A DNA stretch of 64,000 bases from the NCBI GenBank assembly GCA_020891255.1, contig BQFW01000006.1, positions 1,302,001-1,366,000 of the forward strand, read 5' to 3'. Below, piece by piece: positions 1 to 64,000 of the stretch. Positions within the stretch are counted from its first letter, which is position 1. Every line of letters begins with the position of its first letter. The position numbers were made by a program, and so were the translations under genes. This DNA comes from Entomortierella parvispora E1425 (taxonomy: Eukaryota > Fungi > Mortierellomycota). The notes beneath the pieces are model-generated. The model was given only the letters and a program-made list of their open reading frames with translations. It was not told where the DNA came from and searched no databases.

Positions 1-690
1 CACTCACTAGCACTGGAGTTGGCACAATACCTCCTCGATTGGTTGAATGGCGGCCCTGACGATCGACTTTGCTCTTTTTTTTTCTTCAACATGTCTCAAC
101 TGAGCGTGAACAAAAGATCTGTCGACGTTGACGATTCAAGAGGCGATCGAGCTGATTGTAATGAATGAGGCAGTGCAGGCTCAACTGTTGAAAAAACACG
201 TCGTCACGATATTTTGAAGTGCCGAGTCTGACCTACTAGCGTCTTATCGATGCACGGAGCTGATCTATTTCACTGTTTTTTCCATGCCTTCTCTTTGTAC
301 ATTGCGGTTTCTCGGTAGCTACAGTTGGGATGGGGGCGACAGAGTGGAAAGTCGGCGAATGCCTGGACAAAGTTCGCTCGAAGAATCCACAGGAACGGCG
401 AATCCGCCGCCCTCTTTTTTTTTTTTTGCTGATTTGCCGGTAAGAGTTGAGCACAAACCCTTTGTGATCCTTCCCAGGGCCCAATGAGCCTATGTGCCGC
501 CTCTTTGCTATAAAGATGGGTCCTTCCCACCATCAAAAAGTCGCTCACCAGCTTCCTATTCATACACACGCGTGTAAGTTTGTTCCCACACTCTCTCACT
601 CACACAATCATGTCGTCGGATCCGACCCTGGTATTATCTTTGACCCTCTAACGCCTCTTTTTTTCCATTGGGGTTTAGACAAAAAACAAC

Positions 691-1041
691 ATGCACAAAT
701 CAATCGTCTTGCTCGCCCTCTTGGCCACTGGTGCTCTTGCCCAGGGAGACTACCATATGGATGTCTGGAACAAGGCTGGCCAAAGACTCCGCTTCTACGA
801 TTTCAAGGGTCACAGATCTTGCTTCTGCCTCAAGAACACGCAAACTTCCAAGATCAAGAACGTGGATGTGGGTGATGCCAAGCTCTTTTCCACCAATGAC
901 TGCACTGGAAACTTTGCCACCATTACCAAGGGAACGACCAAAGTGAACATGGAGTGGGTCAACAGTTTCTCCTTTGGTGATTCTGGCAAGCCCTCTGTGG
1001 TGGCCGACCCCCACTGCCCCAAGTACACTGCCTACGTTTAA
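691..1041 (+). CDS. Small secreted cysteine-containing protein (116 aa), possibly beta/gamma-crystallin / killer-toxin-like fold
   Basis: Single-exon ORF with a clear signal peptide (MHKSIVLLALLATGALAQ), 4 Cys (SCFCLK, NDCTG, PHCP) and a beta-rich mature part. TATAAA lies at 509-514. The fold assignment comes from recalled resemblance only. Confidence 0.85.
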   Translation: MHKSIVLLALLATGALAQGDYHMDVWNKAGQRLRFYDFKGHRSCFCLKNTQTSKIKNVDVGDAKLFSTNDCTGNFATITKGTTKVNMEWVNSFSFGDSGKPSVVADPHCPKYTAYV

Positions 1042-1341
1042 CCAATAAACAGGAAGGCCATCCTTTGCCAAAAGTTCTTCGAGCCTGTGTTCAAAGAGCC
1101 AAGGCCTACCGCTTTTTATACCTCATTGTCAATTGTAATGCACCATTGTAGCTCTCTTGATCCCAGACGCCCATTACAGCAACGCGCCGTATAGGCAACC
1201 ACATACTGCGTCTGATGAAGCAACATTTTTATTTATTTATTATTATGTCTCTCGTCGCCATGAGAACACTGGTACCTGGAAACTTGAAAGTCAAGACAAA
1301 CGGATAATTTTTGATGTCTATGGTCATTGTATTGAATAGTA

Positions 1342-2610
1342 TCACCCTTCGACTAAATGGTCTTCACCGTCTTCGCCGTCGTCGCTGTCGTCGCTCGGGT
1401 GGTTGTCGTCGTCTTCGTTTCGGAGGCCGATGTTCTTGATATGGTACTCGAAATCGTAAGGGGACACATTCTCAAATTTTTGCTGCCAGCATCGGTACAC
1501 GTCTCCGGTTTCGAGTCCATCCGGGTGCTCGAGACAGATGTTGTGCAAAATCAAGCAGGTCATGATCCAGTCCAAGGCTCTATCCGTGTCATAGCTTTTG
1601 TTGATCTCCATGGGCAACCCTTGCAAGGAACTCCACTTCAGTCGGAGCCATCCAAGTGCGTAGACCATCATGTCGCGAGCCTCCTCATGCAGCGCATTGA
1701 ATTGAAGCTCATCGTCTGTGGCCTTCGATTCCTCATAGGGAGAGATGACGGTAGGGGTGATATCATACTCGATATCAGCCAACAAGAACTCTTCCTCGGC
1801 GAAATAGTCCCTTTTGTGAGTGTAAAGACGAGTGTTGCAATACGCCTTCCAGTCACCAACCGATCCTTTGTATCCCGTGGACGCAAATGTAAATCGACCC
1901 GTATGATCGCAGACGACTGTGCACCCCATCGCATGCCCATGTTTCTTGGTCTTCCATGCTGCAGTATCATAGGCAGGGGCTGATTCGAAAGAAAAGGCGG
2001 TGGCGTCCACAATTCCAATGACTTCTGGAAAGCCTCTCTCGCTCCTGAACCACTTCACAATTTCCTCCTTTCGTTCGTCATCCGGCCATGTGATGAATTG
2101 TTCCTCGAGCTCGCAGATGGCCTGAATGCAATGGTTTGTGTATTCGTGAATAGTTCCTTCGGTTTCCCCGAGGGCCAACGCAATGTCCTCGGCCGAGATG
2201 CCCTTGGACGACAAGCGAAAGAGCGCCACCGCCAGTTGGGTTCGGACGGGCGCCTGTGGATAGAGGGGATCAGGGCTCTCAAAGACGTCGTTGTTCTCGA
2301 TCAAGGATACAATGTGCTCGAATTGCCCCGGATACACTCGCACCACCGACCAGAACTGCTTTGGGCCAAATCGACTGAGGATCTTTTCCTTTTGCTCTAT
2401 GGCGATGGGTCCTGGTGCTCGAGGCTGGATGAATCGGATGGCGTACAGGGTGGCAAAAACATCACGGCAGGTGAAGATGGTCCATGGCAGAACGTAGGGT
2501 TCCTTCTGAAGCGAGAACGAGTCGTAATCCGGATGGGTCTTGTCCAACAATGTCTGTCCCTCCATTTCGAGCAGTGATTTGATCCTGATTAGATGTCGCA
2601 TGCACAGCAT
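1342..2610 (-). CDS. PIF/Harbinger (DDE_Tnp_4, HARBI1/ALP1-like) transposase-derived protein, ~420 aa
   Basis: Intact ORF with an HTH region (QLAVALFRL...IALALG...TIHEYT) and the family motifs GIVDAT, VVCDH.GRF, GSVGD, FLLADIEY, R..MVYALGWLRLKW and CLILHNIC, followed by an acidic tail. The start could be M at 2610, 2601 or the later MEGQ. Confidence 0.85.
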   Translation of the reverse strand: MLCMRHLIRIKSLLEMEGQTLLDKTHPDYDSFSLQKEPYVLPWTIFTCRDVFATLYAIRFIQPRAPGPIAIEQKEKILSRFGPKQFWSVVRVYPGQFEHIVSLIENNDVFESPDPLYPQAPVRTQLAVALFRLSSKGISAEDIALALGETEGTIHEYTNHCIQAICELEEQFITWPDDERKEEIVKWFRSERGFPEVIGIVDATAFSFESAPAYDTAAWKTKKHGHAMGCTVVCDHTGRFTFASTGYKGSVGDWKAYCNTRLYTHKRDYFAEEEFLLADIEYDITPTVISPYEESKATDDELQFNALHEEARDMMVYALGWLRLKWSSLQGLPMEINKSYDTDRALDWIMTCLILHNICLEHPDGLETGDVYRCWQQKFENVSPYDFEYHIKNIGLRNEDDDNHPSDDSDDGEDGEDHLVEG

Positions 2611-2733
2611 GCATCAATTTTTTTGGACCTCCAGATCTCACGTGACTCTCTTTTTTTTTCCATTGTTTTTTTTGAACGCGTCGGGGCAGGGTATATTTTG
2701 ATCAAAAAACTCAACGTTGACTATCTTTCACTT

Positions 2734-3996
2734 TTAAGCATAGTAGACACTGTTGGCCACGGCCGCGACCAAGCCTACCACGAGTCCGGTCACGGCGCCC
2801 ACCGCTCCTCCGACGATGCCTCCCAAGGCTGTGCCGACCAGCGACAAGGCGGCAGAACCGATGCCGGCGTACTTGAAAAATGTCTTGCTAATGGACTTGT
2901 TCTGCCTCTCCTGCTCCTTGGCCAGAGCCTCTGGATCACCTTCGACGGTGTCGGGTGTGACAGCAGCGGTCGATAAACCTCCTGGAGTAGAAAAAGCGCC
3001 TCCTACATCCGCGGCCGCTGGAGCGCTCGAAAGGGCATCGTTGATGGCTGTCAAATCTTCAGGGGCGATTGCTGGAGTCTCAGGGACCGATTGTGGAATG
3101 GGAGTAATGTCTATGGGAGCTGGGAGGGCCGTCAAAGGGTCCTCGACTGGTGTGGAAGGGACTGCATCTGAAGGGAACACGGGAGCTTCGGACAATGGAG
3201 GGGCTGCAATGGAGGGATCCACATCCTCTGGAGAGGCTGTCGGGGGCGCGGGAGAAAAGGTGGCAGAGACAGGTCCAGGAGTTGCGACTTCTTTTTCAGG
3301 AGTGTTGGCATCGATTTCCGGTGCCTCTGGCTGGGCAGGATCGATCGCAGTGGATGGAGGAATAGAGTCGATGGCAATGAGGGGTAAATCATCTCCTCTG
3401 GTTTGGAGAGTGGCCGTCAAAGTGGATGCGGAGGCTTCAGGTGAAGCAAGGCAAGAGATTGTAAAGGGGTCTGATCGACCAATGGCCACATATCCATCCT
3501 TTTTAGTGACTGACTCGACCTTGATATAATGCTCCTTTGTCGTACAAGGGATCGTGTGCTGCAGAATCTTCCAAGTGTAATCTTTGTGGTCTTTTGTTGA
3601 CTACGTTCATCCCAAAAAAAGAAGAGCGTATCAGTACCTAATGCGGGATGAGACGGCCTTGAATAGATATTAAAAAAAAAATATGAACGATCCACCTACG
3701 ACATCAATATTGATCGGATCTCCATGTTGGACATCGACCAGCGTCACCTTGACGGGGTCATCCCTGTTAACCATGGATGAATCACATCCAGACATGTCGA
3801 TCTTGATATTTGCGTCCTCGCCAGAGAGGACGAAACGCTGATCTCCAGACGCCTTTGCAGATGGGATGTCAACCTTGACACAATCCAATGGGTTGATATC
3901 AGCGTTCGTGATGGGCGCGGCAGAGACGGCCGTGAACAGCAACGCTGCCAATGTGAGATTGACCCACTTGAACGCTGGCTTGAATCGAAGCTGCAT
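2734..3996 (-). CDS. Secreted/membrane protein, 387 aa: signal peptide, Kre9/Ser-Thr-rich-GPI-family-like beta domain, Pro/Ala/Thr/Asp stalk, C-terminal glycine-zipper membrane segment; join(3700..3996,2734..3600)
   Basis: A GTAGGT donor at 3699 and an AG acceptor at 3602-3601 join ORFs 3670..3996 and 2734..3489 in phase 0 (DV|STKDHKDYTWKI...YIKVES...GRSDPFTISC). The C-terminus is hydrophobic. Confidence 0.8.
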
Positions 3997-4916
3997 GGCG
4001 ACTAGGGATGAGAGGTCTAAAACAGGGTCAAGGTATGGGAGGACAGAGAACGGAAAACAAAAAGTGCGTTAGAGAAAAAGGTTGTTTGTGCTCAAGATCC
4101 AACCTTATAAAGAAAGACGCTTTTCTCTATGACAACGGATCCCGACATTCTTAATCGTTTTTCGTATGACATTTCCGGTGGCAGGCTGTTGACGGCTATC
4201 TGTTTTGCACAGGAGAGGTCTGACTGACTGGCCTGCTTGCCACGCCAACGGGGTCTCCAAAGTTACCCAGAACACAATAGAATGAGAACCGTGGGTTTTT
4301 TCCTCAAAAACAAAAAAAGTAAACCTTGAAAAAGGGAAGAGAGGGAATCAGAATCCATACCGACCGTCCGAGTTGTCATCCCCGCTCGCTATGTTCTATG
4401 GCAGAAAAGTCCAAAGTTCCATGATCGCTCGGGACCTACGTTGTTGTCATTGAGATTCTTGGTGTGTTTATTATTAAATAACTACGCGCGGAAGACTCTT
4501 CCAGTCCATTCAGGAGCAGACAAGAGACAGAGGTATGGAAAAAAGAGAGACGGGGGTCTATGGTGTTCAATTCAAGCGAGTAGGAGCGACGGGCACGGTA
4601 TTAGAAGGGGAAAAAAAGAAAAGAAAAGCAATACAATGAACAAACGAGAGAGAGAGAGAAAAAAAGAAGAAAAAAAGTACAGACGATGATGGGATCCAGC
4701 ACATCGGGCAATAACAACGAGTTGATAAAAAAAAAGAAACACGGCAAGGCTACTCAATTAGCTATACAAATAATAAAAAGGGAGGGGAGGAGAGGGGGAA
4801 AGTTCTCTTCACTCAATCCTTCTCTCTGTCTGTGAGTGATTCAAAGGCAAACGAGAAAAGAAAAGAGGAAAGGGAGATGCAAAATGAAGATTTTCTTGAG
4901 AGGATCCTCTCTGTTT

Positions 4917-5166
4917 TTACATCTCGACCATCAGTCGATGAGGACCGCTGTTGCTGTTCATCGAGTTCAACCCAGCAGCAAGTTGCTGTTGCACCTGTTG
5001 CTGAACCTGCTGTTGTTGCTGCTGCTGCTGATGGGCTTGGGCCTGAGCCTGATTCCGCTGCTTCATCTGAAGCTTTGTCATCTGGCGCTGGTGGGTCTTG
5101 ACATGTTGTGCTGAAGAAGGATCAAAAGAAGAAAAGAAAATGTGAGCAAAAAAATGCAAGGATCCG

Positions 5167-5198
<32 letters not shown>

Positions 5199-8161
5199 CA
5201 AAAGACAAAGATACATTCCCCCTCAACTTACACAAATTATCCGAACGCGAAAACTTCTTTGTGCAGGTCGTGTACGGGCAGTTGAACGGCCGCTCCAAGG
5301 TATGGGTCTTGATATGGCGCTTCAGATGCTCAAGTCGCTTGAATCGCTTGGAGCATCCAATCACATTGCAGGTATGGTGCTTGCCAGAACCACCATGCTT
5401 GCTGCCGCCACCGCCACCGCCGTGGCCGCCAGAGCTGGAGCCACTGTGACCGTTGCTCGAGACATTGTTGGAGAGGGAAGAGGGCGTAGAGGTACCTGTC
5501 GTGGGCGTGATCGTCGCGGTAGAGCTCGTGGGAGACGGGCTACTAGCACCTACCACTGAAGAGAAGAGCAAGAAAATGTTAATTATCATCGCAAGTTTTT
5601 TTTTTTTTTTAGGTGCCGTCAGATTCTCTGTTTGGAAGAGGGAGCTTACCTCGGTGACCAGAGAGGCTGGTGGAAGAGGAAGAGGCAGATGAGGAAGAGT
5701 ACATGGGTTCATTCAATCCAGGAGCGGAAAACGGAGAGGTGGACATGAGTGGATGAGGAGGCAATGCAGAATTGGGGGAAGGATGCATCATGGAAGGGAA
5801 CCCTCCATGGTGTGGATGATGAGGCTGTTGTTGCTGTTGTTGAGGATGATGCGGGTTGTGTTGCAAGATATGGGCGGCGTGATGAGGATGTGGGTGGTGG
5901 AGGTGAGGGTTGTGATGCTGCGACAATGGGTGGTGGTGTTGATGGTGAGGATCCACGCTCGACAGTGGCGAAGCCGTCATCTGTTGTTGTTGCTGTTGTT
6001 GTTGAGCATAGTGCAGATCCGCCGCCGAGGACGGGGACGAGGAGGTATCCATGCCACTCGAAAAGTGGAACCCATGGTACTCGGGATGGTATCCAGGCTG
6101 GTGGAAGGACGAGACCGAGGAAGAGGTCGAATCTGCCGAAGGCAGAGGAGAATATGAGCTCGTCGTGGACTCGAGACTCGACTGGTGGTGAAGGACGTGG
6201 TGATGTTGCTGTTGCTGCTGCAACTGCTGTTGTTGGTGATGATGATGGTGGTGATGCAGGTTGACCTGGTCGAGCGGGAACCCAGCGTGGAGCATGGGCA
6301 TGAAGTGGGTCGAGATGGACGAGGGGAACCCAAAGTGCTCATAGTGCTCCATGGGGGATGGGTGGGGTGACTCGCCGTCGCCATGGCTCGTCAGCATGGC
6401 GGTCGAGACCGTGCCATCCTCGTACGGCTGCTTGTGGATGTCGCTGGGCGCAATCGACTTTAGGTCAAGGCGCACGGGCTCGAACCGTGGCACCATTGCG
6501 CTCAGGTTCTCGAGCGGGTCCAGAGGGTACATGGACGCGGCCGAGAAGGGATATCCGGTCTGGCTCATCATCGTGTAAGGCTCGTCTCCCTGCATCGACG
6601 AAGGTTCGCCAAAGGGTGAGCTTGGGGGTGAGTAATCGCGATGGTAATCCTCTGAGGTCTCGGCGCCAACTGTCTGGGACAAGGAGCCCTGAAGATCCAT
6701 GGCTTCGTGCTTGACGGACGAATCACCACCTTCTTCTGACGAGGGTCCATCCTCATCATGGTGGATCGATCCCTTCTTGGAATGAGTTCTCAGATGGGCC
6801 GAGAAGTTGTCCGAGCGACTAAAGGACTTGTCACAACCCTGGACACCGCAGACAAAAGGCCGTTCCTTCGAGTGGACCAACATGTGTCGCTTGAGGTGCT
6901 CGTACCGCTTGAAGCTCCAGCCACAGGCGGGGACCTTGCATGGGTGCTTGTTATGGCCGCTGTTGAGACCATGGCTGTCGCCACTTCCGGTGGAGGACAT
7001 GCTAGTGGTAGAGCAAACAGAGTTGTTGCGCTTGATCTTGACGCCTTGGTGACCTTCCAGAGGGCTATTGTTCTCATCGTCATCCTCCTCGTCCTTGATG
7101 ATCCCACTCTTGGTATCCTCACCAAAGACTCCATCCAGGGAGCTGTTCTGGAAGGAAGCCAAGAGTCCGAGACTGGAGGACGATGTGGAACTGATGGTGT
7201 TCAAGGCAGAGCCGGGCATGAAGCTCTCCGGCATGGGTGAAGGGCAGGCCGAGGAATTGGTCGTCGAGGGCAACATCTGGTTGTGGAAGCCATGGTGGGG
7301 TGTTTGTGCCATGGACGAGGCTCGGTAGTAGTGCATCATATTAGGGTCCACATGGGTGGCAAGTGTCGTCGTAGAGGCTGCCGATGAAGAGGACGAAGGT
7401 GGGGACGAGGATGTGTCGAGGGACTGGAACCCACTCAAGGTCGCCGAGGGAAACCCGCTATGGTTCCCAGCTCCGTTCAACATCAAAGAATTTGAGGACA
7501 GATTGGACCAGGAGGCTTGTCGGTGCAGAGTTTTTTCCTCTGCCGAGATCTTGCGTCGGTGCTCGGCCATGTCCGCCGTCAACGTGGGCACAGAATTGCG
7601 GCGAGGCAACAGTTGTTCCATCAAACTGCTGTTGTGACCATGCATGGCCATGAACGCGGCCGTGGTCGAGCTGGGGACCAAAGATTGGGATGAGAACGAC
7701 GAGGGCGAGGTAGGGATCGAGAGAGGGCCTAGCGTGGCCTGCACGAAAGCAGAGTTGCCCATACCATGGCTATTGCCGTTGGGGCTATTGGTCAAACTGG
7801 GGTCGATGTGGGTGGTCGTCGAGTAGAGTGGATGGCTATTGGGATCGGTTTGAAAGTGATGAAGTGAGTTGTTTTCGCTATTCATGGAGAGTGGGTGAGG
7901 ATGGGCCATGGGCGTGGCGCCAAGCATGATGTTGACGTTCTTGTTGCCCTTGAGTGACATGGGAGACGGATGGTGAGAGGTATGTTGTGGATGATGATGT
8001 TGGTGTTGTGGTGAGTTTGTGTTTGAGCCGACAGGCTGGGCCGTGCTCATCTCGACATCTTCAGACGTGACCCTGTTCCTGGGCGAGGACGACGTGGCAT
8101 GGGCCGTTGATGGACTAGACTCGTGGTTGGACATGGAGTTGAGGTGAAGAGAGCTGTCCAT
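4917..8161 (-). CDS. C2H2 zinc-finger transcription factor TF1 (Msn2/4- or Ste12-C-terminal-type fingers, two separated finger pairs), ~1009 aa; join(5650..8161,5232..5555,4917..5110)
   Basis: Fingers [19 protein letters not shown] / [19 protein letters not shown] and [19 protein letters not shown] / [19 protein letters not shown]. Donors GTAAGC (5649) and GTAAGT (5231) with CAG acceptors preserve the frame (3030 nt). Linkers are His/Gln/Ser-rich. Confidence 0.92.
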
Positions 8162-11100
8162 AGCTGTCTGCTCTGCAACTTTTTTTTTGTTTGTTGGCAA
8201 TGCAAAAGAGGATCAATTATAAAACGAAAAACAAAAAACAAAAAAGAGTCGAAAGCACAGCGAGAGCAGGACGCGAGCGGATAGTGTTTGGGGATTACAG
8301 TGGAGTGAAAAAAAAAAAAAAGAGAGAGCGACAATGAGCAACATTTGAGAAAAAAAAGACAAGAGAACAGAGGAGATGGCTGTGTTTAGTGACCAGAAAT
8401 GTTCCAATGCAATGACCAATTGGACCTGCGGGTTTGCTTACCAGTGCTATCGGCCATGGTTGTGTATGTGAAAAAAGTGAGTTGGGTGAGTGTCGGTGTA
8501 CTCAGGGAGGGGTACGGTAAGGAGACCTTGTCTGGATTGCGCCGATGACGATGATTTTGTGCAAAGGGGAAGAGAGAGAGAGAGAGAGAGAGAGAAAAGA
8601 GTCAGAGACGAAGATCAAAAGGATGGGAAAGAAAGAGAGCAGATGGTGGATCAGCAAAAAACTTGTAACAGCAGCAAAACCAAAGTAGAAACCCAGAAAC
8701 CTGTAACCTATAATGACGGCCACCCCAAAGACCCCACGTCTCTGACAAGTGCTCATCCATCCATGTCCCCAAGACTAGACCCACCGTCTCGTCGTCTGAC
8801 AAGGTTCTAAATATAACAACGACCTTCCAATTTTTGACCCGTAGGGAAATAGTACATACCGGCAGAGTGGGTCCCGCTTGGCTCAAGACGCGACAGGGTC
8901 GTGTCTCGCCCTGCTGAGCGACCTCTCTTTCCTCTGTTGTTTCTGGTTCCTATTTTTTTTGGCCCCCTTTTCCCTGTTCCCTGTTCCCCCCTCCTCCGCT
9001 TTGTCTCTTGTTTCTTCTTGGGATGCTCAGCAATTCCTTTTTGGGGATGCTGAATGGGGGGTTTGGGTACTTGACCATGTACCTTCAAGGCAGCGGAAGA
9101 AAATAAATAGAAAAAAAAATAAGAGAAGAAAAAAAAATGAAGCCCAACAAGAGCGTACAAAAAAAAAGGGAAACATGAAACGCCATCATGCAAAACGCAA
9201 ATAAAAAAAAAGGTGCTTTTTTCATGTCCTTGCCCACGGCATCGCATAGCCATCCTGCGATCAAACATCAATTTTTTTTTGAAAGGGCTAAATGGGTCCA
9301 AGCCAGGCATTAACCTTCCTTCTGGCTCAGCTCTGAACTGCGCCTGTGAGCAATTTTCTTTTGGCGTCCATTAACCCCAGAGCACTGTCCAATGGGCGAA
9401 AAATGAAAGAGTGAAAGAACTGGATCGTGCGCTGTGTTTTGAATAGGAAGGATAGTCTTTTTTGTTGTCATTGGGTGTTCGCTCACGCGTCCAACAACCA
9501 AAACAACATGGACAACAACAGTAACCACCATCTGTTCCTGCAACTGTTGACAGTTGGAGAAAAAAGACTTGCTAAAATGGAGCGATAGGGGGCGAGGAAA
9601 TAATAAACAGGGGGGAAGACCCAAAAGTGGATAGGTGCACGTTGCTCCAAGATCTGATCGTGCTTCAAGTCGTTTCTCGTAAATGAAATAATTTCGAGCC
9701 CTGTGATCCGCACCCGCTCATCTCTTACATGGAGAATGTGCAGGCCAATGGGTGAGCCACAGGGACGATCCCACATCCCTTCGACCAAAAACATTTGGGA
9801 AAAATGTGGTCCGTACAACGTTGACAGGGTGTTGCCCTTCCTCCCCAGAGGACAAGGAAGAGAGCAGTGGCACCAGCCAAGGCACACAGGGTTCAAATGA
9901 CAGACCAGCAAAACACACCGACAAACAACAAACCGTAAACTCATTTCCTCCACATACTGTTGGTTCGTGTATAATCTTAATCTGTGGAAGTCGGGGACTT
10001 ACCGAGTCTAGGATCTGGTCCTGTGTTGACGGAGCCTTTAAGTAGGTGTTGACACTGAAGGCTGAGGCCAGAACGGGTGGACTGGGTTCAAAGGGCGCGT
10101 GAATGGAATTCAGGGGAGAGAGAAGGGGGAAGGAATAAAGCGGATAACACGGTATCCAGGATCAACGGTTGGGGTATGTCGTGCCTTGTAGAGATACCGA
10201 GGGGTTTGGTTGGAATGTCGTTGAGAGTAATTGTAGGTGATGGTGCCTGGAACCTGCTTCTTTCTGTCTTTTTTGCTTTTCGTTTGCAGAATAGAAGGTG
10301 AGCAAGAGAAGAAGCGGAGGTAGATAGTTGGAGAGCAAGATAGAAGGAAAAAGAGACAGAGAGGAAACGGAGTGCGTGCGCAAGAAACGGAGAGAAGGGG
10401 TGAACAGAGAGTTGAGGAACTAGGGAGTGTATCTGTTGGAGGATCCCCTCAGTGGATTATAAAGCAAGGATAGAAAGGGTGCAACTGAAAAAAAGCGAAC
10501 GGGGTGAAGAGAGGAGGTGAGTGGTGGACGAGGAGGAGGGACAAGAAGAGGATCACAGAGTAGTTGTACTGTGGACTGGGGTTCGGAGATGAAAGGATGC
10601 CGAGAGGACGGAGTGGGAGGGAGGTCAAGAGTGCAAAAGAAGAAGGGAACAAAGAGAAGAAAAGAAGAAATATCGGAGAAGGATAAGTTTGTGAATGAAC
10701 TTTTTGGTGGGGGTGGAGAGAAGAAAAGAGAAGGGAAGGGGGGGGGAACTGAAGGAACGGTTTGGGTCAACGGTGTCGACGGACGGATCTCTGAAAAAGA
10801 ATAAGGTCTTGTCAGAGATGGAAGGGAAGAAGGAAGAGGGGGGGAAGAGGACAGGAAAGAGAAGAAATGACTGAATCGGTGCAGTGGGGACCATAGAGGC
10901 AGAGAGTCCAGGCTGGCTGCAGACCCTGCTGTACAACTCGCCCATGGTCCCTCGACGGTCCTCTGTGGGTTCCTGATGGTCGGTTCTGCTCTGCCTACAA
11001 GACGGTCCTCTGCTTACCTGTTTGTAAGAGAAATCCAGTGAGCAAGGGCAAGAAGCAACAAAAAAAACTGAGCCAGAGGATCCCGGCGGGCTCACCTCTT

Positions 11101-11297
11101 TGATGCTGTATGCTGCTGTTGTTATTGGCCGACTGCATGCAGATGCACTATTGACCAAAAGGTCATACCATAGTGTCCATCGGCGGGATGCCACAGAACA
11201 ACGATGGCGCCTTTGTGGCAATGAGGCCCCAGACTCTCCATTCTCCATTCCGGCACCTGCATGGTGATCGCACTTGCGGGTTGAAGATAGCGTGCGA

Positions 11298-11335
11298 GTG
11301 TGCGTGCGCGTGTGCGTGTGCGTGTGCGTGTGCGT
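11298..11335. repeat. 38-nt alternating purine-pyrimidine (GT/GC) tract
   Basis: gtgtgcgtgcgcgtgtgcgtgtgcgtgtgcgtgtgcgt. Confidence 0.9.
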
Positions 11336-13112
11336 CCGAGTGGGCGCGCTGGTTCGTTCATGTCCCAGGCTGGGAGTTTTTTTTTTTTTTTTTTTTTTCT
11401 GTTTGGTGGGATGTCGGCCCATGGGTGCTGCAGCAACGAGGCAGCCAAAAGGAAATTATAATCTTAGAAAAGGGGACACACGAAGGGGAGAGGAGATCAG
11501 AAGAAGAAAACCCTCCAGAAGCGGAAAGGAGACGGACAGGAGGAGGGGCAAACAACTAAAGCGACCTACTGACTGACAGTCGCACAAAGAACGACGCACG
11601 CGCAAAAAAAAAAAAAAAAAAAAAAAAAAGAGAGAAAGAGATGGACAATGACGAGGACCTTTTGGGTCGGTGTTGTCAAAAGGCCTTGGGTGCTTGCATC
11701 AACATGCATGGGCTATCCCAACGGGACCACCGGTCGGCATCGTGGTTTCCCTTCTGCATGGACGACCCACTCTTCTTCATCATCATCACCATCATCTCTG
11801 TTGTTCTCTTTCACTCTTTTCTTCTGTCTCTTCTGTCTCTTCCGTCTCTCTGTCTCTCTCTGTCTGTCGCTTGTCTCTTTCTCGTGATGAGATGTCCATG
11901 TTTTGGTTGGTCTATCGGTCGACGCAACCACGATCAGGAGCTGACCTGTGCTTCCAATCGTCTAATGGTGTGGTTACGACGTGCGTATTTGTGTACGTTT
12001 GTCTGTGCCTTTTTTGATGTTTCCTCAAGATGCAGCAGTTGAGGACGGTTGGTCCAAGCGGGCTTGTGCTTGTGACCACCTCATTTGATTGTTTTGCCTT
12101 TTGTTTCTAGCTTGTGTATGTCCCCCCAAAAAGTCAACCCAACCGACAGAGATGGCTAGAGATTAGGATGGGACCTGAGAGAAAAGGCAGCAAAAAAAAA
12201 AAAAAAGCAATGGCCAAGGGGCGGGGGGTGCGTGCGTTCGCGCGCAAACGCACGCGTTGATTGCTTTTCGCTCGGGTTCATGTCGACCATGACAACAACA
12301 CACGACCGACCTGCGCTTGAACGTCGCGTCTTTTTTTTTTTTTTTTTTTTTTTTTTTTGTTTTTCTCGTCTTTTTTAGTTTCCGGACTTTGAACGAACAA
12401 TCCTCATGCTGCAGGCCCCTCCCCTTCCTCCTCCCCCCCTTTCCATTTACCCCTTCTCTCAACATTCACGCAGTCTATCTTTCTGTGTATCTTTTTGTTC
12501 GCTCGCCGTCCGTCTCTATCACTCACCCTGTTGGAACCCCCTCTCACCCTTTTCGCCGATGCATCAGGGTTGCACGGAAAAAAAAAGAGATCACCCATGG
12601 GCGAGTTTGTACTCAAAATTGACCAAAAAGAGAAAAAACCAAAAAAGATAGCAGGTCGTTTTAGACCCAGATGAGGGAACGGACCACCCAATTGCTGGAC
12701 TGTTTGAGGACATCCCATGTTGGAGATTGTTGGATTGGATCGGCATGTTAGAAAAAACGTAAAAAAAAGCATGGGCCTTGTCGGATCTGGAGTGGGGATA
12801 CGTAAATGGCAAGACAAGCCAGAGACAGAGAGACAGACAGACAGACGGACAGATGATAGAGAGAGAGAGAGAGATGTAGCAATTGAGTCCACTTGCCCCT
12901 TTGGACATGATTGTTCAATGTGAACCCCTTACTCCTTGCCTTTCTCTTCTTTTATCACTCATCGGCACTTACTCTCTCTCTCTCTTCCTCTCGGGCTGTC
13001 TTCTCTGTTCAAGCTAGTTTGTTTGCATCGTGTTTCTCTTCTCTGAACAACAGCCATTGGAAGAGGGGCACGCGCCACGCAAGGCTAGCTCATCGGTGGG
13101 AAGCAAAGCAAA

Positions 13113-13149
<37 letters not shown>

Positions 13150-14475
13150 GATGTTGATGCTGTCGGCAGTGGGTCGGCGTCTCTTTATTTTTCTTTCCTC
13201 TGTGTTTTTTTATTTGCTTCTGGACGGTGTTGTTTATGAAGAAGGGACATTCAGGTCCAGTCATGGATTTGTCCGTTTCTCATGTTTCTTTTTTAGTCTC
13301 CTTACCCCATACCCCATCCTCTCTCCCCCCCCCTTTCGTTACACGAAAGAAGAATATCCGACCGAACATGAAACGTAAATCATTTCTCTCATTCTCTTTT
13401 TTTTTTTTCTGTCCGGGAGGAAAAAGAAGAAAACACAAAAAAACCTCGACAACACCGTGCAGCTTACTAAAAAAAAATATTGACGATTGGGGGAGCTGGA
13501 AGATGGGGGGGGGGGGTGAGGGAAGAGAGCCTTTGGGCGATGGACCGTCTCGTCTAGACATCCCAGTCTCTGATGATCTGTTTGTTGCTTTAATGGCTCT
13601 GGTTTTTTTCTTTCTTTTTCCTCTCTCTTCTTTCCTCTTCTTCCTCTCCATGACGGAAAAAAAAATAAATAACAATAACGCACGATCCCTTTCCTCCCAT
13701 GGGATTAAAATAGATTCCATGTGGGGAGATTGCAAAAAAGGGAGCCCAAATGGGATCCGCACTATGTTATTGGGGTTTGAGAGATCCTCGAGAGTTAGAG
13801 AAAATGACTGGTAGACGGGTGCATTTTGTTTGAGAGGAAGCAGGACGGATTGTTTTACGTTCTCCAGTTGCACTTTTTAGCTCGGGCTGGGCTGGGCTGG
13901 GGGTAACGGCAGGTCTTTTTTTCTCATCTCTCCATGTCTTCCCCCCACTTGCCCAGCTTTCCAGAATAGAATAAACAATGGCTCTCGGTTCATTTTCAAT
14001 TCTTTTCCCAGGCTCCTTGCAAGTCGGTCTCTGGTTTGATTTTTTTTTGTTTGCTTCACAGTGTTCACAGACAGCATTGAGAAAGGGGTGCAGCAAAGAT
14101 GGTGTTATCTTTGTTTGTTCCGCCGTTGGAGGACATCTGCAGCTCTGACGTGCATCTCTGACGTGCATTCTTTTTGATCACCCCTCTCATCCATTCAAAA
14201 GTCCAGAGCACAGTATGAATATAAAAAGTATATTAGAGTCTTCTAGCAAAGAAGAGTGAGGGGATTGATTAGGGAGATGGGGGGTGGGGGGAGAGAGAGG
14301 AAAAGACGTTTGTAGGAGTTGTGCTTTTCTGTAAGAGGTGGTGCAGGGGAGTGAAGCAATTAAATGGCGAGGATATAAAAGTACAAAATTAGGGTAAAAG
14401 AAAAAAACAAAAAGGGGATCAACGAGTGACTATAGGTCCAAAAGAACGCTACGTCCAAAAACAATGTGTAAAGCC

Positions 14476-17400
14476 TCACGTCGTATGCACGAGTTCATTC
14501 GACGCCCGAGGACTCAATGAGGGTGTGTGATGACCTCCTTTGGTCCCGCTTGACTCTTCAGCCGCTGCATGGGGTGTGTGTTGGTCACGTATCTTTCGAA
14601 GGAGACCTGCAGACAAAGGCCCAGTACTCGTTTCATGCCCCACATGCGCACTGTTTGAATCTCCATGGGCGTTTCTGATGGCATTCCTTGATGTGGCTCG
14701 AATAGAGTCCAGCTGGATGTTTGACGTGATTTCAGGGAGACCCTCGTGAGGTGGATGGCCCTGGGTGCGGGGTGGGCTCGGGTCAGTCGTCTGCTCCGTT
14801 TCTTCCAGGATGGGGCTGTCGCTGATCTTGCGTAATTTGTCATTTCTCTCTCTTGAGGCTTTAGGGTCCGGCTGGCCTCTCTCAATGTCTGTGGAGCTTG
14901 AAGAGGCTGGTATATTCGTCAAAGTACTATTCGTCAAAGTACTTGTATCGACGGGTGGATTGTTGGTATAAATCATTGGACTTGTATGCCATGTCAGGGT
15001 GGGCAGAGGGTCGTGTGTTGTTCGCCTTGAGAACTTTCTGAAAAGTCGAGGTTGTTCAAAGGCGGCACTGGGATTGTGTATCGAGAGTGCGTTGAGAATG
15101 TTGGATCCAGATGGGTCCGAGGCGACTGTCAAAGGCTCCTTGTGATGCTCCGGAGAGTGCTCCGTGGTAGGCAGTATCCTTTGACTTCTCTCCACACTGG
15201 AGCTGTCGCTGGATGAACCTGTATGGCCTTCCACCTTTGCCAAGGATTTGAAGCTCACTTCCTCCTGCTCGTCTTCTGGGTATATTGTAGGAAAGTGACC
15301 GCTGTATCTCCTTGCATGCTCATCAAAGAAATAGTCGCTGTTGCGTCGAGTCGAGTGAGAAGTCGAGTTATTGACGAGCATGGCGGGTCGCCTCGGTCTG
15401 GGGTCGTTCGTAATGCCCTCTTCAAGCATTGTATTGGGATTGTCGTCTCGGACAGTCGAGCCATACTTTTCTTGAAAGTAGACCAAAAGCATCCTTGGAG
15501 GCGGCAATGAGAAGATGGGGCATGCGATGAGGCGCAAGCAGAGGTCCAACGACTGGGCCTGCGGTGTAAACACTTCGTTGCCCTTTGTCATGTAGTAAAC
15601 AAACATGGACAAGTAGCCCTGTGTGGAAAAAAAAATAGCTGTGGTTAGTTGCATGAAATTTGTAAAGATCGGCTGTGCAACACGTAGCCAAAGAAAGCTC
15701 CTTGAGAGAGAGAGAGAAACTTTAGCCCGAGAATGTCCCCTGTGAGCCACCTTTCTGACCCAAATATCGTTCACAAGGCAGACACAGCGCCCTGCGGCCA
15801 GCCAACCAAGTTGAAGGCGCTAGCGCACCCGTCAGTGAGGGAATGTGGATAGGGTGGCCCGCCTTGCCAGACGAGGGCTGATGTGAACAGTCTGGACTGA
15901 CGGGAGGACAAACACGAACACAAGGCGGCCGCGCTCTCTTTCCATTTCATTTTCTACTGCTTCGTTCCGTTTGGTCGCCCAATGGGTCTCGCTCAAGATT
16001 CGGGCTCTGGCCAGAGAACTATGATATTTCGCTTTGCGGTCGTTTTTTTTTTTTTTTTTTTTTTTTTCCCTGCTTCCCTTCTTTTTGAGCCTTGCCCATG
16101 CCATATCATGTCATGTCATGCAAGCTATCGATGACCAGTCCATCTCCGACGAGAGCATTCCACGGGGAAAAGGTAGACGCGACAAAGAATACAAGAATAC
16201 AAAGCAGACTCTTACCAAACATGTCACGCCGAGAGAACTAAGATACCACGTTCCAACTGCAAGAGTGTTGCTGTCTGCAATCATGGCAACGCCTGCATTG
16301 TGGTGATGCCGTACCAACGGGACCTATGTTTGACAGCATAGAGAGAGATGGGAAAAATAAACATGAGCTTACATAAAGAGATGGCCTATGTTTTGCAAGT
16401 TCAAAGCCCAAGTCAGCGCAGTCTGGTGGGATGTTTTCAATAAATCAAGGAGCAAGCGAGTTGCTTCCCCGCTTGGTTCTTCCTCACGCAACAACAGTAC
16501 TGTTTGAGCGCTGTTACACTTGGAAGATGAGAAAGGAGAGGAAGAAGAGGATTGATGTTCGACCATGAGTTCTCACAGCCAAAAAAAAAAAAAAAAAAAA
16601 AAAAAAAGAAGCGATAACGATAAAATAAATAAACAAAAAATGGCTTTTGGGAGGACAAGGGCAAAAGGTGACAACGGTTGCATAAACTGGCGCGATGGAT
16701 GGAGCATCGTCCGATGCACACACAAAAGAAGCAAAAAGAAAGAATCGAAATAGGCTAGAAAGCACGATAGGGAAAAGAGCAGTAGAAGGAACCGGTGTCA
16801 CAGTGCGAGCAAAGAAAGAAAGAGAAAAAAGAAAAAAAGAAAAAAAAACTTTGGGCTGGGTCTGGTGCGGTCTGGACTGACCAGGTGTGGGCAGTAGAGA
16901 AGAGACGACGGAGGGACCGTGGAAAAAAAAAAAAAAAAAAAAAAAAGATGAGGATGAACAACAGAAGAAAGATGCGGAGCAAGACGAGGGTTTCTCGCTC
17001 AGTGCTGTTGGGTTTGTATGTGGTCAAGCATCTCTCATTTTTTTTGCTTTTAGTTTTTAGATGTCGTTGCCACAGACAAGGGAGACGCGTTTCGAGCTTT
17101 GTTGGGGAAAGGTCGTTTCCCAAGCGTCTGTTTGTTTGGCGTGATTCATGCAGAGAGAGAGAGAGAGAGAAGACAGAGAGAGAGAGAGAGACTTTGCAAC
17201 GGAACCGTTTCCGATGCTTTCTCCTGCTCAAAGCACATCTCACATCTCTGCTCTTTGACCCCCTCGAATAAAATCACGATCATGACAGATAGATATAAAT
17301 CTCTAGAAGAGACAGGGGGGTGAACAAACAGCCCACTTACAAAGAGATAGGTGATGGTGACGGCACAGGCGAGGACCATGACCAACTGGCGCACCCAGTA

Positions 17401-17826
17401 GATCCAGAGGACGGGCGTGGCCTCGCGTGGAAGCGAGCCCGAGCCAAAGACTGCATAGCAATAGTAGGAGAGCTCGGCGATGGCCACGGCGTCGTAGAGG
17501 AGCACAGAGCCGAGGGCGGTGCGCCAGATGAAGGTCTGGTGGCGGGTGAGGGGGTAGAATGCATAGCCGAGATGGATGATGGTGGTGATGACCCATGTCA
17601 GGGAGATGCACTCTGCGACAAACTGGTAGACCCAGAAGATGGACAGCGACACGCGTTGGGTCGCGTAGACGATGGAGAGGGCCGAGATGGATAGGCCAAA
17701 GACGGCCATGACGGCAGCACCGAGTCGAAGGGGAGTCCGAGAGCGATAGAACTGGACTGTGCAAAGACAGGCCAGGACAAAGCAGTAAACGGTGGCGACG
17801 ATAGTGCTGGGTATTGTGGGAATCAT
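14476..17826 (-). CDS. Seven-transmembrane protein A (GPCR-like or RTA1-like), ~578 aa; join(17341..17826,16216..16323,14476..15618)
   Basis: Phase-0 GTAAGT/TAG and GTAAGA/CAG introns give a continuous frame with 7 hydrophobic segments and a Ser/Thr/Pro-rich tail. The protein is a clear paralog of 22448..27704 (RSRTPLRL, FxAE, GxxFYP, YLFVPL..H, GxWYLS, VYY, LDLC.R...PIF.LP.P). Confidence 0.82.
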
Positions 17827-18130
17827 TACGAGCGAGAGAGAGAGAGAGTGTGTGTGTGTATCGAGGAAGGAAGGGGAGAGGGAGAGGGAGAGAGAAGGAA
17901 GATATGTGCATCCACCAGCCAAGAGCGGGGAAAAGGAAGAGAAGAGGAGGGAGAGAGAGAGGGAGGGAGAGAGAGGGAGAGAGAGAGAGGAGAAAGAGTG
18001 CGTGCGCTCGGCGGAGGATGAAGATGGAGGAGAGAATCTTAGACGAGATGGAATGTCAGTCTCATTATCGGATGACGAGTGATCCTCAGATGGGGGGGTG
18101 GAAGGAGGAGGAGGGGGAGGAGAAGAAGGA

Positions 18131-18244
18131 GAAAGTAATGAAAGTAATGAAAGTAATGAAAGTAATGAAAGTAGTGAATCGAAAAGGAATGAAATGAACA
18201 ATCGGGAAGAGAAGAGGAATGAAATGAACAATCGGGAAGAGAAG
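18131..18244. repeat. (GAAAGTAAT)x5 minisatellite followed by a 30-bp tandem duplication
   Basis: The 9-mer spans 18131-18175, and aggaatgaaatgaacaatcgggaagagaag occurs twice at 18185-18244, in the 7TM-A/PHYHD1 divergent region. Confidence 0.9.
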
Positions 18245-18664
18245 AGGACAGAGAGAGAGAGAGGGAGAAAAAAAGAGAAAGAGAGAGTGCAGTGCCGTGG
18301 ACCTTTTTTTTTTCTTTTTTCTTTTTTGGTGCCTTGTTTCCACAGGGGGAAAGATAGAATAAGAATAATCTCGGAAAGGAAAGGAGCGGTCGATGGGGGC
18401 GCGACAGGGGAGGGAGGGAGACAGAGGGAGAGGGAGAGGGAGAGGGAGAGGATTATGTGTGTGTGTGGAGGGGACATGGGATGTGGGTGGGTCAAGTGAT
18501 TTTTGATTCCTGGCTTTCTTTTCTTTCTTTTTCTTTTTCCTTTCTTTCTTTGCCTTGGTTCCCTTTCTTCATCTCGCTACTCTTTCTCTTTCCTCTCTTC
18601 TCTCCTTTCTCTCCTTTCTCTCCTTTCTCCCTTCTCTCATCCTCCCTTCCTTCTTTCGACCACC

Positions 18665-20314
<1,650 letters not shown>

Positions 20315-21685
20315 ACAAATAACCACCTTCGCTTCACCTGGACATGGACCAAACCCTGCAAACACACCGACCACTTTTCTTTATTAATTTCTCGTGATCA
20401 ACAAAGACATAGTTTTCATGCAAGGATCGTCGGCACTGCAAACACCAAAATCCATTAAAGAATAGGCCAGACCAGGTCTCCTAGAACCACACCTGCTGAT
20501 CGATTGTGAGAGAGTTGGGGAAAACAAGACTTTTGAAACTCAAGAGGCTCTCTTGACTTTCAATGGTGACACAACTGGGCGGGATTGGTGGACATGGGGT
20601 TTGGACCACAACAAGCCCTTCATTTGCCCTGTTGGTGTGTGGACACAAGATTTTAAAAAAGAAATGAGGACGTCAGGAAGAGTCTTGGCAGAAAAACGGC
20701 GGGATAACTACGAACCACAAGAGAGGTTAGAGCGGACACGTCGTGCTAGCGGGCTATCGTCTAGAGGGAAGGAAGAAGCTCTGAAGCTGGGGACCTCACT
20801 TCGGATAAATCCACATTGAAATGACAGGTACATGAGAATATTGAACGCCATGGGACAAAAAACCGAAAAGGTGGGCCTTAGACGAAGTGCTCTCTCTTTT
20901 TTCTTTTTTTTTTTTTTTGCAAGGGCGCAGACGAATAGCAAGTAGCAACATACAAATCATCCAACAAACAAAAACGAGGGCGAATTTCTGGACACATGGT
21001 CAGGGGCCGTGTGGGATGTGATTCCATGGATGTCGACAAGGGTCTCCAACTGATGACGACTGACTCTGCAGATGACATACCGTCAGGTCAGCGACGAGGG
21101 TTGAGTGCATGCAGGCCGCAACAAGATAACCACCCCGTGTTCGATCCTTGTCCCACCCTTCCACCACACGCGACGTCTAATCGATCGTTGGTGCCTGGCA
21201 TGGAAGTGCACCATTAGACCATTTGAAAGGAAGGGGAATGGATGCAAGGAAGAGAGGGAGGACAGATACAACAAGAACAAGGCTCTACCTCACTGCACTA
21301 GTATGTATAATACATGTACACCCATTTATCGATCGAGACCAGCAAAGGCAAAGAACGAGGATAGCCCTTCTTTTTGCTCCCTCCAATGGTACCACCTTCC
21401 AGGGCAAAGCCATGGGGCGGAGGCAGGGGCACAACAATAATCTCCATCGTCGCACGTTGTATCGCCCTTTTGGCTCTCTTTCTGCTTCTGCTCTCATGTC
21501 ATGGACTCTCTCTCTCTCTCTCTATCTGTCTCTGTTTGTTACACTTTCAACTCATTCTCACGTAGAGTTCCTTCGCCCTCTGCTGGGGTCTCTTCTTGTC
21601 TTGTTCCTTCCTTTTCCTCCTTTTTTGCTGCTTCTTGTCTCTCTGCTCTGCTCTTCTTGACCCCATCCATCCCCCCTCTCAACTA

Positions 21686-21721
21686 ATTCATTCATTCATT
21701 CATTCATTCATTCATTCATTC
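21686..21721. repeat. (ATTC)9 microsatellite
   Basis: Read directly from the sequence. Confidence 0.9.
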
Positions 21722-22447
21722 ATACTCATTCCCCCCCCCCCTTTTTTTTCTTTTTCATCCGTCGCGTCCTCATCATTGCCGTCTCCTCTGTCATTCATTT
21801 CTTCACTCAACTCGGCTGATTATACCCTCCTCCATCTCTTCTTTCCTTTGTCCTACAATTAACCCTCCGCCTGACTTTGTTCTCTTTCCACTCTCCCCCT
21901 GCATTGCATCATTCCCACCGTCCATCTTAAAGCACATACCCGTCATTAATCCCGTTCATTCATTCACCGTTTCGTGCTTGCGGCGCGACAAGGTGCACGC
22001 GTCGTTCCACTCGACATAATTCAGGCACACCCTATCCTATCGCCCCTTTGCTCTTTTTATCGCCCTCCCTCCACCCGTCTATTTCTATTTCGGTTTCGTG
22101 TCAGCCACAGTACCGTCGCGTCGTTACATTACTCTATCTGCTGCCGATCCACCCCTACATCGTCAGAGATACGCTGTTTCTCCCTTGGGCGAGCAATTAA
22201 AAAAAACACTGGGTACTGTACCTGGCGCATACATGCAATGTTCTACCTCCCTGCTTGCCTGCATGCATGACCGATATTGCCTTCTAACTCAGAAAGCTTT
22301 TTTTTTATCCTCCTACAGATTTTTTTTTTTTTTTTTTCAGTTGTTGGGTCTCGGAGAGCATAGAATAGATCGTCCTTCCTCTGGAATTTTCCCGGTCTTT
22401 GGCCCTGCGTCTCGTCGTCCCCCCCTTTTTTGCACTCGACCTCGGCA

Positions 22448-25400
22448 ATGTCGTCCTGTTGGAATCAAGGCGCTGGATGGAACGGCCGAAACTGGACCTT
22501 CAATCGTCCTGCCGGGTCCACAGCTTCGGCAGTAGCCTACGACTACAGTTATGGCTCATATGGCGCGTATCGCTGGTGGGATGAAGAATCCACCTCGAAC
22601 TGCACAATGTTCCAGGATGGTCAGAACACGACTCATCATCGTGGTGGGCCAATGGACTGGAAAGTGAACGCCAACGTCAGTTACCTTGTGGCGACCTGCT
22701 ACATTTCCTTCCTGACCCTGATAGCTTTCATCATGGTCATGCGAAGTCGGACACCACTGCGTTTGATTGCATGTGGCTGCACAGTCCTCGGTCTATCGAT
22801 TGCCATCCTGGGTCTTCTCCAAAACCAATTCCGCTTCCCCAGGAACTGGTTCTGGCTCTGGAATTTTATAGCAGAAACGATAGGCGTGGTCGCGTTGACG
22901 TTCACCATCGTAACGGTCGGCAATGGCTTTTACCCTATATCGTGCCGGAGGAACAAGTTTTGGAAATTGTCAACAGGTCTGATCGTCTTGTACACCCTCG
23001 TTGCGATTGCGCATATTATTGCATACCTGCAACAAAAAGTTGTTTTCCACAGCATATCGGGAAGCGAGATTTCAAACCTACAACAAGAAGTGATCGATGC
23101 AGGGTTAAAGACCGCTGGGCAATTGGCGATGGAAGAGTGCTTTGCACAGTGTTTACAAAAGATCCCTGCTGGAAACTTGACTCTAACAGGGGTCGACAAT
23201 TGGACGCAACTTCCCTGGTCGCTCCGAGAAGTCTTTGCTCGACCCATTCAGTGGGCTTATGTGACCAACCAACTGCTGATGGTTGTGACCATTGCTTGGG
23301 CGTCAGTGTACCTTTTCGTGCCGCTGTTGATGCACCACCGCAACCGCCCAGACCTCGTCGATCGACCCATTGACAGCGATATGATGGCCATTGGTGTTTG
23401 GTACCTAAGTTGTGTCATGACCTTGACTGTGGTAAGCTATAAATGAAGGTCATTTTGCTTGTTGCTGTTGTTCAAATCCTTCATCCCATACACCTCTTTC
23501 TAACCATCAGATTTTCCTCCCATGTACCGGAAATTACTTTTTTAGGCCTGCACCATCCTCAATGTCTATTATTGTTTTCAAAAAGAACTCATATTTCAAC
23601 AACAAGTTCAGGCCTTGGATCTCTGCATTCGCGTAACGCTTGGACCCATTTTCTTCTTACCAGCCCCTTCGTTTTTGATAAGGTTCTATCGTGAACGATT
23701 CAAGAAGAATGGGTCCACTGTGGGCTGGTCACCTCGATATGGACGTCGAGAAGACAATACTGGACGCAGGACAGTTTGTTCGAATGGATCCTTTGGGACA
23801 TTGGAGGAGCTTGATGACAACGCAAGCTTTAGGGGACCCACGGACGAGATGGGACCAGGAACATCCAACGGAGTGACGTTAGAGGCGGTCATTGCTGCAG
23901 CATCCAGCAACCCTTCCAACAACAACCACAAAAGTCAAAAACACTTGAGCAGCGGGAGCCTCTATGATCGGATGAAGGGAGGCTTTCAGAGTCGGAACCG
24001 AGACGGATCCATGGACAGCAATAAGGTTTTTAATCAGGACTTTGACCTTGGTGATCATCCAGACTACCATACTACCGACGACGAGATTACTCATTCCAAC
24101 ATCGAGCCACCCAAGACGAGAGCTCGATCAGAGTTGTCGACTTATCAGGTCCCCGCATCACACTTCAGCAACGACCCTGTCTATGAGAAACAACAAGGAC
24201 CCTCTGTTCCGTTGGCTGGGTTTGTTCCCTCGAGCGTGGAAGTACAGCGGCCTGAGCCTGCTTGGATCGCTATGAAGAACTGGAGCAAAGATGTTTCGCC
24301 AGGACCTCCTGATATGGATAAGACGGACGACACGAACAAGGAAGTCCTAATCGAGAGAGAGCGGACTGGTATGTATTTTCTCATCTATATCATTCATGAA
24401 CTACAAAGTCTTTGTACCGACTTTTTAACAAATCTTTGTGCAAAATCCAGTTCCAACGGAGAACACAGACCGGACGTCAATGGCGGATCTAACTGGGACC
24501 ACAGGTTGGGAAATCGGCGGTTGGGGACACGACCGGGAGACTTCGGACGGAAACGAAGTCAGCCTTGCGCATCCATTGGAACAACCTTACCCATCGCTGG
24601 CTCCATCCCCTTCACCCTCGCCTTTGCCTGTATCCCGACCTAGGCGTAAAGGACGGACCACAAGTCTAGACTCTGCATTTGACGATAGCATTGACCTAGA
24701 CCTCGATAAAATCGACATCCCTGTTGAGCAATTGACTGGATTGCAGAGACAGTTGGCAGAATATCGCTCCGCCTTGCTCCCCGCCGTCCTGGCTATGCAA
24801 GACCTTGCCACCCGTGGACCACCCTCAGTGACGTTCGAAAGTGAGGACCAGGAAGACGAGGACGAAAAGACAGCGGACAATGGTCGACCTTTGCCTAGAG
24901 CAAATGCAGCCGCTGTGGAAGAGAAGCCCGTTCGATTCCGGGCCACATCCGAAGCACCATCGAGACAGCCCGTGCCGAGGATGACGGATACAATTCGGGA
25001 AGTGGAGTCTTATCCAGAGATGTTTCCCTTGCCACCCACCCACTCAGTCCCTGTGCAGTCCTGGGGCAAAGCAGCCAAGATCCCCAAGGCTGAGGGCGCC
25101 AAGGCTGCTGCGGCTGTTGCGGCTGCTGCCTCCAACGGCCAGAATGCAACGACTGAGAAATCTGGATTTAGAAAGTGGCTCCCAGGCAAGAAAGGTCACA
25201 CGACAGATGCCCCTCTTCAGGAAGCAACCACTGCACAGTCAAAGAAGGTTGAGCACAGCTCATCCACAGCTCCGTCTATGACTTCCCCTAGTGTTGTTGC
25301 TTTGGACACCAAGGGAAATAAGAACAGCAGCCACAACAACTCAAACTCTGACGGAACACATGCATCAAACAAGAATCCAAAGCCAAAGGATGGACGCAAG

Positions 25401-27704
25401 GGGGTATTCAAGTCATTAGGTCACCGCCATGGAGAGAAGGGTCGCACCAGTCAGGATCTCAACGATAATGAAAACTCCAAGGACCACCATATGGACGGCA
25501 TCAGCAAAACGGACGGTGCAAAGACTCTATCGTCTGCGAACTCGAAAGTACCAGCCACTGTCAAGGCGTTGGCTCTGGCCTCTGCAATGACCAACATTGA
25601 AGAAGAAGATGAAGCCGAGAAGGGGTTGCAGTACTATTACCCAGATCCATACTACAGTCTTACTGAGTTCAAAAAGCCCTCGAAAATTGGCGCGGATCAA
25701 ATGGGCACAGCCATGGACAGATCAACTTCGGGCGGGTCTACCAGACTCCCACTCTCTGCTGCCCCACTGTCCGAAGACAAGTTGTTCCGGAGCAGTGGAC
25801 CTGTCATTTGTACAGACAATCCCATGTTGGACTACACGCTGAACAAGAATGCTCGCCCAGCCTCCTCTATTTCACTCTCGCCCACTGTTTCGTCATTGAC
25901 AAACAAGTCTGCTCAGGGACCCAAAAAGATGACCAAGGCCGAGGCTTTGCTGCAAGGCGCTCTTTTGGGCAGTGGTTCGTCCGTTCTGAGCACATCCAAG
26001 CTGATCTCTTCTCCACTTCCAGAACCTCCCAAGGATTCGTCGGCCTCCATCATGTCCCGGTCTTCTTCAAACTCCAAGAAGTTTGGCAAGATCAAGTCAA
26101 GGAACAGTCGGTCAAAATCCGATGCAACAACTGGACTTACAGGCAATTCATCCTCAACGCCGGCAATGGAACGACCTAGCACGGACTCGATGGCGTCGAT
26201 GATGTCAAACTCCAGCGCCCTGACGACCTTGCCCATTACTACGACCCGGCAGCCTAGTGTCCCTTCGGCGCCTGTTATTCCTCCACCTGTTCAAACGTCC
26301 TTGTCGCCTCCACCGCGCCAGGGATGGGCTCGATCAAAGTCCTTTCAGGGCACGGCACCAGCCCTCACGGCCGCCGCGTTGATGCAAAAGCTACCAGTGC
26401 CGGCCGTCCCTGGAACCAACATGTCCATCGACACCAAATTGGCGAACCAACACAACTCTGGTTCAAGTACCAGTCAAAAGAGCAACAACGACGCCCCTCC
26501 TTCGTCCTCGAGTGAGACCAGAAGTTCTCGCGAGTCCTCCCAAGGCTCACCCTCCACAGCGACATCCTCCACCCATGAGAGTATCCTGACCTCTCTACAG
26601 CAACAGCAACTTTCGTCCTCACCACCACTGTCTCCACCTATGACAGCTTCCTCGACCGCATCATCGTCCTCGTTCAATCGTCTGGGTAGTCTCAAGCCGC
26701 GGACATCCATGGATCCAAGGAATAACTCGTTAGAACGGGATAGTGAGGTATCGAGATCGATGCTGTTGGGCAAGGATCGAACTGCGTTCAGCACCGCGGC
26801 CAAGGACATGCGTCGGACCAGTACTCTACACCAACGCTCAGTCGACAATCTGGCTTCGGCCTATTACTACAAACGGGCTGCAGAATTGAATGGAGCCACG
26901 GCGGGATCCCCCAGGAATGGGGCGGTCAACACCTCGAATGGATTCCAGTCTCATCAACAGCAGCAGTCTGCCCTTCCCTCTCCTGTTCCTTCTCCTTCGA
27001 CGCCATCCCAAGTCCAGTCTGGGTTCAGTTATTACGGTGTAGGAGGCAATGGAGGAGGAGACAGTGGCCGGAACTCGCCCTCACAACCCAATCCGATGCT
27101 CCATGGCGGTCCGTCTACACACTCTGTCCCATCTTTGGCGTCGTCCTCTGCTTCAACGCTGGCTTCTGGCTCTGCCTCCGGCCCTGGATCCGGCCCAGGC
27201 TTGTCAGCAGGCGTGGGTAGCTTTTATTATCAGAAGCAACATCAGGCAGGAAAATCCAGTGTGGATTTCACTGCCCCTGGCACAAGTACACCCGGGATTG
27301 TCATGATGCCAGGCGGGGGTTCATACATGTCCTCGCAGTCTACGACCATGGGAGGATCAGGGACAGGGACAGGGACAGGAGGAGAAGTTGGAGGAACAGC
27401 CATGACTGCGTCCTTGTCAGGTTCAAGAGGGATTTCGTCCTCGGAGGAACAACATAGTCGCACGGGGAGCATCACCAAGAGTAGCGCACAGTGGATCACG
27501 ACGGAAGATGACCCTTGGACAGTGGCAATGATTGCCCGTGCTCAACAACAGCAGCAGCAGCAACAGCAGCAACAGCAACAGTCGATCAAGTCCAGTGCTC
27601 CTTTGCAAGATTCACTCGGGCACGCTTCTTCGCGGGAGAGTGTCGACCGTCATTCAAAATTACTGGCAATTGTCCCAGCGGACTCAACCACAGGAGAATG
27701 GTGA
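22448..27704 (+). CDS. Seven-transmembrane protein B with glycosylatable N-terminus and ~1,300-aa disordered Ser/Pro/Gln-rich C-terminal tail, ~1686 aa; join(22448..23431,23546..24368,24451..27704)
   Basis: GTAAGC/TAG (phase 0) and GTATGT/CAG (phase 1) introns join ORFs 22430, 23615 and 24438 (5061 nt). There are 7 hydrophobic helices homologous to protein A, and N-x-S/T sites before TM1 and in a Cys-containing loop. Confidence 0.8.
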
Positions 27705-28285
27705 TAGGAGCTTGAGCTCAGGACCTATCTTGGGTCTCTCCGGCAACAGCCTCAGTGGCAATGGCGATGGGTATGACTTTGGGGTTAGCTTCTATGGATC
27801 GAGTCATCGCCAGCGCCCAGAAACAGTAGGCAGAAGGAAATTCAACATAGGTAGAACGTAGCACTCGAGCTTGCCTGTAAATAGTAAATAGATAGGACCG
27901 TGCGCTTCCACCCATGTTTTTTTTTTGTTGTCGAACTGAAAGAGCTCCGAGTTGAAGAAGGTCGTTTGTGAGCCGTCACAATTGTTCCCCAGCACGGCTT
28001 GCATACAGGAAATAAATGTGCATGATGACGGACGTGTGCATGGTACTGTGCAAAGTCCCAAAAGAGAAAAAAGAGAAACCCTCTGGACGCAGGGCATGGT
28101 GCCCCAAGAGTCATCCTCCTCCCCCCCCCCCCCTTTTTTTTTTTCTTTTGTGCAACTGGCGATGTTCATAGTTTCAGACTTTTTCGTCCTCAGGCTGAGT
28201 CGTATAAAAGGAAAGCGATCCCCATGCGTAATTATATCTTCAACTTAATCGTTCTCACCGACTTTCTTATTAACATATACTCCCA

Positions 28286-28504
28286 ATGCCCCGCATGCCT
28301 GCAAACCGCGATCTTGCCTCCAGCGCACCCCAGTCTCTGTTCCTAGAAGTGCTCAACGACCCCGAGGAAGAGCCTCAATTGCCAGGTGGCGACGACATGA
28401 ACTTTGTGGAGGCGCCTATTCTCCTTGGCGACCCTACTTTGAACTCTGAGAGCCAGCTCCCTCTGTCAGGCGAAAGCGAAGCTGAAGGCCAAGCCGAACA
28501 ATAA
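28286..28504 (+). CDS. Small acidic peptide P1 (72 aa), array member type A
   Basis: Intact ORF MPRMPANRDLASSAPQSLFLEVLNDPEEEPQLPGGDDMNFVEAPILLGD... with TATAAAA at 28203-28209 and four paralogous ORFs downstream. Confidence 0.65.
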   Translation: MPRMPANRDLASSAPQSLFLEVLNDPEEEPQLPGGDDMNFVEAPILLGDPTLNSESQLPLSGESEAEGQAEQ

Positions 28505-28962
28505 CGCGACAAAAGGTGTCATTGGACATGTACTTTTGTCTGGCATTCCCCTCCAAGACATGCTTTGGTTCCCATATTCAAAACGAGGTCAGAACAACAG
28601 TCATAGGTCCCCCGTGCATCTTCCCTTCATGATCTGAGAAGAGAGAACGGCTGCCGTCAAGAGACAAGACAAGAGAGACAAGCCCGAGCTGAGAACGTAG
28701 GAGGTGAGGTGGACAAGTAGCAACAATCGAACGCGTTCCTGAAATAAAACAAACCGCCACGACTTGGTGACAAGTCGCGCGTGGCACAATTTTTTTCCTT
28801 GCAGAGAGCCATACGAGGAACTCGCGCTTCAACGAGTTCAAACCAGTCTTAAGAGACCCAATGCCCTGGTTCATGGATATGCAATAAACTAAAAAAACAA
28901 CTCAACACTAAGTGTTCTGCTTAGATCGGGATCTGACAGGGGGGACTCAGTGAACTGGGGCA

Positions 28963-29335
28963 ATAGTGCACGGTGGATCATGACTGAAGATGGTCCTGGA
29001 CGGTGGTGATGATTGCGCGTGCTCGACAGCTGCTGCTGCTACAGAGTCAATAAAGTCGTGTCCGTTTGCAAGATGCTCTCAGGTACGCTTCTTCGCGGGA
29101 GATTGTCGACCGGCATTCAAAATACTCGCAATTGTCACAGCAGATTCAACCACAGGACTCAGGAGAATGGTGAGAGGATTTTGAGCCCAGGACCCATCTT
29201 GAATCTATCCGGCAACAGCCTCAGCGGCAATGGCGATGAGTATGGCTTTGGGGCTAGCTCCTATGGATTGAGCCATCGCCACCCACAGCAACAGTAGGCG
29301 AAAGGGGATTTCAACAATCGCAGCGCTCGAGCCTA
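28963..29335 (+). pseudogene. Decayed duplicate of the 7TM-B 3' coding end and 3' UTR (source ~27480-27870)
   Basis: Colinear with the source (gtggatca.gac.gaagatg..., attcaaaatact.gcaattgtc.cagc.ga.tcaaccacagga, tccggcaacagcctcag.ggcaatggcgatg). It is frameshifted and the CAG tract has collapsed. Confidence 0.85.
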
Positions 29336-29562
29336 CAATAGAGAGGCACTGTGGTCGCTGCTCATTATATACTTCCTGTGTCCCATCGATCCAGTCTGCA
29401 CAGCCGAATCGCGCAGAAAGAGGGCCAATCAAATTGAGCGACACACTTTAATCCTGCCTGCTGGTGTTCATACATAAATGGAGACACACCCCGCTCCCTG
29501 TGAGTAGTTTGATCTTCAGTCTCTCTCTCTCCACCTCTTCTTAACATACACACACACCCCCA

Positions 29563-29772
29563 ATGCGTCGCATGCCTACAAGCCGCACCAATCCCTCCCC
29601 TGTCGCACCCCAGTCGCTATTCCTGGAAGTGTTCAACGATCCCACAGAAGAGCCTCAATTGCCCGGTGGCGGCGACATGAGCTTTGTAGAGGTACCTATT
29701 CCCCTTGGCGAACCCACCTCGAATTCTGAGAACCAGCTCGATCCGTCAGGCGAAAACGAAACTGAAGGCTAA
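29563..29772 (+). CDS. Small acidic peptide P2 (69 aa), array member type B
   Basis: MRRMPTSRTNPSPVAPQSLFLEVFNDPTEEPQLPGGGDMSFVEVPIPLGE... A TAA in place of the CAA codon of the other copies removes the last three residues only. Confidence 0.62.
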   Translation: MRRMPTSRTNPSPVAPQSLFLEVFNDPTEEPQLPGGGDMSFVEVPIPLGEPTSNSENQLDPSGENETEG

Positions 29773-30199
29773 GCCGAACAATAACGCGACAAAAGGTGCC
29801 GTTGGACACGTGCCTTTGACGGCATTTCCCCCGAGACATGCCTTGGTTCCCATATTCAAGACGAGATCAGAAACAACGTAGGCCCCCGTGCATCTTTCCT
29901 TTATGATCCGACAAGAGAAAACGGCTGCCGTCAAGATATAATACAAGAGAGACAAGCCCAGTATCGAACGCGCTCCTGAAATAAAACAAACCGTCACGAC
30001 TTGGTGACAAGTCGCGCGTGGCACAATTTTTTTTTCCCTGCAGAGAGCCATATGAGGAACTCACACTTCAAGAATTCAAACCAGTCCCAAGAGGCCCAAT
30101 GCCTTGGTTCATGGATATGCAATAAACTGAAAAACAATACAACACCAAGTGTTCTGCTTAGATCGGGATCTGACAAAGGGGATCCAGTGAACTGGGGCA

Positions 30200-30590
30200 A
30201 TAGTGCACGGTGGATCACGACTGAAGATGGTCCTGGACGGTGGTGATGATTCCGCGTGCTCAACAGCAGCAGCAGCCACAACAACAGCAGCCACAGCAAC
30301 AGTCAATAAAGTCGTGTCCGTTTGCAAGATACTCTTGGGCACGCTTCTTCGCGGGAAATTATAGACTGGCATTCAAATTACTTGCAGTTGTCACAGCAGA
30401 TTCAACCACAGGAGAACGAGAGGAGTTTGAGCCGAAGACCCATCTTGGATCTATCCGGCAACAGCCTCAGCACCAATGGCGATGAGTATGGCTTTGGGGC
30501 TAGCTTCTATGGATTGAGTCATCGCCACCCACAGCAACAGCAGGCGAAAGCGGATTTCAAGAATCGTAGGTAGAAGGTGGCGCTCGAGCC
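30200..30590 (+). pseudogene. Second decayed duplicate of the 7TM-B 3' end
   Basis: Translates MIPRAQQQQQPQQQQPQQQSIKS...KLLAVVTADSTTGE, matching the 7TM-B C-terminus MIARAQ...SIKS...KLLAIVPADSTTGEW, with a frameshifted middle. Confidence 0.85.
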
Positions 30591-30823
30591 TACAAAAGAG
30601 AGGACCGCACGTGCCCAGGGTCGCTGCTCTTTATTCTTTTTCTCCCTGTCTGTGCGAGGGTAACTTTGCCTCTGATTAATAAATTCAAAGTGCCCGTCGA
30701 CCCGCAACTTGGCGTGGTTGGTCGGTCGACCGTGCATCTCTTTTGTCCTACAAAAGGAAGACACACCCCGCACGTAACTTGATCTTGAGCCTTCTCCGAC
30801 TTTCTTATTAACATATACTCCCA

Positions 30824-31042
30824 ATGCCCCGCATACCTCCAAACCGCGATCTTGCCTCCAGCGCACCCCAGTCTTTGTTCCTAGAAGTGTTCAAGGACCC
30901 CGAGGAAGAGCCTCAGTTGCCCGGTGACGACGACATGACCTTTGTGGAGGTGCCTATTCACCTTGGCGATCCTACTTTGAACTCCGAGAGCCAGTTCCCT
31001 CTGTCGGGCGAGAACGAAACTGAGGGCCAATTCGAACAATAA
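30824..31042 (+). CDS. Small acidic peptide P3 (72 aa), array member type A
   Basis: MPRIPPNRDLASSAPQSLFLEVFKDPEEEPQLPGDDDMTFVEVPIHLGD... It shares the upstream ttcttattaacatatactcccaATG with P1. Confidence 0.65.
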   Translation: MPRIPPNRDLASSAPQSLFLEVFKDPEEEPQLPGDDDMTFVEVPIHLGDPTLNSESQFPLSGENETEGQFEQ

Positions 31043-31534
31043 CGCGACAAGAGGTGTCGTTGGACACGTACCGTTGTCTGACATTTCCCCCGAGACATGC
31101 TTTGGCTCCCGTATTCAAGACAAGGTCAGAACAACAACCATAGGTCCCCGTGCATCTTCTTCCCTTTATGATCCGACAAGAGAGAACGGTTGCCGTCAAG
31201 AGACAAGACGAGAGAGATGAGATCTTAGGAGGTGAGGTGGACAAGTAGCAACAATCGAACGTGTTCCTGAAATAAAACCGTCAGGACTTGGTGACAGGTC
31301 GCCCGGGGCACAATTTTTTTCTTTCTTGCAACAAGCCATAAGAAGAACCCGCATTTCAAGAGTTCAAACCAGACCCAAGGGATGCAATGTCCTGGCTAGT
31401 GGATATGCAATAAACTGGAAAAAAAAAAAAAAAAAAAAAAAACGATGCCCATGTGCCATGCAAGAAAAAAGACTCAGATCTTGCTTAGATCGGGATCTAA
31501 CAAGGAAGACCCAGTGAGCTGGAGGACGACAGTA

Positions 31535-31582
31535 CCACCGAATCCGATTCTCTATGGCGGTCCATCTACACACGGTTCTGTC
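31535..31582 (+). pseudogene. Short decayed copy of 7TM-B internal segment (source ~27087-27130)
   Basis: aatccgattctctatggcggtccatctacacac matches aatccgatgctccatggcggtccgtctacacac in 7TM-B. Confidence 0.7.
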
Positions 31583-31977
31583 TGCATATTCTGTCCTCGC
31601 TGTCCACATCTCTGGGAGGAGCAGGAGCAGGAACGGACTGCTACAAAACAAAAACGCGCCTACGCAGCGAACGTGATCCTCCGTCATTAGCCCCCCTCCT
31701 TTCTTGTGTTCCCAAGAGAAAAAAAGTAAGTGATTCTTGTGGACCAGAGAGGAAGCACTTGTCAGGAACCTGATTGGCCCTCCCCCCGCCCTTCAGTTTT
31801 TTTTTTTTTTTTTTTTGCTCCTTTGCGTGTCAGAGTTTGCACCTATTCAACGAAAACCCTGGGCTTTGCCGTTTGTTTAACGTTTGTTTAAAAGGTAGAC
31901 CTCCCTGTGAGTAATTTGATCTTCAGTCTCTTTTTCTCTCTCTCTCTCCACCTCTTCTTAACATACATACACTCCCA

Positions 31978-32199
31978 ATGCGTCGCATGCCCACAAGCCG
32001 CACCAATGCCTCCCCTGTCGCACCCCAGTCCCTGTTCCTGGAAGTGTTCAACGATCCCACGGAAGAGCCTCAATTGCCCGGTGACGACGACATGAACTTT
32101 GTAGAGATAGTTATTCACCTTGGCGAACCCACCTCGAATTCCGAGAACCAGCTCGTTCCGTTAGGCGAAAACGAAACTGAAGGCCAAGTCGAACAATAA
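31978..32199 (+). CDS. Small acidic peptide P4 (73 aa), array member type B
   Basis: MRRMPTSRTNASPVAPQSLFLEVFNDPTEEPQLPGDDDMNFVEIVIHLGE... The upstream sequence is homologous to that of P2. Confidence 0.65.
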   Translation: MRRMPTSRTNASPVAPQSLFLEVFNDPTEEPQLPGDDDMNFVEIVIHLGEPTSNSENQLVPLGENETEGQVEQ

Positions 32200-32685
32200 C
32201 GCGACGAGAAGTGTCGTTGGACGCGTACCTTTGTATGGCAGTTTCCTCCGAGACATGCCTTGGTTCCCATATTCAAGACAAGGTCAGAACAACAGTCATA
32301 GGTCCCCCGTGCATCTTCCCTTTATGATCCGACAAGAGAAAGCGACTTTTGTCAAGATATAATACAAGAGAAACGAGCCCAAGCTGAGTACGTAGGAGGT
32401 GAGGAGGACAAGTAGTAACAATTGAACGCGTTCCTGAAATAAAACCGTCATGACTTTGGTCTTTTTTTTTCTTTCCTGCAGCAAGCCATAAGAAGAATCC
32501 GCATTTCAAGAGTTCAAACCAGACCCAAGGGACGTAATATCCTGGCTCATGGATATGCAATAAACTGGAAAAAAAAAAATAAAAAAAAAAAACGATGCCC
32601 ATGTGCTATGCAAGAAAAGAGTCTCAGATCTTGCTTGGATCGAGATCTTACAAGGAGGACCCTGTGAACTGGAGTATGACAGCAC

Positions 32686-32847
32686 CACCAAATCCGATGC
32701 TCTGTGGCAGTCCTTCTACACTCTCTGTCCCATTTCTGACTTCTTCTGCTTCGACGATGGCTTCTGGTTCCTCATCTGGTCCTGGATGCTGCCTGGGATT
32801 GTTAGCAGGTGCGGCAGCTTTTATTATCAGAAGCAACATCAGGCAGG
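32686..32847 (+). pseudogene. Decayed copy of 7TM-B internal segment (source ~27087-27250)
   Basis: Ends in agcttttattatcagaagcaacatcaggcagg, identical to ~27219-27250. The upstream part is colinear with PNPML...SVP.L.SSSAST.ASGS. Confidence 0.8.
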
Positions 32848-32865
32848 CCCCTATTCCATTGTATG

Positions 32866-33005
32866 TCTTCCCAAGCTAGAGCCTCAGTTGCCGGACCAAT
32901 ACGCCGCAGACCTCATGTGGGGATCTGCTCACCTTGGTGGCGATTCTGTGGACTAGCCCATGGCACCAGATACAAACAAAAAACAACCCCCAAGACGAAT
33001 GATTA
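32866..33005 (+). pseudogene. 5'-truncated copy of the P5 C-terminal module
   Basis: Reads EPQLPDQYAADLMWGSAHLGGDSVD*PMAPDTNK, with TAG where P5 has GAG. It has no own start and is fused to 7TM-B-derived DNA. Confidence 0.7.
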
Positions 33006-33342
33006 ACGCAGTTGTGTAAGTAGAAGATGCTTACTCAGTTCTGCACCCCTATGCTTCGCCTCAGTCTTGCTGAAAAATACAAAATCTCGCCGTTTGCTAT
33101 GGGGTCGCGCTGCCAAAAGAGGAAGGGCCGACTGAGCACCCTCCTCCCGCTGTCGCACTAGGGCCGTGTGACAGATTGGGACGAAGGGCGACCCCATGGA
33201 AAACAGCAGAAAAAAAATATTTACCTGATGAGGAGGATGGGTTCAGAGCTGAGCACCGCACGCATCCCAGACTATTGAGAATAAAAAGCAAAAGCTGGGT
33301 CCTTCATCGACTCGCTTTTCTCATCTTGATATACACTCCCCA

Positions 33343-33627
33343 ATGCCTTGCATGTTTACAAATCACACCAGACTCACCCCCGAGTCCCTATTCCTAGAGG
33401 TTGTATACTTTACCGAGGAAGAACCTCAGTTGCCAGATCAGCACATTGCAGACCTCGTGGTGGAACCTATTCACCTTGGTGACCTTGGTGACCTTCCCGG
33501 GCAAGAACCCCAACTGTCCGACCATTACGTTGCAGACCTCATGATAGGGCCTGCTCACCTCGATGGCGATTCTATGGATGAGCCCATGGCACCAGATACA
33601 AACAAAATCAACCCCCCAAACGAATAA
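33343..33627 (+). CDS. Small acidic peptide P5 (94 aa), divergent member with two EPQL-core modules
   Basis: PESLFLEV...EEEPQLP-DQHIADLVVEP-IHLGD...EPQLS-DHYVADLMIGP-AHLDGD, with the same ccccaATG start context as the other members. Confidence 0.55.
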   Translation: MPCMFTNHTRLTPESLFLEVVYFTEEEPQLPDQHIADLVVEPIHLGDLGDLPGQEPQLSDHYVADLMIGPAHLDGDSMDEPMAPDTNKINPPNE

Positions 33628-33855
33628 TTAGCCTGCCTCCTTTCTTCGAGTCCAAGAGAATCACTTTCTTGATTCGAGTTGATTGGCCCTTCTTTCGGTT
33701 TTGTGTAACTTGATTCTCGCTGGAAAGCAGAAAAAAGCTTGGGCACAAGAAAGGAGGGCGGCTATTAACGTGATGGAGTCAACGCGGTATACTTACTCTG
33801 TCTGACGCTCTCTTGTTCTGCGCTCCTTTGCTCCGCCCCAGAGCATCGCCACGCT

Positions 33856-33892
<37 letters not shown>

Positions 33893-36800
33893 ACGAAAGT
33901 ACTCAACTTCGTCAAGCTAGGGCCTAAAAAAAGGGGGGGAGCAAACTTCTGCTTTTGAGCCAGCGTGAATAAACAGTTGCAATCGATACCTATGGCATAA
34001 AAGACAAGATCAATGTATCTACATGAGCGACAATGGGCGAACGACAATAAGCCAAGAGAGAGAGAGAGGCTTTCAGATTTAGCGACAAGAACAGGACGCA
34101 AAAGACCTTCAACGACAGAATCCAGAGACTTCCTGGTTGATGAAATTCCTCTTTCAGCTGGTGATAAACTTGACATCAGTAGCCTGCTAAGTACATGCAT
34201 TCTTCTCTCGAGGGATTGGATCTCGTGGGACTGGTTTGAACTCTCGAAGCGGCGCTTCCTTGACCAGCTCAGGGAGGGGGGCCAGTTTGGGCGATGTGCC
34301 AGATGGGGAACTGTCCTTTCTCCGGCCTATTTTGGTCGACCTACCTGGGCACGGGACGATTCTCGTCTCAAGTTGGAAAAGGATGTTCGTCAGAGACACC
34401 GCTCTGAGAAGAAGAATAGCTTTGCCCCAGCCATCGCTCAACGTAAGTTTTCATTTAAAGAGTTTTATTGTCGGTCGCTTCTCAGCAGGGGGTAGGAGAG
34501 AAGTCGACACTGATAGCCCAATGCTTTGACTTGAACCGCGGAATTTTTTTCATGTTTTTGAGTGCGGGACATCGAAGCTCAAAACAATGCGGCTTTGGGC
34601 GTGGATCCAACTCATAATCTAGGGGTTCTCCTCAATCGCGGGCGAGGACGACATGCAACTCTTAGATGTGTGGCGGCCTGTCAAGGTGATGGAGATCACA
34701 CTCTGTCTATTGCCAAGGATGTTCAGGAGACAAGCAGAGTCAGCCATGCTCGAGCGAGAACATTTTTGATCAATGCGAAATCTCTGTTTGGGAACAGGTG
34801 TGTGTACCATTCAGCTCTCATGATCGTTTCCTTCCGTTGTGTAATCCAGCTCCCGGAACCCCTCAATTCCTATTTTCTTCTTTGTGGGGTCAATGCGAAC
34901 AACCCCATTCTGATCTGAGCAACCTGTTCATTTTACGAGACAGCACGGCCAGACTTTGTTTTTGGCATGTGGAGGAAGGGAGGGGAAACTAAGATTCGAA
35001 AACCCTTCTTTCTCCACATGCAAAGAAAAAAAGCTCACTAGTTCTCGGATGCCGGAGCATAGAGTTGAATTAGCTGGGGTTTGTACCCTTTTGACGGCTG
35101 ATTATCTTCTCGGCCAACATTATTGTCTGCCAAGTGATGGGTCCTAATGCTTGCAAGAGAAACAGAAAAACCGAAAGCCAATTTTGCTTCGCCCTGAATA
35201 CGAGAGTTGTGGACCATGTGCTCCGAGTTTTTGAAAAGTCAATCACGGGCGTTCGAACACCACCCTCTTGAGAGTGTCTGATACAAGAGCCAACCAAGAT
35301 TTTTTTTTGGACTCGGGCCATGGCTCTCTTCTTCTCTTTTGTTCTGCACGATTCCATGACATGCTCCAATTGAGTTTTTAACCTACCGGTTGGTTGGTTC
35401 CCTCCCTCTTAAGATCGCGCCCCAATGCTCTCATTACTCTTCACTTGATTCTCTCATCCTGTTTGTGATTCTTTTTATGAGCCATCTTTTTGGTCTGTGA
35501 TAAGAGGCACCCAAATCTTCAGCCCATGCGACAGCTTTTAGGGGTAAAAGAGAGTTTAGGCAGTGGAATGACGCCTTCCCACTATCTTTTTTTTTCTCAC
35601 GAGCATTTGCAAAATTCATGGTATTGCTGAAGGGTTTGAAGGGAGAAGCAAAGAATTGTTGCAGGAGGAGGGACCATGTGTCTTCGTCTGTGATGTATAC
35701 TGATCTATTTGTGCGACTGGCTCAATGTATTCTTCGATGCGTGAAATGGTTCATTTTGAGCCTCTTATCGCCTCTCTTTCCGCCTTCAATCCAATAGAGA
35801 GGTCCCGGGCAAGGAGTGGTCATCGAAACTGTCCAATGGTTCAAGGGGTCCCTCCCCATGCCTTGGTTTGGTTGGGCCAATTTGCCTTCGATGTGACATT
35901 CCTCAAAACGAGTGGTCAATATGATCTTTAGTCTGCTGTGGTGTAATTTGCGCATCCGACACAAAAAAAAAAAAAAACACGGACACACGCCATCTTTCAT
36001 GTCCAAGTCGAGCGAGACTGATCGCCAATAGAACCTAGCCCCACGTCCCTTTCTCGTTCGTTCTAATGTTCATTGCCAGAACAACTACGGAGCTCTCAAG
36101 ATGATCAAAGGAAAAGGAGCCAACCACGAGAACAACGATAAAGCGCAGCGTGGGAGAACCTACGAATTGACCAACGATCGTCTAGACCCTTTCTCTTCTA
36201 TTTGGATGCCCTCGAATAGGTCATGGTTCTCCGAGAGGATGTGCGCTCTCGGCACAATGGTTGGTTAGTTCAGTTGCATGTGTTCTCAGATTTGCGGGCT
36301 ACCAAAAAAATGAGGTCGATGGTTCCGCCCTTGCTCTCCACGGAAGAAGAGGGCAAAGGAGGGTGACAACAATCTTCATATTTTGCATCCATTGTGCATT
36401 GTGCTACCGACCTTTGTTCACAACAGCACTTTCCCCTTCAGCTCAGGGCTCAGACTGTGTTTTGAAGGAGTGAATAGATATAATTCTTATCCAAGTCGGA
36501 CCCAGGATAATCTGCCAGGATACCTGGATAGGCCGCGAGCGGGCGGGTATGGATCCTATCTCCATTATTGTTTGGGGAAAGAAGGAAAGAAGAGAAAATA
36601 TACTGGGGTCCTACAGAAGGACGGGTTTGCTCTTTGTTCGATGAAACTGACCAGACCGACCGTCGTGTGGATACCTTGACATACCTGTCTATCGCAGTAT
36701 CTAAACTTCAGACTAGAGTAAATCAACCTTTAGCGTTTTTTTTTTTGACTGACAAAGAGTTGGACTTTTGGTCGCAGGTTAATTAATAGCCTTTGAGAAA

Positions 36801-39800
36801 GGACAATCGCCAGGCACTTTGGCGATCGCCGACAAAAAAAGGCGGACAGGCGAATGGGAACTTGAGCAATGGGTCAGAAAAACGGTGCCCCTCCGGGGAC
36901 GATGAAAAAAAGGGATACAGTACGCACATACAGGTACATATACATTGAATGAGTGACCCGCCTTGACTTGACTCAAGGGTACTGTTTCTTCAAACGAGAT
37001 ACATGGATGTATCATCCAACACTACAGTCGGTCACAAGGGCGGGCGCTTTGGCATGTGTAGTATCGGTTGTGGGAGGATGAATGGTCGGCATGTGGAGTG
37101 TGTCAGCGCGATGGTTTGCGGGGGAAGATTCCTCTTCTATTGTGCTAGCTATTTGCCACTGTCTGTCCACTGAACCATTTAACCCGTTCATGATCATGTC
37201 ATCAAGGTCCATCTTACTTCCAAAAGCACAGCTTGAACGCTAAAGATAGATCGGGACTACACCACGTCGTTGTCTTTCACTGCTGGGGTTCGAAGTTTGA
37301 ACGTCGCCTTTCTCTTTATTTATTTGACAGGGCCCAAAAAACTGATGGAGGCTTTTTTCCAATTCCGCCAGACGACGCCGGTCACTTCTGGCCCCTCGAA
37401 ATCAATTGGACCCGATCAGCATCGTTTATTCCTGTCCAACTGCACCCCCTCCCCTGTTTTCTTCAGATGCACATACACACACAAAGGAGAAAAGATTACA
37501 CAACGGCATGTTGAAAGGTGGACAAAACGAGGGTGGCACGGCGATCGAGTGATTATAATCGGCCCCATCAAACTTGCTGGGGAGAGGAACGATGGTGCGG
37601 ATAAGCCCTCTTCTCTCTACTGTTGTTGTTTTATTATTGGCTTGTGTGCACCCGCCAAGGGGCTAGTCCACATGCAGTAACACTTGTCATATGTCTGCGC
37701 CTGCCCAATGGTTGTCTTCGGGTGGAAATGAAAAGGGAAGCTCGACCCTCTTGACTTCTTTCGGTGGAGCTTTCTTGTTTGTGCGAGCCAAACAGAGAGG
37801 AGAGTAAACACTATTTCTTTGTGAAGCCTCTGTGGAAGTGACCCAAGAGAAAAAAAAAAGTGGTTACAAACAAAACTCAACTGTCCCTGATGAACAAAAG
37901 TCAACAACAAACAACAACAGTTGTTGTCTATGACTAAGGATGAAAGAGATGGACAAAGAGAAGGGTGCTCGATTTGGTCAGTCGTTTGCGACAATGGCCA
38001 TTGTCCTTTCGGCAGTAGGTTGGGTCAAGGGATACCCAAAGGGAAGGAGAAACCCTCACCTCCCTCACGAGTGTGCGATCGGAGGGAAAAAGATTCTGCA
38101 GTTGGCGCAAGGGAGTCAATTTCTACTTCGGCAGAGGGGAGAGGGTGGCAAGACTATAGGAGACGGAGCAGTTGGCTCCACTTTATTTTGTGTTTGGGCA
38201 CTCTTGATCTTGGCAAGCCTTTGCTTTGCCTATACGATCATTGAAAAAGAGAAATGAATATCTGAATATCAATTGTCATCGAGGGTGCCGAACATGTCAA
38301 AGTATACAGAGCAGTAATTATATTGATACCCCACGCTTGCACTCTCCAACCTACCCACCCACCCACAATCTCTTCTCATCCGCCCTGTCTCTGTGTGTGC
38401 TCTCAATTGAATTGAAAAAGAGGACAACTGAATGTGTACCATACAAAAGTACCCTGACCATATCCGTGTCTCGATGTCAATCTCGAGTGTCATTCTCCTC
38501 ATGGTCGAGAGCACCAACCATCCGTTCATTCAGTTAAAACAAAGCTACCCGCTTTTGCTGTTGACCTGGTTCATGTCACTTCATTTCCCTTGCTGAGCTC
38601 CGGCCACCCTTTCTTTTCCGCTTTATCTCATCCTCTTTCTTTCTCTCCCCTCTTTTTTTTTCTTCTTCAACCCTCATCCCCCACTCCATTGACCACGCTG
38701 TTCATACAATCTTATTGCCCGCCAACAACATCTCATCACACCCTCATCCCCACATCCTCTCCGTTGCGTCAATAAACCATATTACTCCCTTCGCCCTCCT
38801 CCCCTTTCGAGCACCACAACCCTTGTCGACCACTCAACAACTCACCCAAACAGTGCCCACCACCAAAGCAACTTGTAAGCATCCCCACAACCTAGCAGAT
38901 CGCGATTCTCTTATTCTCTTTTGGGCCCGCGATGTTGTTTTGCTTGTGCGTGTCCCTGTCGCCCTTTTCTGCCCCTGAACAACACCACGTTTTTTCTGCT
39001 ATCTGAACACCTTAAATTAAGCCTGTGTCAGACATGCCCTGGTTCCTGAATTCGTGTCTTATTTTTCGAGTGGTTTAACGGTGCCTGACCAGATTGGACT
39101 CGATCTTGCCTTCAGACAACAAAACCTCTCCCCAACTGAATGGAGAGACAGAGTGTGTGGGTGATATTCGTCCCTGTACTTCGGCATAGAAATTCAGGGA
39201 CGGTGTTTCTTTTCGGTGCCCGTGTTTGTTGTCTTGTTATCTATCCTTGATCTGAGCGGTCCAAGAGCCGCCCTGCGCCGCGCCTCTGTGAGTTCATCCG
39301 CTCTCTGATCTTCCATTTCCCTCCCCTCCCCTCTCCACCTCAATTCCCACACCTCAGACGACGACCGTTCTTTTGAATTTACCTTTCATTTGACTGTGTG
39401 ACAAACACCTATTGCGACATCCGCGGTGCAGGGGCACTCCTCCAGTGACACTCAATTCCACCTTCGCGAGAGAAAAACAAAAACATTCACACGACGCTCA
39501 CAGTGTCACCGTCGTCGTTTTTAATCTCTTTTTCTTTCATCGACACCTTCTGTCGACAGACTGAAAAAGAGAAAAAGAAACTCAGCCAGCAGGACCCAGC
39601 CATCCGAGGAGAGGAGCACTTGGTCCCTGTCGGTTTTGACCCTTCGACTCTCTCATGGTCTGATTTTGTTCGTCGGGGAACCAAGACAGTGACTGAGAGC
39701 GATGATCTTCTTGAGGATGGACGACCAAAGAGAAGAAGAACGCCAATACACAGCTGCACCTGCTTAGAAGTGGTATTAAACACTCTCCATTTGACCGAAA

Positions 39801-40419
39801 CTCTGTTGCTCCTTCTATCTCTGGATGGTCTGCGTTGAGACACGCCTTCCCTCTTCACTTCCCCTGGTTGTCCCTTCCATTTTCTTTTTATCTTTTTTGG
39901 TTCCGTTACCCGTAAAACAGAGACTTGTTGTCATTCCTGGACGAGCGGAGGCACACCTGAGAGTGAAAAGTCAAAGGCGGGAAAGATCGAGAGAATGGCG
40001 GGGAGGCGCAAGCTGTCAGCCCTTGAGTTGTGCTCCCGTGCATTGCATGTGCATACAGTCTCTCGACTTGTGCACCCAGCCATTGACGCCGACATCCCTC
40101 CAGCCCACTCAAAGAAACTCGGGCACCCTTCCCGGCGGGTTTTAATTTCTTGCTGCTCCATTTGGCTCACTTTCCAGTGCATTTCTGGGAAGGCCCAGAC
40201 TGCGGTCCTTATTTTGCATCCGAATTGAGTCGACAAAGAGGGCAAAGTTTACAGTGGACTAACCCAGCATGGCCATTTTTTTTCTTTCCCCCCAATAGCG
40301 TTCAGCCAACCATTACAAAACTCTTCGGCCGTCCGTTCTTTCTCTTTCGTCTCTTCTCTTCTTCCTTTCCTCCACAAATTCACTCGCGGTTCAACAACAC
40401 TATTGATCTGTCTGTTTGA

Positions 40420-42861
40420 ATGACTGTCGCTGTCACGCCCATGGACCAAGGGACCTTTCAGATTCTACACCAGTCTGCCCCCGAGATTGCTTTTGAGGAT
40501 ATCGAGCACATCATCTTTGATGCTCATATCCCTGGCCGTTATGGCAACATCCACGTTGGACGCTGGCAAGGACATGAAGTTGAGATCCGTGAGCCTTTTG
40601 GCGATCTTGCCACAGTTGAACGAGAGGTCCGATTGCTCTACAAACTCGGTAACCATTGCCCTCAGATCTTGAAGCTGCATGGATTCACGGTCGAACCGGG
40701 CACAGGGATTGCCTACTTGGTGGTTCAACACAACGAACACGGAACATTACACTCGTACCTGCTCAACTTCCATGCACACTTGACCTGGCCCGACCGGTAT
40801 AACCTGGCCATGGATATCGCCCTGGGTCTGAGGTATCTGCACTACAAGGGATACCGACACCGACACTTGCACTCTGCTAGCGTCTTGATCGATACCAATG
40901 GATCCGCAGTCCTCTCAGACTTTGGATCGACCAGGGACTCGGAGGTGATCTCGTCCAGAGAACACACCGCACGGATGGGATACATTGCTCCCGAGCGCCT
41001 GATCAAAAACGGTACCCGCTACTCGATCGAGTGCGACATCTATTCGCTCGGCATGGTCTTCTGGGAGATCGCATCTGGTCGTCCTCCATTTGAGAACCTA
41101 ATCATGGCTTGCAATCCCCATGACGGATCCTTGATGAGTCTGGCTCAGAACATCATGGCCGGACGGAGAGAAAAACCTGTGGATGGAACGGACCCTATCT
41201 TCGAGGACCTTTACACGCGCTGTTGTCATGCCAACCCCTTGGAGAGACCCTCAATTGATTGGATCATCCAAACCCTTGGCGTCCTTCTAAAACAGCCCTC
41301 AGGAAACCTTCACCGAAAAATTGAGGATCTTAGTCTTGGTAACGTTGGTCGATGCTGACGTTAGGACTATTCTTTACACTTATTCTTGCTTGCTTACCAT
41401 GTCTCTTTACTTGTTGTGTTGTATATAACAGAAGATCAGCCCAAGAAGCCTGCCTATTCCGCCAAAGCTTCCTCTCGCGACTCTCATGGATCTATTGCCT
41501 CACGTTCAGTCAAGTCCTCGCGCTCCGGCTCAATTGACAATGAGAGAGATATGCCCAGCCCCATGGTCCGATCCCGCGAACTTCACATGACGCCAAGAGA
41601 AGGAGAATACCTCCATAGTAACGGGTCTGGATCCACTATTCCTCCTCCCATCCCACCCGTCTCCCACCGACGCAAAATGTCTGCTGTTTCCTCCATGGCC
41701 CCCTCTATGCGCTCCATGTCTATCAGCAGTGGAAGCTCAACAGGATCCTCCAGTGGCGCTAGCGGACCAACTATCCCTGCCAGGGACTCTCGACGTGTCT
41801 CAACTCTGTCTTCTGTCAGCTCGATCGAGATGCCCAAGTACGATGCCGCTTCTGTTCCAGTCCCCAAACGAAACCGCTCTCTGACAATTTGGGAGGCCTG
41901 TCAGGAGGGCAATGTGGAGCTGGCGGAGCACTTTATTCTGGCCAACGGCGCCAACCCCAATGCACTGATTTCCTTGCCTCCTTATTCCATGTTGGCTGAG
42001 GTGGCGCCTCTTCACGTTGCTTGCTTTTACCAACCCGAAAACCTGATGGCTATCCTGCGCGTCCTGCAGCGCCATGGGGCAGTCATGCAACTGGTCACCA
42101 CCATGACTCACCAGTCGGCCCTTCACATTCTCTTGGAACATGCCACTAACTACGATCTTGCCCTGGAGGCCTGCCGGTTCCTGATGGTCGATTGCAAGTT
42201 ATCCGTGAACGACCAGGACAACAGAGGCGTGACTCCTTTCCACAAGTTTCTCAAGAATCCCCACTTGAGTGCTCGTCCCTCCGTAGCTGGATCCGAGTTG
42301 TTTACGCTCTTGAGGGAACGCGGTCAAGCTAACTTGCACATCGAGTCGCACCACGAGGGCAACGCGCTGGGAATGGCAGCTCGGTATCTGAGAGTGGATC
42401 TGTTGAAGCTGTTCCTTCTCACGGATCTGGCTTCATCGGACCCACGGAGTCTTGGATATGCCCTGAATCAGGTTGACCAGCCATTGTCCGAGACGAGACC
42501 TTCCAAGAGCTCTCAAGATCTCTGTCGATCCATCCTGATGGAGTGGACGGGCGAGAAGGGTGAAACAAAGCGGATTCAAATGGCGGAGAGAATTCTCGAG
42601 CACCAAGGCTTGGCCGCGCCTCATTCGCCTCTCAACACGTCCTCATCTCTTCAATCAGCTGCACCTCCCAAGGCACGCAAGCAGAGCATTGGTTTGCTGA
42701 GCCTGGGAAAATCCAAGAAGTCCTCAAAGGAGGACCATCCGCCCGTTCCTGCCGTGCCCACAAAGGCCACCAGTGATGTGGATACCGCCAGACGTATCCT
42801 CCAGAGCACGGTGGCCAAACAGCAAAAGCTCAAACACTTTATGACCCAATCTGGCTTTTAG
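40420..42861 (+). CDS. TKL-like pseudokinase with C-terminal ankyrin repeats, ~782 aa; join(40420..41338,41432..42861)
   Basis: Kinase fold motifs (GRYG, EREV, DIALGLRYLH, SDFG, YIAPE, DIYSLG..FWEI.SGRPPF, RPS) and ankyrin-like repeats (IWEACQEGNVELAEHFILANGANPN, PLHVAC, DQDNRGVTPFH). A phase-1 GTAACG/CAG intron joins the two ORFs. Confidence 0.88.
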
Positions 42862-45403
42862 GAAATGTATCCCTTCGGGACGTTTTGTATTTGCCTATCA
42901 TACCCTCCACGCTCGACCCTCTCTTCACGTTTTTTTTTTTTCGTGTTTTGTAAATATCATTTTTTTCATAGTGTATAGTTCTCTTCCTTTCTTTGCCCTT
43001 TCTACCCCGCCCATTCATTTCACTTTTACCCTTACACGCACGCACACACACACGCACCAACAACAATAGCAATCCCCAGCATCTGATCACGTACCCGACA
43101 CACTCACACAGACATATAAATACATCTTGCAACGTTTTTTTTTTTTTGCTGCTCTCAGATTTTATAAAAACATCAAACGGTTAGATAATCCACCCACCTC
43201 CTTGCTTGGGCTTTGTTGATCTAAGGAAGTGGATGAATAGCGTCGTGCCGTGAAGAAGCAAATAAGAGGGAAATAGAGAGAACCGTGGACCATGAGCACG
43301 ACGTCCATGTGTGTGTGTGTGTGTGTGGGTGGGTGTGTGTCTGTGTGTGTCAAGGAGACCCAAGCGTCAAAACTGTGAATCCAACTTTTTTCTTTTTCTT
43401 TCCGCCGCTCAAAAATCTCTGCAGGCGGACGGGGCGTTTGTTTGTTTGTTGCTGGGCCCACTCCATCTAAACCACAACCGCCAACCCTTTTTTCTTTTTC
43501 TGTTTTCCGCACCGACCTTGGGGCTACAATGTTTGAGCACAACAAAGCATATACTCATCTAAAGTACTGTATATGTACCATGTATCAAGTATAAACTTAC
43601 AGGGGGGAGGACACCTGGTCTTGCGCGCGATTTTGCATGCCGCTGCCTTGCACACATTGGGGGACGCGCTGTGGTTTTTATATTTCCATCATGATCTCAC
43701 CTTCTTCCATGTAGCTCATGACTTTTCTCACCCATACCATCCCCCCTTGGCCATCATTCATGGTCTAACAGGGCCCCTATCACCGAATTCATTCTTCTCG
43801 TCAACACTCACTGAACGCGCGCCTTTTTTTATTTTTTTTTATTTTTTTTTTTACACACGGGAGACGCGTGGTACACGCGCGCGAATGGACCTCCCCTCCT
43901 CCCCCTGGATACACAAACAATTGGGAGATGGACTAAGGAAAGGAAAATGTGAAAGGAACCCTCGTTCCTAACCCCTGACCCCCTTGTTTATTTCCAACCT
44001 CCTTGCAGCTCAGAAACATGATCTTTGTCCGTTTCTTTTTTTCTTTTTTTTTTCTAATCGCGAAATCATTGGTGGGCCATTGCCAGTTTGTCTATTGGTT
44101 GACCCAGCACCATTTGACAAACGGCCGTTCACAGGCCCTGTCCTCCACCGCCATCTTGCTAGCCATCAGAGCGACAAGTCTCCCATTTTCAGCCTCAGTG
44201 GGTAGCTTTTGTGTGGAAGAGCAGCGAAAAAGGACCCCTGCCTCTTTGTTTTCAGGAAAGACGACATTCTGACAATCCAAGGAATCTCTGGAGCTGCATG
44301 CCCTGCACCATCTTTCCTCCACCCCTTTCTCCTCCTGTTGACTCCTTCCCCTTGAATTCTTTCATTCTTCGCCTGTACCACTGGTAAGTCCACTCTCTTT
44401 TTCATAGATCAAGAGTGCGGTGCAGGTCAGGATCGCATCTACGTCCCCTGTCTTTGGCCCATGCCATTGTCAGTCTTCCTTTGGGTGACCCTCAGCATCA
44501 GGGTCTGGCAGCCCTCGTATCCGAGGCTGTGCATGGTGGCTCTATCAATGTTTGTTTAACTGGCGCCGGGCACGGGTGCTGTTTTGAACTTTGGCTGGAA
44601 AAAAAACACAGACGATACAATCGACTTCAATTGCCCTTTTCCTCGTTTTGTTGCATCGACAATGACCCTGTTCCATCCCTCTCAGCAATGATGACAAGGC
44701 AACAACGACGTACAACGACAACATAAACATCACTAACAATAAACAACGACACACTGAAGTGTCATCGTCCATTGACCCCTCTTTTTTTATGGTCCTTTCC
44801 CCCACCTTACCTCCTGGTCCTCCTGTCGAACTCCTGTACCCTCCTTTTTTGCAGTCCCTTGCTCTCGTTCTCTTTCTCTTTCCTCCTCTCTCCCCTTCCG
44901 TTCCCCTTCCACTCCTCCGTTTCCCACATCTCCTAAACATATCGGTCACCCCCACTAACTTCTGCATCCCTCACTTTTATCTCTGTCCATTCTTTCTGCT
45001 CTCCTTATTGTTGCAGCCCAATCCACCCGCTTTCGTTTTCCCTTAACTTCTTCTCTCTGTTCTTTAGCCCATCGTCCCTGCACTTGAATCTCCGTGACAT
45101 CCCTTTCCACCTGGCTGCACTACCTGGCCATCTGCACTTTGACGAACCCTCTCAACCCTTTTTTCACTCCTCCTCCCTTCCTCTATTTCCTCCTCTCATT
45201 TGCTCCTTTTCTTGTCTCCTTTGGCTTCTCTTTCTTTCTTCTTTTCTTCCTGCTTTTGCCTAGTTGCTTCCCCTTGTCTTTTTTATCTCTCCCTACTAGA
45301 AAAGTAAACCGAGCTTTCAGTGATCTCCTCTTTCCCTCGAGAAACAGCCGATCATCCTTCCTACCAACCAACGCGACGCGAGAACACCTTGCGCCTTTTC
45401 TCT

Positions 45404-45438
<35 letters not shown>

Positions 45439-46853
45439 ATCTGGCGACCAAAAAGCCGCGAGGTACGTATCCCACACTCCATGCATCCACACAGCAACCA
45501 CAGCCTCGCCATGTCAAAGCCTGGCTTTCTCAAAGGCGGCCATGCCCCACGTCATCTTCCCCCGACCAACCCATCCTCTGGTCGTCCATACCCCTCGGCC
45601 CTCTCCTCCCTGGCCACCTGTCCCCTGGTTCTGGTTAGATTCTCCATTGATCTGACATTCTCTTCCACCACCAGTGGGATTGTTCCAAGATGTTGGAATT
45701 GGACGAGGGGTTCCCCCGTTCATTTCCTTCTCTATCCCGCTTCCCCTGACTGTGCACACTCCGCCTCTGTTGTCACCCTTCCCAATGGTTCCCTGTACCG
45801 ATCATCGTATCCCAGTCCAGCAACAATAGCAACAACAACAACAGACTCGAGGATGGCGTGAGGAAAAGCCTATAAAGCACTGAGAAGCTGAAGACAGCAG
45901 GATTCATTATCGCACCTTTTTTGTTTGTCCAGTTATCCCCTCTTCTCTTCCTCCGCCTCCTTCTTCTTCTCCCTTTTTTCCTTCTCCCTTGACTCCGCTC
46001 CCTTGCTACTCCTTCTCTTCACCTCACCTCCTTGCAATATCTTGCCCCCTCTCTCCCCCTCCTCTCCTCTACCCCCCCCCACCAGGAGGTTTGACGTTGC
46101 ATTGCGTTGCAGAAAGAAACGACTCAACAGCCTCTAATCTGGGTGGCCCTTCCTCTCTTTTCCACCTCATTTCCTTCTTTTCCCACAGACGAAACTCTCG
46201 TCCCTCTCATCAACTCCTTGTTATCATCCAATTCCTGGGGACAGAAAATTGACACGATTCTCTGGAAACAAAGAAAGGCAGACCAAAAAGAAAAAGAAAA
46301 AAAGTAGGCCTTGGTAGCAGACAGATCGTGAGGGGCTTTTGATTGCAGGGAAACGAGAGATCTAAGGACCTGTTCTGATGTCCTTGCATTGCACCGCCCT
46401 TTTTTTCTTTCCTTCTTTTCTTCTTTTTTTTCCCTTTTTCCCACCTTCGTTATTCTCCCAACGTATTTTTTTTCTCGCTCTCCTACTCACGTAACCGTGT
46501 TTCCTGACCTTTTGCCTGCTACCCTCCATTGACAATTCGTTTGTGTCATCTTAGCCCCCCCCCCCTCATCATCTTTTTTTGGAGAAAAAAAGGTAATCGA
46601 ATCATAACGGTAGCATTGGGATTGGGACAAACAGGGATCGCAGGGGGCTGGCGAGGGGAGAAATAGAACAAAAACGATCGAGTCCCTCAAAACACAGATT
46701 GACGCGAGTGGAACGCGTCGCGTCCGTCTCTTCCAAAGACGCTAACCGGCTCAACTCTTTGTCTCCATCCCTCTAGACGTCCTTTTATCAACTCTACCAC
46801 ACCTGCCACCCACCATTGCCATCACTGTTCCCAACAGCAACCTCTTTGACTCT

Positions 46854-49560
46854 ATGACATCTCTGGACACTGCATCAATCACACCAAAGGCCTACACCAT
46901 GTCACGAGGAGAATCCCTCATCTCGCATCAGCAGTATCAACCATCACACAACCAGTTCCAAGGAAAGGGAGACCGACACAACAGCTCTACATCGCCTTCC
47001 CCTATGACTTCTCATCGCTACGCTTCTCATTCTCACTCTCATTCAAGGTCATATTCACAATCGCACAATCACCGCCCTTACCCATATCCATATCAGCGCA
47101 ATAACAACAGCAACGGCGATAGCAGCGGATCTGTTCCAGCAGAGTCTCGTCGCAACTCGGTACCAGTTCTGTCAGACTCCAACAACAAGACCGACACAGA
47201 TCGAAAGATGACGCCTACATCCTCGGCCAATAACTATTATCACCAAGCCGGCTCAAGGAACAGCTGGGCTGGACATATCAGTCACTCTATGGCCCCTTCG
47301 ACTACAGTAGCAGTCGCCCGACATGAAGACACGTTTGAAGAGGACGACGACTATCACCATGCTGCCCATAACGGATCGTACCACTCTGTGGATTATCGTT
47401 CGCACCCCACCAACAGTCATCAGCAGAATCCTTCAGATGAGTACTCTCACCACCCTCCATCCCAGGCATCTTCATACCAACATCCTTCGTCATCGCACTA
47501 CCCCTACAGCCATGGTCAATACAACCCACAAAAGCAAAGGATACAGCAGCAACATCCTTACTACGACGAGGACATGATGATGGTGGACAGCAACTTGAAC
47601 AAGCATCGTAACAATTCAATCTCCTCCAACGCAAGTCAACAATCCAATGGATCCTCTTCCTCCATGTCTCTTTCCGTGCCCATGCTCTCTTCTGCATCTT
47701 CATCCTCGTCTTCTCTTTGCTTATCCACTTCCACAACGATATCCAACCCTTCTATGCAATCTCCACCCATGATGAACCAGCATCAACAACATCAGCAACA
47801 GCAGATCAACAAGCATCCCTGCAAGTTCCCTACCTGTGGCTGGAGTTTTAAGAGATTCGAGCATTTGAAGCGACACATGCTGGTGCATACAAAGGAGCGG
47901 TCGTTTGTGTGTGATTATCATGGCTGTGACAAGTCTTTCAGCCGGTCGGATAACTTCTCTGCTCACTTGAGAACCCATACCAAGAAAGGCGCTTCCGTGA
48001 CCATGAGCGGCTCCGCGTCTGGTTCGGGCCCTGCTGGTCGACATGAGTCCTACGGAGTCAGCCATGGAGGATATTCGCCCACAATGTCGGCAGCAGATCG
48101 GAGGTCGGATCGACACCAACAGATCAGCGGCGGGCTAGAACCTATTCGAACTCATTTCACCTCCTTCCATGATTCATCGACAATTATGAGTGCCGGTGGT
48201 TCTTCTTCGTCCAACGCCGAATACATGGCAGGAAACACGAACGGTCATCGACATAGCACTGGATCTTATCCAGTAGGATACAAAATTGACGGAAATGGAG
48301 AACGGCCCCTGTCATTGTCATCATCGTCGTCTACGAGGAACTCGTACGGCTACCAGTCATCGGAGGATCAACATCATCAGCTAGAACCCAAATCGGCAGT
48401 ATCGACATCCTCCTTCACATTGCCACCTCTGCACATGGCGCAGCAACACCGTCAGTCACACCGCCACACCAAGAGTCCCTCTTGCTCGGTCGAGGGTCAT
48501 CCACTGGAGGGCGTGTCCGACAGTCTAGTGCCCAAGTTCAACACCATTCAGTTGGCCTCCACAACGACGCATTCCCGATCTCGATCATCTTCCCCTCACC
48601 AACATTCTGCACGTCGGGTAACAGGGTACGAGCACCCGAACCCCAACCCCAATGGCGAGTCTCCAATGATGGCTCCTCGAGATCTACCAAGTGGCCATGC
48701 CCCTGAAAATGAGAATGGTGATGAAGGCACCGATCACGAGGCGGGTTTAAGAAAGGGATTCTCTTCTCACTTTGCATCCATGGACACGCTTATGGCCAGA
48801 GATGAAGACGATTCTGGTGTTTCGAGGCGATCACCTTCTATGTCGGCGGCAATGGCTCCAACAGAAACCCAAAACCACCATCCTCAGCAGTATGATCACC
48901 AGCGGTCCATGGCCAGACAGACCTCACCCCCTGCAGCGTATGCATCCGACTCTGTCTACTACCACCAGCAGCGAAAGTCCGAGTACTACTCCAACTATCC
49001 AGAGCAGTCTCACCACCAGATGTCATACCAGCCTGGCCCGCCTGCAACATCAAGGGTTCTGTCTCCTCACCACCATCACAGCTCCTTCAGCCAGTCCCAC
49101 AGCTATGGCATGCTCCGCCCCGTGCCTTCTCATTCAACGCCACTCCCCCCACCGTCCATGATGCCAGGGAACTCTAACTCCGCCATGTTGTACTCTTCGT
49201 CTGCTTCGTCGTCTTGCTCCTCCTCTTCCTCTTCTTCCTCGAAGAATCATTGTTGCAATGTCACGGGATGCATGAAGCGATTCAAACGACTGGAACATTT
49301 GAAGCGCCATATCAAGACTCATACGTTGGAGCGGCCTTTTGCTTGCTCGACTGTGGGCTGCAACAAACGCTTTTCGCGTTCTGATAACCTGTGTAAGTGC
49401 TCCCCTCCTTGGATCCTATTCCCAACCCTCATGTCTTGCTCCTGATTGTCAGTGGACTAAATGTCTCTTGTCCGGTTTTTCTCCACCTATAGCTCAACAT
49501 ATCAAGACTCATCAGCGCCAACTGGTGAGCAAGGTTCACTGGAAGCAGCGACCTCTGTAA
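46854..49560 (+). CDS. C2H2 zinc-finger transcription factor TF2, paralog of TF1, ~868 aa; join(46854..49392,49493..49560)
   Basis: Fingers [19 protein letters not shown] / [19 protein letters not shown] and [19 protein letters not shown] / [19 protein letters not shown]. The GTAAGT/TAG intron sits at the same SDNL|S position as in TF1. Confidence 0.92.
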
Positions 49561-49910
49561 AGATATTCCCTACATCCCTACCTCCCGTGTGTTCTTGTCC
49601 ATAGTTTTCCCCCTTCTCGTTATTTTTCTCATCCAGCCTGTGTAGATATATGTACTTTTCATGGTTGCCCCTCTCATTTTGTTCTTGCATAGCTGTCCTG
49701 ACTTCATATAAATACCGACGTAATCCCTTCTTTCCAACTCTTGTTATCTGGGCCGCTCGCTCTACCCATTCTCGAGCCTCCAATCTTTTGACAAAAAGAA
49801 CTGGTGTATTGAATGCCTGTTTTTTTTTATTGGAATGTGAACTAGAAATGCGAATTGACAAAAAGGAAAGAGCGGGTCTTTGAATAAGAAGATATGGCAA
49901 GGCGCCCGGT

Positions 49911-50585
49911 TTAATCTGTACCCAAGCATCGTGCACCACGAGTTTTACTCCGCTCCGTCACAATGGCACGCGTGGGCAAAGCTTTCCGATCGGGCACATT
50001 CAAGACTCGGAACAGCTCCTTGTCATAAGCGGTGGCGAGACGAATGTTCTTTAGCTTGACGGCCTTGGCAGACTTTGACAGCTCGTGCTCAGTCATCTGC
50101 ATGTACTGCTCTTCCAAACTCAACTCATCGTCCTCCTCGTATCGAGATGCAGAGGTGCTAGTATGGGTAGAGGGGCTGCCTTCCTTGCGGGGGATGGGCT
50201 TCTTTTTGGAGACTTTGATGGCCCAAGCATCGGATCGACCGGCGAGGCTGGCACTGTTGATGCTGGTGGCCGTGAGGGTCTTGCTAATGTCAGTGAACCC
50301 ATCGCCCAGGTTCGAAACTGTAAGAGAGGCAGCAATGCTGTCCTCGTTCAAAAGGATCTCGTCGCTTTCCTCCTCATCTTCATCCTCGTTATCGGAACCG
50401 GTGGTGGAGGCAATGACAGACCAAGAGCCGACGCTCATCTGGTCATGGCCATCGTCCTGGCCCTCGCTGTTGCTGTGATGACTGTAGTAATCTTGGTGAT
50501 CGTGGGTGGGCTCGGACTCTTGCTCAAGGAGAACAGAGTACGGGTTGCGCAGGGGGATGGTTTGCTGGGGGAGAATGATCGACAT
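49911..50585 (-). CDS. Hypothetical acidic low-complexity protein (224 aa)
   Basis: ATG-initiated ORF with protein-like composition (acidic tract, basic C-terminal helix KSAKAVKLKNIRLA). It is convergent with TF2. No family was recognised. Confidence 0.7.
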   Translation of the reverse strand: MSIILPQQTIPLRNPYSVLLEQESEPTHDHQDYYSHHSNSEGQDDGHDQMSVGSWSVIASTTGSDNEDEDEEESDEILLNEDSIAASLTVSNLGDGFTDISKTLTATSINSASLAGRSDAWAIKVSKKKPIPRKEGSPSTHTSTSASRYEEDDELSLEEQYMQMTEHELSKSAKAVKLKNIRLATAYDKELFRVLNVPDRKALPTRAIVTERSKTRGARCLGTD

Positions 50586-51431
50586 ATTTTTCTGGGATGA
50601 TCCTTATAGGCGGGATCGGGTGTAATGGTTGCTGTGGTAGCGGGTAGTGGTGGGAGTTGTTGTTGTGTAATGAAAAAGAAGAAAAAGAGGAAAGACGAGT
50701 CGAGGACCATGGCTTTTATCCTATTTTTTTCCTTCGCGTGTTTGTCGTGACCCTTTCCTTCCCCCCACAATGGATTTCTTTTCGAACCACTCTGCCTCAA
50801 GCTCCTCCGTCCTTCTTGATGCCGCAGCCCTCCAAAGAACAGGGCAAACGAGTGGAGTTGAGGTAAAGGAAAATAAACAAAAACCAAAACTGCGGGAAAT
50901 TTTGCATGAGATCAGAGACCTTCAAACCGAGCTCCCCCCATTCTGGAAGGACCAAAAAAGAAAATGGACCCATTTTGCGGCGCCTTGGTGCCACCACACC
51001 TTAACTCTCCTTCCAAGCCCTTCCGAGGCTGATGAAAAGGAAGAGCATTGGCCCGCCATCCAGCGGGGTCTGGCAGTGCACTGGCCACAAGTCGACTGTG
51101 GCACTCCATGAACTTACGAACCCTTGGGCTGCCGCAGCCCACAAAGAAAGAAAAAAAGGGTGAGGCTGCGTCCCCTCACACTCAGCACCACCAACTGACA
51201 TGCTGCCTGATTCACATTCAGATGACAAGCAGAAAAGGTATTGCTCTATTGGGTCTATCCTAGCGATACATGATAAACTTGGATATGCAATGATAGTGGG
51301 GATATGAGTACAAAGGTGAGAACATAGGTGGGCGGATGGATGATGCAAAATGTGGAAAGGAATACTAAACAATAAAGGAACTATTAAACAAACGAGCCAG
51401 AAAAACAAAAGATGTTTGCGTCTTCCATCCT

Positions 51432-53222
51432 CTAATCGTCCGAGAAACGAATCTTGGTAGGAGCCTTGACCTCACCACCAAGATCCTTGAAGTGGTCACC
51501 ATAGATAGAGTGGGCCTTTTTCTTAACGGTACCACCAAACTTGCGGAGCTCATCGGGGATCTTGACACCGGCATCGTTCAACACATTGATCAAGGCACCA
51601 CTGAGACCCTTCTCGTTCACAGTGAAGAAGGTGTGGGCAGTTCCAGTCTGACCTCCACGTCCTGTACGTCCAATACGGTGGACGTAATCTTCTATCGTCA
51701 AGGGGAAGGTCACATTGATAACGTGGGTAATGCCGGTAATATCAATACCACGGGCAGCAACATCGGTAGCGACCAAAAGAGGCACAGATCCGTTCTTGAA
51801 AGCCTCCAAAGCAGCGGAGCGGGTATGTTGGTTCTTGTCTCCGTGAATTCCTCCGACATTGAATCCGGCTCTCTGCAAGGTCTGCTCAATACGGTCGGCC
51901 TCCTTCTTGTACAGGGCAAAGATCAAGATACGGTTCTTGCGAGACTTGTGGTAGTCCTTCAAAAGCTCCAAGAGGCGACGCTCCTTGTTGCGGGGGTCAT
52001 CCAAGACTTCGACAATCTGAGTGACATTGGAGGAGGCACCGAGGTCAGGGGATCCAATGGTAACCTTGATGGGGCGATCCAAAAAGTCACTGGCAAGCTT
52101 GCGGACAGACTCGGGCCAGGTGGCAGAGAACATGGCAGTCTGACGATCCTTGCGGGTCTTGCGCAAGATGGAGCGAATAGCCTCCTCGAATCCAGTGTCC
52201 AACATGCGATCAGCCTCGTCCAAAACCAAGTAAGAGACAGCATCAATGTTGCAGCTTCCATCCTCGAGAAGATCCAAGAGACGTCCAGGGGTAGCGACAA
52301 TAATATGAACACCGGAACGAATGGCGCGACGCTGATCATCCTTGGAAACACCTCCATAAATGCAGACACTCTTAATTCCAGAGGACTTTCCAGCAGCCTC
52401 ACACTGCTCCTGAGTCTGCATAGCCAACTCGCGAGTAGGGGAGACGACCAAGACGGTGGGGCCCTTGGGCTTGACGTTGAAGTCCTTCTGACCGCGAATG
52501 TGCATCAAGGCAGGAAGGGTGAAGGCCAAAGTCTTTCCAGAACTATAAAACCATTATGCCATGACCATTACAAGGTGGATTAGTTCATATTCGAAAGAAA
52601 GGTCGCAAGCAAACAACATATGACGATATTTCATATCCATCAGTCGACCACATTTCCTGATGTGTTGAAGGACTTACCCAGTCTCGGCAATACCGATAAT
52701 ATCGCGACCAGAGAGAACAATAGGCCAGCAGGCAGCCTGAATGGGACTGGGAGCCTTGAAGCCCTTAGTAACATCCAACATCTCGGGTCTGAAGCCAGCC
52801 TCGTTGAACTTGAGAACTGGCAAGAAATCCTGGTCTCCAGAAACCTCGATGGTGTTCTCCTTGTAGAAGTCGCGGGCCTCAGCGTTGGTGGTCTTGTTGG
52901 TCGAGGCGTTGTAGAACGACTTGACAAGACCGTTTTGGGGTGCAGAGCCGTTGACGACCGTGGCCTTCAAGGGGGAAACAACCTCGATGGCCTTGAGCTT
53001 CTTAAAGGCAGGGGCAGCCTCGGTGGTTTCTTCCTCGGCCTTGGACTCCTCCTCGTCGTCAGAGGACTTGCGCTTCTTGTCCTTCTTCTCCTTCTTTTCC
53101 TTCTTGTCCTTCTTGTCCTTCTTCTCCTTCTTGTTCTTCTTCTCCTTCTTGGTCACGTTAGAAGTCTCGACGTCGGAAACCTTCTCCTTCTTTTCCTTCT
53201 TGTGGGCGACGTCCTTGGACAT
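51432..53222 (-). CDS. DBP3: DEAD-box RNA helicase DBP3 (60S biogenesis), ~551 aa; join(52678..53222,51432..52542)
   Basis: Lys/Glu-rich KKEKK N-terminus, Q motif (PSPIQAACWP), AETGSGKT across a phase-2 intron, PTRELA, TPGRL, DEADRMLD, SATWP and HRIGRTGR, with a C-terminal HSIYG..FK...FSD typical of Dbp3. Confidence 0.93.
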
Positions 53223-54125
53223 TGTTGATGAGGGCATGGGGGTGGATGTGAGGGTAGGGATGAGGGGGAAGGACATGCGTTCAAACGAAATGCTCGAGGA
53301 GAGGGGAAAAAAAAAAAAAAAAAAAAAAATCAACAAAGTGACTGCTTTATACGTGATAATATTTGTGTACGTGAATAATTGGCATCCCTGACATCTCACC
53401 CCTTACACTCCAAATCACTCCACTGGAAGACCAGCATATGGCGATCGTTTAGTTACAACAATAAACCCACGCGCCTGAAAATAGGCACACAAACATAGGA
53501 TTGGTATCATCCGACTGTTCCCTTCGTTCACCACGAAAAATGGGTATCGAAGAAAAAGCCAGCACAGCTACCTGAGTTGTCAAAATCCACAATCTTAAGT
53601 TACGACGAACTACCAATGAAGGCCTAGCCGTATACCTTGATTTGCGCATCGTTAGAGCGACTAGTACACTCTGCCTATTCTCGACTGCAGTCGTAGTGGT
53701 TCCTTTGATCGGTCACCTCTTTACCGGTGATATTCCTATTCCAACTCTCCGATGAATTGAAAAGCGCGAAAATTTCATAGGGCAGCACAGACATTCATCC
53801 ATGGTTCATCAACGCGGGCTCGCATCGAAACTATATCACTGGGGATTCTCATTACTTGAGTAGGAGAGAATTCATGATTTGGGTGTATGTGAGACGCGAG
53901 ACCAGAAAAGATATCTGCATGCAGATGCCACAAGGCGAAGCGCGCAAAGTGATCACGTGAAAGCCTTTTTTTGCCATGCCGATAGTGCAACAAAAGGCAA
54001 TGCCATGCACTCATTGTTCCATTCGTTTCGGTAAATTCGTCAGCAAGCAAGCACAACAATTAGGACGACCCTGCAACAGTTACAAGTTAAAGTCCACGCC
54101 ACATTTATAACAATTCACCAGCGCA

Positions 54126-55709
54126 ATGGACGACGAACAGCCTAATTACTACCAACTGCTCAACGTCGAGCCCAACGCCACCAAGGATGAAATTCGAAAA
54201 GCCTACAGAAGACAAGCACTGCTGTTCCACCCGGACAAGATGAAGCCCCATATGAAGGAAGAGGCCTCACAACACTTTCAGCTCATTAGTGAGGCATATG
54301 ATGTCCTGTTTGATGGTAGGTTCATGGTCTACTTATGTTTACCTTGCGGTCGTTCAAGATCCACGACGAGTGCTGACGTGACCCCCTCGCAAAATAGACA
54401 AGAAACGGGAACTTTATGATCGATATGGACCAGCTGGAGTGAAGGCAGGAGGGAATCCTAACCCTGAACCCGAACCAGATTTTTTTCGCGCTCCAGCTCG
54501 ACCTCCAGGCTTTGACTTTGGATTCCCATCGCCATTTCCTGCCATGCCTGCCATGCCTGCACACTTTTATGGTGGACTTTCAGGATTTCATGGTGCGTCT
54601 CCAGCTCCGTCCTCTTCATTTTCATCCGCATTTGACAGCAACGAGGATATTTTGAGAAATATTTTTACAGGAGGTGATTTATGAACCATTTTACTGGAAG
54701 ACTCCACCAACCCTTTTTTGCGTCGAACTGAGGTAACTTATGAGCTCTTTTTCTTTTCCATCAACATTGTCTTTAGAGCAAGCATTTTCAAATCCTCCCT
54801 ATCCACACATGCCTCCCTTTGGACACATGGGTAGCATGTTCGCAGATGATATATTCAGATCGCATTTTGAGCAACCTCAGCAGCAGCGACGTCCGACATT
54901 GTTCTCGACTTCACCATTCTCAAGTCGTCAGACCATGAGCCAAAATTGGACGGGAGCTGGAACAAGCTCGAGCCCATTTACTGATTTCGGATCCACGGGA
55001 GGATTCACGAGTACGAGTTCTTCATCTTCTTTTGGAGGACGGAGGGGGGTGAGCTCGTCTACAAGAACCAACATTGTTAATGGACAACGAACTACAATTA
55101 CCGAAGTTACAGACGAGCAGGGAGTAACCACAAAGACGATCGAGAATCCGGACGGAACAAAGCAGGTCTTTGTGAATGGTCAACCGGCGGCAATTGAGGG
55201 AAACAGGCAACAGCCAATATACATTGATGACGATGACAGCCAGACACCTGGAGGCGGAGGCGGAGGAGGAAGAGTAGGGGGAGGTGGTGGGCATCCTAGC
55301 CGTTCCATTGGCCGGCAAAATAGTGCGAGTGGCTATCGTACTGATTACGACACGAGACAAAGTCCAGCTTCATCATATGCAAGAGGAGTCCAACCGACAT
55401 CTGAGCAAAATCGACGCACTACGACAGCAGAACCAGACGTGATCGTGCTGGACGAAGATGAGGACGAAAATATGTACGAGGATTTCTCCCGGGACACGCA
55501 AGGAGAGCGAGAGAGCGCCAGAAGGCAATATTTCGTTGTGGACGACCAAGATGACGACCCCAATTTATTCCACCCTCGAATGGGACGCGGACAGAGTAAG
55601 TAGCAACAACTGTGCAGTGTTTAGATGAAATGATGCCGCTGTCTTCCATGACAACAAAGTGACTGACACCCTTGCTATTATAGCGTTGCGAGGAAGATCT
55701 CCTCACTAA
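54126..55709 (+). CDS. Class B J-domain protein, DNAJB6/B8-like; probable join(54126..54315,54399..54673,54777..55595,55684..55709)
   Basis: J domain with HPD (KAYRRQALLFHPDK...KRELYDRYG), a G/F-rich region, an S/T-rich segment and a beta C-terminal domain (TNIVNGQRTTITEV...VFVNG). The last exon is less certain. Confidence 0.85.
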
Positions 55710-56421
55710 GGCAAGCCGAGCGGAGTGGTTCCTGTTGATTGTCCATAGTTTGCATGAAAGCGCTTTTTTCGTGGTTCAATAACAGAAGCTTCGATGATAC
55801 ATATTTGCTTTCTCTGATGCACGTAAACTGTGGCCCGTGGGGTGTGAGCAGGAAGGGAAACAGGCAGTCCAAACCTCCATGTTCAAATTGAGTACCAGCT
55901 GAGGGTGATGACCATAAACTATTTTTGTGGCGGTGCGTGATGAGTCTGAGACAAAACTGCATCTATTCTTGGCACCGCCCGCTGTGGCGGAGGAAAGGGC
56001 GAGAAGAAGAGCAATAGGCTGACAACAGAGTCAGTGCCCCTGACCATGCGGTTGTGGCTTTCAACCATAAAAGAGAGCCTGGCCCTCGTTTTTTCTCGCC
56101 CTCTTCTTTTTTGCATTTGTCAACGGTTCATCGTCCCATCCATCCGTCATCGCAATCCTTCAAGTCTAATCAGTGCAAGTGCAAAAGCCAAAAGGTAAAA
56201 TTGGCAGACCTTTGCTCTCCCTGCTTGTCTTTGATGAAGGGACCAACCAACCTTTGTGCCTGTCCGTTCCTCATCTCACCGCCTTTTTTTTTTCCCTTTT
56301 CTTCTTTGACTTTCCTTCTCCTCACCCTGTGACCCACAGCCCAGCAGACACACACACTAAAATTATCCTGCGCCTCCACGCCTTCTCAGCAACTTTTCTT
56401 CTTCCCCAGTAACACTTGACC

Positions 56422-58945
56422 ATGGCAGCCAACGGCGACGTCCCTGCTCATATTGCGCAACAGCGCCAACTCTACCACGCTGCTCTCCAGAAGCAGAATG
56501 CTGGTGGAAACAACGGGTACCCCTCTCCTCCCCCTGGCAGCAGCGGATATCCTCAGCAACAGCAACAACAATTTCAGCAGCAACAGTATTATCAGCAGCA
56601 GCAGCCCTCTGCAGGGTATGGGGGTGTCCAGGGTGCTGGTGTAGGTCAGGGCTATGATAACTATGGTGGCCAGATGGACGCTCAGCAGCTGCAATACTAC
56701 CAACAGCAACAGCAGCAGCAGCAGCAATACCAACAATACCAGCAACAGCAGCAGCAGCAGCCGCCACAACAACAACAATACCAACAGTCTCCTGGTGCTG
56801 CCCCAGCAACAGTGTCGATTCAGCCCCTCTCGTACAGCCGCCATTCGGCCTCTCCTCCATCACAACAGCAGGCTCTTCCCCAACAACAGCAACAGCTTCA
56901 GCCCGCCGCTGCTCAGGCGCAGACGCAATCGCGCCCTAGTGCAGCTGTCGGTGGAGAGTACCCTCTGTTGGTGGCCATTGATTTCGGTATGATTCAATGA
57001 GACGAATGATTGTCTACAAGGTCGGTTTGTCTACATGTAGACTGACTTTTTATTAATGTTTTTCAACAGGTACCACCTTTTCTGGCGTTGCCTACGCCTT
57101 CAAATCCAACGGCGAGGTGCTCGAGATGACCACATGGTAAGAACAATCAGGATTCAACCCGCCGCTCCCAAGATGAGCCCCAGCATAGCCAACTGACACA
57201 AAAAACAACCAACAGAAAATACGCCCCTTGCCTTTGCCAGAGGAGGGGCAGTGCAGAACGACGTGTCCACTCAATCCACTTTGTCAGTCTATATGACAGC
57301 AACTCACTCTGTTCTTTTGTTTTGTAAACTTAGGCCCCATCAGGCAAACCTGTACGGAAAGGTACCAACGGTCAGCGCCTACAGCAAGGAAAATGACCGC
57401 ATGCACTCGTGGGGATATGCCGCCAAGGCTGCCATGTTGACGCCCAACGGTCGCAGTCTGGATTTGCTTCAAAAGTTCAAGTTGTTCCTCGACAACGATC
57501 TGGCTCCCTATCTTCCTCCTTTGCCCAGGACCATCAACCCCCAGACCGCCATCAGTGACTACTTGCGTGCTGTACATGAGCATGCCATTGGCGAGATTAT
57601 CAAAAACACCTCTGGAGCCTTTTCTGACACGCGCCAGATTCAGTACTGCTTGACTGTGCCCGCCATGTGGACAGACAACGCCAAGGGTGTGATGCGTCAG
57701 ACTGCTATCCAAGCAGGATTGATCCAGCCATCTGATCCCCCCCACCGGCTATTGCTCGTCTCGGAACCCGAGGCTGCCGCCATGTACTGTGAAAAGAAGT
57801 GCGAACAATTCAACTTGCGTCATGGTGACCGATTCATGATTTGCGATGCTGGTGGTACGTGAGAACCTTTGAGTTTTAGCCCTCCTAAAAGGTGCTTTTG
57901 TTGCTTTGTTATACTCACAAAAGTACCACGTTTCTATTATTATATCGTAGGTGGTACTGTGGATTTGATTGTCTTCCAGGTCGACTATAGCTCGGGTACT
58001 CGCCGCTTGGTCGAGGTGACCCGTGGCTCGGGAGCAAGTTGTGGATCCGGATTCTTGGACGAGAACTTTTCAAGACTTGTCAACTACAAGCTCCAGCGAT
58101 ACGACCTCCAGCCAAAGGCATGGGCTCAGATCATGGAGGAGTTTGTGTTCTCACACAAGCCTCAGTTTGATGGTGATGATGATTCCTTCATTTCGATGCC
58201 TTCGTCTGTCGGAAACATTGTGGATCTGGATATGCGACTCGAGGATGGACTGCTGGCAATCTCAGCTCAGGAGATGCGCGAGCAAGTGTTTGATCCAGTT
58301 GTGAACCAGGTCCTCGGACTGATTGATGGCCAACTTCAGCAAGCGCAGCAATGCTCTGCCATCTTTTTGGTTGGTGGTTTTGGATCTTCGCCTTACCTCC
58401 ACAAGCGTGTGCAGCAAGAGTTTGAAAACAGAGTGCCATTGATCCGGTATCCCCCCCGCCCAGACTTGGCCGTTGTCCGTGGTGCCGTCTACCACGGTCT
58501 GACTCACCAGCCCATCCAGGCTCGCGTGGCCCGTCGCTGGTATGGTGTTGACACGACGCGCCCTTACAAGGCAGGTGATCCAGTGGAGAAGAAGTACTTG
58601 CAGGACGGCAAGTACCGAGTTCGGGATGGTTTCTCAATCTTTGTTCGTCCAGGGCAGTCAATTGCAGTGGATGAGTGCATCAGCAAAAAGTATATTACGC
58701 ACAAGTATCCGGAACCGCTGTCGTCACCACTATTTGTTTACAACGGAGAGAACACGCCCGAGTTTGTAGATTCGCCCGGTGTCCAAAAGCTGTGTGACTT
58801 TACAATCCCATTGCCACATATGCCTGGTGCGCCTCCTGGCACTCCCGTGATCTTTACACTCCGGATGTACTTTGGAACGACGGAATTGAAGGCCGAGGCC
58901 GTGTTTGAGAGTGGCGAAGTTATCTCAACGTTGTGCCGTTTCTAA
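56422..58945 (+). CDS. HSPA12-type (non-canonical) Hsp70-family protein with Q/Y/G-rich N-terminal extension; join(56422..56986,57070..57136,57334..57854,57951..58945)
   Basis: AIDFGTTFSGVAY, KVPT, YCLTVPAMW, SEPEAAA, CDAGGGTVDL and FLVGGFGSSPYL are restored by GT-AG introns. There is no EEVD tail. Confidence 0.9.
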
Positions 58946-59469
58946 AGGAGAGAGCTAGAAACAGAGAACCACCCCCACTCTTGAGCCACGGGTCTTGGGT
59001 AAAAAGAAACTCCCGGGCCACACCTTCCATTCACCAGCAGAAAAAAAAAGAAACTAAAAGGGCTTTTGTTACCACCCACATACCATGCAGCTTACCATAA
59101 TATCATAAAGTCAGTCAATTTTTCTCTTTTTACGTACTGATCAACATGGCACGTTTTGGCTTTGCAGGTGTGAATCCCCTGTGGAGAAAGAAGGGCCCCG
59201 AGGCCCCAGGGGGTTTTGGTGGCAGCCAATCAAGCTTGTTGGGGGGAGATCCATGTCAGGTGAGCGTGTCTGTGTCAGCCATCGTTGGGTGAAACCACAA
59301 AATGGAGGGAGAGAGAAGAATGAGAATCAGGAACCACCCGAGAGTGTGGGCCTTGGGGGAAGGAAGGAAAGAAACAAACGCCTGAAGCTCTTTGCCAACA
59401 GCGAGAATCGAGTCATTCTAAAAACTCGCGCGGTTGAATTAGGAATTAGCGGTCGGTTCTTTGAATTGG

Positions 59470-59510
59470 CCCGCAACCCGCAACCCGCAACCCGCAACCC
59501 GCAACCCGCA
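59470..59510. repeat. (CCCGCAA)x~6 heptamer repeat between the Hsp70-like gene and ACS
   Basis: Read directly from the sequence. Confidence 0.9.
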
Positions 59511-60197
59511 CCCAGCCCAGCGCCGTTGGGATGTTTGCTACCGAAAACCATAGAATGAAAGTTTGTTCACTGACCTTTGTCCTTTTTGATAGCGCCACAG
59601 GTGAGAGCGGGATAACCAAAAAGTTGAGCGATTTTAATTGTGCGTATGAAAGATAATGCCCCCTTTGAAGAAAGGCACCGAGGAGTCGAGGACAAAGTAG
59701 AAGAGCCGAGGGGGAGGAAGAGTACCAACCAGATCAAGGTTCATAGATAACGAAACATATTCAAACAGTGCCATCCCGTTTCTTTTGCCAGGCCTGTTCG
59801 TACACTTTCAATTGGATGACACTTGACCAAGGGTGTGGCGTGGAGGTGTGTAATGTCGCACGCAAAAAGAAGAACCAAACTGGCATTCAAGGAAAGCAGG
59901 GATCTGACAGAAGAATGATTTCTAGCGATCTGTCTTTTTTTGGGGAAGGAGGGACAATTGCCATGACGGACAGATCGGCTGCCAGCCCAACCCAGCCAGC
60001 CAGCCAGCCAGGGACAGGTGGATCTGCAGCAACGGAGTTCGGTGTCCGAACCCGAGCCACGGGCGGTGGGAGTGGAGAAAGGCCAGAGATGGGGTTTATC
60101 TCTGGTCAATGGAGTCGCATCCCCAAATCATAATCGGTTGTCCTCGAATCAGAATCGACCAGGGCAGAGAGAGAGGTCTCCGGTTGTATTCAGTCCT

Positions 60198-60250
60198 GTC
60201 AGTCAGTCCGTCAGTCAGTCCGTCAGTCAGTCCGTCCGTCCGTCAGTCAG
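60198..60250. repeat. (GTCA/GTCC)n compound tetranucleotide repeat upstream of ACS
   Basis: gtcagtcagtccgtcagtcagtccgtcagtcagtccgtccgtccgtcagtcag. Confidence 0.85.
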
Positions 60251-60792
60251 ACAGCGAAAGGGCGATGGAGGATGGTGGGGTTGCAAAGCAACACAACCAA
60301 ACTCTGTCCCGTTGGATGTGGAGCAGAGCAGTGGACAAAGACAGACAGAACAGAGCGGCCCTTCTCGACTCACTTTGTGTCCAACTCTCTTCAATAGACT
60401 CCATCTCATTCAAATCCGCCGTCCCTTTTCTACTTCTTATCCCTTTTCTATCCCTTTTCACCTCTCTTCTCTTCTTTTCTCTTTTCCTCTTCAGAAAACC
60501 CTCCTCCTCTCCTCTCCTCTCCTCTCCTCCTCACTTCCCGCCCTACTCCTCTCTCTCCTCCCCACTCTCATTCCCTCCCCGCCTCATTCTCCCTTCTCAT
60601 TCCTCAACCTCTCCCCATTCGGTAAGTTCGCTCTCCATGCCTCTCCTCTTCACCAACAAACATTTTATGTCCCACTTTCGCGCCTTGGGCCTGCAGTTCC
60701 TTTCCGGGGATGAAGAAAATGTAAAATCCACACGCTAACCAATATTGATGCGTTTGTTTCTTCTACAGATATCCTTCATTATATACCTCAAG

Positions 60793-63421
60793 ATGTCCGC
60801 CGAAGAAGAAACCCTCTATCCCGTCCCTGAGAGACTTCTCGATCCCTCCCAATGCCCTGAGCCTTATGTCAAGTCCATGGAGCAGTACAAGGAGATGCAC
60901 CGCCAGAGTATCGAGAACCCTAACGAGTTCTTTGGCAAGGTACATATTTATGATTATGCAATCGTTGCTTCCCTTTGCTCCAGTCCAAGAGTGAGCCGGG
61001 ATCCCGGCGCTCTCATTTTTTGAAATCTGCAGTCCGTTGAATCCTCACGGCGGATCAAAGGGGGAGAAAGCGCGCAGGACTTCCTTCCGCATGCCGAGAT
61101 GATTGAATGCAGGGAGTGCCTGGATGAATCACTTGGAGAGTACACGTCAGATCAGGCGACAGACCGAGCAGGGTCCGAGAAGGGCCTCATTGAAATGTGC
61201 AAAGTGACATCGGCCGCCGGGGGACGGTTCGACCTCAATTTTTTGGACCCTCCCCCCCCCCCCGTGATATTTTTTCTGGGGGGAAAAAATCCTCAGTCCG
61301 CACCTTATCAAAATTGTGTGCGATCCTCTCATTGGGTTTCTGGTACCTGAGCTGACCAGGGGTGTCTGAGGGCCTGGTCTGATTCTCTCGCTCCACTCAT
61401 ATTCAAGATCTCACTCACTCACCCAATGTTCATGATTTTAATCTCAACGCTAGATGGCCACTGAGCTCCTCTCCTGGTCCAAGCCCTTCCACACTGTCCA
61501 GTATGGTGGTCTCGAGCATGGTGACACTGCCTGGTTCCTCGACGGTCAATTGAACGCCTCCTACAACTGTGTGGATCGCCATGCTTTGGCTGACCCAGAG
61601 AAGGTATGCCGCTTCATCCCTTCATTGTTGAAGTGATTTTTTTTTTTTCAGGGATGGGAAAAAAACCGCAAACCAAATGTACCGAAAGTGGTACTGAGCG
61701 GGAGAACAAAGCACTAACAATTCGACTGCACCCTTGGCCAATGCCAGATCGCCATCATTTACGAGGCAGATGAGCCCAACCAGTCCGAAAACATCACGTA
61801 CGGCGAGTTGCTCCGCAAGGTCAGTCAATTGGCCGGCGCCCTCCGTGCCCGCGGCATCAAACGTGGCGACACTGTTGCCATCTACATGCCCATGATCCCC
61901 GAGGCCGTTATTGCTTTCTTGGCCTGCGCCCGTATTGGTGCCCTTCACTCTGTCGTCTTTGCTGGATTCTCGGCTGAGGCTCTCCGCGATCGTGTCCAGG
62001 ATGCTCAGTGCAGATTGGTTCTCACTTCGGATCAGGGCAAGCGCGGCGGAAAGTCGATCGAGACCAAGAAGATTGTCGATGAGGCCCTCAAGAGCTGCCC
62101 CACGGTCGAGACCGTTATTGTCTGCCAGCGCACCGGGGCCGATGTGCCCATGAAGGAGGGTCGCGACTTCTGGTGGAACGAGGAGTGCTGCAAGCGCACC
62201 AACTACCTTACTCCCGAGCCCATGAACTCTGAAGATCCCCTTTTCCTCCTCTATACCTCCGGTTCGACCGGCACCCCCAAAGGAGTGATGCACACCACTG
62301 CTGGATACCTCTTGGGCGCTGCCGCCACCGTCAAGTACGTCTTTGATTACCATCCCGGCGATATCTTCGCCTGCATGGCTGACGTTGGCTGGATCACTGG
62401 ACACACCTACATTGTCTATGGACCTTTGGCTTTGGGTGCCACCACGGTCTTGTTCGAGTCTATCCCCACATACCCCACCCCTGCTCGTTACTGGGAGTTG
62501 ATTGCCAAGCACAAGATTACTCAGTTCTACACCGCCCCTACTGCCATCCGTGCTCTTCGTCGCTTGGGTGACGAGTGGGTCGAGGGTCATGACTTGTCCA
62601 GCCTCCGTGTCCTCGGAACTGTAGGAGAGCCTATTAACCCCGAAGCTTGGCACTGGTACAACGACAAGGTTGGTAAGGGTCGCTGCGCCATTGTCGACAC
62701 CTACTGGCAGACCGAGACCGGATCGCACATTGTGACTCCCTTGCCCGGTGCCATTGCCACCAAGGCTGGCTCTGCCACTGTTCCCTTCTTCGGCATTGAC
62801 TTGGCTATTTTGGACCCCGTCACTGGCAAGGAGTTGGTTGGCAATGATGTCACTGGTGTTCTCGCTGTCAAGAAGGCCTGGCCCTCAATTGCCCGCACTG
62901 TCTACAACAACCACCAGCGCTACTTTGAGACTTACTTGAAGCCTTACCCTGGATATTACTTCACTGGCGATGGTGCTACCCGCGACAAGGATGGATACAT
63001 CTGGGTCCGTGGTCGTGTTGATGATGTTATCAACGTTTCTGGACATCGTCTCTCAACCGCCGAGATTGAGTCTGCATTGATCATGCACCACTCTGTCGCC
63101 GAGACTGCCGTCATTGGCGCTGCGGACGATGTGACTGGTCAGTGTATTCACGCCTTTGTGTGCTTGAAGCCCGGTATCTCGAGCCACTCGAACGATCTTA
63201 GCAAGGAGTTGATTCTTCAGGTCCGCAAGGTCATTGGACCCTTTGCCGCTCCCAAGAAGATCTACTTGGTTGAGGATCTCCCCAAGACTCGCTCTGGAAA
63301 GTTGATGCGCCGCATCTTGCGCAAGATTGTTGCCGGCGAGTCTGACTCTCTCGGTGATATCTCTACCCTCGCTGACCCAAGCGTTGTCGAGGTCTTGATC
63401 GCCAAGGTTGCCAATTCGTAA
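60793..63421 (+). CDS. ACS1: Acetyl-CoA synthetase (AMP-forming), ~656 aa; join(60793..60939,61454..61603,61748..63421)
   Basis: [54 protein letters not shown] and LPKTRSGK (acetylation-site Lys). Introns are phase 0. A probable 5' UTR intron spans ~60622-60768. Confidence 0.97.
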
Positions 63422-63515
63422 AGGAAATCATTAAATCAGCAGGGTCAAGCATTGAGGACCCTCTTGCTTTTGTACTTTATATATTTCATTCCAATAAAAA
63501 ATACACAGAAAAAAA

Positions 63516-64000
63516 CTATTTGACAATGATGTCCGAGTAAGCGGTCGCCATATGGTCGCGCAATGCAGTTTCTTCTGTTGAAACCTTGAGAGTGTCGATA
63601 GAGTCGCGGTGCTCAAGGATTATCCTCCGGCCCTCTTTGCAGAGCTCAAAATCTCGAGCCTCCTTACTCCTTTGAAAGTCCACCCAAAGAAACCGGTCCA
63701 CGGTATCGTCGCTTCTGACGCGATCGGAGGTCTGAAGGATTTTGTAGCCGGCGTCCACCAAGTCCTTGATGGTGAGCACACAATCGAGTTCAAAGATGCC
63801 ATTCTTGTCAGGAAGCATGTAGCTGCTGTACTGTCTGCTCACAAACGGGGCCCCTTGGCTTTCGTAATGGGCTACCATCTTGAAGAAGAAAGGGATCTTG
63901 TCGTACATGGATCGTTTGCGCATCAGATGTGACAGTTTAGTGGAATGCTTCTTGCCGACAATCATGTCGTGATAAGCGGACCCGTGTGATCGCCAAGATG
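63516..64000 (-). CDS. 3' portion of an unidentified protein-coding gene running off the window edge
   Basis: The frame is open from the window end to the stop at 63516, convergent with ACS, and has globular-protein-like composition. No family was recognised. Confidence 0.55.
   Translation of the reverse strand, partial: SWRSHGSAYHDMIVGKKHSTKLSHLMRKRSMYDKIPFFFKMVAHYESQGAPFVSRQYSSYMLPDKNGIFELDCVLTIKDLVDAGYKILQTSDRVRSDDTVDRFLWVDFQRSKEARDFELCKEGRRIILEHRDSIDTLKVSTEETALRDHMATAYSDIIVK

Follow-up and report, generated by a model that had tools for sequence, protein, structure and literature searches.

The 64,000-nt stretch of the Entomortierella parvispora E1425 genome analysed here (contig BQFW01000006.1, positions 1,302,001–1,366,000; the window) contains a tandem array of five intact ORFs of 69–94 aa (P1–P5) in head-to-tail units, which we read, with a probability of roughly 0.6, as copies of a lineage-restricted gene for a disordered acidic microprotein that would have been amplified lately by unequal crossing-over. 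The repeat spacing of the units is 1150–1288 nt, and their likeness to one another 75–95% across ~900 nt (Table 1). Short-read contigs from the source sample showed 0 differences and 0 gaps relative to the window wherever they covered it, including most or all of each ORF (28307–28615 for P1, 29521–29860 for P2, 31960–32277 for P4 and 32818–33654 for P5, all identical to the window sequence); the open frames are therefore not assembly artefacts. P2 ends four codons early through a CAA-to-TAA change, and P5 retains a stop codon at the ancestral position, which P1–P4 lack. P5 also contains an internal 34-aa duplication of an EPQL-core-HLG module (repeat 33407–33476/33491–33560), and the broken fragment in the tail of unit 4 has 80% DNA identity to 33493–33619.

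Table 1. Features of the array and its surroundings (positions in the window)
Feature	Positions	Strand	Description	Basis
3' end of the upstream orphan 7TM gene (ORF 24438–27704)	27082–27861	+	parent sequence of the tail copies	
P1 promoter-proximal stretch	28203–28285	+	A-rich box, CT-rich tract, CCCAATG; equivalents upstream of P2–P5	alignment
P1	28286–28504	+	72 aa, alpha type; nearest copy P3	ORF list, protein alignment
Downstream conserved block D, unit 1	28505–28960	+	possible 3' UTR; equivalents after P2, P3 and P4	sliding inter-unit identity
7TM 3'-end pseudo-copy	28964–29316	+	parent 27482–27847, 78% identical, frameshifted	
P2	29563–29772	+	69 aa, beta type; nearest copy P4	ORF list, alignment
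Second 7TM 3'-end pseudo-copy	30201–30589	+	parent 27482–27870, 81% identical; part is EMPS_04447 exon 2	
P3	30824–31042	+	72 aa, alpha type	ORF list, alignment
Shorter 7TM-tail copy	31534–31582	+		
P4	31978–32199	+	73 aa, beta type; lacks Pro before IHLG	ORF list, alignment
Pseudo-copy from further upstream in the 7TM tail	32683–32847	+	parent 27082–27250, 80% identical	
Broken P5-like fragment	32867–32992	+	tail of unit 4; lacks its own start codon	
P5	33343–33627	+	94 aa; putatively the oldest copy, nearest to the outside orthologue	ORF list, alignment, tree
Unique block directly past the array	34202–34414	+	70% to the metagenome contig 3' of its single peptide gene	

A first-pass annotation had placed five ORFs at these positions, all of which were found in the ORF list, and had described their products as acidic, without a signal peptide and sharing three invariant motifs, a description that held throughout. 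The motifs P[QE]SLFLEV, EEPQLP and IxLG are present unchanged in all five ORFs in the protein alignment; the proteins, whose N-termini begin MPR, MRR or MPC, are strongly acidic (12–19 D+E vs 2–3 K+R, pI about 4.05), with a single Cys in P5 and none in the other copies; and no hydrophobic stretch of the kind found in signal peptides occurs in P1–P5 (maximum Kyte-Doolittle value over 11 residues ≤1.4, a measure of hydropathy and not the output of a signal-peptide predictor). Searches of Pfam, the atlas and Rfam gave no match for the family. AlphaFold2 returned a pLDDT of 59.6 and a pTM of 0.14, and the modelled microprotein is without a confident predicted fold. As part of our preferred reading we predict a very acidic, Pro-rich, intrinsically disordered cytosolic protein of 66–94 aa, which probably acts via short linear motifs (the basic N-terminus MPRxPxNR, SLFLE and EEEP, both invariant, and P[IV]x[LF]GD); its role would be to bind a partner, and we expect neither an enzyme nor a secreted peptide. 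By analogy only, it resembles the small acidic disordered adaptor DSS1/Sem1 (~70 aa, pI about 4, no fold, hydrophobic or aromatic residues set in acidic tracts); DSS1 is universal and single-copy, whereas the array family is confined to one lineage and has no detectable homology to it.

The claim that this is a lineage-restricted small-protein family, amplified in E1425, gained support from the database searches. A word-index search with the family gave no match; an exhaustive profile search of 1.84 billion proteins matched, apart from the models of this genome itself, a single metagenome ORF; and tblastn at the syntenic loci of Gryganskiella, Gamsiella and M. alpina found nothing. The metagenome ORF (P0040) encodes 66 aa in a single copy, with its own start and stop, on contig L004, and wherever contigs of the four metagenome assemblies overlap there, they are identical. 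This contig is colinear with the window: its positions 3–255 match the 7TM tail (75%), 568–1027 match 28281–28752, i.e., the ORF and the D block (66.6%), and 1300–1506 match the unique block past the array, which is the outer boundary of the single-copy locus of the ancestor. As L004 holds one peptide gene, the ancestral state was single-copy. The family is known so far only from E. parvispora and one uncultured relative, and no homolog was found outside this narrow clade; an intact syntenic ORF in a second genome together with a dN/dS below 1 was found for P5 and not for P1–P4 taken alone. The young or de novo yeast genes BSC4 and MDF1 offer a parallel in their short ORFs, very narrow clades, predicted disorder and weak to moderate constraint, and the array gene, too, sits in former intergenic or 3'-flank DNA beside an older gene. 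It differs from such orphan small genes in being amplified to five tandem copies, and a non-coding origin is only a candidate here, Gryganskiella, the nearest genome with the locus, being too diverged to align.

The start context CCCAATGC and the start codon are invariant in all six sequences (P1–P5 and the orthologue), position −3 being a C where a purine is usually favoured in Kozak contexts. The cccaATG context and upstream A-rich box described in the first-pass annotation are indeed present in all five copies, the TATA-like box lying 60–95 nt upstream; pattern search located it at 28203, 30749 and 33280, and alignment only at P2 (29471) and P4 (31887). The box is not conserved at the metagenome orthologue, where only the CT-rich tract and CCCAATG are kept. 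The expectation that gene finders would probably miss these genes was mistaken. AUGUSTUS had called P2–P5, deposited in GenBank as two chimeric "hypothetical proteins": EMPS_04447, which joins P2 (first 43 codons, exon 1), a tail pseudo-exon and P3 (from 30862, the last exon), and EMPS_04448, which joins P4 (codons 1–61, exon 1) and P5. The metagenome gene caller had likewise called the orthologue. Even so, we consider it improbable that the ORFs belong as exons to longer spliced genes of the kind these two models describe. Both models are in a public record and have canonical GT-AG junctions (donors GTACCT after 29691, GTAGAA after 30569 and GTTAGG after 32159; acceptors CAG before 30862 and CAG before 33368). 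However, they fuse paralogous copies of one ORF, one of their exons is a frameshifted pseudo-copy from another gene, and their introns of about 0.3, 0.7 and 1.2 kb far exceed the usual length in Mortierellaceae. Each of the five ORFs comes with a stop codon and a conserved ATG context of its own, and the orthologue locus is a single stand-alone ORF. The AUGUSTUS input did include RNA-seq-derived cDNA (PMC8759367; the E1425 RNA-seq is DRA013164), but multi-mapping reads in repeats could have given false junction hints.

The most serious competitor to a microprotein gene, to which we would give about one chance in five, holds that the ORFs are incidental and that the conserved object is a non-coding block copied by recent segmental duplication. 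The block would be a lncRNA or else belong to the 7TM gene, as its 3' UTR or a regulatory region downstream, and the frames would be open owing to the youth of the copies and a sequence rich in GC and in acid codons. The flanks lend this weight. The DNA around the ORFs had been called decayed, with the ORFs expected to differ from it in substitution rate; yet by sliding identity the units resemble one another as closely over the ~450–700 nt 3' of each ORF as they do within the ORF, and the ORF is no better conserved than this stretch against the orthologue either. The first ~250 nt of the D block are also conserved at the metagenome locus. As the D block is as conserved as the ORF, a non-coding function of the whole block is possible. 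In addition, a contig of sample X2 at 28154–28383 begins upstream of the A-rich box, which, if X2 were RNA, would suggest read-through from the 7TM gene. Openness of the ORFs proves little by itself, because a 60-codon frame stays open in 24% of neutral simulations at this divergence. On the other side, the D block showed neither a conserved RNA fold nor an Rfam match, the ATG context is invariant, and P5 is the best-conserved copy despite a distance of 5.6 kb to the 7TM stop and the loss of the D block.

The substitution and indel patterns bear most directly on this choice. Between P5 and the orthologue we obtained a dN of 0.33 and a dS of 1.35 (ratio 0.24), with differences by codon position of 19/14/30, and in neutral simulation 26.2 synonymous changes vs 17.4–18.0 expected (P 0.002–0.004), a test that comprises a single pair of about 60 codons. 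This period-3 pattern and synonymous excess, which count against a non-coding block, were absent from the pseudo-copy and non-coding controls (P 0.05–0.98 in the same simulation). So does the variation within the motifs, where the 12 invariant residues contain 10 variable nucleotide sites, 10/10 of them synonymous. Among the paralogues, pN/pS was lowest in the ORF frame (0.50 among six frames), followed by the antisense frame that shares its third positions (0.52), the four other frames giving 0.82–0.99; and by codon-usage log-likelihood the ORF frame was the best of six in 5/5 ORFs, at 0.16–0.30 per codon vs 0.19 for long ORFs, i.e., at gene level. Frame-breaking indels are absent from the ORF only: the 222 ORF columns contain one 3-nt event, vs 14 events, 12 frame-breaking, in 497 flank columns (Poisson probability of zero frame-breaking indels in the ORF, 0.005); for P1–P4 this single event, which breaks no frame, compares with about 6 expected. 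The substitutions within P1–P4, on the other hand, were indistinguishable from neutral (P 0.10–0.45, the same range as the controls) and are compatible with the non-coding explanation, while the stem branch leading to P1–P4 has 4 synonymous and 15 nonsynonymous changes. The earlier proposal that the ORFs are under selection thus stood for P5 and its orthologue, for the silent-only variation in the invariant residues and for the paucity of indels; it did not stand for the substitutions in P1–P4 and on their stem. Protein-level constraint on the family as a whole is supported. Within the microprotein reading, purifying selection would have maintained P5 as well as the outside orthologue, and P1–P4 would be a young derived clade that underwent a burst of amino-acid change under relaxed constraint.

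The conserved prolines raised another interpretation, one that we rate lowest of all, just below the spliced models: that the ORFs are RiPP precursors of the prolyl-oligopeptidase type, with a leader ending in EEEP (or QLP), an 11–15-residue core ending in Pro and a follower [IV]x[LF]GD, P5 being a two-core form. The Pro after EEE is invariant in 6/6 sequences and that before [IV]x[LF]GD is present in 5/6; the whole module is repeated in P5, with a further module fragment in the tail of unit 4; the stem branch to P1–P4 altered mainly the putative core; and tandem families of small genes are typical of such precursors (PMC9233826). The MSDIN/cycloamanide precursors of amatoxins and phallotoxins are similar in forming a small expanded or tandem family without a signal peptide, and in having, between conserved motifs, a short middle segment that is preceded by a Pro and in most members closes with one. 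However, MSDIN precursors are ~35 aa long with a conserved 10-aa MSDIN leader and a Pro before the core and as its last residue (PMC9233826), whereas the array proteins (66–94 aa, 2–3 times that length) share no sequence with them and have no such leader; the Pro that would close the core is missing from P4, and that of QLP from the orthologue. The putative cores are strongly acidic and are not hypervariable: between P5 and the orthologue, identity (counted on the alignment) is about 43% for the core vs 61% for the leader and 47% for the follower, and variation extends to the N- and C-terminus, the N-terminus of P1–P4 varying as much as the core. Among ten large ORFs scanned in the 64-kb window we found no peptidase, P450, methyltransferase or DUF3328 gene, the neighbors being a kinase-ankyrin gene, C2H2 zinc-finger genes and a DDE transposase. 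The dikaritin route, with a signal peptide and dibasic Kex2 sites around repeated cores, fares no better, there being no hydrophobic h-region by Kyte-Doolittle hydropathy, no Kex2 site and no KR or RR beside the repeated modules.

Returning to a microprotein gene amplified in tandem, the structure of the units points to how this would have come about. Fragments of the 7TM-gene tail are present in every unit and are copied from the 3' end of that gene; relative to the parent they contain frame-breaking indels of 1, 2, 1, 7 and 1 nt, which bears out the claim that the co-duplicated 7TM-derived DNA is frameshifted, although the copy in unit 2 (U2) keeps an 83-aa open frame. The substitutions by which the U1 and U2 pseudo-copies differ appear neutral (P 0.66). 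The ORF tree groups (P1,P3), (P2,P4) and (P5,orthologue), and the units show the mosaicism that unequal exchange or conversion would produce: in promoter and ORF, U1 pairs with U3 and U2 with U4, and in the 3' parts U1 pairs with U2 and U3 with U4. The ancestor would have had a single-copy gene directly downstream of the orphan 7TM gene; in E1425, unequal crossing-over may then have amplified, head-to-tail, a ~1.26-kb segment made up of the gene, its proximal promoter, the downstream block and a slice of the 7TM gene 3' end, with later exchange between units. P5 would be the old copy under purifying selection, and P1–P4, having lost the ancestral stop, would have come under relaxed constraint.

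A second sample with the same species label (X3) has one unit of this type, on a 7.3-kb contig, which fits the P3 copy best (X3 record 17 on 30743–31275), so copy number differs between samples filed under one species label. X3 has no contig at ≥80% likeness over the first half of P5, a gap that sits awkwardly with P5 as the constrained copy. Head-to-tail units, flanking-gene fragments, mosaicism and copy-number variation, as expected of unequal crossing-over, were all found. The same features recall the yeast CUP1 locus, a copy-number-variable tandem array with a co-amplified piece of a neighboring gene, where 1–2-kb head-to-tail units likewise combine a small ORF, its promoter and an adjacent-gene fragment, copy number varies between isolates and units are mosaic. 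In contrast to CUP1, the array units are 5–25% diverged and not near-identical, and the protein, without Cys except for the one in P5, is unrelated to metallothionein.

Five small acidic ORFs, P1 to P5, stand head to tail in the window at a spacing of 1150–1288 nt, and a broken P5-like fragment makes a sixth piece of the family (see table). The ORF list and a protein alignment bore out both the placing of these ORFs in the first-pass annotation and the motifs it had listed, P[QE]SLFLEV, EEPQLP and IxLG being invariant across P1–P5. The promoter-like features it had described also held, as the start context CCCAATGC is the same at all five ORFs and an A-rich box lies 60–95 nt upstream of each. 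The units holding P1–P4 (U1–U4) have a common order: a proximal promoter-like stretch, the ORF, a conserved downstream stretch of ~450 nt (the D block), an A-rich tract, and a fragment from the 3' end of an orphan 7TM gene located upstream of the array. These fragments carry frame-breaking indels relative to their parent (ORF 24438–27704), as had been claimed; the accompanying description of the flanking DNA as decayed is too simple, since the D block equals the ORF in between-unit similarity (75–96%).

Peptide ORFs, family fragment and 7TM tail copies of the tandem array (window positions)
Feature	Position	Strand	Length	Basis or source
P1	28286-28504	+	72 aa	ORF list
P2	29563-29772	+	69 aa	ORF list
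P3	30824-31042	+	72 aa	ORF list
P4	31978-32199	+	73 aa	ORF list
P5	33343-33627	+	94 aa	ORF list
Broken P5-like fragment, sixth family piece	32867-32992	+		
7TM tail copy, unit 1	28964-29316			within 27482-27870
7TM tail copy, unit 2	30201-30589			within 27482-27870
7TM tail copy, unit 3	31534-31582			within 27082-27250
7TM tail copy, unit 4	32683-32847			within 27082-27250

By promoter and ORF, U1 pairs with U3 and U2 with U4, and by their 3' parts U1 pairs with U2 and U3 with U4, a mosaic characteristic of tandem arrays shaped by unequal exchange or conversion. Short-read contigs from the source sample cover most or all of each ORF and showed no differences in the stretches that they span, and their summed depth over the ORFs was near the single-copy level, indicating a genome without further near-identical copies. 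A retrocopy origin of the units, prompted by the A23 runs that follow AATAAA in units 3 and 4, was rejected: the window has long A runs at more than ten further sites and the promoter is duplicated too, so the array is a DNA-level duplication. We also rejected a minus-strand gene in the D block, because frameshifts break the 90–109-aa ORFs concerned in U2 and U3, leaving them open only in U1 and U4. For conserved RNA structure in the D block, RNAalifold returned a consensus energy of only −4 kcal/mol, and an Rfam search found no known RNA family there (two sub-threshold chance matches fell elsewhere). Two nucleotides past the P5 stop codon begins a dispersed repeat (33629–33764), matched at ~90% likeness by many contigs from all three samples with a summed depth above 2000 and followed by a run of 31 A (33857–33887); it looks like a short mobile-element fragment standing in place of a unit 5 D block.

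Searched exhaustively with a profile, a set of 1.84 billion proteins yielded two strong matches, annotated in Entomortierella parvispora as the hypothetical proteins EMPS_04447 and EMPS_04448. The first (160 aa) is composed of P2 codons 1–43, part of the unit-2 7TM-tail pseudo-copy and P3 from residue 13, and the second (145 aa) of P4 codons 1–61 and P5 from residue 10; both models have canonical splice sites, with introns of ~0.3, 0.7 and 1.2 kb, and we saw no gene model covering P1. The E1425 genome was annotated using AUGUSTUS with RNA-seq-derived cDNA input, the public RNA-seq of the strain being DRA013164 (PMC8759367). The expectation that gene finders would probably miss these ORFs thus proved wrong, AUGUSTUS having fused P2–P5 instead. 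This is a concrete annotation failure, in which paralogous copies and a pseudo-exon were stitched into two chimeras that are now in NCBI and UniRef. From X2, a sequence sample of the assembly's source with 25 Mb of contigs, which we guessed to be DNA, exact low-depth contigs at 28154–28383 and 28504–28686 cover the P1 upstream region with the first 33 codons, and the start of the D block, with none over P2–P4; if X2 were an RNA library, they would represent low-level transcription through P1, beginning upstream of the A-rich box.

The same profile search identified a single orthologue outside E. parvispora, a 66-aa metagenome ORF (P0040, E-value 2e-6); four metagenome assemblies have contigs that encode it, and these agree exactly wherever they overlap. 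The longest of these contigs, L004, is colinear with the window: its positions 3–255 match the 7TM tail (75%), 568–1027 the ORF and first 250 nt of the D block (66.6%), and 1300–1506 the unique block 34202–34414 past the array (70%), while the stretches between these matches do not align with the window. This colinearity points to a relative with one peptide gene vs. five in E1425. Scanning the metagenome collection with a protein pattern confirmed no further orthologue, a scan with a degenerate DNA pattern returned five unrelated bacterial contigs, and a word-index search for the family returned only the three proteins already known. In Gryganskiella, Gamsiella and Mortierella alpina, whose syntenic loci were reached via 7TM orthologues, tblastn detected no homologue at these loci, and the intergenic DNA there does not align to the window. 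In the same interval of a Gryganskiella cystojenkinii contig (L001), between the 7TM orthologue and a kinase, lies a predicted gene for a 79-aa acidic Gly/Gln-rich protein (16944–17183); its homology to the family was rejected (hhalign probability 0.07%, tblastn E-value 9.8). In X3, a second sample with the same species label, a 7.3-kb contig carries a single unit, best placed on P3, with the tail of unit 4 directly after it, and at ≥80% likeness no X3 contig covers P5's first half.

Several conserved stretches lie past the array. The segment 34013–34495 is 70% conserved with L004 1261–1547 and holds an open frame of 160 aa in the window (tblastx up to 63% over 38 aa), which has a stop inside it in the relative; within this segment, 34212–34251 is a 40-nt inverted match to D block positions 28825–28865. 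Two short colinear islands, 36206–36241 and 38358–38406, are common to G. cystojenkinii (L001 19371–19406 and 21583–21642) and sit in an otherwise unalignable, gene-poor 12-kb stretch upstream of a kinase-ankyrin gene (40420–42861); these may be regulatory elements.

A tree of the six sequences groups P1 with P3, P2 with P4, and P5 with the orthologue. Between P5 and the orthologue dN is 0.33 and dS 1.35 (ratio 0.24), with 19, 14 and 30 differences at codon positions 1, 2 and 3, and 26.2 synonymous changes were observed against 17.4–18.0 under a neutral simulation (P 0.002–0.004) that placed an equal number of substitutions randomly, kept the transition share and retained stop-free outcomes only. 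Control runs gave P 0.66 for the tail pseudo-copies and 0.05–0.98 for the D block in arbitrary frames. Twelve residues are invariant in all six sequences, five of them forming the run SLFLE, and all 10 variable nucleotide sites in their codons are synonymous. Among the aligned paralogues, the ORF frame has a pN/pS of 0.50, four others have 0.82–0.99 and the antisense frame that shares third positions has 0.52; by codon usage the ORF frame is top-scoring in all five ORFs, on a par with the window's long ORFs. The ORF columns hold one indel, of 3 nt, vs. 14 in 497 flank columns (12 of them frame-breaking), and the Poisson probability of finding no frame-breaking indels in the ORF columns is 0.005. 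Stop positions are equivalent in P5 and the orthologue (INPPNE and FIPPDAN). We conclude that the ancestral gene, and P5 with it, very probably codes for a protein.

The claim that the peptide ORFs are under selection is supported for P5 and not for P1–P4, for which the neutral simulation gave P 0.10–0.50 among themselves or against the orthologue. A frame of 60 codons also stays open in 24% of neutral simulations. The stem branch of P1–P4 carries 15 nonsynonymous vs. 4 synonymous changes, and the ancestral stop is lost in these copies, which read about ten codons further, P2 having a new TAA four codons early. We take P1–P4 to be young derived copies on which constraint is relaxed or changed. 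The original observation is confirmed and its interpretation partly supported: we read the locus as a lineage-restricted microprotein gene, tandem-amplified and mis-annotated as two chimeras; as such it is an orphan small-ORF gene, of a familiar kind, whose array varies in copy number.

P1–P5 are very acidic (pI ~4.05) and Pro-rich, with no hydrophobic segment and no Cys other than one in P5. A Pfam search assigned the family to none, language-model and structure searches gave no meaningful neighbors, and AlphaFold2 with the six-sequence alignment reached a pLDDT of 59.6 and pTM of 0.14, which together suggest a disordered, acidic product of 7–10 kDa without sign of secretion. Its conserved segments, the basic N-terminus MPRxPxNR, SLFLE, EEEP and P[IV]x[LF]GD, look like short linear motifs, and we speculate that the product may have a binding role. 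The same segments can be arranged as a RiPP precursor, with a leader MPRxPxNR...SLFLE...EEEP, an acidic 11–15-mer core with a terminal Pro and a follower [IV]x[LF]GD; P5, within which the module is repeated, would be a two-core precursor, and tandem amplification in E1425 would have diversified the core. The Pro of EEEP is invariant, and five of the six sequences have a second Pro ahead of the GD motif; however, that second Pro is missing from P4 and the QLP Pro from the orthologue, variation is not focused on the putative core, and the ten large window ORFs scanned included no peptidase or tailoring enzyme. The family also differs from the definition of MSDIN precursors (PMC9233826) in both length and sequence. 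We thus consider it very improbable that the family represents a hitherto unseen class of RiPP precursors, delimited by Pro, from an early-diverging fungus (Mucoromycota).

If the microprotein gene is real, the locus supplies a small, naturally occurring series in which to study young genes of this type: a relative has a single-copy orthologue, purifying selection acts on the old P5, and the four recent copies have gone through a burst of amino-acid replacements, lost a stop codon and, in one case, gained a premature one. Copy number also varies between isolates, and the frameshifted neighbor-gene fragments in the same units act as a built-in neutral control. The finding has no known link to the biology of the Mycoavidus endosymbiont, the reason for sequencing the strain, and its wider significance is modest if the peptides do not prove to be natural-product precursors.

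We also considered whether the peptide, or the block at 34.3 kb, once formed the C-terminus of the 7TM protein (motif ...SPEFYSRPSINRSGSE) and later became detached. A tblastn hint of this motif at 34277–34363 had an E-value of 0.005; a profile of the motif matched nowhere in 27–35 kb, the similar residues in the peptide run in reversed order, and the idea was rejected. The motif (about SPEFYSRPSINRSGSE) ends most Mortierellaceae 7TM orthologues (24438–27861 compared with the set P0001–P0036) but neither the E. parvispora gene nor the metagenome relative has it; a similar PSLSPEFHSR occurs near 10126 on the minus strand, probably in a paralogous 7TM gene. Within 27630–27861 of the 7TM gene, the run TCAAAATT (about 27655) is one base longer than in the two pseudo-copies of this gene, due to which the long ORF ends at 27704 and the homologous reading goes on in another frame to 27861; the metagenome relative has a single frame through this region, with an in-frame stop after GPILG. 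The additional base reflects a genuine frameshift or else a homopolymer error in the assembly, which is nanopore-based. Elsewhere in the window, a minus-strand ORF of 421 aa (1342–2610) has a DDE_Tnp_4 (Harbinger-type) transposase domain (E-value 8e-21).
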